Shown: positions 1-64,000 of the stretch, in pieces
Position numbering within the stretch: the first letter of the stretch is position 1
Layout of the letters: each line of letters starts with the position of its first letter
Virus record (IMG/VR): IMGVR_UViG_3300005436_000011
Length of the DNA: 64,000 nucleotides
Direction: 5' to 3' (one strand)
Source: an uncultured virus (IMG/VR IMGVR_UViG_3300005436_000011)
Lineage: Duplodnaviria > Heunggongvirae > Uroviricota > Caudoviricetes
Translations under genes and position numbers: made by a program
Notes under the pieces: model-generated
Seen by the model: the letters and a program-made list of their open reading frames with translations, nothing else
Told to the model about the DNA's origin: nothing
The model's database searches: none

Positions 1-120
1 AGCCAGTACGTCGACAACCCCAACATCAGCGAGATCCTCGCCCGCATCCGCGGCGGGGAGACGCTGCCCACCACGTCCTCGTCGGCCACCGTGGCCGTCG
101 ACCTGAGCGAGAAGAGGTAA
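1..120 (+). CDS. 3' end of a truncated CDS, possibly an AAA-family ATPase of the replication/recombination module
   Basis: Open frame 1 (SQYVDNPNISEILARIRGG...) ending TAA at 118-120, just before the DUF669-like gene. Product inferred from synteny only. Confidence 0.4.
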   Translation, partial: SQYVDNPNISEILARIRGGETLPTTSSSATVAVDLSEKR

Positions 121-128
121 CCCGCACC

Positions 129-704
129 ATGGCGGCAATCAACTGGAGTGACCTGCAGAAGGCGGCGGGCGACGCCGCGTTCACCCCCGTCCCCAACGAC
201 GTCTACGACGTGTTCGTGGACACCGCGGAGGCGACGCAGTCCTCCACCGGCAAGGACATGATCAAGGTCCAGTTCAAGATCCAGAACGGCCCGCACGAGG
301 GGCGGAACGTCTTCAACCAGTTCGTCATCTCGCCGGACAGCGCGAACGCCCTCGCGTTCTTCTTCCGGCACATGGCGGCCCTGGGCCTCGACGAGGCGTT
401 CTTCGCGGCCAACCCGCCGCTGCAGACCGTCGCCGCGACCCTGGTCGGCCGCGCGTGCCGCATCAAGGTCGGCACCCGGGAGTACCAGGGGCAGGACCGC
501 AACCAGGTCGACGCGGTGCTGCCGCCGACCGCGGGCACCGCGGTCACCGCCCCGCCGGCTCCCAGCACCATGCCGACCGTGCCGCCGTCGCCGGCCGCCG
601 CACCGAGCGGTGTGGGCGCGACGCCGATGCCGACCGCCCCGCCGGTGACCGCACCTGCCGCGCCGGCTCCGGTCGCCCCGCCGTCGCCCGAGCTGCCGTT
701 CTGA
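129..704 (+). CDS. DUF669-like phage single-stranded DNA-binding protein
   Basis: FTPVPNDVYDV...SSTGKDMIKVQFKI..GPHEGR.VF pattern, Pro/Ala-rich linker and C-terminal ELPF tail typical of phage SSBs. Confidence 0.75.
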   Translation: MAAINWSDLQKAAGDAAFTPVPNDVYDVFVDTAEATQSSTGKDMIKVQFKIQNGPHEGRNVFNQFVISPDSANALAFFFRHMAALGLDEAFFAANPPLQTVAATLVGRACRIKVGTREYQGQDRNQVDAVLPPTAGTAVTAPPAPSTMPTVPPSPAAAPSGVGATPMPTAPPVTAPAAPAPVAPPSPELPF

Positions 705-706
705 CG

Positions 707-1741
707 ATGCGGATCCTGGTCACCGGCTGCAGCCAGCAGCAGTGCGGCAGCGGCACCAAGCAGGGCTACCAGCCGGTCATCGAGATGCACGTGCAGGCGC
801 TGCGTGACCTCGGCCACGAGGTCACGCAGCGGCCGGTGGTGATCGACGACGACGAGGCCCTGACCCACGACGTGCTGATCGTGGGTCAGGTGCCGTGCCT
901 CAGCGTCGCCGGCCACCACGTGTACCCGGCCCTCAACCTCCTCGAGCGAGCCGAGGCGAAGGGCAAGCGGGTCATCCTCAACGTCGACGACTGGCAGTTC
1001 CCCCGCATCCACGACAACCTCATGACCGTGGCTCGGGGACCGCACCGCATCACGCGGGAGAGCGTGTTCAAGGGACGGCCCGGCTACGACTGGATCACCA
1101 GCCCCGAGGGGCAGCGCACGCTCGACCGCTACCTCGAGCGGATGCTGACCCGCCCCTGGCCGCCCGTGATGTATCCCGCGTTCGCGTGGGGCGACCACAA
1201 GCTCCTCGCGGGCCACCTGCCCGCGGAGCGGTCCTACTTCCTCGACCCCACGTCCTACACGCGGAGCTACCACACCAACGAGCCGCCGCTCACCGATGGG
1301 GAGCGGCACCGACGGTGGGTGCTCGGTGTCCTGAGCGACCAGTCCGCGTGGCTCAAGACGCTCGGGCCGATGACGTGGGACCTGCACCTCGCGGGCCGCC
1401 CGAAGGAGGGCGCGCCGGCGATGCAGGAGGCCGACCTGGTGCGGCTGTACGCCGACAGCTGGGGCGTGCTGTCTCCCCTCTACAAGAAGGTCGCGGGCTC
1501 GGGCTGGTGGCGCAACCGGTTCGTGTACGCCGCGATCACCCGGTCGGTGCTGCTCGCCGACCCCGAGGAGGTGCGCCGGCTCGGCGCGCCGTACCTCGTC
1601 GACGTGCGGGACGTGGAGAGCCTCACCGCCGGCGAGTTGCGGGACCTCGCTGAGGCGCAGGCCGCGTGCCTGCGTGACAGGGTCTGGAACCGCGACCGCT
1701 ACCTCACGGAACTGGAAGGAATGATCAGGAATGAGCGTTGA
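707..1741 (+). CDS. putative GT-B-fold glycosyltransferase (candidate DNA modification enzyme)
   Basis: ATG at 707 (MRILVTG...ALRDLGHEV is a GT-B N-terminal signature); C-terminal GSGWWRNRFVYAA; sits among nucleotide-metabolism genes. Confidence 0.55.
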   Translation: MRILVTGCSQQQCGSGTKQGYQPVIEMHVQALRDLGHEVTQRPVVIDDDEALTHDVLIVGQVPCLSVAGHHVYPALNLLERAEAKGKRVILNVDDWQFPRIHDNLMTVARGPHRITRESVFKGRPGYDWITSPEGQRTLDRYLERMLTRPWPPVMYPAFAWGDHKLLAGHLPAERSYFLDPTSYTRSYHTNEPPLTDGERHRRWVLGVLSDQSAWLKTLGPMTWDLHLAGRPKEGAPAMQEADLVRLYADSWGVLSPLYKKVAGSGWWRNRFVYAAITRSVLLADPEEVRRLGAPYLVDVRDVESLTAGELRDLAEAQAACLRDRVWNRDRYLTELEGMIRNER

Positions 1742-2114
1742 CGGTGACCTGGGCGTGCTGCTCAAGGCACAGGCCCAGCTGCAGGAGCTGATGGGGCACG
1801 ACTTCGAGGCGATGACCACCGTGGAGCGGATGCGGTACCTCCGCGACCAGATGCTCGCGCTGCAGGTCGAGGCGGTGGAGGTGCTCAACACCGCACCGTG
1901 GAAGCCGTGGGCGACCTACCCGACCGACGCCGAGATCGACGACGCCGAGTACGTCGGCGAGCTCGCGGACGTGTTCATCTTCTTCCTCAACCTGCTGCTC
2001 GTAGGTGACGTGAGCTCCAACCGCCTGCTCGAGGCCGTGGCGCTGAAGATCGAGAAGAACGTGCGCCGCGCCAACTCGCGCTACGACGGGCACTGGACGA
2101 CCACCGAGAGCTGA
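1731..2114 (+). CDS. dimeric all-alpha dUTPase/dCTPase (MazG-like NTP pyrophosphatase)
   Basis: E..E....PWKPW and ELADVFIFFLNL motifs, K...N..R C-terminal helix. Confidence 0.8.
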   Translation: MSVDGDLGVLLKAQAQLQELMGHDFEAMTTVERMRYLRDQMLALQVEAVEVLNTAPWKPWATYPTDAEIDDAEYVGELADVFIFFLNLLLVGDVSSNRLLEAVALKIEKNVRRANSRYDGHWTTTES

Positions 2115-2123
2115 GCTGATCCC

Positions 2124-2158
2124 GAGAGCGGGGAGCCGGGTCAGGGCTCCCCGCTCTC
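2124..2158 (+). terminator. GC-rich hairpin, likely intrinsic terminator
   Basis: GAGAGCGGGGAGCC / GGCTCCCCGCTCTC 14-bp inverted repeat right after the stop at 2114. Confidence 0.6.
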
Positions 2159-2199
2159 TCCCTGTCCGCGGATTGATGACAACCTGATAGGATCATTAC

Positions 2200-2643
2200 G
2201 TGGCGAACGGCTTGAGCGGTCACTGTGTGAAATGCGGTACTTGGCGTAGATCGCTTCACCGTGATCACATCATTCCAAAGTTCAAGGGCGGGTCAAATGA
2301 CCCAAGCAACATCCAACTGTTGTGTGCGAACTGTCACGAGGACAAGACGGTCGAGGACCTCAAGGGTCACAAGCTGAGGACCGACCAAGAGAGACGACGA
2401 ATTGAGTCTCAGATCGGCAAGAAGTGCAGTGAGACTCGACGACTCAACATCGCGATAGCCCACTACAACAAGATCAGAGAAGACGCTGAATATGCGAAAC
2501 ATCTCAGCACGATGCCAAATCGTAACGGTCGATACGACTGGATCTGTGTTGAGTGCGGCTTGAAGTCACTCCCTGGCTCGGTGGGAAGACACCAGTCAGC
2601 GACCGGACACGTTGGACGTGAGAGGGTTCTCAGAAATGTATAA
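2200..2643 (+). CDS. free-standing HNH endonuclease
   Basis: CxxC...HRDHIIPKFKGGSNDPSNIQLLCANCH motif. Visibly lower GC than flanks. TAGGAT -10-like box 6 nt before the GTG start (leaderless). Confidence 0.85.
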   Translation: MANGLSGHCVKCGTWRRSLHRDHIIPKFKGGSNDPSNIQLLCANCHEDKTVEDLKGHKLRTDQERRRIESQIGKKCSETRRLNIAIAHYNKIREDAEYAKHLSTMPNRNGRYDWICVECGLKSLPGSVGRHQSATGHVGRERVLRNV

Positions 2644-3883
2644 GTTCATCGATTGCATGGGATTCGCGGGAGGAATGGCGGTCGGGGCCACGCAGGCCGG
2701 CTTCCGCCTCGTCAACAAGGTCGAGAAGAGAGGCGGCTTCGGCCTCCCCCTGATGGACGCCAACCGCGCCTTCCTCGGTGAGGACTGGGGCTACCAGGTC
2801 GGCGACCCCGACACCGACTGGGAGCCGTTCCAGGCGGACGTCGTCGTCGGCACCCCGCCGTGCGCCGCGTTCAGCGGCATGACCTTCGGCACCAGCAAGC
2901 ACGGCATCGACTCGTCCATCAACGAGTGCATGTGGGACCTCACCCGCTACGCCGCCAAGGTGAGGCCCGCCGTCCTGGTCATGGAGTCGGTCAGTCAGGC
3001 CTACACCAAGGGTGTCAGTCTGATGACCCGGCTCGCCGAAGAGCTCAACCGCCTCACCGGCCTGTGGTACACCACGACCCACGTGCTGCAGAACAACCTC
3101 AGCGTCGGTGGCTGCACCAACCGCAAGCGCTACTTCCTGGTGCTCAGCCAGGTCCCGTTCGGCGTGGAGCGCCCCACCGTGGACCGTGTCAACACGCTCG
3201 GTGACGCCCTGTTCGACCTCACTAACCAGGACCTCACCTGGGCGCCGCGGCCCTACCGCGACCCCGCCACCGCGTGGAGCGAGCCACTGCGTCGCGAGGA
3301 CGGCTGCGTCGACGGCCACGCCTTCCGCGAGAACACGTTCACCCGGCGGCTCGCCGACATCCACGGCGGCGCGGGCTGGACCCCCGGGGAGCGCGAGGCC
3401 GACGTGCTCAAGCGCCACTACGAGCTGCACGGCTACCTTCCCGAGTCCTACCAGTACCCGCAGCCCGGCGGCAACGGCATCACCCGCGACAAGCACCTCC
3501 TCGAGCGCGGGTTCGACCCCGGCGGCTTCAACCAGACCAAGTGCTGGTCCTGGACCGACCCGGGCCGCGTGCTCAGCGGCGCCGGCGTCTACATGGTGTG
3601 GCACCCCAACGGCCGCGTCATCACCAACCGCGAGGCCGCCCGCATCATGGGCTTCCCGGACGCCTACCTCATCGAGCCCGTCAAGGACGACCCGCAGCTC
3701 TCGTCCTACTGGGGCAAGGGCACCAGCGTCGCCCCCGCCCGGTGGGTCATGAACTGGGTGCGGGAGAGCCTCAACGGCAACCCCGGTCCCGTCACCGGCG
3801 ACGTGATCGAGACCGGCGCGCGCCTCATCGACGTCTCCCGGGAGTGGAAGACCGCGACCAGGCTCGAGGAGACCGCGGCGTGA
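2636..3883 (+). CDS. divergent DNA cytosine-C5 methyltransferase
   Basis: Motif I-like IDCMGFAGG, catalytic GTPPCAAFS, MESV (ENV-like), RKRYF, late REAARIMGFPD. ATG at 2636. Confidence 0.8.
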   Translation: MYKFIDCMGFAGGMAVGATQAGFRLVNKVEKRGGFGLPLMDANRAFLGEDWGYQVGDPDTDWEPFQADVVVGTPPCAAFSGMTFGTSKHGIDSSINECMWDLTRYAAKVRPAVLVMESVSQAYTKGVSLMTRLAEELNRLTGLWYTTTHVLQNNLSVGGCTNRKRYFLVLSQVPFGVERPTVDRVNTLGDALFDLTNQDLTWAPRPYRDPATAWSEPLRREDGCVDGHAFRENTFTRRLADIHGGAGWTPGEREADVLKRHYELHGYLPESYQYPQPGGNGITRDKHLLERGFDPGGFNQTKCWSWTDPGRVLSGAGVYMVWHPNGRVITNREAARIMGFPDAYLIEPVKDDPQLSSYWGKGTSVAPARWVMNWVRESLNGNPGPVTGDVIETGARLIDVSREWKTATRLEETAA

Positions 3884-4554
3884 TCCCACACGACTTTCGC
3901 TTCCGGGACTGCGACCGCTTCGTCGTCGACCAGGTCTTCAACAAGCGAGAGTACGCGCTCGCCAGCCCGCGGGAGGGTGAGCGCGTCCTCGACCTCGGCG
4001 CGCACGTCGGGTCCTTCACGCGCTGGGCGCTCGACCAGGGAGCCGGCCACGTCACGGCGGTGGAGGCGGCACCCGAGACCGTGGCTCTGCTCCGCGGCAA
4101 CGTCGCCCTCGACCCGCGGGTCACCGTCATCGCCGCCGCCGTGGTCGGCGCGCCGCTGGCCACGGCCACGCTGGCGCTGCCGCCGCGGGGCAACCCGATG
4201 GGTGCCTACGTGGTGGGCACCAAGCGGCCCGCCGGCAAGAGCTACCGCGGCTACCAGCTGAGCGAGGTAGCCACGGTCTCCCTGCCGTACCTCCTCGAGA
4301 TCTACCAGCCCACTCTCGTCAAGTTCGACATCGAGGCCAGCGAGTACGACGTCCTCACCCCGCACGTCGACCTCCTCAGGCAGCAGGGCGTGCGGTGCCT
4401 CATCGGTGAGTACCACGTCAACACGCAGGCCCTTCTCGACCGCGCCACGCGGCTCGTTAGCCTCCTCGACGCCGCCGGCTACACCCGCTCCCGGTCCCTG
4501 CCCGGCAAGCCCACGGGGTGGGGCCGCACGATCTGCCACGACCTCGCCCCGTAG
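3880..4554 (+). CDS. FkbM-family SAM-dependent methyltransferase
   Basis: VLDLGAHVGSF, AVEAAP, VKFDIEASEY motifs. GTGA overlap with the upstream stop. Confidence 0.8.
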   Translation: MIPHDFRFRDCDRFVVDQVFNKREYALASPREGERVLDLGAHVGSFTRWALDQGAGHVTAVEAAPETVALLRGNVALDPRVTVIAAAVVGAPLATATLALPPRGNPMGAYVVGTKRPAGKSYRGYQLSEVATVSLPYLLEIYQPTLVKFDIEASEYDVLTPHVDLLRQQGVRCLIGEYHVNTQALLDRATRLVSLLDAAGYTRSRSLPGKPTGWGRTICHDLAP

Positions 4555-4557
4555 CTG

Positions 4558-4586
4558 TTTACATGTCACCGCCTCACTGGTATGAT
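4558..4586 (+). promoter_or_regulatory. SigA-type promoter TTTACA-N17-TATGAT
   Basis: Near-consensus -35/-10 with TGn extension. First of eight TTTACA-N17 promoters in the window. Confidence 0.75.
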
Positions 4587-4627
4587 GACAAGGTACGCAG
4601 GAACATCGGAACGAGAGGAACGAGCAC

Positions 4628-5554
4628 GTGGAAATCCTGGACATCCCCGTCGAGGGCCGCCAGCTCGCGTGGGCGGGCATCACCACCGGCAGCGCCGGTG
4701 ACGACCTCGTCAGCTCGGAGCAGCTGCTGCACCTCGCCGGCCTGGACTGGGAGGTCGCCAAGCGGCCCCTGCTGCGCACCAACCTCCAGGGCGAGGTCGT
4801 GCAGTCTCAACGGTCCTTCGAGATCTACCGCACCGACACCGGTGAGGAGCTCGGCACCGTCAAGAGCAAGTACGAGGTCTGGCAGAACCGGGACGCGTTC
4901 GCGTTCGGCGACGCCCTGGTCGCGGACGGCAAGGCCCGGTGGGTCGACGCCGGCTTGCAGGGAAACGGCTGGCGGGTCTTCATGACCATGCAGCTCAACG
5001 AGCCGTTCACGGTGCACGACGACCAGTTCAACCTGTACCTCTACCTGCGGACCAGCCACGATGGCAGCTCCTCGGTGAGCGGCTACGTGACCCCGATCAA
5101 GGTGTGGTGCACCAACCAGCTGCCCCTGGTGTCCCGAACCGCGCTCGACAAGTTCAGCTTCCAGCACACCAGCAAGCTGAGCGAGCGCATCGAGGAGGCC
5201 AAGAAGTCCTTCGAGCTGACCGTCAACTTCGAGCGGGAGTTCAAGGCCTCCATGGAGCAGCTGCTTAAGACCGAGGTCACCGACGACAAGGCGCGCCTCC
5301 TGATCAAGGAGGTCATCCCTCAGACGCGGCCGCGGCGCGAGGACATGGTGGAGGCGATCATGCTCAACTACCAGACCTCAGAGACCACGCAGCCCTACCG
5401 CAACACCGCGTACGGTCTGCTCAACGGCCTGACCGAGTACATGGACCACAAGAAGGTCCAGCGGAGCGGCAACTCGCGCTTCGAGAGCATCATGCTCGGC
5501 GAGGGCGCGAAGTACCGCACCAACCTGGCCCAGCGCCTGCTGGCGCTGAGCTGA
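4628..5554 (+). CDS. DUF932-family phage/plasmid protein
   Basis: AGLDWEV, YRTDTGEELGTV..KYEVWQN, SHDGSSS, P.KVWCTN, H, TAYGLLNGLTEYMDH pattern. Confidence 0.85.
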   Translation: MEILDIPVEGRQLAWAGITTGSAGDDLVSSEQLLHLAGLDWEVAKRPLLRTNLQGEVVQSQRSFEIYRTDTGEELGTVKSKYEVWQNRDAFAFGDALVADGKARWVDAGLQGNGWRVFMTMQLNEPFTVHDDQFNLYLYLRTSHDGSSSVSGYVTPIKVWCTNQLPLVSRTALDKFSFQHTSKLSERIEEAKKSFELTVNFEREFKASMEQLLKTEVTDDKARLLIKEVIPQTRPRREDMVEAIMLNYQTSETTQPYRNTAYGLLNGLTEYMDHKKVQRSGNSRFESIMLGEGAKYRTNLAQRLLALS

Positions 5555-5624
5555 CCCTCAACTAGACGCGGTCGCCGTCCACCCGTGGGGTGGGCGGCTC
5601 TCGCGTACCGAGCGATTGGAGACG

Positions 5625-5909
5625 ATGATGGCGGTGGTGATGAAGCTGCTTGAGAACGAGGGTGCCAACGCAGATGACGTCGAGCGAATGAGTGGCGGCT
5701 ACCAGGTCGTCGCCTCCACGCTCAGCCAGCTGTTCCCGAACCGGCCCAAGGTGTCCCGCCAGCTCGTGTGGCTGTGGTGGAACCGACGGCACCGCACCCA
5801 CTTCCCGGAGGGCTGGGAGCGGCCCACCGCGAACGGCAGCGTGCGGCGGTTCTTCCTGGACGAGGTCGTGGAGTGGTACCGCGGCCACCGGCTCGAGGAG
5901 GATGACTGA
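5625..5909 (+). CDS. small putative DNA-binding protein
   Basis: GGAG RBS; VSRQLVWLWW..R...FP...F..DEVVEWY resembles excisionase/AlpA-like HTH proteins. Confidence 0.5.
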   Translation: MMAVVMKLLENEGANADDVERMSGGYQVVASTLSQLFPNRPKVSRQLVWLWWNRRHRTHFPEGWERPTANGSVRRFFLDEVVEWYRGHRLEEDD

Positions 5910-6121
5910 TGGCCGAGGAGACCGACGGCGACGGCTTCAGAGAGGTCTACGACCTGCTCGGCAAGCTCGTCACGGCGATCGAGCGCGTGCGCAAGAACCA
6001 CGCGCTGGTGGTTGCGGGGCCGGAGCTCGTCACCCTCGTGGCGATCGAGGGTGACGAGCGCAACCTCGAGTGGGACGTGCACCGCCTCGAGCGGCAGATC
6101 CGCGCGCACCAGGAGATCTGA
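5909..6121 (+). CDS. hypothetical protein
   Basis: TGATG coupling with upstream gene, phage-like codon usage. Confidence 0.6.
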   Translation: MAEETDGDGFREVYDLLGKLVTAIERVRKNHALVVAGPELVTLVAIEGDERNLEWDVHRLERQIRAHQEI

Positions 6122-6123
6122 TC

Positions 6124-6164
6124 GAGAGCCGGCTGTTTACAAACAGCCGGCTCTCTGGTAGGTT
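6124..6164 (+). promoter_or_regulatory. hairpin-embedded promoter TTTACA-N17-TAGGTT
   Basis: Perfect 15-bp inverted repeat 6124-6155 centred on the -35 hexamer (6136-6141); -10 at 6159-6164. Confidence 0.75.
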
Positions 6165-6206
6165 TACCTCAGCAAGCCAGGAACGAACCAACGGAACGGA
6201 GCTCAG

Positions 6207-6503
6207 ATGCCTCACCTCACCCTGGACGTCGCCCACGAGGAGAGCGAGACGGTCGAGGCCGCGATCGCCGACCTCACCCGGGGAACTGACGTGACCGCAA
6301 CCGTCATCGACCCCGCCGGTCCCGCGGGCGGCTGGCCGGTCGTCACGTTCACCGGCACCCGCGATGGGCTGGTGCGGCTGGCCGTGCGCTACGAGGGCAT
6401 CGAGGGTCAGATCGTGGACCTGCTGCTCGGCAACCGGTCGAGCCGCTCAAGCGGAAGCGCGATCGACGCGGCCCGCGACCTGCTGGACTGGATCAAGGAC
6501 TGA
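6207..6503 (+). CDS. hypothetical protein
   Basis: Downstream of promoter and GGAG RBS; contains GPAGGWPVVTFTG. Confidence 0.65.
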   Translation: MPHLTLDVAHEESETVEAAIADLTRGTDVTATVIDPAGPAGGWPVVTFTGTRDGLVRLAVRYEGIEGQIVDLLLGNRSSRSSGSAIDAARDLLDWIKD

Positions 6504-6535
6504 CCTCGGGTCAGGCTCAAGGAACGGAGACCGAA

Positions 6536-6718
6536 GTGAACCAGGAAACGCGGCGTGAGCTCGCGGCGGAGCTGATCCTCTTCCGGATCAAGGACACCGA
6601 CAAGCGGGACGCCTACGAATACCTCAAGAGCCAGGGCGTGCTCGCCCAAGCTCGGGAGAGCGTCGAGCTCGCCTACCAGGTCCGCAAGGCCAAGATCACG
6701 ATCACGTGGGAGGACTGA
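6536..6718 (+). CDS. hypothetical protein
   Basis: AAGGAACGGAG leader, high GC3. Confidence 0.6.
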   Translation: MNQETRRELAAELILFRIKDTDKRDAYEYLKSQGVLAQARESVELAYQVRKAKITITWED

Positions 6719-6719
6719 C

Positions 6720-6935
6720 GTGGACGCCAGTCACGAGCTCGTGGGCCGACGGGTGCGGTCCAGGGACGGCGGCGCGCTCGGTGAGATCCTCGCCGTCGAC
6801 GAGCACCGACGGAGCGGTCGGATCATCGGCGCGCGGGTGAGGTGGGACGAGGCCTTCACCGTGCCGATCACCAACCAGTCGATCTCTGAGTCGAACGTGT
6901 TCTGGAACCGGCTCGAGCTGCTGCCGGTGAAGTAG
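6720..6935 (+). CDS. hypothetical protein
   Basis: GGAGG RBS, abuts the previous gene. Confidence 0.55.
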   Translation: MDASHELVGRRVRSRDGGALGEILAVDEHRRSGRIIGARVRWDEAFTVPITNQSISESNVFWNRLELLPVK

Positions 6936-6967
6936 GGGTTTACAAACCCTGGGTTCCGGTGTAGGCT
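6934..6967 (+). promoter_or_regulatory. promoter TTTACA-N17-TAGGCT with short inverted repeat
   Basis: GGGTTT-AC-AAACCC around the -35 (6939-6944); -10 at 6962-6967. Confidence 0.75.
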
Positions 6968-7008
6968 GATCCCAGCAGGACAGGAACCCGGAACCCAGGA
7001 GGCACCCC

Positions 7009-7563
7009 GTGCTCACGTTCATCTCCCTCGCTCAGATCCGCCTCATCCGCAACCTCGCCGCCGAGCGGGTCCTCGACCCGAACCGTCGGGACGCGATGCT
7101 GGACCTTCTCAAGCGGCACGAGCGGCCCGTGAACGCGGATGACAAGCTGACCCAGGCGTGGGCTCGGGCGTGCATCGACTGGCTGCTGAACCAGCCGCGA
7201 GCGACCGCTCAAGCGAAGCCGGCGACGGTGGCACCGAGCGTCGAGCCCCTGGTCGCCGGCGTCTACGGCCGCGACGGTGAGGTCTTCCTCGTCAAGCCCA
7301 GCAGGCAGGGCAACCTGTACGCCAAGCGGCTCGTGCCGATCAGCGGCGAGCGGCTGACCCAGCTGGGTGAGACGGCCAAGTTCGAGTTCGACTACGCGCC
7401 GGGCGCGGTCAAGACCCTGCACCCGCGGGACCGCCTGCCGCTCGCGGAGGCCGAGAAACTGATGATCGAGTACGGCCGCTGCATCTGCTGCAACCGCCGG
7501 CTCAAGGACGCCGCGAGCGTCCGCGCGGGGATCGGCCCCGTGTGCCGCAAGCAGTTCGCCTGA
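7009..7563 (+). CDS. DUF6011-like Zn-binding protein
   Basis: C-terminal GRCICCNRRLKDAASVRAGIGPVC motif; AGGAGG RBS. Confidence 0.75.
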   Translation: MLTFISLAQIRLIRNLAAERVLDPNRRDAMLDLLKRHERPVNADDKLTQAWARACIDWLLNQPRATAQAKPATVAPSVEPLVAGVYGRDGEVFLVKPSRQGNLYAKRLVPISGERLTQLGETAKFEFDYAPGAVKTLHPRDRLPLAEAEKLMIEYGRCICCNRRLKDAASVRAGIGPVCRKQFA

Positions 7564-7581
7564 GGAACGAGACGCGAGGAG

Positions 7582-7767
7582 ATGGAACAGATGAAGTTTC
7601 CGAGAGAGCTTCTGAACGAGGTGCGAGCCACCCACGACCTCGAGTGGGACCCGCCGGCCGCGATGACCGCGGTGCGTCGCTGGACGTGCACGCGGTGCGG
7701 TGACGCCGTCCTGGTGAACGGTGACAACGTGTACGGGTCCGCGACCCGCGAGACGTGTCGCCGGTGA
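7582..7767 (+). CDS. small Zn-ribbon hypothetical protein
   Basis: GAGGAG RBS, CTRC motif. Confidence 0.55.
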   Translation: MEQMKFPRELLNEVRATHDLEWDPPAAMTAVRRWTCTRCGDAVLVNGDNVYGSATRETCRR

Positions 7768-7777
7768 GGTAGAGGCT

Positions 7778-7821
7778 CACCGATCCCAGGGGTTTACAAA
7801 TCTCCGGGCTCGGTGTAGGCT
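7778..7821 (+). promoter_or_regulatory. hairpin-embedded promoter TTTACA-N17-TAGGCT
   Basis: 18-bp imperfect inverted repeat 7778-7815 centred on the -35 (7793-7798). Confidence 0.75.
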
Positions 7822-7864
7822 AGCACCAGCAGGCAAGGAACCCGGAACCGAGGAGCTGAGTCCG

Positions 7865-8146
7865 ATGACCCACCCCGAACCCGTCACCTGGGATGAGGAC
7901 GCCTACCGCGAGGCCGCCACCGTGACCGGCCCGGTCTGCGCCGAGTGCTCCTTCTGGGACCACGACGCGCGCCGTCGGGTGCAGGTTCGCCACGCCTCCG
8001 CCGCCTCAATTCGCGAGTGCCACGCCAAGGCTCGAGACGCCCAGGCTCAGGCGCGGGCCGACCTCGAGGCGGAGCGCCTCGTGGAGCGCTTCTTCGAGGA
8101 GCGCGGCGGCTCAGACCACGACCCATACGAGCGCGACCGGTTCTGA
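7865..8146 (+). CDS. hypothetical protein
   Basis: ATG at 7865 after GAGGAG; CxxC...H...C residues. Confidence 0.6.
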   Translation: MTHPEPVTWDEDAYREAATVTGPVCAECSFWDHDARRRVQVRHASAASIRECHAKARDAQAQARADLEAERLVERFFEERGGSDHDPYERDRF

Positions 8147-8153
8147 GAGAGTC

Positions 8154-8197
8154 CGCCAGGCTCAGGGGTTTACAAACCTCTGAGCCTGGTGTAGGCT
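8154..8197 (+). promoter_or_regulatory. hairpin-embedded promoter TTTACA-N17-TAGGCT
   Basis: 18-bp inverted repeat 8154-8191 (two G.T pairs) centred on the -35 (8169-8174). Confidence 0.75.
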
Positions 8198-8253
8198 GGT
8201 ACCAGCAGCAAGGAACAAGGAACAAGGAACCAGGAACCGGAAGGACCGAGTCG

Positions 8254-9129
8254 ATGACCGCGACGCTCACCTCCCAGCTCGTCTTCACCACCCTCGCCGG
8301 CAAGGTTGCCAGCCCGGGCACCGTGGCCGTGACCGACCTCGGCGTGAAGGCAACCGGCCAGGTCATCGTCAAGGCCACGCAGGTGGTCATCGCCTCCCTC
8401 GGGCGGCAGCCGCACCCCACCCGGGTCGGCACCACGATCTTCACCGCCACCCACATCGACGGCACCCAGGTCTACCAGGACGTCTACAAGCGCGAGGCCC
8501 TGGCGGCCATCGTCAAGCACCACAACCAGCTCGTCGCCACAGCTGACGTTGTCGCCGTCACGCACGGTCCGGTTGTCCTCCGCCCCGGCGAGCTCTCCGG
8601 CAAGCAGGTTCGGCAGGCGATCGACCACCCCAAGCTGAGCGGCAGCGAGGTGTACGCGCTCTCCAACTACACCGGCCCCGGCTACCGGTCGATGAACGCG
8701 CACGTCCTCAAGGGCGACGCCAGTGACGCCAGCGAGCACACCCGGGAGCACGTCAAGCACCTCGCGGCGGCGATCGAGCGCTCGGCCGTCACCAAGCCCA
8801 TCGCGCTCCTCCGCACGTTCCCGGCGCACACCGCCCTCCGGGTGTTCGGCGAGGTAGGATCGCAGGTGGGCGGCACGTTCACCGAGCAGCGGTTCACGTC
8901 CACAACCACCGCCGGCCACGCCTTCCCGGCGTTCGGACCGGTCCAGGTCCACTACCACGTCCGTCCCGGCGCCCGGGCCCTGGACGTCAACCGCCACAGC
9001 GGTGGCAATCACCACGACGAGTACGAGGTGATCATGCCTCCCGGGCAGAGCTACCGCATCCTCGCCGACCGGCTGGTCAGCGGCACCCGAGTCATGGAGA
9101 TGGAGACGATCACCGATGAGCCTAGCTGA
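8254..9129 (+). CDS. ADP-ribosyltransferase (VIP2/Alt-like R-S-E family) with uncharacterised N-terminal domain
   Basis: ALSNYTGPGYRSMN helix, LLR, FTSTT, EYEVIMPPG catalytic motifs. Confidence 0.8.
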   Translation: MTATLTSQLVFTTLAGKVASPGTVAVTDLGVKATGQVIVKATQVVIASLGRQPHPTRVGTTIFTATHIDGTQVYQDVYKREALAAIVKHHNQLVATADVVAVTHGPVVLRPGELSGKQVRQAIDHPKLSGSEVYALSNYTGPGYRSMNAHVLKGDASDASEHTREHVKHLAAAIERSAVTKPIALLRTFPAHTALRVFGEVGSQVGGTFTEQRFTSTTTAGHAFPAFGPVQVHYHVRPGARALDVNRHSGGNHHDEYEVIMPPGQSYRILADRLVSGTRVMEMETITDEPS

Positions 9130-9195
9130 GCGCATGGGTCTCACGCCCGAGGCGATCCGGTGGGGTCGCCGCGGGTGGGGCCGGAAGACGGGAAA

Positions 9196-9230
9196 CGAGC
9201 CCCACCCCCGCGGTGAGGAGGTGGGGCTCG
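9196..9230. terminator. hairpin at the convergence of the early and late transcription units
   Basis: CGAGCCCCACC / GGTGGGGCTCG inverted repeat between convergent genes. Confidence 0.55.
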
Positions 9231-9248
9231 AGGTGACGAGCGAGCCGG

Positions 9249-9620
9249 TCAGCTCGCCGGCGGGCCGCCGCGCAGGGTCACCGCCGGCGTCAGGTTCTGA
9301 CGAAACAGCAATCCCAGCACCGCGGACGCCACCGCGGTGATCGCGCCGATCACGGTGGGCGGCAGGTTCAGGCCGAACGCGGCCACGGCCTGCGCGACCG
9401 TGGCCAGCGCGCCGGTCACGACGGAGACGGCCACGGGGCGCGCCTGGACGGCGGTGACGATCGCGGCCAGGGCGGTCGTGATGGTGGTGACGGTCGCGGT
9501 CTGAGTCCCGTCGAGGTTCAGCAGGAAGGCGAGCACGGTGGCCACCCCACCGTTCACCGCCCAGGCCACCACGGCTGGCTCGTAGGCCAGCAGCTCCCTG
9601 AGCTTGGTCAGCAGGTTCAT
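9249..9620 (-). CDS. holin
   Basis: EPAVV start, several hydrophobic helices, RQNLTP C-terminus typical of actinophage holins; last gene of lysis cassette. Confidence 0.75.
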   Translation of the reverse strand: MNLLTKLRELLAYEPAVVAWAVNGGVATVLAFLLNLDGTQTATVTTITTALAAIVTAVQARPVAVSVVTGALATVAQAVAAFGLNLPPTVIGAITAVASAVLGLLFRQNLTPAVTLRGGPPAS

Positions 9621-9661
9621 CGGTTGGTCTCGCTCTCTTTCTCGCTCGGATCGTTCCTCGA

Positions 9662-10489
9662 TCAGACGACGAACTGCTTGTAGTCGACGTAGCCGGCGAG
9701 GCGCTGCAGGGTCGACAGGTGCAGCCGGTACGAGCCCTTGTCGCCCCAGCTGGCGCCCCACGAGTTGCGGACCCGGACCACGCAGGCCTCGAGGTCGAGC
9801 TTCCGCTCGGTGGCCCACGCGACCCGCTCCGCGGCGCTGACGCAGGTCTCGTGGCCGCCTGCGACCCCGGAGTTGAGGGCGCGCTGCAGGTCCTCCACGG
9901 TGCCGTTGCCGTCGACGAAGCCCTGCGCGTCCGGCTCCATCCACGCGTTGAACCACGGTGAACCCATGATGACGGTGCCGCCCTGCAGCAGGGACACGAG
10001 GCCGTGCACGTCGTGGGCGGTGCGGTGGCCCTTGATGAGGCCCTGGGTCTCGAGCTCGTGGCAGACGTAGAGGCCGGTGGAGCCGCAGTCGGTGGGCGGC
10101 CACTCCTGGGAGGGATCGCCGGTCTGGTACGTGACCGAGTGGTAGAGCTTGATCGCGAACTCCTCGTTCGCGACCGGGTCGGTGAGGGACAGGCCGGCGT
10201 CGGTGACCGCCTGCGCGCCGACCCGCGTGAACAGGTGACCAGCCAGGGACACGGTGCCGGCGTTGCAGGTGCACGAGCCGAGCGCGTCGACGTCCGGGGA
10301 GCCGGGGACGAGCTGGCTGGTGTGGATTCCCTGCGCGAGCAGGTCCTCCTGGTCGAGCACGGGAACGGGCGGCTCGTGGTCGACCTCCACGAGCGGCTCA
10401 CCGCGGTGGAAGTGCAGCGTCTCGAGCCGGAGCGGCTCAGCGACCTGGTAGCGGCCGAACTTGGTGCGGGTGGTGCCGTTGTACGTCAC
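9662..10489 (-). CDS. papain-like (C1-type) cysteine peptidase
   Basis: LDQ...GSCTCNA, GGHETC, VRNSWGASWGDKG catalytic Q/C/H/N motifs; GTGA coupling. Confidence 0.8.
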   Translation of the reverse strand: MTYNGTTRTKFGRYQVAEPLRLETLHFHRGEPLVEVDHEPPVPVLDQEDLLAQGIHTSQLVPGSPDVDALGSCTCNAGTVSLAGHLFTRVGAQAVTDAGLSLTDPVANEEFAIKLYHSVTYQTGDPSQEWPPTDCGSTGLYVCHELETQGLIKGHRTAHDVHGLVSLLQGGTVIMGSPWFNAWMEPDAQGFVDGNGTVEDLQRALNSGVAGGHETCVSAAERVAWATERKLDLEACVVRVRNSWGASWGDKGSYRLHLSTLQRLAGYVDYKQFVV

Positions 10490-10794
10490 GCGGGTGGTCC
10501 TGTCTGATCGTTGATCCCGAGGTGGTTGTGAACGGCGTCGAGCTTGTCGCCGTGGGCGTCGAGCTTGGCGTCGTGGTTCTGCTGTCGGTCTGCGATCAGC
10601 TGCTGGCCGACCATGATCACGCTGAGCATGACGAGCTGGATGAAGGTCTGCGACAGCCACTGCACGTAGTCCGGGAGCTGGCTCGAGCCGTAGGGGAAGC
10701 CCACGATCGCGAGCGCGACGAAGACGTACGCGCACCACATGGTGCCCACCAGGTCAGTGATCTTGACCGCGAGCCACTCGTTGACGCGTCTCAC
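10486..10794 (-). CDS. two-TM membrane protein (DUF1003-like) in lysis cassette
   Basis: GTMWCAYVF...WLSQTFIQLVMLSVIMVGQ pattern. Confidence 0.65.
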   Translation of the reverse strand: MRRVNEWLAVKITDLVGTMWCAYVFVALAIVGFPYGSSQLPDYVQWLSQTFIQLVMLSVIMVGQQLIADRQQNHDAKLDAHGDKLDAVHNHLGINDQTGPPA

Positions 10795-10798
10795 CGGG

Positions 10799-11707
10799 TC
10801 ACGCCTGGGCCACGACCGTGGTGACGCCGCTGCCGACGTCCGTGATCTTCCAGCTGCCGGGCACGGTGACGTCGACCGCGGCGCCGCTGATCGCGACGCC
10901 GGTGACGTTGACCAGGCGGGGCGTGTCGACGCCGACCCGGGAGATCCGAACCCACTCGGCGAGCGTGGCCTGCTCCACCCACACGCCGTCGCCGCTCGCG
11001 CCCTTGACGGTCGTGGGGTAGGCGGCGAGCAGGTCGGCGCGCTCCGCGGCGGTCGCGAGGCCGACGTACACGCCGAACTCGTCGCGCCACACGCCGAACG
11101 GGAAGAGCGAGTTGCCGTCGTTCACGTCCGTGACGGCCGACGCCATGAACAGCACGGGACTGGGTGCCACGTCATCATCTCCCTGGTTGTCGTTGGGGCT
11201 CGGCGCGGGGTCGACGCCGGGCCAGTAGTCGGCGACGATCGACTCGTCCCAGTGGCCGCCCGGCGTGTCGGTGAACTGGTGAGCCACCGCCCCGACCGGG
11301 ATGACCGGCTCGCCGCTCACGTCGGTGGGTGAGGGATAGCCAGAGATCCAGTAGGTCGGCTGAGGCACGCCGCGGTCGTGGAACGCGGCCTGGCACGCGC
11401 CCCAGTTGAAGTAGCCGCAGTAGACGACCGGGTTCGGGTGCCCCGCGGCGCGGCGCGCCTCCACCCAGTCGACGGCCTGGTCGGCCGTGGCGTCCCCCGT
11501 CTCCCGATCGATGACGTCCCCGTCGTTGGTGCTCGAGAACACCGCGACCCGCACGTGCTGGCTCCCCGGGAAGCGGTCCCAGCCAGCCGCTGGCCACGCG
11601 TAGGCGCCGTCGATGTAGCCGGCAACCAGGGCCCACGGCTCCCCGGTCTGCGGGTCACTCACGGGGATGTCGGTGGGGGTGATGGAGTCCGCCATGCGTC
11701 TGGTCAC
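10799..11707 (-). CDS. endolysin, GH25-like muramidase domain
   Basis: AGYIDG, DxE (DRETGDA), PVVYC, YWISGY, AHQFTD, WDES pattern; position in lysis cassette. Confidence 0.65.
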   Translation of the reverse strand: MTRRMADSITPTDIPVSDPQTGEPWALVAGYIDGAYAWPAAGWDRFPGSQHVRVAVFSSTNDGDVIDRETGDATADQAVDWVEARRAAGHPNPVVYCGYFNWGACQAAFHDRGVPQPTYWISGYPSPTDVSGEPVIPVGAVAHQFTDTPGGHWDESIVADYWPGVDPAPSPNDNQGDDDVAPSPVLFMASAVTDVNDGNSLFPFGVWRDEFGVYVGLATAAERADLLAAYPTTVKGASGDGVWVEQATLAEWVRISRVGVDTPRLVNVTGVAISGAAVDVTVPGSWKITDVGSGVTTVVAQA

Positions 11708-12138
11708 GTGGTCAACCTCCTGACGAGCTTGGACGCCTCGTAGTCGGCGGCCGCGAGCACGTGCACCCCGCCGTGGCCGCGGTGGTGCGTCTGGCAGAGC
11801 AGGGTGAGGTTCTCGTCCCCGTCGAGCCACGCGCCGACCCCGGCCGTCGTGACGCCGGGCCACTGCTCCTCGAGCAGTGCCGCGTCGGCGCCGTTCAGGA
11901 GCGCGAACTCGAGGTGCGTGTGGTGTGCCTCGAGCGGGTGGGCGCCGTCGCACTCCGAGGCGTCACCGTCCCGGAACTGAGCCGCGAAGTCGCAGTGATA
12001 CGTGCCGGCCTCGCGGCGGCGGCGCTTGTATTCCTCGAACTCGGCGCGGTGCGGGTCCTCGGCGCGGGGCTCGTGTGCCGGGTAGTGAACCACGTAGGAG
12101 TGGGTCACCCGCTGGTCGTGAGCTGGGACGTCGGTCAC
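11704..12138 (-). CDS. HNH-like His/Cys protein of the lysis cassette
   Basis: LEAHH...NLTLLCQTHHRGHGGVH motif; GTGA coupled on both sides. Confidence 0.6.
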   Translation of the reverse strand: MTDVPAHDQRVTHSYVVHYPAHEPRAEDPHRAEFEEYKRRRREAGTYHCDFAAQFRDGDASECDGAHPLEAHHTHLEFALLNGADAALLEEQWPGVTTAGVGAWLDGDENLTLLCQTHHRGHGGVHVLAAADYEASKLVRRLTT

Positions 12139-12539
12139 CGGGTCACCCGCCTCTCCGCTCGCTGCGGCCGCTCGAGGTCGGTCACGCGGCGGTCGAGGTC
12201 GTCGACGACGCCGCGGATGTGGTTGAGGTGACCGTCGACGCGACCCACGACGTCCTTGACCGACTTGCCACCGTTGGGGTTGAGCTCCGTCTCGACGGCT
12301 GCGACCCGGCCCTCGATGCACCTGAGGGCGCTGTCCTGCTGGGACAGGCGCTCCATGACGCCGGGACGATGCGGGACGCCGGGGCGCGCCTCCGCGCCGT
12401 TCCAGTCCTCGAGAAAGAAGTCGAACTTCGCGTTGAACTTCCGGATCTTGCGGAGGACCCACGCACCGCCACCGACGAACGCGATGGAGCCAGCTCCGAG
12501 GCCCCCGATGATGGACGCCACGGTGTTGAAGTCGGTCAT
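12135..12539 (-). CDS. single-TM coiled-coil membrane protein (holin-associated)
   Basis: N-terminal TM, DWNGAEARPGVP.RPGVMERL and ELNPNGGKSVKD motifs common in actinophage lysis regions. Confidence 0.65.
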   Translation of the reverse strand: MTDFNTVASIIGGLGAGSIAFVGGGAWVLRKIRKFNAKFDFFLEDWNGAEARPGVPHRPGVMERLSQQDSALRCIEGRVAAVETELNPNGGKSVKDVVGRVDGHLNHIRGVVDDLDRRVTDLERPQRAERRVTR

Positions 12540-12578
12540 GCTGGCTCCCTCACTGCTGGGTTTTTCGGGTGGGTCTTC

Positions 12579-12866
12579 TCACGCGCTGTACTGCCGCGTG
12601 AAGACGCCGTTCTGCACGATCGAGAAGCCAGCCGAGAGGGCGGGCGTCTCGTTTGAGTAGGCCGGCTGTGAGACGAGCCAGTCGGTCGGGTGAACGACGT
12701 TCATGAACATCTCGTTGCCGACCTGGCACGTCGACGCGACGTTGGTCACGGTGTTCGTGAACACCGACCAGCTGTTCCCGATAACGGTCTGAAGCTCAGC
12801 CGCGTTGGTGCCGGTGTACTGAACTGCCTCTACCGTTCCGAGAAGGGTGTGATTGCTCGCGGGCAC
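12579..12866 (-). CDS. hypothetical protein
   Basis: AGGAGAGG RBS; VEAVQYTGTN motif. Confidence 0.6.
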   Translation of the reverse strand: MPASNHTLLGTVEAVQYTGTNAAELQTVIGNSWSVFTNTVTNVASTCQVGNEMFMNVVHPTDWLVSQPAYSNETPALSAGFSIVQNGVFTRQYSA

Positions 12867-12878
12867 GGTTTTCCTCTC

Positions 12879-13415
12879 CTAGGCGTGGATCCACATGACG
12901 AACATGGTGCTCGTGTTGTTGGAGCCGTTCTGAGTGCTGAGGCTGCCGCCGGACGTCTGCGTGCCGAGCAGCTCGACGTAGTCGTTGACGCTGACCTGCG
13001 TCATGACCGTCGTGGCGGGAACGTTGGTGTTGACGCCGCCGGCGGTGTTCGTGGGCAGGATGATCTGACTGCCGATGAGGAGCGACGACCCGTTGAGCCG
13101 CAGGGTAGCGGCTCGGGCACCCGTGGCGTTCGGCTGCCACGCGGTGCTGCCGCCGATGAGGTAGGTGCCGGCTACCTGAAACGTGTAGCGCGTGTTGTTG
13201 GTGACGGTGCTGTGACCGTTGTACGTGTCGATGAGCGAGCCATCGAGCACGATGGGCGTCGCCGACCCGCTGCCGACGCTCTGTGGGTTGATCTGGTACA
13301 GCGACGCGATCGGTGGGTTCTCGAGAAACGAGATGCCGCTGTAGAAGGTGTTGATGTTGTCCGCGGTGACGACCTCGCCGACCACGAACTGGTGAGGCAC
13401 GGGAACGCTGGCCAT
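12879..13415 (-). CDS. minor tail protein
   Basis: FVVGEVVTADNIN N-terminus and C1q-like beta domain (YTFQVAGTYLI, DYVEL). Confidence 0.7.
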   Translation of the reverse strand: MASVPVPHQFVVGEVVTADNINTFYSGISFLENPPIASLYQINPQSVGSGSATPIVLDGSLIDTYNGHSTVTNNTRYTFQVAGTYLIGGSTAWQPNATGARAATLRLNGSSLLIGSQIILPTNTAGGVNTNVPATTVMTQVSVNDYVELLGTQTSGGSLSTQNGSNNTSTMFVMWIHA

Positions 13416-13423
13416 GGGATCTC

Positions 13424-16400
13424 CTACCAGGTGACGACGTTGCCGTCGTCGAGCTGCCCGTGGATCGGGTCGTTGAGGATGAGGCCGAGGACGGTGAGGG
13501 TCGCGATGGAGGTGGGCATCAGGTCAAACGTGATGGCCCACTGCCCCTCCTTGTAGTTGACGAGCTGATGCACGCCGATGATGGTCACGTCAAGCGAGAT
13601 CGAGCTCGCGCCGACGGGGCGACGGTTGAGGGTGACGCGGTCCCCGATGTCGAGGCTCAGCAGGGTCGAGAAGAACGCCGAGTTTGCGCCCGGGGTGAAG
13701 GTGACGCTCTGCACGCGCTGCTTAGGCTGAGCGTACTGGCTGGCGAGCCAGTTCGCGAGGTCGATCGACTGGGTGACGCTGCTGAAGAGGCTGGTCAGCT
13801 GCTGGCTGCGGTCCCCGTAGCTGCTGATGGAGGTCAGGTTCTTGACGTAGATGACGGGGCTGCTGACCGTCGTCTGCCCGAACGCGGGGGTTCCCTGGTG
13901 GGTAACCTGGATGTCGTTGTAGACGTACTGCGGGTCGTAGTCGAGCTCCACGTCGACGAGGTAGGGGATCTCGCCGGCGGCCGTGTTCTCCCCGAAGACG
14001 GCTTGGACGCCGCGGTCGAGCGCGTGGTTGCGCGTGCGGTAGACGAGGTAGCCGTTCTTGTCGACGTAGAGCAGTGCCTGCTCGGTGGTTCCCACGTTGT
14101 CGATGGCCGCCGCGACGCCGGAGCCGTCGATCGTGGTCGCGCCGGCGAGCTGGCTCGTGCCCACGTCGTAGTACACGCGGTGCGGCACGGGCCACAGCAT
14201 GTAGGAGAGGAGCCGGGACACGCGCCAGTCACCGAAGTCACCGGCGAGGGCGTTGATGCCGGTCTGGTTGTATGTGACGAGGCGCGAGAAGCTGAGCTCG
14301 CGGGGAAAAACGCAGATGTGGCTGACGCCCATGTTGCAGAAGTAGCCCGACTCGAAGCGGTCGGCGCGCCCAACGAAGCTGAAGTAGGACCAGTTCGTCG
14401 TCATGCTGTCCGTGCCGGTGAGGACCTCGGCGTTGCCGACGTAGAGCGTGAAGCCGGTGTTGTCGAAGTTGAGCATCATCGGCAACGTGATGTTGGTGCA
14501 CGGGAACGCGCCCGGGGTGTGGTCGGTGGGGGTGCCGGCCGTGTTCCAGGTGGTGACGTTCGCGTGGAAGGACGTGTCGATCCAGACCTGGATGATGGGC
14601 CCGGTCTGGCCGATGGCGGTGAAGACGGCGTTGCGGGTCTGGGTCGTGATGGGGCCGCCGGGGGAGGGGATGCGCATCCACCACGCGACGCAGACGCCCT
14701 CGTTGATGGGCGGCAGGGGCGGCCCATTGTAGGTGAGCGTGAAGCCGACGTTGCCCTGGCTGGACAGGAGGCCCTTGAGCTCCCAGTTGGTGCCGGTGTC
14801 GCCCACGAGCTGAACGAGGTTGCTGCCGAAGGCCTGCGTGCTGTTGCCGGCGCCGTTCTTGGCCTCGATGATCGTGAGCGGCGTCGAGTTGTTGCCGAGG
14901 CCGATGTTGACCGCGGTGCTCGAGCTGTTGCCGTCGGCGCACGGCCAGTAGCCGACGGGGCTGTCGAGGAGGCGCTCGCCCTTGACGATGCTGGGAAGGA
15001 TGCCGACGAACATGGCCCACGCGTCGACGCCGACGGCGTTGACCTGACCCCAGTGCGGGTCGGTCCACACCTCGGGCCACCGCTCCATGAAGCCGGTGAA
15101 CACGGGATAGATCTTGCCCTGCCAGATGGCGGTGAGGCGGATGGGCGTGTAGGCCTGGATGGTGTAGGGGCTCGCCGGGTTGTTGGGGGTGAGGTAGCCA
15201 TCGTCGTTGCGCAGCACGAAGTCGACCTCGGCGGACTCGAGCGAGTTGAGCTCGTACTGTCGGCCGCGCTTGAGGTTGTGGGACAGGAGCCGGTTGGAGA
15301 TGTCGACGTACTGCAGCTGGTCGGGTGGCGTGCTGGAGGGGTAGCCGAACGCGGCCTCGAGCTTGAGGTAGGGCCAGTTCGCGTTGACCACGGCGGGCTG
15401 GGTTTGAGGGATCAGGCGAATCGCCGCGGTCGCGGTCGCGTCGCAGATGGAGACGCCGTTCTGCTGGGTGATGGTGCCGCGGCCGATGTACGTGTGGGCG
15501 CTGGTGGGCGGCGTGTTGTTCTGGGTCACCTTCAGGGTCGCGAACGCGGCCGCGGCCGGTGCGACGCCGATGACGAAGTTGTTGGTCCACGTGTTGCTGA
15601 TCGTGCTGAACTGGGCGCTCGTCGAGGAGCTGATGGCGACGAGGCTCGAGTTGAGGAATGTCAGGGTGACGGTGTAGCCGTTCCACGTCGCGGTTCCCGC
15701 GCCGAACAGGTAGGCGTCCGCCTGGTAGACGAACCCCGGCGTGACGGCCGGCGCGGCCGTCGTCGTGATCTGCACGCTGTTCGTGCTGCTGGTCCCGTTG
15801 GGGGTCCACAGGGCGATGTTGTTCGACGTCAGGCGCGTGTCGGCGCTGTTGTTGGGCCACGAGAAGCCGCTGACCGCCGCGAGGGTCGCGTTGGTCGCGC
15901 TCCATCCCGAAGTGCCGGGGGCGAAGACGGGGTTGTTGTTGAGCGGATTGACCGAGTAGACCCGGGAGTTGTTGCCGCCGCTGGTGACCTGCGCCACGAT
16001 GTTGACCGCGACGTCACCGAGCGTGTCGACGTTGTTGATGCTGTGAACCGTGTGGTCGTCGTAGGCGCTCCACCCGTTGAGAAGGACCTGGTCGATCGTC
16101 CAGGACGTGGCCCGGTTGGTCGCGGCCGCGGAGATGACGAGGTCGGTCTGCGAGGGCGTGGTGGTCACGCCGGTCGCGGAGGAGAGAGCGAACGCGCTCG
16201 CGGTGGTGTCGACGTCGAGCCAGGACGGCATGCCGCTGACCTGCCACACCTGAGCCGCCATGCCGGTGACCTGGCTGAGCGGCGCGATGGACACCTCGGT
16301 GGTCGACGCCGACACGTTGGGTGCGGCCCAGATGGCGACGCGCGCCGCGGAGCTGAACCCGCCGTTGGGCACGAGGGTCACCTGGGACGCGTACATGATG

Positions 16401-17530
16401 TCCCACGGCTTGGGGTTCGCGAACATGACGACGCCGACGCCGACGAACGCGGCGTTCGTCGGCGCCTGGCCCGCGACCGTCACCTGCGACCACTCACCCT
16501 GCGGCGCGAAGGAGCTGTTGGAGTAGGTGGTGGAGATGAACACCTTGGAGCCGTCGTACCAGTTGAGCGCCGTCGCGACGTAGTAGTACCCGGTGGGTGA
16601 GTAGAAGTACGCGTTGCCGGTGTAGAACAGGGACGGCGTGATCCCCACCAGGTCAGCGGTGTCCGTCATCAGGCTGACTTGGCTCGACGTGCCGCTGGGC
16701 GAGATCTTGATCGACGGCAGGTTGTTGAGCGTCTCCGCGGTGGAGGACGTGAACGTCGCCCCGGAACCGGTCCAGCCGGTCAGGGGCGCGTTCACGGCGA
16801 AGTACGGGTTGACGTTGAGCACCGTCTGCTCGGCGAGGCCCGCGTTCGACGCGTACCAGATGTTGGCCGCGGTGGGCGTGCCGCCGGCGGCCACGGTCAC
16901 CGTCGCGGTCACCGCGGTGCCGGGTGCCTTCGCGCTGGTGACCACCTGGGTCCAGGTCTGGGCGCTGACGACGTTGTCCGCCCCCGTCACCGTGGAGATG
17001 ACGGTGCCGCCGCCGTCGTACCAGGTGATGTCCACGTGCACGTGGGACTCGGCGCTCGTGAACCACACGTAGGCGGAGCCGGTGACGAGGTTGTAGCGGA
17101 TGTTCGAGATGTTGACCTTGCCGCTGGTGATCGACACCGTGGCGCTGGTGCCGTTGTTGACGACCTGGCCCGCGAAGGCGTTGTTGCCGAGGGTGCGCGC
17201 GGCGCTCGCGGTCAGGGTGCCGTTGGTCGCGGTCCAGCCGGTCGTCGTGCCGCTCTGAAAGCTGTAGTTCTGGTTGAGCAGGAACGTCGCGCTCGTGGGG
17301 GACACGGGAGACGTCGCGACGGGCACCCAGTAGTTGCTGCCGTCGTCGCCGACGCTGATCGACGCGGGAAGCTGAGGCACCTCGTGCCAACCCACGAACG
17401 CGAACAACCAGTTGCCGCCGCTGACGCTGCTGATCGCGATGTTCAGCATCTGGTTGCTGGGCTGCGTCGTGGTGTAGATGTCCGGCACCGACCACGAGCC
17501 GCCCCACGTGTTGGTGACCACGGGGGCCAT
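13424..17530 (-). CDS. large minor tail protein with carbohydrate-binding-like repeats and baseplate hub region
   Basis: TGATG coupled to tape measure; repeated LN.N..F....GW modules; RGRQYEL...NDDG.LTP hub motif; LamG-like region. Confidence 0.8.
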   Translation of the reverse strand: MAPVVTNTWGGSWSVPDIYTTTQPSNQMLNIAISSVSGGNWLFAFVGWHEVPQLPASISVGDDGSNYWVPVATSPVSPTSATFLLNQNYSFQSGTTTGWTATNGTLTASAARTLGNNAFAGQVVNNGTSATVSITSGKVNISNIRYNLVTGSAYVWFTSAESHVHVDITWYDGGGTVISTVTGADNVVSAQTWTQVVTSAKAPGTAVTATVTVAAGGTPTAANIWYASNAGLAEQTVLNVNPYFAVNAPLTGWTGSGATFTSSTAETLNNLPSIKISPSGTSSQVSLMTDTADLVGITPSLFYTGNAYFYSPTGYYYVATALNWYDGSKVFISTTYSNSSFAPQGEWSQVTVAGQAPTNAAFVGVGVVMFANPKPWDIMYASQVTLVPNGGFSSAARVAIWAAPNVSASTTEVSIAPLSQVTGMAAQVWQVSGMPSWLDVDTTASAFALSSATGVTTTPSQTDLVISAAATNRATSWTIDQVLLNGWSAYDDHTVHSINNVDTLGDVAVNIVAQVTSGGNNSRVYSVNPLNNNPVFAPGTSGWSATNATLAAVSGFSWPNNSADTRLTSNNIALWTPNGTSSTNSVQITTTAAPAVTPGFVYQADAYLFGAGTATWNGYTVTLTFLNSSLVAISSSTSAQFSTISNTWTNNFVIGVAPAAAAFATLKVTQNNTPPTSAHTYIGRGTITQQNGVSICDATATAAIRLIPQTQPAVVNANWPYLKLEAAFGYPSSTPPDQLQYVDISNRLLSHNLKRGRQYELNSLESAEVDFVLRNDDGYLTPNNPASPYTIQAYTPIRLTAIWQGKIYPVFTGFMERWPEVWTDPHWGQVNAVGVDAWAMFVGILPSIVKGERLLDSPVGYWPCADGNSSSTAVNIGLGNNSTPLTIIEAKNGAGNSTQAFGSNLVQLVGDTGTNWELKGLLSSQGNVGFTLTYNGPPLPPINEGVCVAWWMRIPSPGGPITTQTRNAVFTAIGQTGPIIQVWIDTSFHANVTTWNTAGTPTDHTPGAFPCTNITLPMMLNFDNTGFTLYVGNAEVLTGTDSMTTNWSYFSFVGRADRFESGYFCNMGVSHICVFPRELSFSRLVTYNQTGINALAGDFGDWRVSRLLSYMLWPVPHRVYYDVGTSQLAGATTIDGSGVAAAIDNVGTTEQALLYVDKNGYLVYRTRNHALDRGVQAVFGENTAAGEIPYLVDVELDYDPQYVYNDIQVTHQGTPAFGQTTVSSPVIYVKNLTSISSYGDRSQQLTSLFSSVTQSIDLANWLASQYAQPKQRVQSVTFTPGANSAFFSTLLSLDIGDRVTLNRRPVGASSISLDVTIIGVHQLVNYKEGQWAITFDLMPTSIATLTVLGLILNDPIHGQLDDGNVVTW

Positions 17531-20500
17531 CAGGCGCTCCCTCGACCGAAGAGGGACAGGCCGTTGGTGGGGTTTCGCAGGTTGTAGCGCAGCGTCTGGG
17601 TTTGGGTGAGCTCCCGCAGCTGCTTCTCCGCGATCACCGAACCCTGCACGTTGTTGTTGATGACGAGGATGCCGCCGCCCGCGCCGCCGGCGGCGAGGCC
17701 GGCGGCGCCGCTGGGCAGGCCGAGGCCGAGTGGCGTCGTGGCGCCGCTGAGACCCGCGGTGAGGGTTCCCTTGACGGCGCTGACGGCGGACGTGATGAGG
17801 TGGGAGTTGCTGGTCATGCCGAGGGCGATGCCCTCCACGATGCCGATGCCGACGGTGTCGGCCATGACCTTGGACGGCGAGTTGATGCCGAGGGCGTCCA
17901 TGAAGCCCTGCTTGACGGCGCTGGCGAAGTCGGCGATGTTGCTCATCAGCCAGTTCCAGCCGCTGGTGATGCCGGACCACAGGCCGTGCACGATGTCGGC
18001 ACCGGCGCTGAGAAGCCAGCTGCCCGCCGACTGCATCGGGTTCTTCACCGCGTTCTTGACGCTGTTGCCGCCGCCGGCCATGATGTTGGCGATGTCCCCG
18101 ATCTTGTGCATGATGCCGTCGATGAAGCCCTGCACGAGGTCGCGGGCAGTGTTCTCGAGCCAGTGGTACGCGTCGCTGACCCAGCCCCTGATCTGGTTGG
18201 GGAGGTTCTGCCACCAGTTCTTGAGGTCGGTGAGCTTCTGGGCGAGGCCGTTGATGAAGCCGTTGACCGTGTCCTTGCCGGTCGTCAGCATCCACACGCC
18301 GGCGTCGGCGGCGGCCTTCTTGATCTCGTTTGGGAGCTGGGTCGTGAAGAAGTCGGTGATCGACTTGACCTTGCTGTTGATGCCCTGACCGAGGTTGAGC
18401 ATGAGGTCGCTGCCCCACTTGAACGCCTCACCGGCCGCGTGGCCGAGCGCGTAGCCGATGATGGTGGGCATGTTCTTGAACAGGAAGCCGATGTCATCCA
18501 GGGTGCTCTTGACCTTGTCCCTCAGGGCCTGCATGGCCGCGCTCCACGCGGTCTGGATGTCCTTCTTGAGCTGGTCGACTGCCGTGGTGAAGAAGCCGGG
18601 GACGCTGTTGATGATCCGACCGAGGGTGATGAAGCCGTCCTGCGCGTGCTGAGGCAGCTGAAGCAGCGGGGTGATGAGGTCGTTGGCCTTGGTCGTGAGG
18701 TTGACGAAGGACTTCGCGGCGACGTCGAGGCCACTCGCGGCGAGGTTGAGGATGGCCGAGCCGATCTTGGCCGTGGCGTTGACGAAGGGCTCGGCGTCCT
18801 TGACCAGCTCGGTCAGGTTCTTGATGATCGGGACGAGCGAGGGAAGCGCGTCCTCGAACGCCTTCGCGAGGTTGATGACGGGCGGGATGAGGTCCGGCAG
18901 GACCTTCGCGATCTCCTTGAGGATCTCGTTGGCGAGGTCGGTGAGCGGCGGCAGCAGCGGCGTGAGGCCGTCGAGCAGGTTCTGAAACGCCTGTCCGAGA
19001 TCGTTGCCGAGCTCGTCGGCGATCTTCTGCACCGTGGGCAGCAGCGGCTCGAGCGCCCTCAGAAAGTCGTCGATGTAGGTGACGACGACGGCGAGCGGCG
19101 GCGCGATGATCTTGAGCGCGTCGACGAGCAGCGAGCCGATGACCTTGACGAGGTCGTTGAAGACGGCGGCGAGCGGCCCCATGACCGGCCTCAGCGCCTG
19201 GAACGCGTCACCGATGGTCTTGATGATGCCCTTGAAGGCCTCGCCGATGTCGGTGTTCTTCGCCATGTCCTGAAAGGCGGTGTTCAGCATCTTGAACAGG
19301 TCGATCGCGGCCGGCATCATGACGTTGCCGATGCTGATCGCCGTGGTCTCGAGCTGGGCCTTGAACTGCGAGAACACGAAGCTGAGGTTGTTCTGCACCT
19401 CGGAGAAGCCGACGACGTTGCCCTGGGCGTCGGCGGTCGCGCCGCCGACCTTCGCGATGGCGGCGCTGAGGGTGTCGGCGTCGCCGCTCGTGACCTCGAG
19501 CGCGGCCTGCAGGCCGGGGGACGTGCCGATCAGCTTCTTCATCGCCTCGGGGACGGTCTGCCCCACGGCGGCGGCGTTCTTCTCCGCGACCTGCCGCAGC
19601 CACTCGAGGGTGCCGGAGAGCCCGTCCGTGCCGAGGTGCTGCCGCACGTCATCGGTCGTGATGTTGAGCTCGCCGAACTCCTTCTTCATCTGGTTCGTGG
19701 GGGCGATGAGGCTCTTGATCGCGGCGGCGACGTCCTGGGCGGCGCGCTGGGCGGTCGTGCCCTTCGCGGTCATCGCGGCCTCGACCGTGGCCACGTCCTG
19801 GAAGCTGAGGCCCACCGATTGGGCGATGGGCAGGACCGTGGAGAGGGACTTCGAGAAGGCGTCGAAGTTGGTCTTGCCGAAGGAGATGGCGGTGACCATC
19901 TTGCTGGTGATGTCGCCGGCCTGGTCCGCGGTGAGGTTGTAGTCCTTCATGACCGTGGTGACGGCGTCGGCGACGTGGGTCAGGTCGGCGCCCTCGTCCT
20001 TGGCGCCCTCCGCGGCGGCCTGCATGACCTTGAGGCCGTCCGCGGCGTGGTAGCCGGCGGACTCGATGGGGTACATCGCCGCGGCCAGCTGGTTCGCGGT
20101 GAAGCCGACCTTCGAGGACATGTCGAGCAGGCCCTGGCTGACCATGCCCGTCGCCTGCTGCGACTCGCCGGCGCTGGTGACGAGCCGGGTGACGGCGGCC
20201 TGGAAGTCGCCGGCCATCGTGAGGCTTCCGGCCGCGACCCCGGCGACGGCGATGCCGGTCTTCTCGGCGAGGCCCGCGATGGTGGCGCCGACGCCGTCGA
20301 GCAGGCCACTGGAGGCGGAGGCTCTCGACGCGGCGCCCTCGCTCGCGGCCGCCGCGGCGTCCTGGGAGGCCGCGGCGGCGTCGGCGGCGGCACCGAGGCG
20401 GTCGAAGGAGGCCGCGGCCTCGTCGGCGGCAACCGCGATCGCGGTCGCGGACTCCTCCATCGCGGCCGACGCCTCCGTCGCCGCGGACGCGATGGTCGCG

Positions 20501-20643
20501 GCGAACTCGTCCACCATCGCGCTGGCGTCGACCATGGCCGCGTCGAGCTCCGTGAGGGACTCGATCGAGACCTGCATGCCCTCGAGCCACTGCGCGGTGT
20601 TGACGATGAGGTCGAGGACCGCGGGAGGCAGCTCCTCAGCCAC
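17530..20643 (-). CDS. tape measure protein (TP901-type core)
   Basis: ~1037 aa Ala/Leu-rich helical protein after the tail chaperones; GKTNFDAF core; LGINSPSKVM C-terminal motif. Confidence 0.9.
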   Translation of the reverse strand: MAEELPPAVLDLIVNTAQWLEGMQVSIESLTELDAAMVDASAMVDEFAATIASAATEASAAMEESATAIAVAADEAAASFDRLGAAADAAAASQDAAAAASEGAASRASASSGLLDGVGATIAGLAEKTGIAVAGVAAGSLTMAGDFQAAVTRLVTSAGESQQATGMVSQGLLDMSSKVGFTANQLAAAMYPIESAGYHAADGLKVMQAAAEGAKDEGADLTHVADAVTTVMKDYNLTADQAGDITSKMVTAISFGKTNFDAFSKSLSTVLPIAQSVGLSFQDVATVEAAMTAKGTTAQRAAQDVAAAIKSLIAPTNQMKKEFGELNITTDDVRQHLGTDGLSGTLEWLRQVAEKNAAAVGQTVPEAMKKLIGTSPGLQAALEVTSGDADTLSAAIAKVGGATADAQGNVVGFSEVQNNLSFVFSQFKAQLETTAISIGNVMMPAAIDLFKMLNTAFQDMAKNTDIGEAFKGIIKTIGDAFQALRPVMGPLAAVFNDLVKVIGSLLVDALKIIAPPLAVVVTYIDDFLRALEPLLPTVQKIADELGNDLGQAFQNLLDGLTPLLPPLTDLANEILKEIAKVLPDLIPPVINLAKAFEDALPSLVPIIKNLTELVKDAEPFVNATAKIGSAILNLAASGLDVAAKSFVNLTTKANDLITPLLQLPQHAQDGFITLGRIINSVPGFFTTAVDQLKKDIQTAWSAAMQALRDKVKSTLDDIGFLFKNMPTIIGYALGHAAGEAFKWGSDLMLNLGQGINSKVKSITDFFTTQLPNEIKKAAADAGVWMLTTGKDTVNGFINGLAQKLTDLKNWWQNLPNQIRGWVSDAYHWLENTARDLVQGFIDGIMHKIGDIANIMAGGGNSVKNAVKNPMQSAGSWLLSAGADIVHGLWSGITSGWNWLMSNIADFASAVKQGFMDALGINSPSKVMADTVGIGIVEGIALGMTSNSHLITSAVSAVKGTLTAGLSGATTPLGLGLPSGAAGLAAGGAGGGILVINNNVQGSVIAEKQLRELTQTQTLRYNLRNPTNGLSLFGRGSA

Positions 20644-21067
20644 CGCTGATCGCCTCACCGATCACGACGAGCGCGACCTCGTAGGCCTCGGTGGCCGCGG
20701 CCTCCCAGGCCGGGATCAGGTAGGGTCGGGAGGGAAGCTCGGTCGAGTAGCCGGGTCCCGCCGTGCCGCCGAGCTCCTGGATGCGGGCGTAGGGCGCCGT
20801 GGCGCCCACCTGGACGACGCCGTCGCCGAGCACGCTGACCTCGAGGCTGCCGGCCAGGTGGCCGGTGATCATCGCCGGTGGCTCACCCGGTGGTGCGGGG
20901 GTGGGCGTGCCGAGCGCGTGGGAGGTGCGGGTGAGCTGGGTGCGGGCCTCCCGGGCCACGGCCTCACCCATCGCCTCGGCGGCCGGCGTGGCCGCGGCCA
21001 CGCCGGCGGTCATGATCAGACCGAGCGCGTCGATCGCCGCCCGGGCCCCGGTGCTCGCCACGGTCAC
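20636..21067 (-). CDS. HK97 gp10-like tail/neck completion protein
   Basis: PGEPPAMITGHL, VGATAPYARIQELGG, LPSRPYLIPA motifs. Confidence 0.75.
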   Translation of the reverse strand: MTVASTGARAAIDALGLIMTAGVAAATPAAEAMGEAVAREARTQLTRTSHALGTPTPAPPGEPPAMITGHLAGSLEVSVLGDGVVQVGATAPYARIQELGGTAGPGYSTELPSRPYLIPAWEAAATEAYEVALVVIGEAISGG

Positions 21068-21330
21068 CTCCTGATCGGTCCGTGCGTGGAGTTGGCTTGC
21101 TGCTTGCTGCGGAACTCGTGGGCCTCGTGCGCCGCCTCCTCCACGGTCGGCAGCCACTCGAGGGCCTCGATGGGTAGGGCGTCAACCTGGTCCGGGGTCC
21201 AGCCGTAGACCTTCGCGTACCAGCGCCACAGGAGCACCCGCTCCGGCATCCCCTCCGGCAGGGGCACGTGCTGTTGCCCCTGGCTGAGGAAGAAGGCGAC
21301 TAGCCGGCGGCGGGCGTCTCGCGGTTTGGG
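21064..21330 (-). CDS. tail assembly chaperone, frameshift extension (gpGT C-terminal part)
   Basis: -1 frame entered at slippery site C CCA AAC; YGWTPDQVDALP motif. Confidence 0.75.
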   Translation of the reverse strand, partial: PKPRDARRRLVAFFLSQGQQHVPLPEGMPERVLLWRWYAKVYGWTPDQVDALPIEALEWLPTVEEAAHEAHEFRSKQQANSTHGPIRR

Positions 21331-21647
21331 AGCTTGGCCGTCACCCGCTTGAGGAGGGCGTCGGTCTTGGCGTGGAGCTCCAGGTAGTCGTCGAGGTCCA
21401 GGGCGGCGACCGCGTCGACGCCGCCGCCCTGGCTCGGGATCGGCTCGGGGTAGGACCACCCCGTGATGATGTTCGCGAGCAGGGTGTCATGCATGCGGTC
21501 GGTGAGGTCGCCGCCCACCTCCTGCTCGATGCGGTCGTCACCCTGCTTGACCGTGATGCGAACCAGGGTGTTGACCGCGGTGCGGTCGCCGCCCTGCAGC
21601 CTGTCTCGGACCTCGACCCAGCTGCCGCTGGACAGCTCCACTCGCAT
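21300..21647 (-). CDS. tail assembly chaperone (gpG)
   Basis: Between tail tube and tape measure; GGAGG RBS; IITGWS motif. Confidence 0.8.
   Translation of the reverse strand: MRVELSSGSWVEVRDRLQGGDRTAVNTLVRITVKQGDDRIEQEVGGDLTDRMHDTLLANIITGWSYPEPIPSQGGGVDAVAALDLDDYLELHAKTDALLKRVTAKLPNRETPAAG
21324..21330 (-). other. programmed -1 ribosomal frameshift site CCCAAAC
   Basis: X XXY YYZ heptamer in correct phase (CTC CCA AAC) near the end of the chaperone gene. Confidence 0.75.
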
Positions 21648-21659
21648 AGCTCCTCCGAC

Positions 21660-22886
21660 CTAGTACGGCGCGTAGTTGTTGGTGACGATGACGGTGACGG
21701 GGCCGAGGCCGCCGGAGCCGCCGCTGTTGCTGCTGTTGGCGACGGCCGTGATGCCGTCGTCGTAGCCGACGAGGACGCCGCCGCGGTTGATCTTGGACTT
21801 GATGAACGCGGCCTGAGCCATCACGAACGTGTAGTTGATGTGGCTGGTGCCGCTGAGGCCGTTGTCGACGTTGATGACGACGGCAGGCTGGGTGTTGTTC
21901 AGATACTGCAGGAGGGCGGTCTCGTCGTAGGCGACGCTGAAGTTCAGGGTGCCGGACGCGTCGAGGGGGCCGCGGGCGATGATGTACGGGTTCTGGAAGC
22001 CCTGGTTGGTCCAGTAGACCTGCAGCGTGCGCTTGATCGTCATGGCCCACTGGCCGATGTCGTAGATCGCGGACGAGCCGATCGTGATGTTGGTGCGCCA
22101 GGCCGGGATCGGCACCACGAAGTTGCTGCTGATGGTGGGGGTCGAGGCGGCGGGCTGGCTGATCCAGGAGTTGCCGGACACCTTCGCCATGAACAGCGCC
22201 TCGGCGCTGCCGGTGAAGTCGATCTGGCTGACGCACAGGGACGGGTAGGACCGCGCGCCCACCGTGGTGGTGAGGGCGGTATAGTCCGTCGCGGTGTGGG
22301 TGGGCGGCTGGCCGGTGCCGCTGTTGAGGATGTTGAACCGGTGCGTGTAGGACCCGGACACCGTCTGCACGGTGGCGTTGTTGGCGTGGTTGAACCGCAG
22401 CGGGTAGCCGGTGAACGTGAGCGAGTTGCCGGCGGCCGCGGAGAGCTTGACCACCTCGGCGAGGTTGCCGACGTCGATCTGCACGTTCTGGCTGGCGGCG
22501 AAGCCGGCGGTCGTGCCGACGGTGACGTTGGTGTTGCCGGCCGAGCTGGCGGCGGACGTGTTGGAGGTGCCGCCGATGGCGGGCTGGCCGCTGGTGGACA
22601 GGTCACCGAACGCGTTGTCGAGGAAGTAGCCGTAGACGTCGCCGAAGACGGGGCCACCGTAGTTGAACGTCGCGTCCTCGACGCCCTGGATCTCCTGGTA
22701 GACGAGGGCCATGGAGCCGCGGATCGCCTCGTCGGGGAGGTACTTGACGAGGTCCTCGGGCTCGTAGGTGCCCTTGTCGAGGGGGATCGTGACGACCGGC
22801 AGGACCGGGTTGCCGACGGTGGTCTCGCGGGCGATCCCCAGCCAGGTCTTGGTGGAGGGCGAGACGAAGGGTGGGATGTTGCTCAT
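21660..22886 (-). CDS. major tail tube protein with inserted beta domain
   Basis: WLGIARETTVG N-terminus, YTHRF, position before the chaperones. Confidence 0.8.
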   Translation of the reverse strand: MSNIPPFVSPSTKTWLGIARETTVGNPVLPVVTIPLDKGTYEPEDLVKYLPDEAIRGSMALVYQEIQGVEDATFNYGGPVFGDVYGYFLDNAFGDLSTSGQPAIGGTSNTSAASSAGNTNVTVGTTAGFAASQNVQIDVGNLAEVVKLSAAAGNSLTFTGYPLRFNHANNATVQTVSGSYTHRFNILNSGTGQPPTHTATDYTALTTTVGARSYPSLCVSQIDFTGSAEALFMAKVSGNSWISQPAASTPTISSNFVVPIPAWRTNITIGSSAIYDIGQWAMTIKRTLQVYWTNQGFQNPYIIARGPLDASGTLNFSVAYDETALLQYLNNTQPAVVINVDNGLSGTSHINYTFVMAQAAFIKSKINRGGVLVGYDDGITAVANSSNSGGSGGLGPVTVIVTNNYAPY

Positions 22887-22932
22887 CGAGCGCCTCCAGT
22901 CGGGATGGCTGAGGTCACACAGCTCCTTCTCA

Positions 22933-23454
22933 CTAGGCTGCGAACACCTCGTTGATCACGAGCGTGATCAAGGCATCGTAGCGGTTGTACCGCTGGTCCA
23001 CGAGCGCCCGGAGCGTGATCTGGTAGTCCATGACCTCACCCACGTCGATCAGGTAGCTCTCCCGGTTGGTCCACGGGTCGAGCAGGACCGGCGTGGTGTC
23101 GGGTGAGAGCCGCAGCTTCTCCATCACCCAGTCGACCATCCCAGGGAAGAGCGTGTCGGCGTCGGGATCGTCATCCTGCCCGAACCACACGAGGTAGACG
23201 TCGAGGCGGTGCTGCTGGGTCTTGAGCCCGGCGGCAGAGTTCGGAGACGTGGTAGCGCGTGGAATGGTGCCGCCGTGGGCGGGGTTGCGGTTCTCCCGGC
23301 CCCGGGAGGGCCACACGTACGCCTGCGGGACGTTCGCGTCGACGTTGGGATCGGGTGGGGTGATCTGGCACTGCAGGGCCGGCAGGTTCGTGATGGGCCA
23401 CGTGAGGCCGTTCAGGAGCTCGCTGACGTAGACCTGCGTGGTGTTGATCGGCAC
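22933..23454 (-). CDS. putative tail terminator
   Basis: GGGAGG RBS; position immediately upstream of the tail tube gene. Confidence 0.55.
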   Translation of the reverse strand: MPINTTQVYVSELLNGLTWPITNLPALQCQITPPDPNVDANVPQAYVWPSRGRENRNPAHGGTIPRATTSPNSAAGLKTQQHRLDVYLVWFGQDDDPDADTLFPGMVDWVMEKLRLSPDTTPVLLDPWTNRESYLIDVGEVMDYQITLRALVDQRYNRYDALITLVINEVFAA

Positions 23455-23469
23455 CGGCGGTCCTCCCTC

Positions 23470-23889
23470 TCAGCGACGTCGACGACCTTGCCGGCGGCCG
23501 CGTCGCCCGGCGTGGTGACGGTGCGCGTGGTGGACCACGTGCGAGTGTCTCTTGTGGTGAAAGCCCTTGCGCACGTGCCGGCGGTGCGTGTAGTGGGCGC
23601 GGCGACGGGCGTGGTGCTCGGCGGCGCGGCGCTTCTTCTCCGCGTGACGCCTGCGCGTGTAGTGGGCGCGAACGACGCGGTGCGTGAACCTGCGCTTGCC
23701 GTGGCTTCCCTTGTGAGGGTGCCGGTGGCCGGCGGTGCGGTGCCGGTGGGAGTGGCGCAGCACGTGTCGGTGTCGGGCCACGTGGGCGCGACGGTGAGCT
23801 CGCCGCGCCGCGCCGCGAGCGTGGTGAACGTTGCGGGCGCGGGAGTGCCGCCCGGCCGGGTGCAGGCCGAGCGTGCGGTGAAACGCCAC
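23470..23889 (-). CDS. His/Arg-rich protamine-like basic protein
   Basis: 139-aa ORF exactly filling the gap between adaptor stop (23890) and the next RBS; about half Arg+His. Confidence 0.65.
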   Translation of the reverse strand: MAFHRTLGLHPAGRHSRARNVHHARGAARRAHRRAHVARHRHVLRHSHRHRTAGHRHPHKGSHGKRRFTHRVVRAHYTRRRHAEKKRRAAEHHARRRAHYTHRRHVRKGFHHKRHSHVVHHAHRHHAGRRGRRQGRRRR

Positions 23890-24837
23890 CTACACGGTGC
23901 GCCGGAAGGGATCGAGCAGAAGCTCGGCCTCCCCGGCGAGGTCGGCGGGGCTCTTGACGCCGGCGGTGCTGCCGCCGCCACCGGGGATGGTCTGTACCGT
24001 GGTGGCCGTGGCGCCGCGGGTGAGGGCGATGCTGCTGCCGTAGAGGATGACGGCCCAGATCACGGACTGCGGCAGGGTGGACACCATGACGCCGGCGGCG
24101 TGGGCGTACTGCAGGGGCGCGCTCAGCGTCAGGGAGCCGGGGCCGGCGACCGCGGAGGCGGCGGTGACGTGCGCGACCTCCTGGCTGCCGGAGTCGAACA
24201 CGGTGCCGGTCGCGCCGGTGACCCCGAGCGCCTCGGAGGTGACCGCCCAACCGGTGCAGTCGTCGACCTGGAGGGTCGTCGCGCCGGCGGAGGTGGGGGC
24301 GGTGAGGGACGTGTGCGGCCAGCCGTTGATGTACTGGCACTTGACGACGTAGCCGTTGCGGCCGAGCGCCCAGTTGACCCAGCCGGGGGCGAAGACGATG
24401 GACTGGCCGCCCTCGCCGGCGGCGGATGGGGCGCTGGAGCCGTAGACGCCGATGACGGGGTGCTCGATGTCGTAGGCGTTGGTGGGCAGGATGGCGTACT
24501 GCCGAGGGAAGACGTTGGGGGAGACCGCGAGGCTGACGATCTGCAGGACGGGCCAGCGCTGCAGGATGAAGCGGCCGTTGCCGGTGCCGTTCTGGACCGT
24601 GATGCGGAAGTCGGGGCCCTGCTGGATCTCGGTGTCGAGCGTGGCCCGCAGCACCTGGTTGCAGTAGGTGTCGGCCTCGCCGGTCGCGCGGGCGCAGATG
24701 TTGGCCTGCTCCGCGAGCTGTTGGGCGGGCGTGGTGCCGCGGCCGGGCGGGATGGAGGACCACGAGATGCCGGTGGGCGCGGACGTGAGCAGCTCGGGCG
24801 TGACGTAGGGGGTGAGGGGGCCGACCGGCAGCGTCAC
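23890..24837 (-). CDS. head-to-tail adaptor
   Basis: PYVTPELL, RATGEADTYCNQVL, YINGWPHT, AELLLDPFRR motifs. Confidence 0.75.
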   Translation of the reverse strand: MTLPVGPLTPYVTPELLTSAPTGISWSSIPPGRGTTPAQQLAEQANICARATGEADTYCNQVLRATLDTEIQQGPDFRITVQNGTGNGRFILQRWPVLQIVSLAVSPNVFPRQYAILPTNAYDIEHPVIGVYGSSAPSAAGEGGQSIVFAPGWVNWALGRNGYVVKCQYINGWPHTSLTAPTSAGATTLQVDDCTGWAVTSEALGVTGATGTVFDSGSQEVAHVTAASAVAGPGSLTLSAPLQYAHAAGVMVSTLPQSVIWAVILYGSSIALTRGATATTVQTIPGGGGSTAGVKSPADLAGEAELLLDPFRRTV

Positions 24838-25025
24838 GTGGTCACCGTTCTCTCAGCCTTGATGCACTTGCGGCACAGGTAGCCGTCGCGGTCGGTGACC
24901 CAGATCGCGTGCTTGACGCAGAGCGGCACGAGGCAGGCCACGCACTGGGTGAAGGGCTGGGTGGAGGCGGCGCGCCTGCCGCGGCGAACGGTCCCGCACC
25001 GGCCGCAGACGCCCCGCCTCGACAC
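24834..25025 (-). CDS. small Cys-rich Zn-finger protein
   Basis: Several CxxC/CxxH pairs; translationally coupled. Confidence 0.55.
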   Translation of the reverse strand: MSRRGVCGRCGTVRRGRRAASTQPFTQCVACLVPLCVKHAIWVTDRDGYLCRKCIKAERTVTT

Positions 25026-25028
25026 TCG

Positions 25029-25661
25029 CTATCCCGCCTGAGTCAGCCGCTCGAGGAGCTGGGCGCGGTTGCCGGTGTCGGCCACACCGCGGTCTCGCGC
25101 GAGGGCTCGCAGGTCCTTGACGGTGAGCTTGCTCAGGTTCACCGGCTCGTCGTCCTCGAGCAGGTCGGGGACGAGCTCCGCGGCCTCACTCGTCACCGAC
25201 GACACCTGGGTGCGGTTGGGGGACGCGACACCCGTCGGGTTGTCCTTGGTGGCTCCCACCGGCGGCTCCTCCGGGGAGCTGGTCAGGGCGGTGAGCGCCT
25301 TGGTGACCTCGGGGTTGATGCCAGCCAGCGCCGTGGTCATGATCGCCATCAGCTTCTGCATGCCCTCCTGGGAGGACGCGAGGCTGGCGATCGACGTCTG
25401 CAGGCTCGCCGCGATGTTCTTCTCGCCGCGCTTCTCCTGCAGCTCGCGGAGCTTGGCCTCGTCGGGGGTCTCCGGGATCTCCTCGGTGTCGGCGGCCCAG
25501 TGCGGGTCCTTGCGCAGGTGGTTCTCGCACGCGGGGCAGCTCAGCGCCCACACCTTGGCCGGGGAGCCGTGGGTCACCGGCCGCGAGTGCGTGGCTCCAC
25601 ACCCCCCGTGGTCCCTCGACAGAGCGACGCTCATGACGTCACTCCGGGCGAACAGGGTCAC
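25029..25661 (-). CDS. hypothetical protein with C-terminal SAP/Rho-N-like nucleic-acid-binding motif
   Basis: LSKLTVKDLRALARDRGV..TGNRAQLLERL C-terminus; GAGGAGG RBS before GTG at 25661. Confidence 0.7.
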   Translation of the reverse strand: MTLFARSDVMSVALSRDHGGCGATHSRPVTHGSPAKVWALSCPACENHLRKDPHWAADTEEIPETPDEAKLRELQEKRGEKNIAASLQTSIASLASSQEGMQKLMAIMTTALAGINPEVTKALTALTSSPEEPPVGATKDNPTGVASPNRTQVSSVTSEAAELVPDLLEDDEPVNLSKLTVKDLRALARDRGVADTGNRAQLLERLTQAG

Positions 25662-25948
25662 GGTTCCTCCTCGATTGACTTGACGGTGTATCCCTTTTCC
25701 CGGCACTCGGGACAGGCAGCGACCGTGGCCTCAAACCGCGCTCGCGCCCACCGTCCCGCCGCCTCCCACGTCTCCTCGGACGCGTCGGGAGCCGGCAAGC
25801 CGCCGACCACGTAGTGGCCGCGGAGGTGCCACCGCATCTCTCTCACGGCCTCGTCGAGCTCAGGCTCACCGACGGGTGCGGGGAGGATCGGGCTGAACGG
25901 TGGGAAGACCGAGCTCTTCAGGTCGATCTCACTCTCACGCTCGGTCAC
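25658..25948 (-). CDS. hypothetical protein
   Basis: GTGA-coupled in operon. Confidence 0.55.
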   Translation of the reverse strand: MTERESEIDLKSSVFPPFSPILPAPVGEPELDEAVREMRWHLRGHYVVGGLPAPDASEETWEAAGRWARARFEATVAACPECREKGYTVKSIEEEP

Positions 25949-26127
25949 CGACGTCCCTTGCTGATCGGGTAGATCAGCGATGCGGGCTGTGTCAGGTCAT
26001 ACCACGAGCCGAACTCCCTATAGAACAGGTGCCCGTGGCAGTCGTCGCATCGCCAGTGTGAGTGCTCTCGCTTCTCGTCGCAGATGTCCGGGCAGGGAAT
26101 CTGAGCGCACTCGTGCTCGGTCACCAC
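25945..26127 (-). CDS. small Cys/His-rich hypothetical protein
   Basis: Coupled to neighbours. Confidence 0.45.
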   Translation of the reverse strand: MVTEHECAQIPCPDICDEKREHSHWRCDDCHGHLFYREFGSWYDLTQPASLIYPISKGRR

Positions 26128-26744
26128 CGGTCGCCCCGTCCGGACGTGTTTCCCGTCACCCCAGGCGCGCCCATACCGTGGTGGTACCAGTACCAGGTGC
26201 GGCGGGGCACGTGGTGAACCCTCGCGCCGGCCTTGCAGCAGTTGACGGTGAACTCGAAGTCCTCGCCATAGACCTGACCGTCAACCATCTCGCCCTGCGG
26301 CGGCGCGATGCCGACGGCCTGCGCGAGCTCGGTGCGGACGAGCGTGGTGACCGTGGTCTGGTGCGGGTCGTTGACGTCGAACGGGCGGCCGAGGTGGCCG
26401 AGCGGGTCGACGTCGGGACGGTCGTTGTTGGCGGCGTCCCGCACCATGTAGTACGAGTAGACGTAGTCCGCGCCCGTCTCGAGCGCCGCGCAGTACAGGA
26501 TCTCGAGGTGGTTGGGCATGAACGCGTCGTCGTCGTCGAGGAACGCGACCCACTCGGTTCGGACGGCGTCAAGGGCGCGCTGCCGCGTGACGCCGGCGCC
26601 GGCGTGCGTGGTGTCCTGGGCGATGGAGACGCTCCACGCGGGCAGGGTCTGCTGACTGACCGACTGCACCGCGCGAAGGAGGTGGTCTCGCCGCGGCGGG
26701 ATCGTGGGGATGCAGACGGTGATGTCACCCTTGGCGGTTCTCAC
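26121..26744 (-). CDS. GT2-family glycosyltransferase
   Basis: ITVCIPT, SVSQQT, WVAFLDDDD, GEDFEF motifs. Confidence 0.85.
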   Translation of the reverse strand: MRTAKGDITVCIPTIPPRRDHLLRAVQSVSQQTLPAWSVSIAQDTTHAGAGVTRQRALDAVRTEWVAFLDDDDAFMPNHLEILYCAALETGADYVYSYYMVRDAANNDRPDVDPLGHLGRPFDVNDPHQTTVTTLVRTELAQAVGIAPPQGEMVDGQVYGEDFEFTVNCCKAGARVHHVPRRTWYWYHHGMGAPGVTGNTSGRGDRW

Positions 26745-27310
26745 GGCCGCCTCCGACACGCGTGGATCTGATAGTCGTAGGTCCAACCGGGAAGCTCGAG
26801 AACGCTGCTGACAACCGTCTCCCAGCCGGCGTTCTCGAGCATGTCGGTGACGTCGACCGTGTCCCAACCCCAGTAGTGCTCGAGGTTGCCGACCTCAGCC
26901 GTCTCACCGATCGGGGTCGACACAACCAGCGTCTCCGCAACCTGACCGATCTCGTAGAGAACGGTGTCCGGGTCATCGAGGTGCTCGATCGTTTCCGAGC
27001 AGATGAAGAGATCGACGTTGGGAACCAGGTGGATCGTCTTCTCGATCGGACCGGTGTACTGATAGCCGGGTGCGAGGTCACCGAGGTGCTCGGACAGCTT
27101 CGGCAGACCGAGACTGCCCGTGATCGCGCCGTCACCACACGACAGGTCCGCGACCGTGGAGCAGCCGTACTGCGCCGTCACCCACCGCGCGATGCTGGAC
27201 GTGACGGCGACGCGCAGGTGATGGTCGGCCCACCGGGTGTGGTCGTGTGGCGTCGCGTAGATCCGCGCGAGCGTCTCGTCGGAGTGCTTGGGCCGCAGGC
27301 GGGTTCTCAC
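26741..27310 (-). CDS. class I SAM-dependent methyltransferase
   Basis: VADLSCGDG, DLFICSETIEHLDDP, VSTP motifs. Confidence 0.8.
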   Translation of the reverse strand: MRTRLRPKHSDETLARIYATPHDHTRWADHHLRVAVTSSIARWVTAQYGCSTVADLSCGDGAITGSLGLPKLSEHLGDLAPGYQYTGPIEKTIHLVPNVDLFICSETIEHLDDPDTVLYEIGQVAETLVVSTPIGETAEVGNLEHYWGWDTVDVTDMLENAGWETVVSSVLELPGWTYDYQIHACRRRP

Positions 27311-27984
27311 GACGCCCTCGCCTGCAGGTTCGCGACGTCCAGGGGCAGGCCGTGCTCGACGTACTCCTCGTAGGCCGCGTGGTCACGGCTCGTGACCGCG
27401 CCGGCGTTGACGAGCTCGTACCGCTCGTCCGACTCGGCCTTGCCCACGATGGGGTGCAGGTGCTCGAGAACGACGTCGCCGCGATAGGCGAGCTTGCCGA
27501 GGCCACGGCCCCAGTCCATCCACACGTTGTCGACGTAGAGGTGCTGGAGGCTCGGCGGGGCCATGTAGCCGAGGGTTCGCGGAATCCGCGCGTCCATGAC
27601 GGCCGCGGTCGCGAGGTTGGGGCCGTGCACGAGGTCGTTGCCGTAGGCGACGCCGCCGCCCATCGCGCCGATGGCATCGCAGAGGTGCCGGTCCCAGCCG
27701 GGGGTTCCCGGCAGGTGGTCGTCACCCATGAACCCGAGGCACGCGGCCTGCGTGTCGTAGCGGTCGGCGAGCTGGTTGAGCGCGCCGACCATGCCGGGAC
27801 CCGCCGGCTCCACGACCTCCACGACGGCGTCGATGGCCTGGTAGACTTCGAGGTCGGGGTCGTCGGCATCGACGCCGAGCACGAGGAGGGTCTTGGCGCG
27901 GCACAGCTCGCTGAACGCCTTGGCGAGGCGAGCCGCGTTCGTGGGCCGCCCACGGGTGGGCGTGAGCACGATGAGATCGGTCAT
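27307..27984 (-). CDS. GT-A (GT2-like) glycosyltransferase
   Basis: VLTPTRGRP, FMGDDH, HLYVDN, LEHLHP motifs. Confidence 0.8.
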   Translation of the reverse strand: MTDLIVLTPTRGRPTNAARLAKAFSELCRAKTLLVLGVDADDPDLEVYQAIDAVVEVVEPAGPGMVGALNQLADRYDTQAACLGFMGDDHLPGTPGWDRHLCDAIGAMGGGVAYGNDLVHGPNLATAAVMDARIPRTLGYMAPPSLQHLYVDNVWMDWGRGLGKLAYRGDVVLEHLHPIVGKAESDERYELVNAGAVTSRDHAAYEEYVEHGLPLDVANLQARAS

Positions 27985-28892
27985 AGCACGGACCCTATCG
28001 CACGTCGGATGCCCTCCTCGAGGGACACCCTCGGCGTGTAGAACTGAAGCATGTTCGTGGGGTCCCCGACTCGGTAGCGGACGCCGGTGGGTGCCTCGAG
28101 GCGGTGCTTGAGCTCGGGCGCGTAGCCAGCCGCGGCGGTGACGAGCCGCGCGAGCTCGTTGAACGAGGTGGCGCGGCCGGTGCAGACGTTGACCGGCTCG
28201 CGGACGTCCTGGTCAACGACGGCGAGCGTGGCCCCCACGACGTCGTCGACGTGCACGAAGTCCCGGACCTGCTCGCCGTCGCCCCAGATCTCGAACGGGT
28301 CGTCACGGCGCAGGGCGCGCTGCACGAATGCGGGGAAGGGGTACGCGGTGTCCTGATCGGTGCCGTAGCCGCTGAACGGCCGCAGCACGTGGACCCGGCC
28401 ACCCGCGGCGGCGTAGTGGTGAGCGAGAAGCTCGCCGGTCACCTTCGTCCACCCGTACGTCTGGTCGGGCATGCCGAGCAGGGAGTTGCCGCGGATGCTG
28501 AGCTCGCACTCACGCAGAGAGTCGGCGTAGCGCAGCTTGGGATCGGCGGTGTCCTGCAGGTCGACCGGGTACGCGGCGGAGCTGCTGAAATAGACGAGCG
28601 CGCCGGGCCTCGTGCGGTGAGCCCACTGAAAGAGCTCCGCGTCGATCGCGAGGTCGACGGCGACCTCGAGGGGCGCGCCGTCGATCTTCACGCGGCCGCC
28701 GACGACGGCGGCGCAGTGCACGACGAGGTCGTAGCGCCTGGCGTTGAGGCGGAAGAAGTCGCGGGCGTCGATCGGCCCGTTCTCGTCGCGCACGTCGAAG
28801 CCGGTGACCGAGTAACCGAGCGAGCTCAGGCGACGCAGCACGTGCCGGCCGATGAAGCCGAGGTGGCCGGTGACCAGCGCTCGCTTGCTCAC
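27981..28892 (-). CDS. NAD-dependent nucleotide-sugar epimerase/dehydratase
   Basis: ALVTGHLGFIG, SSSAAY, YGWTK (YxxxK), RDFVHVDD motifs. Confidence 0.9.
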   Translation of the reverse strand: MSKRALVTGHLGFIGRHVLRRLSSLGYSVTGFDVRDENGPIDARDFFRLNARRYDLVVHCAAVVGGRVKIDGAPLEVAVDLAIDAELFQWAHRTRPGALVYFSSSAAYPVDLQDTADPKLRYADSLRECELSIRGNSLLGMPDQTYGWTKVTGELLAHHYAAAGGRVHVLRPFSGYGTDQDTAYPFPAFVQRALRRDDPFEIWGDGEQVRDFVHVDDVVGATLAVVDQDVREPVNVCTGRATSFNELARLVTAAAGYAPELKHRLEAPTGVRYRVGDPTNMLQFYTPRVSLEEGIRRAIGSVL

Positions 28893-29866
28893 AGCTCCAG
28901 CACCCTCTCCCACCGCCACAGGTTGTCCTCGATGAGGCTGGTTGACGTGACGTGGCTCCGGGCCTTGCGGCCCATCTCCTCGCGGAGGTCGCGGTCCTCC
29001 AGGAGCTGCCGCAGGTAGATCGGCCACTCGTGGGGGCGATCAACCAGGAAGCCGGTCTCGCCGTGCCGCACGTAGTCGGCGTAGGGGCCGCAGTTCGACG
29101 CGACGACGGGGATGCCGAGCGCGCCGTACTCCATCGCCTTCAAGGCCGACTTGGACTTATTGAAGAGGGAGGGCCGCAGGGGAGCTAGCCCGATGTGGAA
29201 GTCGATCGCCCGCAGGTAGTCGTCGATGCCGTTGTGCCACCCCGTGTGTCGGGTCTTGGGCCACCTGGTGGCGAGGTCGACACCCATGGTGTGCAGCTCC
29301 ACGCCTTGGTTGCGCTGCAGGAACCGTCGGAGCTCGCTGCTGAGCTCGGCCCAGTCACCGAGGTGGGTGGCGCTGCCGGCCCAGCCGATCGTGGTGACAT
29401 CCGCGGCACGCTCGGGCTCGTGGTCGACGAGCCAGCTGGAGACGTGGTTGGGGATCACCTCGATCGGGGCGGTCGTGTACTCGCTGAGGCGGTTCGCGAG
29501 GTGGTCGGTCGTGGTCGTGACGAGGTCGGCCACGGCGAGGTTCTGTCTGGCCCGGTCCTGCATCTCGAGGTTGAAGAAGCCATGGGCGATGGGGCTGGTG
29601 CCCTCGATGTTCCACAGGTCGTCGTCGAACTCGAGGACGACCTTGGTGTGGCCCTTTCGGGCGACCTTCTGGATCCACTCGCTGGGGCCGGGCAGGACGA
29701 CGCGCTGGGCGATGACGACGTCGGCGGCGCCGAGGGCGACGTCAGATGGCATGTTGCCGTCGCAGCTGACGTCGTGTCCCTTGGCCTTGAGCGCGTTGAA
29801 CGGCTGCTTGACGCGGTAGTAGCCGCAGCCGCTGTGGTCGCAGAGCCAGCCAAAGACCTTGGTCAC
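28889..29866 (-). CDS. GT4-like (GT-B) glycosyltransferase
   Basis: SGCGYYRV, DDDLW, IGWAGSATH, FNKSKSALKAMEYGALGIPVVAS motifs. Confidence 0.9.
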   Translation of the reverse strand: MTKVFGWLCDHSGCGYYRVKQPFNALKAKGHDVSCDGNMPSDVALGAADVVIAQRVVLPGPSEWIQKVARKGHTKVVLEFDDDLWNIEGTSPIAHGFFNLEMQDRARQNLAVADLVTTTTDHLANRLSEYTTAPIEVIPNHVSSWLVDHEPERAADVTTIGWAGSATHLGDWAELSSELRRFLQRNQGVELHTMGVDLATRWPKTRHTGWHNGIDDYLRAIDFHIGLAPLRPSLFNKSKSALKAMEYGALGIPVVASNCGPYADYVRHGETGFLVDRPHEWPIYLRQLLEDRDLREEMGRKARSHVTSTSLIEDNLWRWERVLEL

Positions 29867-30021
29867 CGACGACCCTCCGCGTCCCGAACGGGGCTCGGCA
29901 GCTTAACCCACCGGCCCTCGCGCTCCCAGCTGAACTTGACCCACTGCCACCAGGAGCCGTCCTCGAGGACGGTCAGCTCGCCACGACTGCCGGGATCCGT
30001 GGGATAGACCGGCGCGGTCAC
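29863..30021 (-). CDS. small Trp-rich hypothetical protein (52 aa, not in ORF track)
   Basis: VTAPVYPTDPGSRGELTVLEDGSWWQWVKFSW...; overlaps both neighbours in coupled fashion. Confidence 0.5.
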   Translation of the reverse strand: MTAPVYPTDPGSRGELTVLEDGSWWQWVKFSWEREGRWVKLPSPVRDAEGRR

Positions 30022-30332
30022 TAGCTGACCTCGTCGACGGCGTTGGTGGGGGCGGGGTTGACGATCACGGTGATGTCGCTCGCGGGGTTGCCGTTCACGA
30101 CGGTTAGCCCGTGCTGGAGCGTGCTGCCGTATTCATAGGACTGCTGGGTGCTGACCGCTGAGGCGTGCAGGGTGGCGAGAACCGTGCCGGAGGCGGTCGG
30201 TGAGTCGTAGATCGTGATCGTGGACCCGGCCGCGGCGCCGGCGTTGTTGATGATGACCCGGCTGAGCACGACGTTCCCAGCGGTCTGCAGCGTGAAGCTG
30301 CCGGACGCGCTGATGTTGAAGGTGTTGCTCAC
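30021..30332 (-). CDS. small beta-rich putative virion protein
   Basis: ITIYDSPTASGTVLA...GLTVV pattern seen in phage structural proteins. Confidence 0.55.
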   Translation of the reverse strand: MSNTFNISASGSFTLQTAGNVVLSRVIINNAGAAAGSTITIYDSPTASGTVLATLHASAVSTQQSYEYGSTLQHGLTVVNGNPASDITVIVNPAPTNAVDEVS

Positions 30333-30613
30333 GCCTCGTCCTCCTCGACCGTGTCCTCACCGCAACGCGGGCAGCTGCGGCTCCACGCGTTCCACATCCG
30401 GCAGCAGGCGGCACACCAGCGCCCTCTCTTGGTGCCGAGGAAGCCGCGGAAGCCGGCGAACGCGAGGCCGGCATCGCCGCCGATCTGGCGCTGGACCGCG
30501 GTCGCGTGCCGCTCGGCGACCTCGACGGTGCCGCCGGACTTGCCGGCGTAGCGGGTGCCGTCCTGCATGTTGAAGCCCTCGCACCCGGGAGGGAGGTTGA
30601 CGCGGACGCCCAC
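30329..30613 (-). CDS. hypothetical protein with C-terminal Zn ribbon
   Basis: CAAC...CPRCG; in operon. Confidence 0.55.
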   Translation of the reverse strand: MGVRVNLPPGCEGFNMQDGTRYAGKSGGTVEVAERHATAVQRQIGGDAGLAFAGFRGFLGTKRGRWCAACCRMWNAWSRSCPRCGEDTVEEDEA

Positions 30614-30616
30614 GGC

Positions 30617-30835
30617 TCAGGCCTCGTCGTCCGGGGTGAACGTGAGGGTGTAGGGCTTGCCGACCTCGAACTGGTCCGCGTTCTTGACGGAGATGCTCAC
30701 GGACAGCGTCGGCGTGGCCTGCGCCCACTCCCGGTTGCGGCCGTCGGCGTAGTCGACGCCGAACTCGAACGAGGCGCCCTCGCTCCCCCAGATCTTCTTG
30801 CTGGTGCACTTGACCTTCGCGGTCACCTGAGCCAT
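30617..30835 (-). CDS. conserved small phage hypothetical protein
   Basis: AKVKC...NREWAQATP...FEVGKPYTLTF motif; ATG at 30835. Confidence 0.65.
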   Translation of the reverse strand: MAQVTAKVKCTSKKIWGSEGASFEFGVDYADGRNREWAQATPTLSVSISVKNADQFEVGKPYTLTFTPDDEA

Positions 30836-30854
30836 CGCCGCCCTCAATTCTCCG

Positions 30855-31466
30855 CTAGAAGTTGATGTGCTTTGGGTGGCAGTCGCCCCGCACGACCCGG
30901 ACCGGCACCGCGAGGCGCTTGGCCAGGCGGTGCACGTTGAGGTCCACGTACGGGTAGTGCCACTCCTTGAGGCCGTCCGTGACGGCCGCGTCGATGAGCC
31001 GCCGCGGCAGGTACGTGAAGCAGAACGTGAACCACTCGGGGTCATCCACGTCGGTCTGCCACAGCTTCATCGCCTGCTCGATGGTGGCGTTCGGCTCGGG
31101 CTCGCGGCGGTGGCTCCACACCCAACTCGGCAGGTGGGTGGACCGTGGCCAGATCCGCGTCGGGGCGGTCCACACGACGGTGGGGTCGGACCCGACGTGC
31201 TGGATCATCGTTCCGAGGTCGGTAGGCTCGATCGCGACGTCGCCATCGAGCAGGAGCATCCCCACGTCCTGCGGGGTCGCCATCTGGCGCCACGCGGACG
31301 CGAGGACGAGGCCCTTGCGGCCCTTGGGGTGCGCCGGCTCGGGGTTGACCTCGATGACGTGGAACGGCTGCTCGACGCTGGGGATGACGTGGCCACGCCA
31401 CGCCACCCTCACGCAGACGAGGTTGATCACCTGGCCGGCGACGCCCGGCCCCTCAGGTGCTGGCAC
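30855..31466 (-). CDS. putative GT-A-fold glycosyltransferase
   Basis: MLLLDGDVAI (DxD), FCFTYLP and late H motif; next to the glycosylation cluster. Confidence 0.55.
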   Translation of the reverse strand: MPAPEGPGVAGQVINLVCVRVAWRGHVIPSVEQPFHVIEVNPEPAHPKGRKGLVLASAWRQMATPQDVGMLLLDGDVAIEPTDLGTMIQHVGSDPTVVWTAPTRIWPRSTHLPSWVWSHRREPEPNATIEQAMKLWQTDVDDPEWFTFCFTYLPRRLIDAAVTDGLKEWHYPYVDLNVHRLAKRLAVPVRVVRGDCHPKHINF

Positions 31467-31578
31467 TCGACGCCTCCCGCTCGGGACGGAGAGACGGCTC
31501 TCCCCCTGGCGTCACTATATCTACTACCAGCACGTTGAAGGCCGAGCGTCGCCGCGCTGTTATCGAGGTGTCGTGATG

Positions 31579-32082
31579 CTAGGACGTGCCGGCGACGGTC
31601 TTCACCGTCGCCGTCGCCGTCCCGGTCACCGTGGCTACCTGCGCCCCCGCCCGGTGGTCGTAGACGACCGCGGCGCTCAGGGTGATGTGGGTGCTGTCCG
31701 GGAACGACGCGATGGTGCCGACCTCGGCGGTGTTGCCGGTGCCGACCTGGACGAGGTTGCCCACCGCGAAGTTCGCGGTGGTGCCGACGGACAGGTTGCT
31801 GGTGCTGCCGCCGGTGGTCGCTGCGGTCAGGTTGGTCACCGCCGTGCCGCTGACGGTGACGCCGCCGGCGGCCGCGTAGATGGCGTTGACGCCGTTGGCG
31901 AAGTTGACCTCGTTCAGCGGGGGCACCGCCAGGCCGCTGGTCGCCGTCACGCCGACGCCGCCGACGTACACGGTGGCGGGGCCGGTGTTGTGGATGACGA
32001 CGTGCGGCCGGCCGACGCTGGCGGGAGTGTAGACCTGGACGGCTGCCGCTCCCACGGGCGTGTAGATGGAACGGCTCGCCAC
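31579..32082 (-). CDS. putative capsid decoration protein
   Basis: Thr/Ala/Val-rich; IHNTGPATVYVGG motif; follows capsid. Confidence 0.55.
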   Translation of the reverse strand: MASRSIYTPVGAAAVQVYTPASVGRPHVVIHNTGPATVYVGGVGVTATSGLAVPPLNEVNFANGVNAIYAAAGGVTVSGTAVTNLTAATTGGSTSNLSVGTTANFAVGNLVQVGTGNTAEVGTIASFPDSTHITLSAAVVYDHRAGAQVATVTGTATATVKTVAGTS

Positions 32083-32083
32083 G

Positions 32084-32440
32084 TCACACCACCGACGGGT
32101 TGGACGCCAGCGCGGCCAGGATCGTCGCGCTGCCGCCGTTGGCGACGGCCGCGTACAGGTTCTGCACCCGGCCCTGGACGGTGAGCTGCTCGCCGGCGTT
32201 GAGCAGGACGCCGGCGGTCGGGGCGGTCATGCCCGAGTTGGTGCCGACGTAGGCGACGCTCGGCCCCTGGTTGAGGACGGTGTACGCCTGGTTGGCGACC
32301 GTGGAGCTGATGAAGTTCCAGGTGTAGGTGCCGCCGGCGTGGCTGACGGCCGAGCCGGAGGTCGCGAACACCTGGGTGCCGCCGGACGTGGTGATGGTGG
32401 TGTTCTGAAGCTGGGGGTAGTCCCCCTCGAAGATGGCCAC
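32084..32440 (-). CDS. putative capsid decoration/cement protein
   Basis: VLNQGPSVAYVG motif paralogous to the next gene; AAAGGA RBS after capsid. Confidence 0.55.
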   Translation of the reverse strand: MAIFEGDYPQLQNTTITTSGGTQVFATSGSAVSHAGGTYTWNFISSTVANQAYTVLNQGPSVAYVGTNSGMTAPTAGVLLNAGEQLTVQGRVQNLYAAVANGGSATILAALASNPSVV

Positions 32441-32471
32441 TTCGGTCCTTTCGCGGACGAGGGTCGACGGG

Positions 32472-32498
32472 GCGCGGCGGCTCGGTGAGCCGCCGCGC
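32472..32498 (-). terminator. hairpin after the major capsid gene
   Basis: GCGCGGCGGCTC / GAGCCGCCGCGC 12-bp inverted repeat. Confidence 0.55.
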
Positions 32499-32504
32499 GG
32501 CCGA

Positions 32505-34310
32505 TCACGTGTAGGGGGTGGTGTTGGTCTTCTGCAGGCCGGCGAGGTGTGCCGAGTACTGCGGCGCGTGCGCCACCATGGCCCCGTACAGGAAGATGCT
32601 GTAGCGGAAGGTGGCGTCGATCACCGGCCACGCGATGGACACGTAGTCCTGGACCGTGGTCATCTCCCACGCGTTGGCGACGTTCGTCCACGTCTGGGGG
32701 AGCTGGTAGGTCATCAGGTCGGCGTTGCCCTGCTTGTACCAGGGGTGCACGACCATCTTCATGATCGACCGGGTGAACGGGTTGCGGAACTCGTCGACGG
32801 CGGCGCCGGTCTGGATGCCGCCGGTCTCCGACTGTTGGATGAACAGCCGGTAGTTGGTGGCGGAGCCCTGGGCGATGACGTCGTCGGACAGGTTCGCGAT
32901 GTCGGTCGCGGAGCTGAGCAGCTCCGCCGGGTCGGCCTTGAACGCGCCCGGGTTGTTGGACGAGCTGTCCCACAGCGCCTTCAGCGTGGTGTTGATGACG
33001 TTGTAATTCAGCGTGGTGCCGACCGCGTTGTTGACGTAGCCGCCCTGCCAGCCGGACGGGTAGATGCCGGCGGTGGCCGACACGCCCGCCAGGGTCGGGA
33101 TGACTCCCTCCATGCGGGTGCCCTTGCCGGTGCCGGTGTCGGCGGCCGGCACGGCGCCGGTCGTCGCGGCGGTGCCCTGCAAGGTGAAGCGGGTGCCGCC
33201 GACCTGCGCCTGCTGCAGGAAGTAGCCGGCGCTGGCGTTGTTGGTGTAGATGTTGGTGAACAGGGCGCCCGCGACGGTCGGGATGGTGACGTCTACGACC
33301 TGGCCGGCGCCGACGGTGACGCTGTTGCTGGCGACGGACGGGGCGGTCTCACCCCAGTAGTTGCCGGCGGTGACCTCGACGGTCAGGGTGCCCGTGGTGA
33401 ACGCGGTCTCGTTGGAGCCGGCGGTGCGCAGGGTCAGGGTCGGCGCGGCCGGGACGGCCAGGTTGACCGACGTGCCGGCGATCATCTGGTACTCCTCGCC
33501 GAGCATCATCTCCTGCAGGAGGATGAGGTTGGCGAGCGCGGAGACGTCCTCGAAGCCCTGGCCGCTGAACTGGGCGAGCCAGGACAGCTGCTCGGTGATG
33601 CCGAAGAACCGGTAGGGCACGTTGAGCGTGACCTCGGTCTGGCTACCCGAGGGCGGCAGGTTCAGCGGCCAGGAGCTGAACGAGCCACCGGAGGTGACGA
33701 GCTCGTCAATGGAGATGTCGAGCACGCCCTGCCCGCCGGTCTGCGAGCCGCTGATGCCGGTGAACACGCGCTCGATCCGGCTGAGGCCCTGGCCCGCCGG
33801 GCGCGGGAACTTGTTGCGGTACAGGGTGTAGACCGGGTAGATCAGCCGCGACGGGGCGAGCAGGTCGAACGGCACGAGGCCGTAGATCGAGCCGATGCCC
33901 AGGTTGCCGGCGGTGAACGACTTGTCGGCGCCGGGGATGCCCTGCAGGAGCTGGCCGATCTGCTCGCCGATGGACGGCTGGGTCAGGGCGGTCTTCAGGT
34001 TGCCGAACTGGTTGAGGAAGCCCTGGTTCATGGACTTCACGACCGACTGGCGGTTCGTGTAGCCCTGCATGGTGGCGGTGCGCAGGTCCAGGGCGGCCTG
34101 GTGGGCGCGGTAGGTGATGTCGGCCTGGTCCTCCAGCGGCTTGTTGGAGCCGATGGTGGCGAGGCCGGCGCCCTTCACCAGGTTGGGCAGCTGGGCCTTG
34201 ATGGCGTCGCCGGTGGTGTTGCAGCGGGACACGGACTCCTGCAGGCCCGCCTTGAGCTCGCTCATGTCGGCGGGGGTCTGGGTGTCGGCGCCCTCGAGGA
34301 GTGCAGCCAC
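32505..34310 (-). CDS. major capsid protein with inserted Thr/Ala-rich domain
   Basis: Position after protease/scaffold; VPFDLLAPSRLIYPVYT..RNKFPR; EEYQMIAG; VVHPW; strongly biased codons. Confidence 0.8.
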   Translation of the reverse strand: MAALLEGADTQTPADMSELKAGLQESVSRCNTTGDAIKAQLPNLVKGAGLATIGSNKPLEDQADITYRAHQAALDLRTATMQGYTNRQSVVKSMNQGFLNQFGNLKTALTQPSIGEQIGQLLQGIPGADKSFTAGNLGIGSIYGLVPFDLLAPSRLIYPVYTLYRNKFPRPAGQGLSRIERVFTGISGSQTGGQGVLDISIDELVTSGGSFSSWPLNLPPSGSQTEVTLNVPYRFFGITEQLSWLAQFSGQGFEDVSALANLILLQEMMLGEEYQMIAGTSVNLAVPAAPTLTLRTAGSNETAFTTGTLTVEVTAGNYWGETAPSVASNSVTVGAGQVVDVTIPTVAGALFTNIYTNNASAGYFLQQAQVGGTRFTLQGTAATTGAVPAADTGTGKGTRMEGVIPTLAGVSATAGIYPSGWQGGYVNNAVGTTLNYNVINTTLKALWDSSSNNPGAFKADPAELLSSATDIANLSDDVIAQGSATNYRLFIQQSETGGIQTGAAVDEFRNPFTRSIMKMVVHPWYKQGNADLMTYQLPQTWTNVANAWEMTTVQDYVSIAWPVIDATFRYSIFLYGAMVAHAPQYSAHLAGLQKTNTTPYT

Positions 34311-34343
34311 GGTGGTTCCTTCCGAAAGCAGCGGGTTGGTGCC

Positions 34344-37292
34344 TTACTTGGTGAAGCCGGTCATCTTCTTGAGCTCCCGCCACGCAACTTCCCGCTGCAT
34401 CGGGTCGGGGTTGTTCCGCCACTGCTCGTGCAGGGCCTGGAACACGGACTCCTGAGCGCGCTCCACGCGACTCACGGACGGCAGCACCTCCGGTGCGGCC
34501 GCGCTCTTGGTCAGCTGGTCGAAGGCGACGCCGCGGTAGGGACCCGCCGGGTCCGGCTGCGCGGCGAGCTCCTCGACCTGCTTGCGCATCTTCTTGATGG
34601 TCTTCTTGAGGTCGGTGACCTCGGTGAGGTGGGCGGCGGTCGCGTCGGCGACCGCCTTGTTGATGAGGCTCTGCACGACGTCCACGTCGAGCGTCGCCGC
34701 CTTCACGACCTCGGCCGAGGTCTCCTTGCCGTAGGTCGTCTCGAGCGTCTCGGTGACGGTCGGCGGCTCGACGGTCTTGGCCTTCTTGGCCTTCTTCGCG
34801 GCCTTGGCCGCGCCGGGGCCGTGCGGGGCTGGCATGCCGACGCCGGTGGGCACCGGGCGGGAGCCGGGCAGGCCGCCGTTGCCGTACGGGCTGCCGTCGG
34901 GCGCGGCCGGGCACAGGTCGGGGAAGGTCTGCGCGATGTGGTCGTGCATGGCCAGCATGGCCTGCCGGGCGTTGTCGCGCATGGCGTTGGTGTAGTAGGT
35001 CCGGGTGGGGACGCCGGTGACGGACGGGGCGCTGACCGGCCGCATCGGCTCGCCGGAGCTGGACGGGGCCTCCGCCGCGTGGCCGCCGGTGAGGTAGCCG
35101 CGGCCGTACTGGCTCGCGCTGATGGACCCGAACGGGTCGGGCGCGGTGTTGGGACCCGCGTGGCCCGGGGAGGCCGCCTCGTGGCCGGCGGTGATGACCG
35201 GCCGGTTGTAGGAGCGGCCGTTGATCGAGCCGGGGGTCGGGAACGTGCCCGGGCCGGGGTTCGCGTCCCGGAACTCCTTGTAGAGGTCCGACCGCGCCTC
35301 GAGCAGGTAGCGCGGGTCGGTGCCCTTCAGGAGGGTCACGTGCTGCCACAGCTCGTTGGCCTTGCGGGCCTGGTCGAGCGGGGCGGACGCGGCGAGCTCG
35401 AAGGCCTTGCGCTGCCAGTGGTTCGGGTCGAGGCTGGACAGGTCGTAGCGCGGGTAGCTCTTCGCGACGTCGTCCGGGTGGAAGCACGGGCAGGTCAGGT
35501 CGTGGAGCGTGCCGTAGTCCACGGGCACGTTCAGCATCTTGAGCCGCATCGCGGCGGACCCCTCGGGGTCATCCGGGAAGATGAGGTCGGCGGCCTTCAC
35601 GGACGAGTCCGGGACGGTGGGAACCTTGGCGTCGCGCTCGAACGCCTCGATCACGGGGCCGTCGGGCTCGCGGTGCTCCGGCACCGGGTCGGCGTCCTCG
35701 GTCTCCTCGACGCCGTCGGTGGGCGTGGGCTTCTTGACCACGTCGGCCTTGGCCGCGGCCTTGCGCGCCTTCCTCGCGGCCTTGGCCGCGGCCTCCTGGA
35801 GGTCGGCCTCGCTCACGCTGGAGCCCTGAACCTGAACCTCGACGGTCTTGACCTTGGAATCCGCCTCCGGCAGGTAGCCGGGGTGGGCCTTGCCGCAGCT
35901 GGGGCAGTACTTCTCACCCTTGTCGAGCTGGTAGCCGCAGCCGAGGCACGTGAAGTCGTGGTTCTTCTTGATTGCGAGCGCGCCCTTGAGCTTGCCGCCG
36001 CACTCGGGGCAGAAGTTGTGCTCGGCGTGCAGGTTCGCCCCGCAGCCGGGGCACATGACCTTGTCCTTCTTCTCGACGGTGACGACCTTCTCGATGGTCG
36101 GCTCGGCGGCCTTCATGCCGTCGTCGCACTTGTCGTCCTCGTCGCCGTCCGCGTCGGCCTTGTCGGTCGCGCCGCTCGAGCCGCCGCCGGCCGTGCCGCC
36201 ACCAGCGGCCCCACCGCCGGCGCTGCCGCCGCTCTCGCCGCTGCCGCCGCCGGTGGAGCCGGCCTTGACCTCGTCCGGCTCCTCGGTCTTCGCCTCGGCG
36301 TCGCTCTCGGTCTCGACGTCGACCGTCTTCTCCTCGGCGTCCTCAACCACCTCGACGTCGACGACCTTCTCGCTGTCGCCCATGCCCAGCTCCTTCTTCC
36401 AGCTCTCGGGGAGCCGGGCCACGAAGGCGGCACCCTTGCGCCGTGCGATGCGGATGATGCTGCTCTTCAGCCCCTCCGGGGACTTGTTGTCGGCCCCGGC
36501 CCGTCCGATCGACAGCGCGGCGTCGTGAACATCCTGTGGCGTGACGATGGGGAAGGAGCGATCGTTGCCGGCGAAGTCCTCGGCGGGGATCTTGTCGCGG
36601 TCGGTGCCGCCGCCGACGTTGGGGTCCACCTTGCGCTTGGCGACCCCCTCGTGGCCGGTGAGCGCCTTGGCCACGTCGGCCGGCGTGACCCGGTCGGCGG
36701 CGAGGGCGGCGCCGGCTGCCTTCACGATCTCTCCCGCGAGCGCGTCGTCGAGGATCAGCTGGCCCACGTCCTCGGGCTGACCCGAATCGCCGGCGGCCTT
36801 GACGAGCTGGAACTTCGAGTTGAAGTTGCTGCCGCGGTCGACCAGCGAGATCTCGCTGATCTTGGTGAGGCCGTCACGGCGACCGCGGATGATGCCGTTC
36901 ATGGCCTTGCCGGTCGGGTCCGGCACGATGTCCGGGTGGGTGATGCCAACCGAGTAGCAGGTGAGGACGCCCTTGCGGACGAGCTCCTTCGCCACGGGCT
37001 CCACGACGAGGGACTTGACCCAGTGGCCGTCGGGCGTGGCCTCCACCTCGAGGCCCTTGCCGGCGGGATCGCGGCGGGCCTGGTGCTGCACCCGCAGGTT
37101 GCCGCCGGTGTCGAGCCACTCGTGGATGGCCTTGGCTGACCAGTCCTGGTCGACGATCTGGAGGTCGGAGTCGACGGTGCCGTCGGTGGCCTTGCCGTAG
37201 ACGATGAGGTCGCCGTCGCTCGTCTCCTCGGTCTTCTCGATGGGGAACGAGAAGTAGGTCAGCTCGCCGTCGGGGGTGAGGGTCGCGGCCAC
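34344..37292 (-). CDS. prohead protease-scaffold fusion with double zinc ribbon
   Basis: N-terminal VYGKAT...DSDLQIVD...QH...YSVG...EISLVDR protease motifs; four CxxC pairs; C-terminal coiled coil. Confidence 0.8.
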   Translation of the reverse strand: MAATLTPDGELTYFSFPIEKTEETSDGDLIVYGKATDGTVDSDLQIVDQDWSAKAIHEWLDTGGNLRVQHQARRDPAGKGLEVEATPDGHWVKSLVVEPVAKELVRKGVLTCYSVGITHPDIVPDPTGKAMNGIIRGRRDGLTKISEISLVDRGSNFNSKFQLVKAAGDSGQPEDVGQLILDDALAGEIVKAAGAALAADRVTPADVAKALTGHEGVAKRKVDPNVGGGTDRDKIPAEDFAGNDRSFPIVTPQDVHDAALSIGRAGADNKSPEGLKSSIIRIARRKGAAFVARLPESWKKELGMGDSEKVVDVEVVEDAEEKTVDVETESDAEAKTEEPDEVKAGSTGGGSGESGGSAGGGAAGGGTAGGGSSGATDKADADGDEDDKCDDGMKAAEPTIEKVVTVEKKDKVMCPGCGANLHAEHNFCPECGGKLKGALAIKKNHDFTCLGCGYQLDKGEKYCPSCGKAHPGYLPEADSKVKTVEVQVQGSSVSEADLQEAAAKAARKARKAAAKADVVKKPTPTDGVEETEDADPVPEHREPDGPVIEAFERDAKVPTVPDSSVKAADLIFPDDPEGSAAMRLKMLNVPVDYGTLHDLTCPCFHPDDVAKSYPRYDLSSLDPNHWQRKAFELAASAPLDQARKANELWQHVTLLKGTDPRYLLEARSDLYKEFRDANPGPGTFPTPGSINGRSYNRPVITAGHEAASPGHAGPNTAPDPFGSISASQYGRGYLTGGHAAEAPSSSGEPMRPVSAPSVTGVPTRTYYTNAMRDNARQAMLAMHDHIAQTFPDLCPAAPDGSPYGNGGLPGSRPVPTGVGMPAPHGPGAAKAAKKAKKAKTVEPPTVTETLETTYGKETSAEVVKAATLDVDVVQSLINKAVADATAAHLTEVTDLKKTIKKMRKQVEELAAQPDPAGPYRGVAFDQLTKSAAAPEVLPSVSRVERAQESVFQALHEQWRNNPDPMQREVAWRELKKMTGFTK

Positions 37293-37311
37293 ACGGGCTT
37301 CCTTTCGTCGG

Positions 37312-40300
37312 TCAGTCGGTCGTCTTGTTGAGGTGATCGTCGCCGTGATTCAGCTGGAACGAGTGAGCCTCGTCCCACGGCCCGACCACGGTCGGGACCC
37401 GACCGACGTACGCGGTCAGCGGCTTGCCCAGGCGCTGGGCGGCCAGGGCGCGGTGGTGGCCGTCGACGACCTTGAGCTTGGGGTCACCGGGGGTGTCGAC
37501 GAGGATGGCGGGGTGGGTCGGCTCGCCGGCGCGCAGCTTGGCCTCGAAGCGGTCCACGGCGGCGTCCTCGTGGTGCGCGGCCCACCGCGGCTCGTTGCTG
37601 AAGTCGATGAGGCTGGTGGGGACGTTGAGGGGCCCCACCCAGGTCGCGTCGTCGACCCACGCGTAGCCCTCGTCGCTGAAGTTTTGGCTCATCAGGGCCG
37701 CGACCTCGTCGGCGGTCGCGGCGCGCGTTCCCTCGCTCGCCGGCCGGCTCAGGGCGTTGAGCACGAGCTGCAGGTCAGCCCGGAGCTCGGCGCGAACCGA
37801 CGGGTTGTCGACGAGGTGCGTCGGGTCCCACCACGCGAGCGCCTCCACCTGGTCCCCGTCGGGGTCATCCGGGTTGGTGACGCGGTCGCGGCCGTCGAAG
37901 ATCGGCACGTCGGTCTCGTGGTCGACCTCGTAGACGAAGCCTAGCCACCGGCCGCTCTCCGTGCCCCAGCCGGGCACGAAGCGGCCGACCGGAAGGACGC
38001 ACCCGGTCTCCTCCTGCCACTCGCGGATGGCGGCGCTGCGGGGCTGCTCACCGGGCTCGAGGCAGCCACCGGGGAACTCCCAGGAGCCGGCCGCGGGATC
38101 GTCGTCGGTCAGGCCGCGCTGCAGCATGAGCACGCGGCCGGTGTCAGCGGCGCGGACCGCGAGGCCGGCGGCGACGCAGGCTCCCTTGGTCGCGGTGCGG
38201 CCCTCCCACCGGTCGCACACGTCGATCAAGTCGATCGAGCCCGACACGAGGTCGCACGAGTGCGTGTCGAGGTGGAACATCACGCAGGTGCCGCAGGATC
38301 GAGCGCGGCTCGCCGCTGGCCGGTAGTGAACCGACTCCTTGGACACCTTGACGCGCTTGCCGAGGTCGCCGACGTTGGGCGCGCGGCCGCGGTCGTTCGC
38401 GTCGCCCGGCGGCTCGCCTACCGACGACCGACCCGTGCCAACGCCACCTTGTGGCCAGCCACCGGTGCCTGAACTTGGATAGCGTGGAGGCTGAACGTCG
38501 ACGTCCGTTTGGTGACCATGGGTGAGGGGTACCCGGTCATCGTGACCACCGGAGGGGTGATGCGCTTGAGAGTGATCTGACCCGTCGTAGAAGCCACCCA
38601 TGTAGCCGTTGGGCGGCTGCGACGGAACCCACCGCGGGGGCTCACCCCCAGCCGTGCTCGACGGCACCCCGCCGGGAACCTCCGTCCCATCACCGAGGTG
38701 CCTGACGGGTGACCGGCCGCCACCGCCGGCCGCGGCCTGAGGAACGCGTGAGTCGATCCACGACTCCTGGCCGTTGAGACTGATCACTCGTCGCGTGGCC
38801 TTGACGACCCGGATCGCGTCATCGACCTCGAGACCCTCCGCCATGTGCTGGCTGATGCGAGCCAGCGCGTCGGGGTTGACGTTGCGTGGAACCCAGGAAC
38901 TGACCTGTCGACCCTTCTTCACGTGCCGACTCAGGGCCTCGAGCTCGCTGCTCGCGGCCTTCTCCAGGGCCGCCGCGTCTGCCACCTTGGCGGGCGCGGC
39001 GGTCGGCTTCTTGCCGGTCGCGGAGCGGGATGGCGCGTTGCCCGCGCCGGTGGCCGCCGCGTGCCCGGGTGTCTCGACGTGCGGGCTCGGCGTCGGCTGC
39101 GTGGGAACGCTGCCCTGGCCGGTGTTCTGGATCTCACCGGTGCCGGCCGCGGTGACCGGCAGCTTGGGCTGGACGCCGGGGAGCGCGAGCTGGCCGGGAG
39201 GCGTGGGAGCCGGGCTGCCGGGCGTGGCTCCCGGAACGGTCCCGGGAACGGCGGCGGTCGCCATGCCGAACGGCACGGGGCCGTTCTTGCTGAGGAAGAC
39301 CGGGCCGCTGGTCTCCGGCAGGCCCCAAGGCTGCAGGTTGAGCTCGTCCCGGGCCTCGTCGACGCTGCGCAGGCCGTTCTCAACCTGCTTGATGAGCAGG
39401 TCGGTGAGGAGGGACTGGTCCTCCTCCGCCTCGAGGCCCTCGAAGACGAACTGCATGTCGTCCTGGCCGCAGACGTATTCGAGGATGTTGTTGATGATGT
39501 CCGCGATGAACATCAGGGTCGGCTTGGTGGCCTTGCGCTCGCCCACGTTCTCGGCCATCTTGGCCATCTGATGCGACGCGCCTGGCGACATGGAGGTGCT
39601 GACCTTGGGTGCGATGCCCAGCTCCATGGGCATGATGTCGAACGCCATGCAGACCTGCGTCATGACGATCTCGTCGAACGCGTCGGCGAGCTGCACGCCG
39701 CGCTGCGGCTCGACCTTCGTGCCCGGCGGCAGCACGATGATCTTGTGGTGCCAGGCGGGGTCGCCGGCGAACGCGTTGAGGGCGTCCTGCAGCTCGCGGA
39801 TCTGGTTGGGGGTCATGTTCTCGTCGCCGGGCGACATGTAGACGGCCGGGACGGTGCCCTCGCGGAAGTAGTCGAGCTGGTAGCCCTGCTTCTGCAGGCC
39901 GGACAGCACGGGGATCATGGCGCGCTCGATGGGCGGGAAGCCGTACGGCGTCCACCGCCGGGGCACCATGGGCACGTACAGCAGCTGGTCGCCACGGAAC
40001 TGCGCGACCTGGCTGCCTCGGAGGCCGCCGTCCTGGATGTCCATGTCCGTCAGCATCTTGATGAAGTCGCTGCGGGGGACGCCGTAGAGGTACTGCTGGT
40101 AGGCCGGGGCCGGCGGGGCCGGGAAGCCACCCTGCATGTCGTAGAGCGGTCGGATGGTGGGGCCGCTGATCAGGTTCAGGCTGTCGAGGTCGCTGCCGAG
40201 CAGGCCCTTTCCCATGCCGCGGCCGCGCTTCGGTCGCAGGAAGAGCGAGAGCGCGTCGAAGACGAACACCTCCTCGAGGAAGGCGTCGATGAACGTGCTC

Positions 40301-40869
40301 CAGCTGTAGTAGTCCGGGTCGGGGCGCTTGAAGAACTTCTTGGCCTTGGCGCGGCGCTCACCGAAGTCCTTGAACCAGGCCTTGTCGCCGCGGTTGGCCT
40401 TGGCTGCCTCCTGCGTGGGCATGATGTCCCACTCGAGGCCCCGGATCTCCGACTTGCGGAGCTGGATGCAGGCGCGGGCCACGGAGTACAGGTCGGCGAG
40501 GGTGCGCAGCGTGCTGAAGCTGGCGAGCTTGAGGCCCTCCGAGCCGGGCGTGCCGACCGGGAGGTTCCAGCCGACGCGGTACTCCTCGCGGCGTGGGTCG
40601 GCCCGACCGCTCGCGGGGTCGGGCTCATCGACGGGAACCGGCAGGATCGGGCTGAACGGCCCGAACGCGCCCTGCGTGAAGGTCGCCGGTGGCCGCGGCA
40701 GGAAGCCGGCGTAGGCGTTGGCGTAGCCGTGCTGCTCCGCGTAGCTGACCACCGCCGGCGACAGGGAGCCGGTGGAGATCCCCGATCCCTGAGGCGCGGG
40801 CGTGGGCCGCGCGCCGCCGGGTGAGTAGCGCGCCGCGCGCAGGATGGATCTAGTCGACGCCACCGGCAA
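37312..40869 (-). CDS. portal protein fused to HiPIP-like, Nudix and ParB-like domains
   Basis: Portal core (YGFPPIE, YFREGTVP, SVDEARDELNLQP), SCGTCVMF...C..V.G.I....C..W, Nudix box GGCLEPGEQPRSAAIREWQEETG, ParB/Srx VVDGHHRALAA. Confidence 0.85.
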   Translation of the reverse strand: MPVASTRSILRAARYSPGGARPTPAPQGSGISTGSLSPAVVSYAEQHGYANAYAGFLPRPPATFTQGAFGPFSPILPVPVDEPDPASGRADPRREEYRVGWNLPVGTPGSEGLKLASFSTLRTLADLYSVARACIQLRKSEIRGLEWDIMPTQEAAKANRGDKAWFKDFGERRAKAKKFFKRPDPDYYSWSTFIDAFLEEVFVFDALSLFLRPKRGRGMGKGLLGSDLDSLNLISGPTIRPLYDMQGGFPAPPAPAYQQYLYGVPRSDFIKMLTDMDIQDGGLRGSQVAQFRGDQLLYVPMVPRRWTPYGFPPIERAMIPVLSGLQKQGYQLDYFREGTVPAVYMSPGDENMTPNQIRELQDALNAFAGDPAWHHKIIVLPPGTKVEPQRGVQLADAFDEIVMTQVCMAFDIMPMELGIAPKVSTSMSPGASHQMAKMAENVGERKATKPTLMFIADIINNILEYVCGQDDMQFVFEGLEAEEDQSLLTDLLIKQVENGLRSVDEARDELNLQPWGLPETSGPVFLSKNGPVPFGMATAAVPGTVPGATPGSPAPTPPGQLALPGVQPKLPVTAAGTGEIQNTGQGSVPTQPTPSPHVETPGHAAATGAGNAPSRSATGKKPTAAPAKVADAAALEKAASSELEALSRHVKKGRQVSSWVPRNVNPDALARISQHMAEGLEVDDAIRVVKATRRVISLNGQESWIDSRVPQAAAGGGGRSPVRHLGDGTEVPGGVPSSTAGGEPPRWVPSQPPNGYMGGFYDGSDHSQAHHPSGGHDDRVPLTHGHQTDVDVQPPRYPSSGTGGWPQGGVGTGRSSVGEPPGDANDRGRAPNVGDLGKRVKVSKESVHYRPAASRARSCGTCVMFHLDTHSCDLVSGSIDLIDVCDRWEGRTATKGACVAAGLAVRAADTGRVLMLQRGLTDDDPAAGSWEFPGGCLEPGEQPRSAAIREWQEETGCVLPVGRFVPGWGTESGRWLGFVYEVDHETDVPIFDGRDRVTNPDDPDGDQVEALAWWDPTHLVDNPSVRAELRADLQLVLNALSRPASEGTRAATADEVAALMSQNFSDEGYAWVDDATWVGPLNVPTSLIDFSNEPRWAAHHEDAAVDRFEAKLRAGEPTHPAILVDTPGDPKLKVVDGHHRALAAQRLGKPLTAYVGRVPTVVGPWDEAHSFQLNHGDDHLNKTTD

Positions 40870-41032
40870 CCCCCGCCTCGTTCTCCGCCCAGAGCTCTCG
40901 CTGCAGCCGCCGCGCGGCCACCTTCACCTCGTTCTTGAGCGCCTTGGCGCTCGCGTACCCCAGGGCCGCCGCGATCTCCGCCCACGTGGCGCCGCGCTCC
41001 TGCGCGTCGTTGATCAGACGCAGCTTGAGCAT
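40850..41032 (-). CDS. small HTH protein
   Basis: GATWAEIAAALGY helix-turn-helix. Confidence 0.65.
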   Translation of the reverse strand: MLKLRLINDAQERGATWAEIAAALGYASAKALKNEVKVAARRLQRELWAENEAGVAGGVD

Positions 41033-41039
41033 CAGCTCC

Positions 41040-41384
41040 TCACGTGGGGTCAACCTCGTCCTCCTCGTCCACGTCCTCCGGGTAGACCACGCGGCTCGCG
41101 TCCCAGGACTGCCAGTAGCTGAACTCGACGACGTCCCCATCGCCGTTGAGCTTGCCGGCCGCGAGGCGGGGGCAGGCCGGGGTGCTGGCGCCGGCGTGGA
41201 TGCCGGCGCAGAAGCGGCAGAGGCCGCCGTCGGCGGCGACCTGCTCGAGCTCCTCGCGGTCCTCGCGGCTCACCGGCAGGCGGGGCTGCCCGGTGAGCAG
41301 GCGCTGGGCGCTGCTGACCGCGGCGAGCGCGGCGAGGTCGAGCTGTGACTGCGGCGCGCCGCCGCCGCCCTGCGGCAGGGTCAT
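41040..41384 (-). CDS. hypothetical protein
   Basis: TGATG coupling; CRFCAGIH...CPR. Confidence 0.55.
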   Translation of the reverse strand: MTLPQGGGGAPQSQLDLAALAAVSSAQRLLTGQPRLPVSREDREELEQVAADGGLCRFCAGIHAGASTPACPRLAAGKLNGDGDVVEFSYWQSWDASRVVYPEDVDEEDEVDPT

Positions 41385-42628
41385 CAGTAGGCTCCCACGA
41401 GCGGCACGAAGCCGGTGTTGGTTCCCACCGTCGTGGGGTTGAAGGACGCAGGCAGCGCGGTCTGGCCGTTGAGGTAGAACGCGCGTCGGTTGCCGGCGTT
41501 GGTGACGCCGAGGCCCATGTACGGGGCGTTGGAGTCGTTCGCGCCCAGGGCGTAGGGCACGTTGACGCCGGTGAAGCCACCGAGGATGTAGAGGATGTAG
41601 ACGAACCGCCCGGTCGCCTGCGCCGGCACGGCGGTGATGCCGCCGCTGGTCCACCCCGCGACGTTCCACAGGTTGTTGTCGTTAGGGGACGCGTGAAGCT
41701 GGACGCCCGTGTCGTCGTAGATGCCGAGCTGGTTGGGCACCGTGGACGTCGAGTAGGTGCCGCCGGTGCGGATCGCCGCGACGAGGGTGGAGAGGGCGGT
41801 GTTGGCCGGCACCCAGCAGCGCGCGCCGAACACGGTGCCGCTGGCGAGGGCGGAGGAGTTCTGGAAGAGCAGGGGATCGTCGCTGGCGGTCAGCAGCCCG
41901 TAGCCGCTCAGGGGGAACGTCGCGCCGCCGGCCGCGGGTGCGGCCCACTTGATGCCGGTGGTCTGCGCCGAGTCGGCGGTGAGAACGTAGGTGTCGGTGC
42001 CGACGGCCTCGCGGGTGATGGTGCTCGCCGCGGTGGCGACCAGCAGGTCGCCCTTCGCCGTGGCCGTGGTGTCCTGGATGGCGTTGACGAGACGCGCGTC
42101 GTTGCCGGCGGCCACGGTGCCGGCCGTGGTGCCGACGTTGAGGGTCGCCGCCCCGCCGAGGCCGAGGTTGGTGCGTGAGGTGCCCGCGTTGGCGACGTCG
42201 CTCAGGTTGTTCGCGGCCTGGAGGGCGCCGGTGATCCGGGTGTCGTTGCCGGCGGCGGCGGTGCCGGCCGTCGTGCCGAGCTGATAGACCTGGTACCAGA
42301 CCGCGGCGGCGGTCGCGACGCTCTCGGCGACGAAGTAGGCGGCGGTGAGGGTGTTGAGCCAGATGGAGCCGACGGTGTAGCCCTGAGTGCCGTCGTTGCC
42401 GGTTCCCGGGTTCGTGACCGCGGTGAGGTTGTTCTTCTGGCTGGTGAACTGCGTGGGTGCGGGCCACGCGCCGTTCGCCTTGGGGCCATAGAACACGGAC
42501 GGGTTCGTCGTGTCGAGGTAGAAGTCGCCGTTGAAGCCGAGGGAGCTGGCGGGTGCGCCGGTGCCGGACAGCCAGCCGTTGCCCCGCGGGCCGGCGGTGC
42601 CGGCCGTGGTGATGGTGACGTTGACCAC
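41384..42628 (-). CDS. fibre-like minor virion protein
   Basis: [59 protein letters not shown] repeats typical of phage fibres. Confidence 0.7.
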
Positions 42629-42640
42629 GCGCGCTCCCTT

Positions 42641-43015
42641 CTAGGGTTGGGCGACCGTGCGGCCGTAGAAGACGCCGGCGACGAGCGCCGTGGCGTCACT
42701 GAGGTTCTGGTCCATCCACAGGGTGTAGTTGGCCCCGTACTCGGTGAGCAGGTTGGTCGCGGTGGGGGTCAGCACGACCTGCAGGGTGGCGGTGCTGCTC
42801 GTGACCGTGATGGTGCCGTAGGTGGTGGAGGTGGTGTTGTTGACGGAGAACACCGTGGCGTTGGAGATGGTGTTGCGCACGACGAGCTCGAACACCTTGT
42901 TGGTGATGTTGGTGAGGGAGCCGTCGTCGTTGGTGACCTGGTAGCTCTGCGCCCACTGCGAGCCGATGGGTGAGACGGCCTGGAAGAAGTTGGGGAGCGG
43001 CGCGGGCTGGGTCAC
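42641..43015 (-). CDS. putative structural protein
   Basis: GTGA coupled to terL; beta-rich Thr/Asn sequence. Confidence 0.55.
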   Translation of the reverse strand: MTQPAPLPNFFQAVSPIGSQWAQSYQVTNDDGSLTNITNKVFELVVRNTISNATVFSVNNTTSTTYGTITVTSSTATLQVVLTPTATNLLTEYGANYTLWMDQNLSDATALVAGVFYGRTVAQP

Positions 43016-44505
43016 GCGGCCTCCTCGACCGGGGCGCTGCAGTACGGGCACTTGTCGCGGGGCTTGCCGCCGAGCGTCTTGGTGAAGGGACGGTCGCACC
43101 GCTCGCACTTGATGACGCCGTAGGCGTCGAGCCAGGAGCCGCCGATGAGGTCCTTGAGGTCGTACATGCCCCAGACGAGGGCGTCCATGCGGTCTGGGGA
43201 CTCCTTGTCGCCGGGGGCCCACGTGCACATCTCGTCCTCGAGCTGCGGGAACATGCCGACGTGGTGGACGCGGTGCTGCTCGTAGAGGGCGGAGACCGGC
43301 TCGGCGCGGGTGTTCTTGCCGCGGCTGGCGCGGACGGACCGGAAGGCGACGTTGTTGTCGATGGTGCGGACGACGGTGCCGATGTAGTCGCCGCCGTTGT
43401 TGACCTCGGCGACGATGCGGTCGGCCTCGAACTCGTGGTAGGCGTCGACGGCGCGGGTCATGCACTGCTTGGGGGTGCCGCGCATGGTGTAGTCGGCGAG
43501 GACGTAGCCGTGGCCCTCACGGTCGGCGGCGCAGACGACGATGCCGGTGAGGTCGCTGGTCTCGCCCTCGGTGACGGCGGGGTCGACGCCGACGACGACG
43601 CGAACGAGGTCGAGGTCCCTGCGGGCCTCGAGGGGGAGGCGGTCGGCCTCGAGCCACTCGCGCTTCCACAGGGCGTTGTCGCGGTTCTCGAGGATCTCGG
43701 CGTCGAGCTCCTGCAGGCCGAGCTGCGTGCCGAGCATCGGGGCGATGACGTTGGCCTTGTAGCTGTCGCTGAGGTTCTCGAGGTTGTCGACGGTGCGGCC
43801 ACGGGTGACGATGACGTTGTCGCGCTGCATTAGGCCGGGCGTCGCGAGGTTGGTGTCGGAGACGCGAAGCAGGGCGACGGGCCGCGGGGTGGTGGCGACG
43901 ACGATGCGGCTGACGTAGTCGAGCGGCCAGTCGGCGCGGCGCGGGAGGCGGGTGGCGATGGTGAGGTTGGACCACGTGGTGTCGGCCGCGGTGCCCTTGT
44001 GGGCGTCGGCCCAGAAGCAGGACTCGTCACCCCAGGCGAAGTGGAACTGGGGGCCGCGGAGCTGCCAGGGCTTCTCCGCCGAGTAGGTGAAGAACTTGCT
44101 GCCGTTCTCGAGGTAGAGCTCTCCGAGGGAGCGGTTCCACGCGCCGGTGATCTTGCCGCCGCGGAGCTCGGTCTGCTTGAAGCAGTTGAGCAGCCCCGAG
44201 TCACCCTCGATCATGGTGTCGCGGGTGTCGCCGATGGTGCGGGCGACGAGGGCGATGCGGCAACCGGGGTAGCGCCGGGCCTTCTCGGCCATGAGCTCGG
44301 CGGCGGTGCGGGACTTGCCCCAGCCGCGGCCGGCGAGGATCAGCCAGACGAACCAGTCGCCCTCGGGCTCGAGCTGGTCGGGGCGGGCGGCCTCGCGCCA
44401 GGTTTTCTTGTGGCCGTCCCCGTTGTCGAGGTCGACCTTCTTCTGCTGCAGCTCGCGGAGGCGGCGGAGCTTGTCGAGCTTGACCTCGAGGAGGGTGTCG
44501 GCCAC
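43012..44505 (-). CDS. terL: terminase large subunit
   Basis: AGRGWGKS Walker A, WGDE Walker B, VGVDPA and SPDRMDALVW nuclease motifs. Confidence 0.95.
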   Translation of the reverse strand: MADTLLEVKLDKLRRLRELQQKKVDLDNGDGHKKTWREAARPDQLEPEGDWFVWLILAGRGWGKSRTAAELMAEKARRYPGCRIALVARTIGDTRDTMIEGDSGLLNCFKQTELRGGKITGAWNRSLGELYLENGSKFFTYSAEKPWQLRGPQFHFAWGDESCFWADAHKGTAADTTWSNLTIATRLPRRADWPLDYVSRIVVATTPRPVALLRVSDTNLATPGLMQRDNVIVTRGRTVDNLENLSDSYKANVIAPMLGTQLGLQELDAEILENRDNALWKREWLEADRLPLEARRDLDLVRVVVGVDPAVTEGETSDLTGIVVCAADREGHGYVLADYTMRGTPKQCMTRAVDAYHEFEADRIVAEVNNGGDYIGTVVRTIDNNVAFRSVRASRGKNTRAEPVSALYEQHRVHHVGMFPQLEDEMCTWAPGDKESPDRMDALVWGMYDLKDLIGGSWLDAYGVIKCERCDRPFTKTLGGKPRDKCPYCSAPVEEAA

Positions 44506-44522
44506 GGCACCCTCCTCAATTG

Positions 44523-44551
44523 TTTACAATTGTGTTTCACCGTGATACGAT
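44523..44551 (+). promoter_or_regulatory. SigA-type promoter TTTACA-N17-TACGAT
   Basis: Same family as the early promoters; -35 flanked by CAATTG palindromes. Confidence 0.65.
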
Positions 44552-44581
44552 CGCGTCAGGAATCGAGGAAGGAGACGACTC

Positions 44582-44725
44582 GTGGACTTCGAGGCCAGTG
44601 AGGACGACTTTCAGAGCTGGACGCCGTGCGAGATGTATGGTCACGACTACTCGCTGTGCGACCTGGACGACGGCACGACGGTCTACAGCTGCAGTGAGTG
44701 CGGCGAACCCGGCGATTCAGACTAG
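44582..44725 (+). CDS. small acidic Cys-containing protein (47 aa, not in ORF track)
   Basis: AAGGAG RBS, GTG start, own promoter; MDFEASEDDFQSWTPCEMYGHDY...CSECGE. Confidence 0.55.
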   Translation: MDFEASEDDFQSWTPCEMYGHDYSLCDLDDGTTVYSCSECGEPGDSD

Positions 44726-45267
44726 ATCAAGTTGATCTTACGGGCCTCGGCGAGCTCGCGCTCGAGCTTCGCGATCTCCGCGTCGACGCTGTCGACGCTG
44801 ATGATCTCGGCCTTGGTGGGCGCGTCGAGGCCCAGGAGGCGCGCCCGCCGCTCCTTGATCTTGAGAATGCGGTCGACGATCTCCATGAGGAGGCGCTTGT
44901 CCGGAACGGGCAGGCCCTCCTCGTCGACGATGATCCGGCCCTGCTGGACGAGGCGCGGATTGGCCTGCAGCTCCCGCCAGCAGATGGCCTCGAGCTCGTC
45001 GTAGCTCTGCAGCTCGAGGGCCCGCGTCTCGTCCGTCGCGAAGCGGACGGCGCGGGCCATCGCGCGCTTGATGCCGGCGGCGGCCCGGTCCTCGCTGGGG
45101 CCGTTCTCCCGCTTGCCGCCGTGCCACAGCTCGAGGTGGATCGCGATCTGCTCGAGCGTCCACCCGAGAGCCTTGAGGCGCGCCGCCTCGGCGTCCCGGG
45201 TGCGGCCGTAGCTATCCACCGGGCCGATGGGAAGGGGCATCAGGAGGCGCTCGTTCTCGGTGCTCAT
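44722..45267 (-). CDS. terS: terminase small subunit
   Basis: HTH (GWTLEQIA), RILKIKERRARLLGLDAP motif, upstream of terL. Confidence 0.75.
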   Translation of the reverse strand: MSTENERLLMPLPIGPVDSYGRTRDAEAARLKALGWTLEQIAIHLELWHGGKRENGPSEDRAAAGIKRAMARAVRFATDETRALELQSYDELEAICWRELQANPRLVQQGRIIVDEEGLPVPDKRLLMEIVDRILKIKERRARLLGLDAPTKAEIISVDSVDAEIAKLERELAEARKINLI

Positions 45268-45295
45268 CCGATCCTCCCTCTGGGTCCAGGTATGC

Positions 45296-45332
45296 GACGA
45301 CCCCACCCCCGGGGGACAGGGGTGGGGTCGTC
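45296..45332 (-). terminator. hairpin downstream of rpf
   Basis: GACGACCCCACCCC / GGGGTGGGGTCGTC inverted repeat. Confidence 0.55.
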
Positions 45333-45356
45333 ATCTCCTCCGGGCGGTGGAGGTCT

Positions 45357-46070
<714 letters not shown>

Positions 46071-46269
46071 TCACCCACGGTCGGTCGCCGCTCTCGCGGT
46101 ACCGAGCTGGGGCGCTGACCGCAGCCATCGGCAGGCTGTTGAGACAGGTCACCTCTTGGCGATAGTATACCTCGTCACAATCAGCGTTGCCATCAACCGG
46201 TGGCTGCGCGGCCTGAACCTATCAACCATTGAAGATCAAGTAAACACCTGAGGTACGAGGAATAACACT

Positions 46270-46551
46270 TCAGTCGGCGGCGTCGATCTGGCCGGCGACC
46301 GCCTCGTGAGCCTTGATCAGCTTCTCGGCGAGGTAGACCCGTACGTGACGCTTGCGGGAGCCGTTGACGCGCTTGCCGACCGGCCGCAGCTTGATCAGGT
46401 CGATGAGGCTGCGGACCTGGCCCTCGCTGAGGTTGGGCGGCCCGAGCAGCTCGGCCGCGTCGTACACGGACCAGTACTCCGTGGCGAGGGTGGGAACGAC
46501 CGGCAGGTCACGCGAGGACCAGCCGCGGCGGGGTGAGGTGGGGTCAGTCAC
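46270..46551 (-). CDS. putative DNA-binding protein
   Basis: WSVYDAAELLG HTH-like segment. Confidence 0.5.
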   Translation of the reverse strand: MTDPTSPRRGWSSRDLPVVPTLATEYWSVYDAAELLGPPNLSEGQVRSLIDLIKLRPVGKRVNGSRKRHVRVYLAEKLIKAHEAVAGQIDAAD

Positions 46552-47207
46552 GAGGCGATCCCTACGTCTTGAGTGGCTGAGGCAGGCAGGCCGACGGTGC
46601 CGTCTCGCCAGGCGAGGACCCAGTCCTGGGTCACGACCGAGTAATCCATGCGGGCGACGGGGCGGCGCTCGTCACCGTCGGCGCAGGCTGGGTTGACGCA
46701 CCGGACCTCGCCGCGGCTGGACCAGAACCGCAGGGTGAGGCAGCTACAATAAGGGCAGCGAGCCTCCGACTGGCCGACGTTCCGGGGCAGCCGACGGGGG
46801 ACGTCCCGCTCCCCGAGGACGACCAGGGAGCGTGAGCACCAGCCACCGAGCTGGTGGGCGGGCTCGAGGAGCCACGAGTCCTGGACGGCCTCGGCGAGGT
46901 TGCCGATCGCCCGCAAGGCGAAGATCGTGTTGGCGTCGTCACCGCCGCGGGCGTGCCAGCGCATGCCGGCGAGGTCGCGAAGGTCGTTCTCGAGGTAGCG
47001 AGCGAGCGCGTGCAGCTCGAGGACGAGGTGAGCCACCGGGGCGTTCCACGGGGGCTGCGAGTGGTCGATCCGACCGGACCGACCCCGACCACCGAGCCGG
47101 CTGACCGCGGTCGCGATGATCGCGGCCAGCCGGGCGTTGAGGTCGACGGCGCTGCTGACCGCGTCGAGCAACCGATCGCGGCCCGTTGATCTTACGGGCT
47201 CCGTCAT
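46548..47207 (-). CDS. hypothetical Zn-ribbon protein (possible late transcription regulator)
   Basis: CPYC...CVNPAC; position upstream of the packaging genes. Confidence 0.5.
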   Translation of the reverse strand: MTEPVRSTGRDRLLDAVSSAVDLNARLAAIIATAVSRLGGRGRSGRIDHSQPPWNAPVAHLVLELHALARYLENDLRDLAGMRWHARGGDDANTIFALRAIGNLAEAVQDSWLLEPAHQLGGWCSRSLVVLGERDVPRRLPRNVGQSEARCPYCSCLTLRFWSSRGEVRCVNPACADGDERRPVARMDYSVVTQDWVLAWRDGTVGLPASATQDVGIAS

Positions 47208-47245
47208 GGTGCGATAGTATCACCGCACTGACCATCGTTCGCTGA

Positions 47246-47701
47246 TCAGAAGTTACCGTTCGATACCTGAAGGCAGGGGATCCCGACCACGTTTCGCCAC
47301 AGGTCGACGACCTGGTTGCGGTCGTCGAAAGCGGCGATGACGTTGAACCTGGGCTGGATCAGAACGTAGAAGAGGTGCCGCTTCAGGTCGACATCCCTAG
47401 CGTAGCGCCACTCGTCGGTGTCGGGTCGCAGGTAGAGGCTGTGCTTCACGACCTCACGGCTCAGCCGACCGTGCAGGTGGGCCGTGATGAAGTCGGTGGT
47501 CGCGTCGTGGCAGACGACGTTGCGGCCGGACGCGAACACGAGCTCGTCGCCGACGTCGAGCAGGGCCCGCGCGACGGCGAGCACGGGCTCGTTGGGGAGG
47601 TCCTCGTGGACCCGGTCCCAGTCGTAGGGCCCGCGGCCGCCCGGGGCCCGCAGGGCCAGGGTGCCGTCGACGTCGAACAGCCAGGCTCGCCTTCTCGCCA
47701 C
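47246..47701 (-). CDS. HAD-family polynucleotide 3'-phosphatase (T4 PNKP C-terminal-like)
   Basis: FDVDGTLA, GPYDW..V..DLPN, SGR, K, FDDRNQVVDLWR..GIPCLQV..GNF. Confidence 0.85.
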   Translation of the reverse strand: MARRRAWLFDVDGTLALRAPGGRGPYDWDRVHEDLPNEPVLAVARALLDVGDELVFASGRNVVCHDATTDFITAHLHGRLSREVVKHSLYLRPDTDEWRYARDVDLKRHLFYVLIQPRFNVIAAFDDRNQVVDLWRNVVGIPCLQVSNGNF

Positions 47702-47947
47702 GTGTCTGCTCCGTTTCCTAGATACGACGATGGGGCCGGGTTGACCCGGCCCCACCATCTCTCCGCGCTCACATCCAAGGTGATGAGATTACTGTACCAC
47801 TGATGTATCGCCTCTACCAGCGACTCGCCCGGCGAAGCAGCCAGAGCCAGAAGCCGAGGCGGTGCCGTCGCCGGCGTCGTCGGCGCACCTCAGCCACGAC
47901 CTGGCAGCGCGGGAAGCTGCAGCCACCGGCGCACCAAACGGCGCACC

Positions 47948-49654
47948 TCAGCTCTCCCACGGCCAGCGCCCCGCCTGGCCGGCCTCGAGGGTCAACGGCA
48001 GCCCGAACATGGCGTCGGTCAGGCCGCCAAGCTCGTGACGGTTGCTGCCCGGCGTGACCGGCATCATCGTGTTCTTGTAGCCGGCGAGGTTGAACGCGTA
48101 GATCGGCACGTTCCGCGGGGCAGCCGAGTCGACGTCACCCACCCCGTAGTTTCCCATCGTCTGACAGTCGGTCAGGATGATGACGCGGCTGTGCTCAGGC
48201 CGCAGCGTCTCGCGGACCGCCCTCGCGATCTCGGTGCCGCCGCCGGCGCTCCCCTGGTATCGCTTGAACGTTTCCACCGCCTTGAGCAGGCTCGTGCCTG
48301 GCTCGACACCGGTGACGTGGAACTGCGTGTTCGCGAAGCCCCACGCGTCGACGCCGGCCGGGTTCCGGATCTTCAGGGCGAGCCCGAAGAGCGCGGCCGC
48401 GGTCGAGTAGTCCATCTTGGAGTTTTCGGACAGCTTGCCCCAGGTCATCGACGCGGAGGTGTCGATGAGCACGAGGGTCCGGCCCGGCAGTACGGGCACG
48501 TTCGCCAGGGAGTGGTTCACGGCCTGCTCCAGGGCGTGGCCCCACCGCAGGGACGGGGCCTCGAGGTAGGCGTTGAGGAACCGGAACGGCAGCTGACGGC
48601 TCTTCCGGATCTGCTCCGGGTCGGCGAGCCGCGTCAGGAGCGGTCCGATCACCGAGTCCGGGACGCCGGCCTGGTCGAGGCCGCGCAGGTTGCGCAGCAG
48701 GGCCATGTAGCCGAGCTTGGGCAGCGCGAGCTGCCAGATCTCGGCGTCGGTGACGGCGCGGCCCTCGCTCGGCTTCTCGCCGAGCCACGACTTGAGCCAC
48801 TCCCACTGGCCGACCATCGCCCCGTGGATCAGGTCGAGGGCGACCTGGTCGTCCGCGAGGGCGCGGCGCGCGAGGTCGTGCCGCTCGCTGGGGGTCAGGC
48901 GCGCCATCGCCCACCGGACCCGGACGTGGGTCAGGGACTCGGGCGGCTCCGCCCCGTCGCGGCCGTGCCGGGCGGTGATCGCCCACCGGAACAGGTCGTC
49001 CTGCCAGGTGCGCTCCGCGCCGGGGGTGCGGACGTCGGCGTGGGTCAGCTCGAGGACGTCGCCGAACCGCAGGGCCTTGCCCTCACCGTCGTAGCGCAGG
49101 AACGCGGCCTCGTCGTAGAGGCGCGTGACGGCGTCGGCGACGCCGCGCTTGACCGGCTTCGGCAGCTTGACGACGATCGTGCCGTCGGGGCGGGTGACGC
49201 CGAACCGGTGCCGCCAGTAGGCGAGGAGCTCGCCCGGCTCATCGGGGCGCTGCAGCACCGACGTGACCAGCTCGCGGTTGCCGTCACCGTGCAGGCCGGC
49301 GGTGAGCCGGGCGTGCACGGCCTCCGCGGCGAGCAGGATCGACGCGGTGCGGATGTTGCCCGGGCCGCGCAGCCACGAGAGGAAGACCCGCACCCACGGC
49401 CACGTCTCCTCGTTGACGGCGAGCTGGGCCACGAGCTCCCGCAGGCGCTGCACGTTCTCGTCCGCGGTGTCGTAGAAGCCCCTCTCACCAGCGAACCGCG
49501 AGACCGCCCGCCTGAAGAGCTCGGACTGCGCGTCGCTCTGGAAGCCGGGCGCGCCCTCGTGGGTGAGCCCGTCCGGGGTCGCGCTGAGCGTCCGCAGCGG
49601 GCCGCTCGCGGCCGCGCGCCGCGGTTGGGTCGATGCCTTGTTGAATCCTGCCAC
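47948..49654 (-). CDS. rsr: Ro60/Rsr TROVE-domain RNA-binding protein with vWA domain
   Basis: THEGAPGF, RPDEPGELLAY, LPKPVKRG, YMALLRNLR, SRQLPFRFL, MIDAS DTSASM, ILTDCQ. Confidence 0.93.
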   Translation of the reverse strand: MAGFNKASTQPRRAAASGPLRTLSATPDGLTHEGAPGFQSDAQSELFRRAVSRFAGERGFYDTADENVQRLRELVAQLAVNEETWPWVRVFLSWLRGPGNIRTASILLAAEAVHARLTAGLHGDGNRELVTSVLQRPDEPGELLAYWRHRFGVTRPDGTIVVKLPKPVKRGVADAVTRLYDEAAFLRYDGEGKALRFGDVLELTHADVRTPGAERTWQDDLFRWAITARHGRDGAEPPESLTHVRVRWAMARLTPSERHDLARRALADDQVALDLIHGAMVGQWEWLKSWLGEKPSEGRAVTDAEIWQLALPKLGYMALLRNLRGLDQAGVPDSVIGPLLTRLADPEQIRKSRQLPFRFLNAYLEAPSLRWGHALEQAVNHSLANVPVLPGRTLVLIDTSASMTWGKLSENSKMDYSTAAALFGLALKIRNPAGVDAWGFANTQFHVTGVEPGTSLLKAVETFKRYQGSAGGGTEIARAVRETLRPEHSRVIILTDCQTMGNYGVGDVDSAAPRNVPIYAFNLAGYKNTMMPVTPGSNRHELGGLTDAMFGLPLTLEAGQAGRWPWES

Positions 49655-49683
49655 GTTCCGGGTTCCTCTCAGCTTGAACGAGA

Positions 49684-49723
49684 ACGAGGCCCCCACCAGC
49701 CGTTAAGCTGGTGGGGGCCTCGT
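49684..49723 (-). terminator. 17-bp hairpin between the RNA cluster and rsr
   Basis: ACGAGGCCCCCACCAGC / GCTGGTGGGGGCCTCGT perfect inverted repeat. Confidence 0.6.
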
Positions 49724-49765
49724 GGTGGACGGTCTCAACCGCCTGCCTTGTCGGTTGAGACCGAG

Positions 49766-49839
49766 TTGCGGGGACGGGATTTGAACCCGTGACCACTGGG
49801 TTATGAGCCCAGCGCGCTACCGAACTGCGCCACCCCGCT
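49766..49839 (-). tRNA. tRNA-fMet (CAT), initiator-like
   Basis: Cloverleaf, CTCATAA loop, three G-C pairs in anticodon stem, unpaired 1:72. Confidence 0.9.
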
Positions 49840-49842
49840 GCA

Positions 49843-49943
49843 CGTGAGCTGGACCGGGACGAGACCTGAGGTGACGGGCGGCGTCTGTTTGCAACCAATT
49901 TGCGAAGTAGCCGCTCGTCCGCGCACCGTCCCGGCCGCTCACG
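49843..49943 (-). ncRNA. short Y RNA-like gene (Y1)
   Basis: Closing stem + GGTGCG, inner stem, TACTTC, small hairpin, CAGGTCTC, the same scaffold as the longer copies. Confidence 0.7.
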
Positions 49944-49947
49944 AGAT

Positions 49948-50026
49948 CACCACGAGACCTGGGACGACCTGGGGCGACTCTTCAAATTAGCAGTTTGATA
50001 TAGCCCCTGGTCTTTGCACCGTGGCG
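49948..50026 (-). ncRNA. short Y RNA-like gene (Y2) carrying an anticodon stem-loop mimic
   Basis: GGTGCAAAG...CAGGTCTC scaffold; apical TCAAA-CTGCTAA-TTTGA hairpin. Confidence 0.7.
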
Positions 50027-50047
50027 AAGCCTGTGTGTAGTTGTGGG

Positions 50048-50192
50048 TCGACGCGAGACCAGGTGGCTGGCGGCGTGATCCTCGAAATGCTGCCGATTAC
50101 ACCACGTCCCCGAGGGGACGGCGGGATTCGAACCCGCACCTCAACCTAATCAGGGTTGTGTGAAGTAGTCGCTGGCCGTCGCACCGCGTCGA
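50048..50192 (-). ncRNA. YrlA-like Y RNA (Y3) with tRNA-like domain and extra anticodon-like arm
   Basis: GGTGCGA/TACTTC/TGGTCTC scaffold; T arm GCGGG-TTCGAAT-CCCGC, loop-closed acceptor stem, D arm; CAACC-CTGATTA-GGTTG arm. Confidence 0.8.
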
Positions 50193-50199
50193 TGAAGTT

Positions 50200-50285
50200 G
50201 TGGGAACCGACTGACCTGGGTTGCCCCGGCCCATAGGCTATGACCGCCGCGTCTGGTCTCACGCTCGGTTCTAGACGTGAGCCAC
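50200..50285 (-). ncRNA. unclassified structured RNA with predicted pseudoknot
   Basis: CTCACG/CGTGAG hairpin whose loop GAACCGA complements downstream TCGGTTC; GCAA tetraloop hairpin; GTGG/CCAC closure. Confidence 0.45.
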
Positions 50286-50292
50286 GTTGCAT

Positions 50293-50423
50293 CACCTCGA
50301 GACCTGAGCGTCGGTCGGGGTAGCCGCTTGGCCGCTGCGGCGAACGACCGGGGTTGAGACCGGTCGATGGGATTCGAACCCATGATTCTTGTGGAAGTAC
50401 CCGCTCGACTTCGCACCGAGGTG
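50293..50423 (-). ncRNA. YrlA-like Y RNA (Y4)
   Basis: GGTGCGAAG/TACTTC/CAGGTCTC scaffold; T arm ATGGG-TTCGAAT-CCCAT; CGACCGG/CCGGTCG acceptor-like stem; D-like arm. Confidence 0.8.
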
Positions 50424-50430
50424 CCTTGCG

Positions 50431-50505
50431 TGGCTGCCGATGGACTTGAACCACCGACCCCCGCCTTATCAGGGCGGTGCTCTAACCTGTCTGAGCTAGA
50501 CAGCC
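50431..50505 (-). tRNA. tRNA-Ile (GAT)
   Basis: Cloverleaf; CCGCC-CTGATAA-GGCGG anticodon arm. Confidence 0.9.
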
Positions 50506-50509
50506 GTAC

Positions 50510-50607
50510 GGTGAGATCCTACCACCGGGAGGGAGTCGAACCCGCTAGGTTGGTCGCGACACCAACCCGTCGTCCGGACGCGGAGTTGAACCGAGCCGGA
50601 TCTCACC
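50510..50607 (-). ncRNA. unclassified RNA with two T-loop motifs
   Basis: 10-bp closing stem GGTGAGATCC/GGATCTCACC enclosing GG-TTCAACT-CC and GGG-TTCGACT-CCC plus an 8-bp hairpin. Confidence 0.55.
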
Positions 50608-50631
50608 TGAGCGACCTCGCGTAGTCGCCTG

Positions 50632-50703
50632 CGCCGGAGACGGGGATCGAACCCGCGACCTCTCCCTCGACAGGGGAGCGCTCTTCCATTGAGCTACTCT
50701 GGC
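50632..50703 (-). tRNA. tRNA-Asp (GTC)
   Basis: Cloverleaf; CTCCC-CTGTCGA-GGGAG arm; G discriminator. Confidence 0.9.
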
Positions 50704-50707
50704 TTAC

Positions 50708-50778
50708 GTGGTCCTCTGGCCGCTGAGGTACACCCCCTCGAAGTGGAGGTGAGGGGACTCGAACCCCCGACTTCCCAC
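50708..50778 (-). ncRNA. circularly permuted tRNA-Ala-like RNA
   Basis: Order T arm, CACCTCC-A, short linker, GGGGGTG, D arm; G3:U70 pair and A73; no anticodon loop. Confidence 0.65.
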
Positions 50779-50780
50779 CG

Positions 50781-50854
50781 TGACTGCCGCTGGACTCGAA
50801 CCAGCTACCTTCCGAGTTTCAACCGGACGCTCTCCCAGCTTGAGCTAGGCAGCC
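50781..50854 (-). tRNA. tRNA-Phe (GAA)
   Basis: Cloverleaf; TCCGG-TTGAAAC-TCGGA arm. Confidence 0.88.
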
Positions 50855-50856
50855 AA

Positions 50857-50966
50857 GCACACGGTGAACCATCGCCGATCCATCAGCATCGAACGCGATG
50901 TTCGATGCTTTTACCACGGACCAGGGACTCGAGTACTGCCCGTGGTGGGCTGACACCCGTGCGTGC
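50857..50966 (-). ncRNA. unclassified multibranch structured RNA
   Basis: Terminal complementarity plus ACCACGG/CCGTGGT and AGCATCGAAC/GTTCGATGCT stems between two tRNAs. Confidence 0.4.
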
Positions 50967-50975
50967 CTTCCCTTG

Positions 50976-51047
50976 TACCCCACGCCGGGATCGAACCGGC
51001 GCCTTCCGCTTGAGGGGCGGAGGTGACTACCACTACACCAGTGGGGC
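50976..51047 (-). tRNA. tRNA-Glu (CTC) with non-canonical C33
   Basis: Cloverleaf; TCCGC-CCCTCAA-GCGGA arm; body resembles actinobacterial tRNA-Glu. Confidence 0.8.
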
Positions 51048-51053
51048 GTGAAA

Positions 51054-51206
51054 CCTCACCGAGACCATTGAGCCTGCCCTCGGTTTTCTTTCTGACTCTT
51101 GCTCTGCCAAGTTGAGCTACCCCACGACCGAGGTCGAGGGGACGGGACTTGAACCCGCAACCCAGAGTTCCGCTTGAAGTATCCGAGTGCGTTCGCACCG
51201 GTGAGG
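51054..51206 (-). ncRNA. YrlA-like Y RNA (Y5), most canonical copy
   Basis: CCTCACCG closing stem, GGTGCGAA, TACTTC, T arm GCGGG-TTCAAGT-CCCGT, loop-closed acceptor, TAGCTCAACTTGGCAGAGC D arm, TGGTCTC. Confidence 0.85.
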
Positions 51207-51276
51207 CTTCGTTGATCGCCGGTTGACGCCTGGTGGCCGGTCGTTCTGACTGCCGGGCTGAACCGGTGATGGTGAA

Positions 51277-51306
51277 ACCGTATCAGACAGCAACGAGCGT
51301 TGTCCA
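51277..51306 (-). promoter_or_regulatory. candidate promoter for the RNA cluster, TGGACA-N18-TACGGT
   Basis: Extended -10 TGn-TACGGT upstream of the first RNA element; back-to-back with the rightward promoter. Confidence 0.5.
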
Positions 51307-51330
51307 GGGTAAATCTCAACAACTTTGCTG

Positions 51331-51359
51331 TTTACATTCACCGCCCGTGCTGGTAGGGT
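51331..51359 (+). promoter_or_regulatory. SigA-type promoter TTTACA-N17-TAGGGT
   Basis: Same family as the left-arm promoters. Confidence 0.7.
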
Positions 51360-51390
51360 CGTACCAGGCAGGAACGAGCGAGGGAGTCAG

Positions 51391-51681
51391 ATGGGCAGGG
51401 ACAAGCCGGCCTTCAAGAAGGCCGACGCGGTCACGAGCGCCAAGGACCGCACGCGGAACGGCGTCATCGTGGAGGTCCTCGGGGCCAACGAGAGGGGCGT
51501 GTTCCGCTACAAGGTGGTCTGGCCCGCCGACAGGATGCGCGAGACCGAGGAGCTGGAGACCGACCTGGTGCCGCTCAAGGGAGGCAGCGGCGGTCGTCGC
51601 CACGTCACCAACGTCTTCAAGGGCACCGTCCACGGCAAGCTGACCCAGTCGGGTGACGGTACCTTCCTCTTCGACGAGTAG
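51391..51681 (+). CDS. hypothetical SH3-like protein
   Basis: GGGAG RBS, ATG at 51391. Confidence 0.6.
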   Translation: MGRDKPAFKKADAVTSAKDRTRNGVIVEVLGANERGVFRYKVVWPADRMRETEELETDLVPLKGGSGGRRHVTNVFKGTVHGKLTQSGDGTFLFDE

Positions 51682-51708
51682 CCCCCGAGCCAGGAACGAG
51701 GAACTGAG

Positions 51709-52167
51709 ATGAGCGAGCAGATCAGACGCGGCACCCGCGTCAAGGTCAACGAGAGCAACCGCCTCGAGTCGATGCACGGCAAGCGAGGCACCGTCGTCGC
51801 GACCCTGCCCGACGCGACCTACATGGTCTACCTCGACGAGCTCGAGGAGGTCGTCGGCTTCTTCCGGAGCGAGATCGACGTTCGCATCGAGCCGGTCGTC
51901 AAGCGGATCCGGACGCGCGACGAGCTGCTGACCCTGAAGGCCGAGCTGGGTGTTGGGAGCGACTGGCACGAGCCGGACAACGAGGGCGTCACGGCGAGCG
52001 TCCACGGCGTCAGCTTCGACAACGCCGGCTTCTGGTACCGCGACAACAGCGCCGGCAAGACCTACGAGGAGCTGCACGTCGTGCTCCGCAAGGACGGGGA
52101 CGAGGTCGCCGTCGTCAACCTCGCGACCCTGTTCGCGTTCGCGACCGGCTACGAGGGGGAGGGGTGA
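51709..52167 (+). CDS. hypothetical protein
   Basis: GGAAC leader; LGV..DWHEPDNEGVTA.V.G.SFDNAGF and VNLATLFAFA resemble conserved actinophage hypothetical proteins. Confidence 0.7.
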   Translation: MSEQIRRGTRVKVNESNRLESMHGKRGTVVATLPDATYMVYLDELEEVVGFFRSEIDVRIEPVVKRIRTRDELLTLKAELGVGSDWHEPDNEGVTASVHGVSFDNAGFWYRDNSAGKTYEELHVVLRKDGDEVAVVNLATLFAFATGYEGEG

Positions 52168-52406
52168 GGCGCGGGGTCGCGGTCCTGGACTGCGGGCGGA
52201 AGGCCGTGACGGTCACGTCCGCCGGCGGGATCTACGAGGGCACGTGGTCCGGGGCCTTCTCCCGGGCCAAGGCGCTGGACCTGCTCGTGAGCGCCGGTTG
52301 GCGCGAGGCGCCGGGCGAGGACTGGACCGTCTCGCCGGCGGACAACGGCTTCAAGCTCGTGGTCATCCACGACCCGGTGTCCACCGCCGTTCGACGCCGG
52401 CGCTGA
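52164..52406 (+). CDS. hypothetical protein
   Basis: GTGA coupling; followed by a terminator hairpin. Confidence 0.55.
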   Translation: MRRGVAVLDCGRKAVTVTSAGGIYEGTWSGAFSRAKALDLLVSAGWREAPGEDWTVSPADNGFKLVVIHDPVSTAVRRRR

Positions 52407-52409
52407 CGC

Positions 52410-52449
52410 GGAGGGGGCGGTTGAGGTGTTGGCCTCAGCCGCCCCCTCC
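52410..52449. terminator. bidirectional hairpin between convergent units
   Basis: GGAGGGGGCGGTTGAGG / CCTCAGCCGCCCCCTCC. Confidence 0.6.
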
Positions 52450-52572
52450 AGCGCGTCGAGAAGCAGGACGATGATCATCACCGTGAAGGCGAGCAGCATC
52501 ACCAGCGTCCACACCAGGTAACCCACGCCGCTCCGCTCGTTCCAGTTTCCGCGTTAAGGCTAGGGTACCAGG

Positions 52573-53226
52573 TCAGCGATGGCAGAGCGGCAGCAGGTTG
52601 ACGCTGAGCTCGGTGAAGAGGCGGCGACCGAGCTCGCCGTCATCGAGCTCCTCGAGCTGGTCCCACGTCTCGTGGCCGAGCCCTCGGGCGATCGCGTAGG
52701 TCGCCGCGGCGTGGGCGCGCTCGGCGGCGTGCCGCCACTCGAGGTGTGAGCGGCTCTCGTCGAAGGCGGCGTCCCACCGGTTCTCGTCGCCGTCGAACGT
52801 GAACTCGACCTCGTGGCGCTCGTCGATCACCCGAACCGAGCTGTAGCCGTAGCCGCTCAGGGCCCTCTCGTGGTCGGTGGGAACCTCGGTGAACCGGTAG
52901 GGCAGCTGTCGCGGATCTGACGTGGTGGCGCAGACGACGACGAAGGCGACCTCGTTGGATCCGTCCTCCTCAGCCTGGATCGCGACGCAGAGGTAGGGCC
53001 AGCCGTGAAGGCGATCGAGCTGCTTGGTCGGCACGACGGCCTCCACGAGCACGTCGTCGGCCTCGTTGAGGGTGAGCCTCGCGGCGCCGACGAGCTGGTC
53101 GCGCACGTTTCGGAGCGTGACCCGGCCGTCGGCGGGGAGAGCGACGCCGTTGGCGAGGCGGTCGGTTCGGCGCACGTGCTCGCCGCGGATGGCGACGCCG
53201 CGCAGGGTCAGATAGGTATCGGTCAC
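52573..53226 (-). CDS. hypothetical protein
   Basis: Abuts upstream gene; plausible codon usage. Confidence 0.55.
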   Translation of the reverse strand: MTDTYLTLRGVAIRGEHVRRTDRLANGVALPADGRVTLRNVRDQLVGAARLTLNEADDVLVEAVVPTKQLDRLHGWPYLCVAIQAEEDGSNEVAFVVVCATTSDPRQLPYRFTEVPTDHERALSGYGYSSVRVIDERHEVEFTFDGDENRWDAAFDESRSHLEWRHAAERAHAAATYAIARGLGHETWDQLEELDDGELGRRLFTELSVNLLPLCHR

Positions 53227-53227
53227 G

Positions 53228-53644
53228 TCACACCAGCTTCAAGACGATGTCGGCATCGGGGTCGCAGTGGTACGAGGCACAGATCCGGTGGTAGCCGGTG
53301 ACGATGATCGGCAGCCGGCGGACGTTGCCGCGGAGGCAGAGCACGGGCGAGAGCTTGTGGCCGCCCGAAATGCGGACGAGCTCGGCGGTGACGTGGGGAT
53401 CCTCGCGGGGAAGCAGTGGAAGGTCAGCTGCCCTGAGCAGGTCGAGGGGGTGACGCCGGTGCGTGTCAACCTGGGTGCGGAGGTTCTCGACGATGACCGC
53501 GGCGACGTCGTCATCCATCAGCAGGCTGAGGTACATGAACGCCGCGGTGAGCTCCGTCTCGGGAACCTCGGCTCGCCACCGGGCACGGCGCGCGGTGAGG
53601 GGGTCGGGTCGTCGCCTGGCTCCCTTGCTCCCTCGGTCAGCCAC
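53228..53644 (-). CDS. hypothetical protein, degenerate ParB/sulfiredoxin-like fold
   Basis: LSPVL..RG....IIVTGYHRICASYH resembles the DGxHR motif. Confidence 0.55.
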   Translation of the reverse strand: MADRGSKGARRRPDPLTARRARWRAEVPETELTAAFMYLSLLMDDDVAAVIVENLRTQVDTHRRHPLDLLRAADLPLLPREDPHVTAELVRISGGHKLSPVLCLRGNVRRLPIIVTGYHRICASYHCDPDADIVLKLV

Positions 53645-53810
53645 GCTTGCGGACTCCCAGCTCGACGAGGTAGATGATGGCCTGTCGCTCGGTCCAGCCG
53701 CCCTTCACGAGGGACGTGAGGATCTCGTGCATGGCGATCGCGTCCTGCACGAGCTTGGACGCGACCTCACCGTCGAACTCGCCCAGGTCGGGGGTCGGGT
53801 CGTCACTCAC
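53637..53810 (-). CDS. small hypothetical protein
   Basis: AMHEILTSLVKGGWTERQAI motif common in phage proteins; overlaps neighbours. Confidence 0.55.
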   Translation of the reverse strand: MSDDPTPDLGEFDGEVASKLVQDAIAMHEILTSLVKGGWTERQAIIYLVELGVRKRG

Positions 53811-54462
53811 CGGGCACCTCGCCCGTGTGTCGGCGGCGTCCCTTGCCACGGTTGGGGTAGGCCGCGAGCACGTCGGGGTTGAACAGGTCGGCCGCGGTGA
53901 CGTTGAGCAGCTCGCAGGCCCGCACGACGAGGGACTCCGCCGGCAGACAGCCACCGTAGGCCCAGGCGATGTAGTTGCCCTGGTTGAAGTTGTCGACCGG
54001 GAGGTCGAGGGCGTTCGCCTCCTCCGTGAACCGGCGAGCGGTGTAGCCGCGCTCGCGAACGAGATCGCGGATGGGCTGCCAGCCCCACTTGGTGCGGTTG
54101 GGGTTGGGGGTGCGGTGGCCGCCGCGTCGGGGCGTGAGCTCGGTCTCCACCCAGGCAGCGAACCGGGCGCGCTCAGGGTCACCGTCCAGGTCGGCGAGGC
54201 GGCGGACGCCGGCGGCGGTCACGGCGTCGACCTGGGTGAGCTGGAACCGCTCGTAGGTGTCGACCAGGTCTCGCTCCTCGGGGCTGAGGGTGGTGAGCTC
54301 GTCGGGGTGGATCCCGAGGGCGAGGCAGGCGTCCTCGGCGTAGACGAGGACCCGTTCGCTGGGGGTGCCGGGCTCGAGCACGAGGTGCCGCACCGCCATG
54401 AAGCTGAGAGGGTAGTTGAGCACCCGTCGAGTGGGCGCGGGTAAGGCCTTGACGTCATCCAT
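53803..54462 (-). CDS. Bro-N-like antirepressor/regulator with C-terminal HTH
   Basis: AEDACLALG, VTAAGVRRL, ARFAAWV.. Bro-N pattern; CELLNVTAADLF XRE-like tail; divergent promoter region. Confidence 0.65.
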   Translation of the reverse strand: MDDVKALPAPTRRVLNYPLSFMAVRHLVLEPGTPSERVLVYAEDACLALGIHPDELTTLSPEERDLVDTYERFQLTQVDAVTAAGVRRLADLDGDPERARFAAWVETELTPRRGGHRTPNPNRTKWGWQPIRDLVRERGYTARRFTEEANALDLPVDNFNQGNYIAWAYGGCLPAESLVVRACELLNVTAADLFNPDVLAAYPNRGKGRRRHTGEVPGE

Positions 54463-54521
54463 GTTGAAGACTCTACCAGCGGTACGATGTTGATGACAAC
54501 CGAGAACGTTCAGCATTGCTG

Positions 54522-54550
54522 TTTACATCTTAGCCGCGTGGTGATACGGT
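54522..54550 (+). promoter_or_regulatory. SigA-type promoter TTTACA-N17-TACGGT
   Basis: Same family; followed by a GGAAC-repeat leader. Confidence 0.7.
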
Positions 54551-54587
54551 ATCTCCAGGAACGAGGAACCGAGGAGAGGAGCTCCCG

Positions 54588-54962
54588 ATGTCGAAGAGGT
54601 CGGAGCGCAAGCGGCTGCTGAGGGTTCGCCGCGAGCTCGCGGCGGCGACCCGCCACCTGAACCGGATCCACCGCCTGACCGACAGCGGCGAGCCGCAGCC
54701 GGCGCGGGTCTGGCTCGAGCGGGTCGGCCTGGACGAGGACCTCGCGAGGCGCTTCGCGCCCGTGTTCTCCCGCGGCGTCAAGACGAGCGTGACCGGCGAG
54801 ACCGAGATCAAGATCCACGCTCACTCGCGGCTCGGCTACAAGAAGGTGCCGGTGAAGAGGTACCGGCGCGACGAGTTCTTCGCGCAGCTCCCCGTCGCCG
54901 TCTCCCGGATCAAGGACCCGACCGCGAAGCGTGAGTTCGCCCGCGTCGCGGCGATCTACTAG
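54588..54962 (+). CDS. basic hypothetical protein
   Basis: Promoter and GAGGAG RBS upstream. Confidence 0.65.
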   Translation: MSKRSERKRLLRVRRELAAATRHLNRIHRLTDSGEPQPARVWLERVGLDEDLARRFAPVFSRGVKTSVTGETEIKIHAHSRLGYKKVPVKRYRRDEFFAQLPVAVSRIKDPTAKREFARVAAIY

Positions 54963-54981
54963 ATATAAGGAGCGACGAGCC

Positions 54982-55224
54982 GTGAGGATCTTCCACGTCG
55001 ACCGCAGGCTCAGCCGGAGCGACTACGGTTGGACCCGGGGCGCGATCGTCATCGCCCTGAACGAGACCGCGGCCAGGCACCTGGTCGACGGCCTCTCGAT
55101 GTCCAAGCAGTTCAACGACCCGACGGACCTGTGGCTGTCCCCGGAGCACTCCACCGCGCGTGAGCTGGGGGTCGCCCACGGCACCGAGGAGGAGATCGTG
55201 CTGACCGACGAGGAAGAGGGGTAG
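54982..55224 (+). CDS. hypothetical protein
   Basis: AAGGAG RBS, GTG at 54982. Confidence 0.6.
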   Translation: MRIFHVDRRLSRSDYGWTRGAIVIALNETAARHLVDGLSMSKQFNDPTDLWLSPEHSTARELGVAHGTEEEIVLTDEEEG

Positions 55225-55370
55225 AGCCGTGCCGTGGTGCGGACGGTGCCAGCGGGTCATCCAAAACGGGTGCTGCTGTGGGTGTGGCTGCCGGCTCGCG
55301 AGCCCGGACTGGTTCGCGAGCCTCGACGCAGGTACTGTAACAGTTGATGAACTGAGCGAGGGGAGCGAGG

Positions 55371-55847
55371 GTGGGAAGCGACGCGCACGGTGACCTCGTG
55401 TACGGGGTGCCGCTCGGCGGCAGCGACGAGGGTTGGCTCCTGACGGGGCCCAAGGATAAGTGGGGTGACGTCAGCCTCGAGCCGGAGCACCTCCCGTGGC
55501 TGACGCCGGAGCAGGCCGAAGGCTGGGACCACTTCAGCTACAGCGAGGTGCTCGAGCTCGGGCTCAGGCACCTCGACACGGTGATGTTCAGCCTCACCGA
55601 TCAGCCGCTCAGCGCCGGCCTCGAGGTGCACCAGCACGGCTACGAGCTCAGGTCGTTCGCGCTCGCGCTCAAGAAGCCGCAGTTCGGGGCCTCGTGGGGT
55701 GACGCGACCGACGTCGACTGGCTCGCGCTGAGCGAGGTGGCCGGTGACACGCGGATCACGGTTCAGTTCCGCCGAGTTCTTCAGGAGCTCAACCTCGAGC
55801 CCGTGAACCCTCAGCCACGGTGGTTCCTGACCGCCCACTACTTCTAG
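55371..55847 (+). CDS. hypothetical protein
   Basis: MG.DA...LVYG start and PRWFLTAHY end typical of an actinophage hypothetical family. Confidence 0.65.
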   Translation: MGSDAHGDLVYGVPLGGSDEGWLLTGPKDKWGDVSLEPEHLPWLTPEQAEGWDHFSYSEVLELGLRHLDTVMFSLTDQPLSAGLEVHQHGYELRSFALALKKPQFGASWGDATDVDWLALSEVAGDTRITVQFRRVLQELNLEPVNPQPRWFLTAHYF

Positions 55848-55855
55848 GGGTCAAC

Positions 55856-56290
55856 GTGCAGACCTTCCTGCCCGACCCCGACTTCGCGACGTCCGCCGGC
55901 GTCCTCGACCGGCAGCGCCTCGGCAAGCAGCGCGTCGAGACGCTGCAGATCATGACGGCCCTGCTGACCGGCACGGGCTGGGTCAACCACCCCGCCACCA
56001 AGATGTGGCGCGGCCACGAGGTGAAGCTGCTCCACTACCAGGCGGCGATCTGCGACGAGTGGGAGAACCGCGGCTACCAGGACACGTGCTGGGTCAAGAC
56101 GCTCAGCCTGGCTTTCAAGCACGGCATCAAGCCCCTGCAGGTGACCGTCGACCCGTCGTGGCTCGGCGACGAGGCGTTCCACCTCAGCCACCGCTCCAAC
56201 CTGTTTCGCAAGAACCCAGCACATTACGGCGCGTTCTGGCCGGACGTCCCGGCCGACCTGCCGTACGTGTGGCCCGTGAGAGAGGACTGA
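55856..56290 (+). CDS. pyrimidine-dimer DNA glycosylase-like protein (DenV/MSMEG_6728 type)
   Basis: QTFLP.PDF..SA.VLDRQRLGKQRVETLQI, NHPA.KMWRG, SHRSNL.RK.P.HY, LPYVWP. Confidence 0.85.
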   Translation: MQTFLPDPDFATSAGVLDRQRLGKQRVETLQIMTALLTGTGWVNHPATKMWRGHEVKLLHYQAAICDEWENRGYQDTCWVKTLSLAFKHGIKPLQVTVDPSWLGDEAFHLSHRSNLFRKNPAHYGAFWPDVPADLPYVWPVRED

Positions 56291-56291
56291 G

Positions 56292-56558
56292 GTGCCTGGT
56301 CACCGACACCACGCCGTCCGCTACGGCGAGCTTCCCGAGTGGAACCGCCTCGCCAGCCGGGTGAAGACCGGCTACGAGATCCAGGTGGAGCCGCCCGACG
56401 GCGAGTGGCGTCGGGTCAGACGCAAGCAGCGTGACAGCGAGAACGGGGTCGTCCTCTTCACGTTCGAGGACGGCACCCAGCTCCGCGTCGCGGTCACGAC
56501 CAAGATCAAGGCGCGGCGCACGCCGCTCCCCACCGAGGAAGGAACCGAGGAACAGTGA
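56292..56558 (+). CDS. hypothetical protein
   Basis: In operon, coupled to the next gene. Confidence 0.55.
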   Translation: MPGHRHHAVRYGELPEWNRLASRVKTGYEIQVEPPDGEWRRVRRKQRDSENGVVLFTFEDGTQLRVAVTTKIKARRTPLPTEEGTEEQ

Positions 56559-57157
56559 AGCTGACTCACCGGCAGAAGCTGCTGGGCACCCTGGCGGCCG
56601 TGGGCCTGCTGCCCATCGCCCTGATGGGTGACGCCTGCTCCAACAACTCCCAGAGCCAGGCCCAGCAGATCACCGAGCAGTACTCGCAGCACTCGCAGAG
56701 CGCGGTGCCTTACCCGCTGACGCAGATGGACGCCGGCGGCTGGACGGAGCGCACCCTCCTGAAGGAGCACCTGCTCCGCCAGAACGACCCCAACGCGATC
56801 CACTACGTCTACTGGATCGTCCCGATGACCGGCGCCCTGGTCGCGCAGTGGACCGTCAAGGGCATGGTCTTCTCGCCGAACAGCCAGCTGACCAACACGC
56901 AGTCCATCACGTGGTCGAGCAACGGCGGCAGCGGCGTCGTCGACGCGCCCGGCGACAACGGCACGTGGGGCCCCGAGCCGTTCTGCTACGACTTCTTCAC
57001 CACGTCGGGCAACGAGATCCGGCTGCCCTGCAACGGCCTGTCGGCCGTCGAGTCCGACACGCCGATGACCTTCTCTACCCAGCCCGTGATCACCTACGAC
57101 GCGAGCCAGAAGTCGCCGCTCGACAAGGGCGGCCTGTCCAAGATCGGAGGCAAGTGA
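56555..57157 (+). CDS. putative lipoprotein
   Basis: Signal peptide with Cys (LMGDAC); SQLTN and DNGTWG motifs. Confidence 0.7.
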   Translation: MKLTHRQKLLGTLAAVGLLPIALMGDACSNNSQSQAQQITEQYSQHSQSAVPYPLTQMDAGGWTERTLLKEHLLRQNDPNAIHYVYWIVPMTGALVAQWTVKGMVFSPNSQLTNTQSITWSSNGGSGVVDAPGDNGTWGPEPFCYDFFTTSGNEIRLPCNGLSAVESDTPMTFSTQPVITYDASQKSPLDKGGLSKIGGK

Positions 57158-57633
57158 TGGACGACTTCGCGGACCGGCACCCCGTCGCCTACATCCTGAC
57201 GGTGATCTTCTCCGTCATCCTCGTCCTGTTCGTGATCGCCGCGTTCATCATGGGGCTGAGGACCAACTTCAGCTATTGGTGGGGCCAGCAGCAGGCGACC
57301 CAGGACAAGAACTCCGCGGGGAACTTCGAGGCCGCCCAGCGGCAGTTCCTGCAGGACAAGAACGACGTCGACGGCTACGTGCAGAAGATCACCGCCGCGA
57401 GGCAGCAGCTCGCCGACTTCGACAAGGCCCACCCGAGCCTCGCGAGCGAGGACGGCCTCGCGGGCTTGACCGACGCGCAGCAGCGGCAGAGCCTGGCGAC
57501 CAACCTGACCGGCCTGCAGCAGCAGTGCGTGAACGTGGTCAACGACTACAACACGAGCGCGAGGGCGTACCTGACCGCGGACTGGCGGGACGCGAACCTC
57601 CCGGAGCGGCTCGATCCCAACTCCTGCTCCTGA
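57157..57633 (+). CDS. single-TM membrane protein with coiled coil
   Basis: TGATG coupling to the lipoprotein; QCVNVVNDYN...LPERLD C-terminus. Confidence 0.7.
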   Translation: MDDFADRHPVAYILTVIFSVILVLFVIAAFIMGLRTNFSYWWGQQQATQDKNSAGNFEAAQRQFLQDKNDVDGYVQKITAARQQLADFDKAHPSLASEDGLAGLTDAQQRQSLATNLTGLQQQCVNVVNDYNTSARAYLTADWRDANLPERLDPNSCS

Positions 57634-57642
57634 GGCGGCGAC

Positions 57643-57840
57643 ATGAGCATCATCCGCTGGTGCACCAGAACGATCGCTCGACAGGCGGCGAGGATCCGCG
57701 AGGAGCGAGCCCACAACCGACACCTCGTTCAGACGAACGAGAGGTTGGTCAAGCAGAACGACACGCTGCGGCTGAGGTTGATCGACCTCGACGTCGATCC
57801 GGTCAAGGTTCTCGACGAGGAAACCGACGGCGAGGGCTGA
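57643..57840 (+). CDS. small coiled-coil hypothetical protein
   Basis: GAGG RBS; followed by a hairpin. Confidence 0.5.
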   Translation: MSIIRWCTRTIARQAARIREERAHNRHLVQTNERLVKQNDTLRLRLIDLDVDPVKVLDEETDGEG

Positions 57841-57845
57841 GCTAG

Positions 57846-57881
57846 AGCGAGGGGCGGAACCGAGAGGTTCCGCCCCTCGCT
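57846..57881 (+). terminator. intrinsic terminator-like hairpin
   Basis: AGCGAGGGGCGGAACC-GAGA-GGTTCCGCCCCTCGCT. Confidence 0.65.
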
Positions 57882-57948
57882 GTCTGTCTGCAACTTGATG
57901 TGGTATTGTAAACCCCAGTTGCCGTGGAACCAGGAAGGAAGTCGAACC

Positions 57949-59013
57949 GTGAGCGAGACCACGAGGCCGGCGGGGACGACGCCGTTCTACCTCGCCGCAT
58001 TGGCCGGCATGGCCGTGTCCCTGAACACCAGCTGGAACTTCTTCGGGGACGTGCTGGGCGTCACCGACGTCGACCGCTACACCATGTTCTTCGTGCTGGA
58101 GCTCGCCCAGGTCGCCTGCGCCTGGGGCATGCGCGCGTCGATCCGCCGGCACGTCGACGGCGACCACCGGCCGTCACCGGGCCCGGCGCGCTGGGTCGCC
58201 TGGGCCCTCTGCGCCGTCTCCGCCTACATGGCGTGGAGCCTCAGCGGCTTCTGGGTCGGCGTCGCCCGGGTGCTGATCGGCCCCCTGCTCAGCCTGATCA
58301 TGCTTCACCTCGCGCTGGGCATCGAGATCCGCGGCCTTCAGGTGGGCAACGACACCACCCTCGCCCGGGTCGGCCGGGAGCTGCGGGAGCGGCTCCTCTC
58401 CCTGCTCGGGCTCGGTGACGAGGAGCGGGACGCCAAGACGATGTCACGGCTCCGCGCGGAGCGCCGCGCCTTCAAGATCCGCATGACCGCGAGCGGCAAG
58501 CGTCGGCACCGGCGCCGCTTCGTGCAGCAGATCGCGCGGGCCGGCGTGGCGAACGACCCGGAGGCCCTCGAGCGCTTCAACACCGGGATGATGCTGGCCG
58601 CGAACGTGAACAAGCTGTGGGACCAGGAGCGGCCGCTGCCACCCGAGCTGACGGGTGCCACGGACGACGTGCCAGGTGTCATCGACGCCGAGGTCGTGCC
58701 AGATGCCACCACCGAGGTGGCACCAGACAGTGACAGTGACAGTGACAGTGACAGTGACAGTGACAGTGACAGTGACAGTGACACCGAGGTGGCACCTGAC
58801 ACCAAGAGCGTGACACCCAAGGCGGTGCCGCTGACATCCCTCAGCGCCCGGACCCAGGCGGAGGTTGACACCATCCTCGACCTGATGAGCGAGAAGGGTC
58901 TGGACGCGGTCACGATCGAGTACATCATGGAGCACGTTGGCCTGAAGTTCTCCACGGCGGCGCGGCGGCGGCGGGTCGCGGTGGCGCTCTTCGAGGCTCG
59001 ACAGGTGTCGTGA
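57949..59013 (+). CDS. 4-TM membrane protein resembling actinomycete plasmid spread (Spd-like) proteins
   Basis: Four N-terminal TM helices, ELRERLLSLLGL helix, acidic DS repeat, C-terminal HTH-like segment; upstream of the FtsK gene. Confidence 0.6.
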   Translation: MSETTRPAGTTPFYLAALAGMAVSLNTSWNFFGDVLGVTDVDRYTMFFVLELAQVACAWGMRASIRRHVDGDHRPSPGPARWVAWALCAVSAYMAWSLSGFWVGVARVLIGPLLSLIMLHLALGIEIRGLQVGNDTTLARVGRELRERLLSLLGLGDEERDAKTMSRLRAERRAFKIRMTASGKRRHRRRFVQQIARAGVANDPEALERFNTGMMLAANVNKLWDQERPLPPELTGATDDVPGVIDAEVVPDATTEVAPDSDSDSDSDSDSDSDSDSDTEVAPDTKSVTPKAVPLTSLSARTQAEVDTILDLMSEKGLDAVTIEYIMEHVGLKFSTAARRRRVAVALFEARQVS

Positions 59014-59827
59014 CACCCGACACCTGACCTGCCACTGCCACCGGTGCCACGTGCCGGTGGCAGTGGCACGTCTGGCACGCGACCCACGTCACGTCCTCAT
59101 TCATCAGTTGATGTGATACAGTGATACCACCGAGGAGGTGATGACGGTGAGCGAGAGGCTCGAGAGCGACGAGGAGCAGGTGTTCGCGTCGGCGGCACCG
59201 GTGCCTGAGGAAGGCCTGGTGAGCGGGTCGGAGACGCCGGAGAAGGAGACCGACCAGGCCTCCAAGGAGGAGGCCCCCAAGGTCCCGACCGGGGGCAAGG
59301 CCCGCCAGGCCGCGGGGCGACCGACGTGGCACCTGTCCCTGACCCTGGGCCTGGTGATCGCCCTAGCCGGCGGGGTGCTCCTGTGGATGCAGTCGCCGGC
59401 GCTGGCGCTGCTCGTTGGCGGCGCCCTGGTCGTGCTGGTGGGGCTCGCCCTCGCCCTGTGGCACCTCTTCGGGTCCGATGCCACCGGCCGTCGAGCTGCC
59501 AACCGCCGTGCCAACGACGTGGCAGCCCGTGCCACCGGGAACCGTGGCAGTGACACCTCACGGCGGCAGGCAGCTGGCAGTGACACCCGCCGAGGTGCCA
59601 CCTCGCGTGACACCGGTGGCACCTCACGTGCCACCCGTGCCAACCGCCGTGGCACGCGAGACGGTGACACCGATCCGCGAGGTGCCACTCGCCGCCGGCG
59701 ACGTGGCACCGATGACACCCGTGACCCGGCACCGCGTGGCAGGCGACGGGATCGTGCCACCGAGCCCCGTGGCACGGGTGGCACGCCGCGTGACCGAGGC
59801 GGTCAGCCACGGCAGCCGCGTGCCACG
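58637..59827. repeat. dense dispersed TGNCA (GTGGCAC/GTGCCAC/GTGACAC) motif array
   Basis: About 50 copies by hand count across two CDS and the intergenic gap. Confidence 0.8.
58726..58782 (+). repeat. (GACAGT)9.5 in-frame microsatellite encoding a DS repeat
   Basis: Perfect hexamer tandem flanked by the direct repeat ACCGAGGTGGCACC. Confidence 0.95.
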
Positions 59828-60652
59828 CCGCCCGGCGGCGGGCGACCGCAGCAGCCGCGCGGCGTCAAGGACCCGACCGGTGGCCGGCAGCCGGCACCGA
59901 ACGCGGAGCGAAACCCGTACCGCAACCGAAACCGCAACCCGTACTGGAACCGCGACCGTGACCGACCCGGCTTCTGGCGTGAGCGCACCTGCGTCAATGG
60001 CGGCCGCCCACCGATCACCAAGGTGCCGAAGGCTGAGGACGCCGCGGCCGACGAGGGAAAGAGGCCGGTGAGGTTGAAGCCACTTCGCTGGCGAAGCCGT
60101 CGAGGGAAGCTGCCGGTCCCGCAGGAGCCGAGGCCGGCTCGAGCCAAGGTGACCAAGCCGCCGCGGGAGCCGAGGCGTCCCAACGAGACCAGCGTGGAGT
60201 GGCCGAACGTGGATCAGGACCACTACGAGCCGGTGATCGCGAGCAAGCTGCCGCGCATCACCCACGCGAGGCGAGCGGTCAAGCTGCCGCCCATCTACCA
60301 CCGCAAGGGTGAGCCCCAGTGGCCCACCGACGACGAGGACCAGCGGGGACCCACCGTCCCCCCGCAGCGAGACAGGAGAGGCACCGTGGTAACCCCTGAT
60401 CAGATGACCCGGGCCGACTGGGAGGCCCACTGCAGCCGGGCGGCCAACCTGGCTACCAAGGCGGCTCAGGCGAAGGACGAGCTGGCCACGAGGGCCCTCC
60501 AGGAGGCTCAGCTCCTGGACGGCATGGATGACCCGGAGATGCGGGAGGCGCAGGCCAACCACCTCCACGCGGCCTCCCGGGCGGCCCTCGACGGCGAGGT
60601 TCGCCGTCACAAGGCCGCGATCTGGAGCTCCCTGGGCCAGAATCCCGTGTAG
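59138..60652 (+). CDS. 2-TM, Arg/Pro-rich low-complexity protein of the transfer module
   Basis: GAGGAGG RBS; TM pair; possible in-frame internal start near 60386 after AGGAGAGG. Confidence 0.6.
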   Translation: MMTVSERLESDEEQVFASAAPVPEEGLVSGSETPEKETDQASKEEAPKVPTGGKARQAAGRPTWHLSLTLGLVIALAGGVLLWMQSPALALLVGGALVVLVGLALALWHLFGSDATGRRAANRRANDVAARATGNRGSDTSRRQAAGSDTRRGATSRDTGGTSRATRANRRGTRDGDTDPRGATRRRRRGTDDTRDPAPRGRRRDRATEPRGTGGTPRDRGGQPRQPRATPPGGGRPQQPRGVKDPTGGRQPAPNAERNPYRNRNRNPYWNRDRDRPGFWRERTCVNGGRPPITKVPKAEDAAADEGKRPVRLKPLRWRSRRGKLPVPQEPRPARAKVTKPPREPRRPNETSVEWPNVDQDHYEPVIASKLPRITHARRAVKLPPIYHRKGEPQWPTDDEDQRGPTVPPQRDRRGTVVTPDQMTRADWEAHCSRAANLATKAAQAKDELATRALQEAQLLDGMDDPEMREAQANHLHAASRAALDGEVRRHKAAIWSSLGQNPV

Positions 60653-60729
60653 GATTGAGGCGAGCGGCATCTCGACCCCCGACCGGAATGGTCGGGGGTC
60701 GAGGTCGCTCTACGGAAAGAGGAAAAAAG

Positions 60730-62907
60730 ATGACCACGATTCCCCACAAGGTGTTCCTTCCCGCGGTGGGTGCCCTGCTGACCCTCTCACTGGGCATCAC
60801 CCTGATCCTGTCCGAACTACCGTCGTGGCTCACGGTTCTGATCACGATCGCCGCGACGGGCGTCACGGTTCTGATTTCGGAGCAGCTCGTGCTCAGCGCG
60901 TGGTGCCTCGCGGACCTGACCGTGGACGGCAAGGGGATCGCGGTTCGTCTGGTGGCGCTCGCGGTGGTGAGCGACGGCTCGCTCGCGGTGTTTCTCGAGG
61001 TAGCGGGCCTGAGCGCGCTGCCTCTCGCCCTGCTCGGTCAGCTCGCGCTGGCCGTCTCTCAGGTCCTCGTGGCCGTGGTCGCTGACGCGTACCTGTTCCG
61101 GATGCGGCCCCGGCTGAGGCGCGTGGCCTGGGAGAGGCAGCAGCACGCCGCGAGGCAGCGACAGCAGCAAGTTGAGGTGAGGAAGGGTCGGGAGAGGGCC
61201 GACGCGCTCGTGAGGGCCGACCCCGCGACGGTGACCACCACCGAGAGCCACGACGTTCGGATCATGCGAGAGGCCCTCAAGCGCGTCAAGCTCGACTGGG
61301 TTGAGATCCGGGGTGAGCCCACGCGCCTGAGCGATGACCGCGGGCTCTTCGGCATTCGCTTTGAGGTTCAAATCACCTCAACGGCGATGCTGAACAAGAA
61401 CCAGCGCACGCTTTCCGTGGACAGCGCGGAGCCGATCGCGGTGGCTCTCTCGGAGCTCCTGAACCAGCGGCTGCACCGGAAGTGGGTGGCCATTCAGCGC
61501 CTCGAGCACGCCGGCGGCTACACGATCACGGTGACCACGCAGGACGTCATGAAGCGGGTCTACCAGTTTCAGGACACGCTCGAGTGGGGGGACATCGAGG
61601 TTCCAGCTCGGGTGGGCTTTGGGTTGGATGCGCGGCCCATTTACCTAAAGCTTCGGCAGCACGGCCAGTTCCTGGGAAAGACCCGAGCCGGCAAGTCCTC
61701 GCTGATCAACTGCACGATCGCCTACGGCACCCGCTGCCGCAACGTCGTGTATTGGATCTGCGGCGTGAAGAAGCTGTACGACATCCTCGCCGGCTGGCTC
61801 GAGATCTACCTCGACACCGAGTTCGACATGCCCTTCGACTGGGTCATGGCGGGCCCGGCGGACACCGCGGAGATGCTGGCCGCCCTGGAGCGCGTGTCGC
61901 GGTACCGCCAGTCCCTACGCAACCACGAGCGGCAGAACCTGCCGGACATCATCCTCGTCCTGGATGAGGCCAGCTACGCCCTGCGCGACACCTCGGTGAC
62001 GGGCGAGGTGGACGGCCTCGACCTGACCATGTCGGCCCTGTGCGGCATGATCACCCAGGGCGCGGGGTCGGCGAACTGCTGGCTGCACTACGCCACGCAG
62101 CGCGACACCAACGACCAGCTCGGCAGCGTCGGCGGCGACATCCAGGCGCAGGTCGGGTTCACGGCCATGTTCGGCACGCAGGACAACCTCTCGCTCGGTC
62201 GGCAGCTCGGTGACTTCAAGCTGCCGCCGCCCACCCACAAGGGCGAGTACTACCTGAAGAACGACGACGCGGAGGAGACCTACCCGGTCCTGGTGAAGTC
62301 GGAGTACATCCAGGAGGATGACCCCAGCAAGCCCGTCCTGCACGACGGGCTCAAGCTCAGCGAGGTGTCTTGGTCGCGGCGGAACTTCAAGACCCGCCTC
62401 GACGAGGGGTCGCAGCGCGCCGCCGGCGAGGTGTACCTGCGGCGGCCGACCCGGGTCACGGAGCGGTTCATCGACTACCTGCGAAACCCGCGGGGCGTCT
62501 CGATGCCCCTCAGCGGCCTCAGCTACGGGGCCGGGACGGCCACCGAGGTCGACCCGGACGAGGCCGCGAGGGACCTCGCGAGGCACCAGGGGCTCGACTT
62601 CGATGACCTGCCGCCGGCGCAGAGGGAGGCCTACCGGGAGGTCGCGCGGGAGCTCCACGAGGACGTTCCGGCGCCGTCGGACGAGCCCAGCGCGCCGGTC
62701 AGTGGCAACCTCACGGAGCAGGTCACGTGGGTCCTGCGCCGCGCCGGCCGCCCCCTGGCGATGCGGGACCTCCTCGACGCGATGCGGACCGCTGGGCTGG
62801 AGGTCCGCAGCGAGGGGTCGGTGCGCAACCTGCTCGGGAAGCTCGTGGAGGACGGGGTCCTCACCCGAGGCGCGGACCGCCTCTACGAGCTTCCCGACGG
62901 TAACTGA
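60730..62907 (+). CDS. TraB-like FtsK/SpoIIIE DNA translocase with C-terminal winged helix
   Basis: N-terminal TM helices, Walker A GKTRAGKS, Walker B ILVLDEA, ATQR, C-terminal wHTH (SEGSVRNLLGKLVEDGVL.R). Confidence 0.8.
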   Translation: MTTIPHKVFLPAVGALLTLSLGITLILSELPSWLTVLITIAATGVTVLISEQLVLSAWCLADLTVDGKGIAVRLVALAVVSDGSLAVFLEVAGLSALPLALLGQLALAVSQVLVAVVADAYLFRMRPRLRRVAWERQQHAARQRQQQVEVRKGRERADALVRADPATVTTTESHDVRIMREALKRVKLDWVEIRGEPTRLSDDRGLFGIRFEVQITSTAMLNKNQRTLSVDSAEPIAVALSELLNQRLHRKWVAIQRLEHAGGYTITVTTQDVMKRVYQFQDTLEWGDIEVPARVGFGLDARPIYLKLRQHGQFLGKTRAGKSSLINCTIAYGTRCRNVVYWICGVKKLYDILAGWLEIYLDTEFDMPFDWVMAGPADTAEMLAALERVSRYRQSLRNHERQNLPDIILVLDEASYALRDTSVTGEVDGLDLTMSALCGMITQGAGSANCWLHYATQRDTNDQLGSVGGDIQAQVGFTAMFGTQDNLSLGRQLGDFKLPPPTHKGEYYLKNDDAEETYPVLVKSEYIQEDDPSKPVLHDGLKLSEVSWSRRNFKTRLDEGSQRAAGEVYLRRPTRVTERFIDYLRNPRGVSMPLSGLSYGAGTATEVDPDEAARDLARHQGLDFDDLPPAQREAYREVARELHEDVPAPSDEPSAPVSGNLTEQVTWVLRRAGRPLAMRDLLDAMRTAGLEVRSEGSVRNLLGKLVEDGVLTRGADRLYELPDGN

Positions 62908-62916
62908 GAGCACACG

Positions 62917-63009
62917 GTGCATGTGTCATATGCACCCGACAGGTACCCCCTGACCGGGGCATGCAGGGGGCTCAGGGGGTGCGTGTCATATGTCATATGA
63001 CACATGACA
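62917..63009. repeat. TGTCATATG palindromic repeats after the translocase gene (candidate clt-like site)
   Basis: GTGTCATATGCAC and GTGTCATATGTCATATGACACATGACA in an AT-richer intergenic patch. Confidence 0.5.
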
Positions 63010-63050
63010 GCTACCGAGAGTAACATCACACCGAGCTAGGGAGACCAACC

Positions 63051-63809
63051 GTGTGCCTCGGGCGCACCCACGTTCTCGGCGGCGTCGCGGGCGGCTTCGC
63101 CGTCGCCGACGCCTACTCCGCCCTCGTGCGGCAGCTGCCGCTGACGGTGAGCCTCGCCTGCGCCGCCGTGGCTGGCGGGGCGGCCCTGCTCAACGACCTC
63201 GACACGCCCTCATCCACCGCGTCCCACTCCCTGGGGCGGCTCAGCCAGGGGGCGGCGCGGGGTGTCCAGTGGCTGGCTCAGGTCGCGTTTGAGGCGACCG
63301 CGACGCCGGCCGACGCGCGGTACGGGTCACCGGTCCACCGAAGCCTCACCCACACCGGGGTCGCGGCCGTCGCGGTGGGAGCCGGCACGTGGCAGCTCGC
63401 GCGGCTGGGCTGGGGCGTGACGCTGGCCGTGACCCTGCTGACGACGTTCCTCGCCCTTCGGGCGCTGACGAGTCAGCGGGGCGTGGGGTCGGTGGCCGCG
63501 ACGCTTCTCGGCGGCGGCGCGATCACCCTCGCGGCGCCGACCCCGGTCATCGTGGGGCTCGCGGTCACCGCGGGGCTGCTGAGCCACGACGTTCTCGACG
63601 GCTGCACGACGATGGGGGTGCCGTTCTGGTGGCCCCTGCGGATCCGCGGGATGCGGTGGCGGCGGGTCGGCCTGCCGCGCTTCCTGCGCTTTCACACCGG
63701 CGCGAGAGCGGAGGCGTGGTTCACGATACTGGTGAGCGCGGCTGGCGTCGCTCTGCTGCCGCCGGTTCTCGCGGTTACGGTGAGCTTGGCGCACGTCTAC
63801 CTACGGTAA
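63051..63809 (+). CDS. membrane-bound metal-dependent hydrolase (YdjM/DUF457-like)
   Basis: TH, LLNDLD, HRSLTH, SHDVLDGCT..GVP motifs with TM helices. Confidence 0.85.
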   Translation: MCLGRTHVLGGVAGGFAVADAYSALVRQLPLTVSLACAAVAGGAALLNDLDTPSSTASHSLGRLSQGAARGVQWLAQVAFEATATPADARYGSPVHRSLTHTGVAAVAVGAGTWQLARLGWGVTLAVTLLTTFLALRALTSQRGVGSVAATLLGGGAITLAAPTPVIVGLAVTAGLLSHDVLDGCTTMGVPFWWPLRIRGMRWRRVGLPRFLRFHTGARAEAWFTILVSAAGVALLPPVLAVTVSLAHVYLR

Positions 63810-64000
63810 ACGAGCTGAGGTATGCTGCGAGCTGAGAGCTGAGCCCGCCGAGCGAGGAGCTGAGAGCCGTGCCTCACAAGCGAGCCAAGGAGATCAAGGT
63901 GGATGACATCGTGTGGGGATCCGCCGGCTGGTGGCGCGTGACCAAGATCTACCAGAACTTCGGTGGCCGACCCGGCGAGTACGCCTTCGACACCGAACAC

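Follow-up and report, generated by a model that had tools for sequence, protein, structure and literature searches.

Y2 and Y3, two RNA units predicted in the genome of an uncultured caudoviricete soil virus, display a tRNA-like anticodon arm on the handle of Y RNAs, and such anticodon-arm mimicry is real and general among phage and bacterial units of this kind. Both are predicted from sequence to be Ro60-bound Y RNAs, probably serving as bait for host enzymes that attack the anticodon loop of tRNAs, a combined assignment to which we give slightly less than an even chance. The window, i.e. the whole analysed stretch of 64,000 nucleotides, is part of a virus record of 75,227 bases (67% complete according to CheckV) which has a G+C content of about 69% and encodes a terminase.

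Organization of the Ro60/Y-RNA locus

The region at 49.7-51.3 kb is non-coding and carries, on the minus strand, five tRNA genes and five Y-RNA-like units; the latter are all located upstream of the phage Ro60 gene on the same strand and have the handle GGUGC..YUAY..payload..GGUCUC in common. The features of the locus, all on the minus strand, are:

47246..47758, minus strand, PNKP-type HAD phosphatase gene directly downstream of Ro60 (PF25109, 125.5 bits; phrog_505)
47948..49654, minus strand, Ro60/Rsr (TROVE) gene of 568 amino acids (PF05731, 49.7 bits; phrog_850), predicted partner of the units
49765..51047, minus strand, five true tRNA genes (Met-CAT, Ile-GAT, Asp-GTC, Phe-GAA, Glu-CTC), interleaved with the units
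49845..49940, minus strand, Y1, short unit with a D-loop-like hairpin (AAUUGG) as tip and no anticodon arm (fold z -3.54)
49948..50024, minus strand, Y2, short Y-RNA-like unit composed of handle and bare anticodon arm (repeat families D3 and D7; fold)
49982..49998, minus strand, anticodon-arm mimic of Y2, UCAAA-CUGCUAA-UUUGA, Ser-GCU type with U36-A37-A38
50050..50192, minus strand, Y3, composed of handle, anticodon arm, spacer, T arm, closed acceptor hairpin and weak D arm
50142..50158, minus strand, anticodon-arm mimic of Y3, CAACC-CUGAUUA-GGUUG, Ile-GAU type with U37
50121-50137, minus strand, T arm of Y3, separated from the anticodon arm by a 4-nt spacer
50105-50120, minus strand, acceptor hairpin of Y3, 6-7 bp, closed by a tiny loop
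50087-50102, minus strand, weak D arm of Y3
50293..50423, minus strand, Y4, with handle, T arm, acceptor hairpin and D-like arm, without anticodon arm
51054..51206, minus strand, Y5, YrlA-like unit of canonical build, lacking an anticodon arm (RF02553, 37.8 bits, E 3e-6, below the Rfam gathering score of 69)

The encoded Ro60 is 35-39% identical to Ro-like proteins of actinophages and resembles most closely those of actinophages and Streptosporangiales. Y2 and Y3 lie upstream of the TROVE gene, on the same strand and at a distance of 0.3-0.55 kb, the distance used to recognize Y RNAs being <4 kb. The 5' and 3' ends of the units pair into a stem with internal loops, the outer stems differing between units. 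The 5' motif GNCGAAN0-1G reads GGUGCGAC in Y3 and GGUGCAAAG in Y2, both related but inexact, and the published M. smegmatis member deviates as well; the handle of Y2 is also deviant (GGUGCA, CUAUAUC). Contigs of three rhizosphere RNA runs span Y3 (49980-50352, 50031-50416 and 50015-50394, with 0, 4 and 1 other letters), but the control region 52200-64000 is likewise covered and DNA carry-over is possible.

Further RNA elements are found in and next to the array. Two strong hairpins (49684-49723 and 49730-49763, minus strand) lie between tRNA-Met and the start of Ro60; their positions are kept and their sequences replaced in three relative loci (L002, L004, L006). Between tRNA-Phe and tRNA-Asp, a permuted tRNA-like element without Ro handle (50704-50780, minus strand; about 2900-2972 in L006; YrlA score 25.5 bits) contains T arm, closed acceptor and D arm, and its ends pair as an open anticodon stem. 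A conserved RNA without Rfam match (50510-50612, minus strand; L004 2850-2975; L006 3068-3195) carries two T-loop-like motifs inside one long stem, and a multi-hairpin RNA following tRNA-Glu (50856-50966, minus strand, z -3.3; L004 3046-3165; L006 2604-2720) is loosely conserved in the relatives and also has no Rfam match. Elsewhere in the window, further phage genes with recognized domains are located at 7945-9126 (plus), 37315-40869 (minus), 45357-46049 (minus) and 55820-56290 (plus), the domains being ADP-ribosyltransferase, portal-NUDIX fusion, LysM-transglycosylase and pyrimidine-dimer glycosylase.

Architecture of Y2 and Y3

The sequence-only reading had described the payload of Y2 as nothing but a 5-bp stem with the loop CUGCUAA in the pattern of tRNA-Ser(GCU), and folding bears this out: the hairpin is part of the minimum-energy fold (z -2.78) with pair probabilities of 0.79-0.97, and it constitutes the entire tip, without T or D arm. 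As Y2 thus lacks the arm order of YrlA, it is not filed as YrlA, and it has no match to RF02553.

For Y3, all four tRNA arms had been claimed in permuted order. Anticodon arm, spacer, T arm and acceptor hairpin stand, while the D stem as drawn has a pair probability of 0.0. The pair probabilities of the anticodon stem are only 0.42-0.79, which makes this arm less certain on energetic grounds, the four-arm fold has -50.0 vs -54.6 kcal/mol, and the entire unit has no advantage in folding over shuffled sequences (z -0.45). The imperfection noted earlier, a pyrimidine at position 37, is present as U37 of the loop CUGAUUA. Y3 follows the YrlA order of T arm, closed acceptor hairpin and (weak) D arm after YUAY, and yields a partial match to RF02553 (21.9 bits, model positions 30-81, gathering score 69); in contrast to the definition of YrlA as devoid of an anticodon loop and as having the Ro stem where a tRNA has its anticodon stem, it possesses a separate 5-bp/7-nt arm at tRNA spacing. 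Its score against the tRNA model RF00005 is 23.7 bits, below the threshold of 29, ARAGORN makes no call, and the permuted arm order is unlike the tRNA cloverleaf with its D-anticodon-T order and open acceptor end. The arm itself is 74% like that of the neighbouring tRNA-Ile of the phage (repeat family D12).

On the two strands of the window together, 16 fully paired 5-bp stems enclose a Y32-U33..A38 loop: three are tRNAs, one is the antisense of a tRNA, two are Y2 and Y3, and ten lie elsewhere outside the array. Given these ten, about 0.01 would be expected by chance in the roughly 150 candidate positions of the five units, and the two observed are therefore far above chance.

Anticodon arms across viral and bacterial Y-RNA units

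Related units were collected by pattern scans which left the loop unspecified. The viral sample comprises 124 of about 330 loci (80 with Ro60) and the genome sample 122 of about 2100 loci (74 with Ro60), mostly from Streptomyces and other actinobacteria; eight annotated phages were added. Only units with Ro60 on their own strand, or accompanied by a second handle, were retained, and identical ones were dropped. A first viral scan on the handle only gave 77 loci that were mostly chance matches, 12 of them with a Ro60 tblastn match. With an arm defined by at least 4/5 pairs and Y32-U33-R37, it was found in 101/297 viral units (12.3 +/- 3.6 in shuffles) and in 88/207 bacterial units (7.9 +/- 3.0). 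Among perfect stems of viral units, 7 is the only loop length clearly enriched (83 vs 21).

The signal persists when the selection is relaxed on either side. Without loop filter, a 7-nt loop on a perfect stem is seen in 136/504 units; C32 occurs in 118 of these hairpins, U33 in 120, a purine at position 37 in 115 and A38 in 117. Without stem filter, at least 4/5 positions pair in 124/156 loop-selected units. In the loop-only selection the two closing pairs covary, being formed in 83% as compared with 44% for shuffled partners. The arm is separated from the T stem by 4-5 nt in 93/109 units. In a second viral sample chosen on the 3' end of the handle, 8/41 short units and 16/33 T-arm units bear the arm, with null expectations below 0.5. 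The pooled counts, which refer to sequences and not to independent events, amount to 123/370 viral units with 38 anticodons and 85/207 bacterial units with 30 anticodons, shuffles giving about 1-4%; about two thirds of units have no anticodon arm. The RNAs are common on bacterial chromosomes. A chance hairpin and a degenerate tRNA pseudogene were both considered as origins of the arm and are ruled out by enrichment over shuffles and covariation.

Details of the loops follow those of tRNAs. G36 and G37 are coupled (21/21 vs 1/102 in viral units, 10/12 in bacterial ones), and U32 accompanies Pro and Ala anticodons in 11/14 viral cases vs 9/109. Imperfect loops are frequent: position 37 is a pyrimidine in 15/123 viral and 9/85 bacterial arm units; A34 occurs in 12/123 and 1/85, respectively. 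Ser-GCU, the type of Y2, is the commonest viral mimic (21/123, partly from related contigs). Bare arms without T or D arm recur in 39/194 units vs 2.1 in shuffles, and such units cannot be charged. The displayed anticodons are not linked to the tRNA genes of the same locus (1/22 matches vs 1.8 when shuffled); within a locus they differ in 44/44 cases, a weak result, since the 66 loci, some of them duplicates in part, would be expected to show no more than about 4 repeats.

A second tRNA part recurs as payload of short units, namely the D-loop-like tip (AAUUGG or ACUGG), found in 14/195 vs 0.6 in shuffles; examples are the tip of Y1 (49891-49903, minus strand) and units of L009, L012, L014, L015 and L191. 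The survey also corrects existing annotation: because 66/363 ARAGORN calls in the examined loci overlap a Y-RNA handle, part of the tRNAs listed for phages and Streptomyces are something other than tRNAs. Annotated tRNAs overlapping Y-RNA handles are situated at L009 3638-3709, L012 3769-3843, L013 3745-3835 and L014 3774-3847; the phages with such annotations are VanLee, GiJojo, Frankenweenie and LuckySocke, and the annotated genes look like miscalled Y RNAs.

Fixed frame and switching anticodon

Seven relative loci were available from IMG/VR, of which two are identical to the window, four contain variant arrays and one lacks upstream DNA. The Y2 loop reads CUCUUAA (Lys) in L004 and L005 and CUGUUAA (Asn) in L006. 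In L002, the nearest relative (Ro60 94% identical), it is CACCAAU, the 7-nt geometry being kept and U33 and A38 lost. In Y3, the stem is kept among the close relatives and the anticodon GAU is replaced by CGU, UGU or CGC; a pattern search for more Y3 orthologues returned the same few phages only. A distant virus locus (L098) shares the 17-nt hairpin of Y2 exactly.

A larger set is provided by a chromosomal unit present in 68/251 Streptomyces genomes searched. Its loop has 7 nt, U33 and A38 in 68/68 cases and U36 in 66/68, A37-A38 is mostly intact, and compensatory swaps occur at 30-40 and 31-39. By hand count the anticodon is CAU in 33, GAU in 16, CUU in 10, GUU in 4 and UCU in 2 genomes, with UUU, CAA and CCA once each, eight in all. 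Loop length, U33 and A38 are thus conserved in homologues with a variable anticodon, as the 5-bp/7-nt geometry and U33 put forward for checking in the sequence-only reading would have it.

Mapped onto a tree of Ro60 from 47 loci, out of 53 distinct ones collected, the anticodon has changed at least 26 times, while positions 32, 33 and 38 have not changed at all. Position 34 changed 14 and position 35 17 times, compared with a mean of 8.5 for four-fold sites (n=80), of which 11/80 reach 14 and 4/80 reach 17 changes; the rates at 34 and 35 are hence high and inside that range. These counts place the frame under purifying selection and the turnover of the anticodon at or above the synonymous rate. 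Position 35 is A or U in 41/47 and position 36 is U in 44/47 loci; G or C makes up 93% of four-fold sites, yet the turnover is confined to a set rich in A/U and with U36. Diversifying selection may act on the anticodon. As to gene context, PhoX genes (16/53 loci) and TerD genes (14/53) are frequent neighbours of the bacterial rsr arrays (L217-L296); the two largest neighbour clusters after Ro60 have no Pfam match and may be shadow frames.

Functional implications

One shared handle carries interchangeable tRNA parts, and its anticodon-arm form keeps the 5-bp/7-nt frame, C32, U33, A38 and the 36-37 coupling, while 34 and 35 change often. In the bait scenario, the array would be transcribed together with the tRNAs and cut into units, each handle being bound and stabilized by the phage Ro60, as known Y-RNA biology would lead one to expect. 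A tRNA-attacking enzyme might then bind the displayed loop and be titrated or held on the Ro60 ring, whereby the real tRNAs would be spared. Switching of the anticodon would track changing enzyme specificities, and loops with a pyrimidine at position 37, such as that of Y3, would lack the modification and might be cut poorly. Enrichment and tRNA-like rules of the arm, the recurrence of bare arms and the switching of the anticodon speak for a bait, as do the tRNA array and the PNKP-type phosphatase of the locus, and competitive inhibition of an anticodon nuclease by YrlA was already raised by Hughes 2020. On the other side, tRNA-Ser(GCU) is untargeted by the known mycobacterial nucleases according to Van den Berg 2023 (PMC10264068), which counts against Y2 as their bait, and AriB requires contacts outside the anticodon arm which are absent from a bare arm. 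The Y2 loop is broken in L002, the rates at 34 and 35 do not leave the four-fold-site range, and the large share of units without arm likewise counts against a bait, as do the common chromosomal copies, for which a decoy role must also account. A catalytic nuclease is, moreover, hard to titrate. RtcB and Rnl2-type ligases were not found in the window phage and three relatives (4 records), which is also counted against a bait; a search of the same 4 records for Rnl1 gave no match, nor any match for its control.

Alternatively, the displayed arm might tether a housekeeping anticodon reader to Ro60, by analogy with the Y RNA that ties PNPase to Rsr in Deinococcus; candidates would be the t6A or m1G37 enzymes, an aminoacyl-tRNA synthetase, a repair enzyme or the ribosome. 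We consider this unlikely. Tethering is the one shown function of Y RNAs, U36-A37-A38 and G36-G37 are motifs of modification enzymes and as such would fit the nearly constant U36, the mostly intact A37-A38 and the G36-G37 coupling, and the same handle displays other parts of a tRNA (elbow only, or the D-loop-like tip). But it is not obvious why a host partner that is conserved should favour an anticodon that switches often, or 38 viral anticodons, and the pyrimidines at position 37 also disagree with it. Quite improbable in our view is a relic or structural cap, in which Y RNAs would stem from tRNA dimers and preserve the anticodon arm of the first partner only for its stability as a U-turn hairpin. 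An origin of Y RNAs from tRNA dimers is proposed in Wang 2018 (10.1101/312249) and would agree with the likeness between the arm of Y3 and that of tRNA-Ile, with rates at 34 and 35 within the synonymous range and with the broken loop in L002; the A/U preference at 35 and 36 against G- or C-rich four-fold sites, the near absence of A34 in bacteria, the invariant loop length and the recurrence of bare arms argue against a mere cap.

More doubtful again is a tripwire, in which an incoming anticodon nuclease would cut the loop and a cyclic-phosphate end or the released Ro60 would start a repair or stress response. It would suit the common chromosomal copies and the RtcR of an rsr operon, whose activators are tRNA halves carrying a cyclic phosphate, but RtcB was not found among the 21 neighbour clusters scanned, an alarm is of little obvious use to a phage, and the Salmonella YrlA, which is without loop, is not cut. 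The least probable of these alternatives is a reserve two-piece tRNA, generated when RNase P opens the acceptor hairpin and CCA is added, such that the Y3 type would decode. The M. smegmatis YrlA, which has a UCU-type loop, is indeed cut by RNase P and gains CA (Chen 2014, PMC4201824), a 6-7 bp acceptor-like hairpin is present in 105/125 arm-bearing units, and base 73 fits a table of discriminator bases in 42/103 units vs 30. The discriminator signal is, however, gone in viral units (11/48 vs 10), the hairpin has loops of 0-12 nt and occurs also in 111/186 arm-less units, Y3 carries U37 and U73, and Y2 has no acceptor stem.

Returning to the bait function, a wider proposal is held with more reserve and is, as a whole, rather unlikely: the Ro60/Y-RNA arrays of actinobacteria and their phages might form a modular, fast-changing library of tRNA-part baits, i.e. 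an RNA-based antitoxin and counter-defence system. Single substitutions would adapt the anticodon-arm units to the toxins that attack tRNAs, phage and host would both use the system, and it would represent the role long sought for YrlA's tRNA-like domain. Reading the 'variable arm' as a switchable anticodon arm names anticodon readers as a class of partner. What YrlA's tRNA-like domain does can thereby be tested by a single-base change, at U33 or by swapping the anticodon, in an organism that is tractable and in which Rsr binding has already been shown. If the bait role is true, it would be a new kind of RNA counter-defence.

Relation to known Y RNAs and phage tRNAs

The literature searched contains no description of anticodon-arm Y RNAs. 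The view that YrlA RNAs lack an anticodon loop, adopted in the sequence-only reading, is indeed stated in the papers, e.g. in Wang 2018 (10.1101/312249), where the duplexes are taken for variable loops of class II. The seed alignment published for YrlA, however, contains the same kind of hairpin under the name 'V'. Its loop is CUUCUAA for M. smegmatis and likewise for Streptosporangium, CUCAUAA for Gordonia and AUUGAAA for phage ET08, and short complementary stems flank every one of them; the searched supplements of its source do not use the word "anticodon". The hairpins were therefore already in the published alignment, the anticodon-arm reading appears to be new, and the class has been mis-described rather than unknown.

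With YrlA (RF02553; PMC4201824; 10.1101/312249) the units share the location beside Ro60 on the same strand, the terminal stem, YUAY, the T arm before the D arm and the closed acceptor hairpin, and with the four seed members just named also the hairpin upstream of the T arm. They depart from the account in the YrlA papers in that the hairpin is there a variable arm, Y3 scores far below the Rfam cut-off and Y2 has no T or D arm. Like Y2, the short Y RNAs YrlB and Yrn2 belong to the same array and consist of a long hairpin that ends in a small tip, but their tip is described as a small pyrimidine-rich loop and that of Y2 is a canonical anticodon arm. Yrn1 of D. radiodurans has been modelled with a 5-bp 'anticodon arm' as well, but differs by its 6-nt loop, the D-to-T order as in tRNA and its separate lineage. 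The Thermus phage phiLo provides a parallel of a phage Ro60 binding adjacent Y-like RNAs (Yrl1 and Yrl2; PMC12135203); capture of PNPase is proposed there, and the word "anticodon" is absent from the main text. Finally, phage counter-defence tRNAs (PMC10264068; PARIS, PMC12409363) are part of the same conflict over the anticodon loop and are encoded in the same arrays, but they are working, cut-resistant tRNAs, whereas Y2 and Y3 present bare or permuted arms on a Ro60 handle.

Follow-up and report, generated by a model that had tools for sequence, protein, structure and literature searches.

YrlA RNAs (Rfam RF02553), which are approximately 110–150 bases long, have a layout in which a T arm is followed by a sealed acceptor stem and a D arm and which ends at the position of the anticodon stem, and they carry a Ro60-binding stem with a 5' GNCGAAN0-1G motif (hereafter designated the handle). 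Chen et al. (2014, PMC4201824) noted two Y RNAs per species and described one YrlA, that of M. smegmatis with a 7-bp acceptor stem, that is cleaved by RNase P and gains CA. Both that paper and Wang et al. (10.1101/312249), whose crystal structure backs a tRNA L-shape for YrlA, leave open the aminoacylation of Y-RNA tRNA domains and the identity of their binding partners. Two tmRNA forms are also anticodon-less with alanine identity, namely the permuted mRNA-less tmRNA of jakobids, which carries G3:U70 and A73, both named there as alanine determinants, and is in two pieces after tRNA-type processing (PMC3590771), and the tRNA-domain-only tmRNA of phage DS6A (Hudson et al., PMC4131195). Permuted tRNA genes of Cyanidioschyzon and some archaea likewise place the 3' half before the 5' half with the acceptor end sealed. 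Here we describe a 71-base element of a soil phage that is real and conserved as a permuted tRNA-like element. From sequence comparison it is best read as a small non-coding RNA gene of its own, which corresponds to the tRNA-like head of an alanine-type YrlA and lacks the handle that binds Ro60.

Results

A permuted tRNA-like element between two tRNA genes

The element lies in a virus record of 111,341 bases and 69% GC that encodes terminase, portal, and tail proteins; a stretch of 64,000 nucleotides from it is hereafter the window. The host is probably an actinobacterium, to judge from the high GC, from a transglycosylase domain of resuscitation-factor type, and from the kinship of the phage's Ro60 protein with those of actinophages. 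The phage also encodes an ORF with an ADP-ribosyltransferase domain (window 7945–9129, plus strand; Pfam PF03496, 36.6 bits) and a 1185-aa ORF in which the portal protein is fused to a NUDIX domain (37312–40869, minus strand), and glycosyltransferase and epimerase genes lie within its structural region. The parts of the element are as follows.

50708..50778, minus strand: handle-less circularly permuted tRNA-Ala-like RNA gene (sequence, fold, alignment, handle scan)
50778–50775 with 50711–50708, minus strand: closing stem, 4 bp
50774–50769, minus strand: tRNA-type variable region
50752..50768, minus strand: T arm with G49:U65, G51:C63, and a canonical T loop
50731..50751, minus strand: acceptor stem, 7 bp, sealed by A73 and a 6-base linker
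50751–50745, minus strand: acceptor 3' strand, with U70 at 50747
50744 and 50743–50738, minus strand: A73 (50744) and the linker, which begins with C74 (50743)
50737–50731, minus strand: acceptor 5' strand, with G3 at 50735
50713..50728, minus strand: D arm, with a 4-bp stem starting with an unusual C10:G25 (a stem fixed by the search patterns used below)

Read on the minus strand, the 71 bases run from the first closing strand through the variable region, T arm, acceptor 3' strand, and A73 to the 6-base linker, and then through the acceptor 5' strand, U8–A9, the D arm, and one base to the second closing strand. G3 (50735) pairs opposite U70 (50747), and the tRNA tertiary and consensus positions U8, A14, G15:C48, G18–G19, and the T-loop consensus are all found. 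The T arm, acceptor stem, linker, and D arm that the original prediction had placed here are thus all present, and the permuted order that it proposed, 3' half before 5' half, is borne out by sequence, fold, and pairing across the homologues described below. Its break point in the anticodon loop has to be given up, there being no such loop, with only 1–2 bases before and 4 after the closing stem. The flanks are as tight as had been claimed, tRNA-Phe ending at 50780 and tRNA-Asp starting at 50703.

The minimum-energy fold of the element is exactly the structure first drawn for it. Its folding energy is no better than that of shuffles (z 0.17; 106 of 200 equally good), so that fold stability alone is no evidence for the element. 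A stringent search for the permuted layout gave two matches in the phage genome, against none in 40 genomes simulated at similar composition. The element was called neither by ARAGORN nor by Rfam at gathering score.

The surrounding cluster of tRNAs, Y-RNA-like modules, and Ro60

The neighbours of the element, in the order of the minus strand, are listed below.

51277..51306, minus strand: candidate cluster promoter, two hexamers 18 bases apart, found by eye
51054..51206, minus strand: Y1, handle-bearing YrlA-like RNA (Rfam YrlA match, handle motifs)
50780..50854, minus strand: tRNA-Phe(GAA) without encoded CCA, directly upstream of the element
50631..50703, minus strand: tRNA-Asp(GTC), directly downstream of the element
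50293..50423, minus strand: Y2, handle-bearing YrlA-like RNA with a 7-bp acceptor stem and G3:C70
50048..50192, minus strand: Y3, handle-bearing YrlA-like RNA with a long variable arm and G3:C70
49947..50026, minus strand: Y4, Y-RNA-like module, handle without tRNA domain
49854..49934, minus strand: Y5, Y-RNA-like module, handle without tRNA domain
47948..49654, minus strand: Ro60/Rsr (TROVE) gene, 568 aa (Pfam TROVE 49.6 bits, cut-off 23)

The Ro60 protein is 35–39% identical to actinophage 'Ro-like RNA binding proteins', and its gene lies 1.05 kb downstream of the element on the same strand. Five modules share a paired outer handle, with the 5' motif at 51199, 50417, 50185, 50020, and 49927 and the 3' motif at 51066, 50304, 50060, 49959, and 49866, and three of them (Y1, Y2, and Y3) contain a permuted tRNA domain, all upstream of Ro60. 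A similar 5' handle motif stands ahead of the YrlA adjoining Ro60 in an unrelated bacterial genome. The five modules (49854–51206, minus strand) exceed the two Y RNAs per species noted by Chen et al. Below the cut-off of 69 bits, Rfam YrlA matches fall at 51074–51189 (37.8 bits, whole model), at the element (25.5 bits, model positions 24–84 of 114), and at 50087–50138. Among the permuted domains of the cluster, only the element has no handle; the original description of it as standing alone is right in this respect, but not in its setting among five Y-RNA-like modules close to Ro60.

A contig from an RNA library, which may derive from DNA and whose strand and ends are not shown, covers 50605–50771 with no difference to the window and crosses the linker intact; further RNA-library contigs, which may likewise be DNA, cover 50769–50924 and approximately 49980–50416. 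These contigs weakly suggest transcription of the cluster and are compatible with either a precursor or an uncut RNA; the stretch 51043–52000, which has no RNA-contig cover, was not counted as evidence. The candidate promoter hexamers are kept in two related loci (L003 and L005) with different spacers, and a promoter consensus scan gave no promoter-like site, the candidate at 51277..51306 included.

Several further structured RNAs were seen in the cluster. Directly after tRNA-Asp, four loci (the window at 50510–50607, minus strand, L003 3855–3972, L005 4072–4195, and L035 ~2265–2385) share a conserved RNA whose long outer stem encloses two T-loop motifs and a loop bearing GG; it has no Rfam match at gathering score. 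Two strong hairpins lie between tRNA-Met and the start of Ro60 (49684–49764, minus strand), with hairpins of differing sequence at the same place in L002, L003, and L005. A run of short hairpins (50860–50975, minus strand; fold z –2.5) lies between tRNA-Glu and tRNA-Phe, where related loci have a structured insert of 80–120 bases. Directly downstream of Ro60 is a gene for a polynucleotide kinase/phosphatase HAD domain (47246–47758, minus strand), which suggests an RNA-repair module; no RtcB was seen in this phage genome.

Homologues and fixed alanine determinants

Retrieval anchored on Ro60 gave six loci (L001–L006), L002 and L006 being too short to include the region of the element. L001 is identical to the window; in L005 an orthologue stands between the genes for tRNA-Ile and tRNA-Asp, its linker altered and its closing stem kept by compensating changes. 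L003 and L004, which are close relatives of the phage, have no such element, which is therefore dispensable.

In three pattern scans, positions 3, 70, 73, and 74 were left free; these scans gave 24 loci from viruses, 19 from metagenomes, and 2 from genomes. Because the search patterns prescribed the D stem, its invariance proves nothing, and G1/Y72/G7/Y66 were imposed in two of the three open scans. A fourth scan, in which A73–C74 and a canonical D stem were fixed, served as a control set (at least 119 viral loci), and a fifth (at least 119 viral loci), again with positions 3, 70, 73, and 74 free, added the locus L311. From 164 loci, 119 of them supplied by the control scan, a script retained at least 34 distinct permuted elements; it required that all seven acceptor pairs form and that no half fall within a tRNA called by ARAGORN, and what it dropped consisted of tandem tRNAs or of stems with imperfect pairing.

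This search for permuted homologues in phage tRNA clusters, which had been advised together with the original prediction, yielded at least ten distinct handle-less members (nine from the first three scans and L311 from the fifth), 68–99% identical to the window copy. The alanine set proposed for that copy, G3:U70 and A73, is present in it and, together with C74, in all ten members across eight different acceptor stems, and a decayed YrlA remnant without conservation of G3:U70 can be set aside. The predicted absence of a Ro-binding scaffold also holds, since none of the ten has a handle motif within 60 bases upstream. In every member the acceptor stem is 7 bp and the sealing loop 6–10 bases. 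The flanking tRNA pairs are Phe/Asp, Ile/Asp, Trp/Asp, Leu/Leu, Ala/Ala, and Ala/Pro.

In the control comparison, the at least 25 other permuted elements in which the 7-bp stem is complete include 5 with G3:U70. When the script itself divided the set, it passed over L049 and L050, two members behind an odd tRNA-Ala that ARAGORN does not call, and gave 7/7 versus 7/27 (Fisher p 0.0006), a value that ignores kinship and overstates the case because the members are kin. Every one of the 180 stem cells in an alignment of nine members is paired, and both sides vary in 6 of the 20 pairs, including acceptor pairs 4–6 and two closing-stem pairs; when the register is slid, pairing falls to 42–58%. L311, found after the alignment was made, fits it, with G3:U70, A73, and C74, and lies between two tRNA-Ala genes.

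Some forms lie outside this family. At L306 a relative retains the closing and D stems of the family, but its acceptor stem has 6 bp and is closed by only four bases, and alanine identity is absent. Five low-GC or long-RNA forms that share the D stem carry C3:G70. At L041 2150–2500, L046 1220–1560, and L017/L044, longer conserved non-coding stretches end on their 3' side in permuted tRNA domains with C3:G70; these stretches match no Rfam family at gathering score. Directly downstream of a DUF7873 gene in G002 lies a second permuted tRNA-like RNA (L058; G002 110208–110347, minus strand), whose acceptor stem is long, and at L010 3790–4070 (plus strand) two permuted tRNA domains stand approximately 190 bases apart in one non-coding stretch. 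A link to GOLLD or ROOL RNAs was dropped, with no Rfam match to them in 15 loci, nor in 9 loci at E ≤ 0.05.

Wider surveys added no member among the loci examined. A search with model R1 over 151 genomes of the phylum of the Actinomycetota carrier G003 gave nine matches at E ≤ 1e-8, the survey being weak because only 29 candidates per genome were scored; the seven loci examined of its eight new ones were YrlAs or tandem tRNAs. When the cluster was compared by BLAST with 50,697 records of cultured phages, most of the 40 matches listed were to tRNA-Met, and an element-sized BLAST against phages and plasmids gave no wedged C10:G25 member among the 12 matches examined, which were tandem tRNAs, YrlA-like RNAs, or plasmid forms.

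Presence of the element without a detected Ro60 gene

Two near-complete phage genomes, G002 (155 kb, 100% complete) and G006 (160 kb, 98%), carry the element, and no TROVE/Ro60 match was found in either or in the Actinomycetota MAG G003, also a carrier. In G001 the TROVE gene is 24 kb away, and the complete genome G005 has Ro60 and no element. Ro60 lies within ~4 kb on the same strand in the window, L005, and L035/L036, and not in G001, G002, G003, or G006 (L033, L034, and L049 being too short for this count). From these genome sequences, Ro60 is not required for the presence of the element.

Pfam scans of 169 ORFs of the present phage (G000) and 150 of the 182 ORFs of G002, many of them without any family, contained no synthetase, SmpB, Fem/MprF-type transferase, or CCA enzyme, and no partner protein common to both emerged. 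RtcB was found in one of five records searched (G002).

Relation to tRNA-Ala and to alanine-type YrlAs

Among 1289 tRNAs of the retrieved loci, a pool that may include tRNAs of the unpublished genome G058, the best-matching isotype was Ala for all ten members, and G3:U70 is present in 64 of its 67 tRNA-Ala. The acceptor stem and T arm of the element agree with the best of these tRNA-Ala at 30 of 32 positions; unlike tRNA-Ala, the element is permuted, has no anticodon loop, and has C10:G25. Five distinct members lie directly behind a tRNA-Ala or Ala-like gene. At L049 1915–1990 and L050 ~4070–4145 (both minus strand), odd tRNA-Ala(UGC)-like genes missed by ARAGORN stand directly upstream of the element, the former scoring 39.8 bits on a tmRNA model. 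Contigs from three RNA runs match 50743–50775, with three differences in the one piece listed; beyond the match they read, judged from the loose end, as an ordinary tRNA-Ala(UGC) begun from its 5' half.

Alanine-type stems also occur in other permuted RNAs, which were found by alanine-type BLAST queries and left out of the G3:U70 test. The cultured Streptomyces phage BRock has an unannotated handle-bearing YrlA beside Ro60 (L331 ~1455–1570) with A73, C74, and an alanine-type stem identical to those of L033 and L050, and a Novosphingobium plasmid has a handle-bearing YrlA beside Ro60 with the same type of stem, A73, and C74. On Nocardia and Verrucosispora plasmids there are forms that seem to stand alone and that have a canonical D stem, G3:U70, and a CCA in the gene. 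At L052 2495–2575 and L055 2490–2570 (both plus strand), from actinobacterial plasmids, permuted elements of alanine type that encode CCA stand by themselves; in these 5-kb loci no neighbouring tRNA gene is listed and Ro60 has no match. These sequences fit either loss of the handle from an alanine-type YrlA or descent of both from tandem tRNA-Ala genes. As the members are kin and five of them directly follow tRNA-Ala or an Ala-like gene, their G3:U70 may have been inherited from an ancestor made of tandem tRNA-Ala.

Discussion

The element resembles YrlA in the order of its arms, in its sealed acceptor stem and its end at the anticodon-stem position, and, in this genome, in having Ro60 encoded on its own strand less than 4 kb away; with the M. 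smegmatis YrlA it shares the 7-bp stem, A73, and C74. It differs from YrlA in having no handle, in its length of 71 bases, in its C10:G25 D stem in place of the GCTC D stem of seven seed sequences, and in its occurrence in phages without a detected Ro60 gene; the M. smegmatis seed sequence has G3:C70, whereas G3:U70 is fixed in the present family. The lack of a handle, the paired D stem, and the low scores thus place the element outside membership of YrlA and tmRNA, and yet it belongs to an already known kind, since some handle-bearing YrlAs have the same alanine stem. The algal and archaeal permuted tRNAs brought in for comparison by the original prediction are the wrong match because they are re-ligated into decoding tRNAs; the topology of YrlA fits the element. 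The element would work as a YrlA tRNA domain and possibly also as an mRNA-less two-piece tmRNA. In the literature searched, mostly outside subscription papers, no description of a handle-less alanine-type form was found.

We propose that the element is processed and alanylated to give a two-piece decoy, a reading to which as a whole we assign a probability of about 0.5. It would be co-transcribed with the cluster, as the RNA contigs weakly suggest. Judging from the spacing, 3' processing of tRNA-Phe upstream may set its 5' end and RNase P cleavage at the 5' end of tRNA-Asp its 3' end. The RNA would fold into a tRNA L-shape, for which covariation supports the secondary structure and the YrlA crystal structure suggests the tertiary one. 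By analogy with the M. smegmatis YrlA, RNase P would then open the linker at G1, and the 3' piece would be trimmed to C74 and completed to CCA; the removal of the linker with CCA addition in the original prediction is in this sense already published for that RNA (PMC4201824, in part).

Host AlaRS would presumably charge the two-piece RNA through G3:U70 and A73. AlaRS ignores the anticodon, so that alanine charging needs none. This, together with cleavage of CCA-less precursors by RNase Z (PMC10424219), makes release and charging by host enzymes plausible, and we consider linker opening, CCA completion, and charging somewhat more probable than their failure. The charged body, which would not decode and would offer no loop to anticodon nucleases, might serve the phage as a decoy or sink for readers of the acceptor end or elbow, for example, tRNA-directed anti-phage toxins or EF-Tu; given the preceding steps, this speculative role has about even odds.

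The best-surviving alternative, still unlikely, is that the RNA stays sealed and mimics a tRNA elbow for an elbow-reading protein, G3:U70 being a relic of tandem tRNA-Ala. Most YrlAs are uncut (PMC4201824; 10.1101/312249), an origin of YrlA from dimeric tRNA transcripts has been proposed (10.1101/312249), the RNA contig runs across the linker, and the stem of L306 is short and sealed. A relic wobble should drift, however, and U70 is kept in all ten members while positions 66–68 and 71 vary; the stem length of 7, A73, and C74 are likewise fixed, unlike in the neighbours Y2 and Y3.

Less probable again is a miniature two-piece tmRNA, charged with alanine, that rescues or jams stalled ribosomes or titrates SmpB. 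In tmRNA the D loop is open and bound by SmpB, whereas the element has a full, paired 4-bp D stem and a tRNA-type variable loop, and best resembles tRNA-Ala. Its layout and identity set are those of the permuted mRNA-less tmRNA of jakobid mitochondria (PMC3590771), and the DS6A RNA is thought to titrate SmpB (PMC4131195); the idea also draws on Nawrocki et al. (PMC11915505). Among the tmRNA models (RF01849–51, RF04321, and RF02544), the best match is cyano_tmRNA, whose 26.3 bits come from the acceptor stem together with the T arm, but it covers 46 of 288 model positions and is far under the cut-off of 70; no tag frame follows the element, and none of the five records searched has a tmRNA above cut-off.

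Two further explanations are both very unlikely. The element might be a sixth Y-type RNA of a phage Ro60 particle, as cofactor or substrate without a handle of its own; Ro60 is indeed near it in the window, L005, and L035/L036 (24 kb away in G001), and T-arm RNAs of D. radiodurans bind Rsr weakly (PMC4201824), but the handle is missing from all ten members, G002, G003, and G006 have no TROVE match, and G005 has Ro60 without the element. Alternatively, it might be a processing spacer or a decaying remnant, functionless as free RNA, as its constant position between tRNA genes and its absence from close relatives would allow; against this, every stem is intact with compensatory changes, and the element moves as a unit among different tRNA neighbours. 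Reopening of a circularised permuted gene into a decoding tRNA-Ala in the red-algal style is the least likely of all, since, for all its initial layout like some algal permuted pre-tRNAs and the RtcB of G002, the flanks are ~6–7 unconserved bases with no common anticodon, the element has no anticodon loop to rebuild, and RtcB was found in one of the five records searched and was not seen in the present phage.

Returning to the processed and alanylated form, the 71-base RNA without handle and with fixed alanine determinants would be a minimal substrate for RNase P, CCA addition, and AlaRS. Such genes stand unannotated in phage tRNA clusters because tRNA finders miss them. That phages and mobile tRNA arrays of high-GC bacteria encode in them a dedicated, Ro60-independent class of anticodon-less RNA, made by host enzymes into a two-piece alanyl-RNA with its own job in the translation conflict between phage and host, be it bait for tRNA-end toxins, a sink for EF-Tu, or a codon-independent donor of alanine, is a tentative proposal that we rate below even. 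If charged, the RNA would be a new type of tool in the phage–host fight over tRNA and, if this is true, an aminoacylated RNA of the bacterial world that is neither tRNA nor tmRNA.
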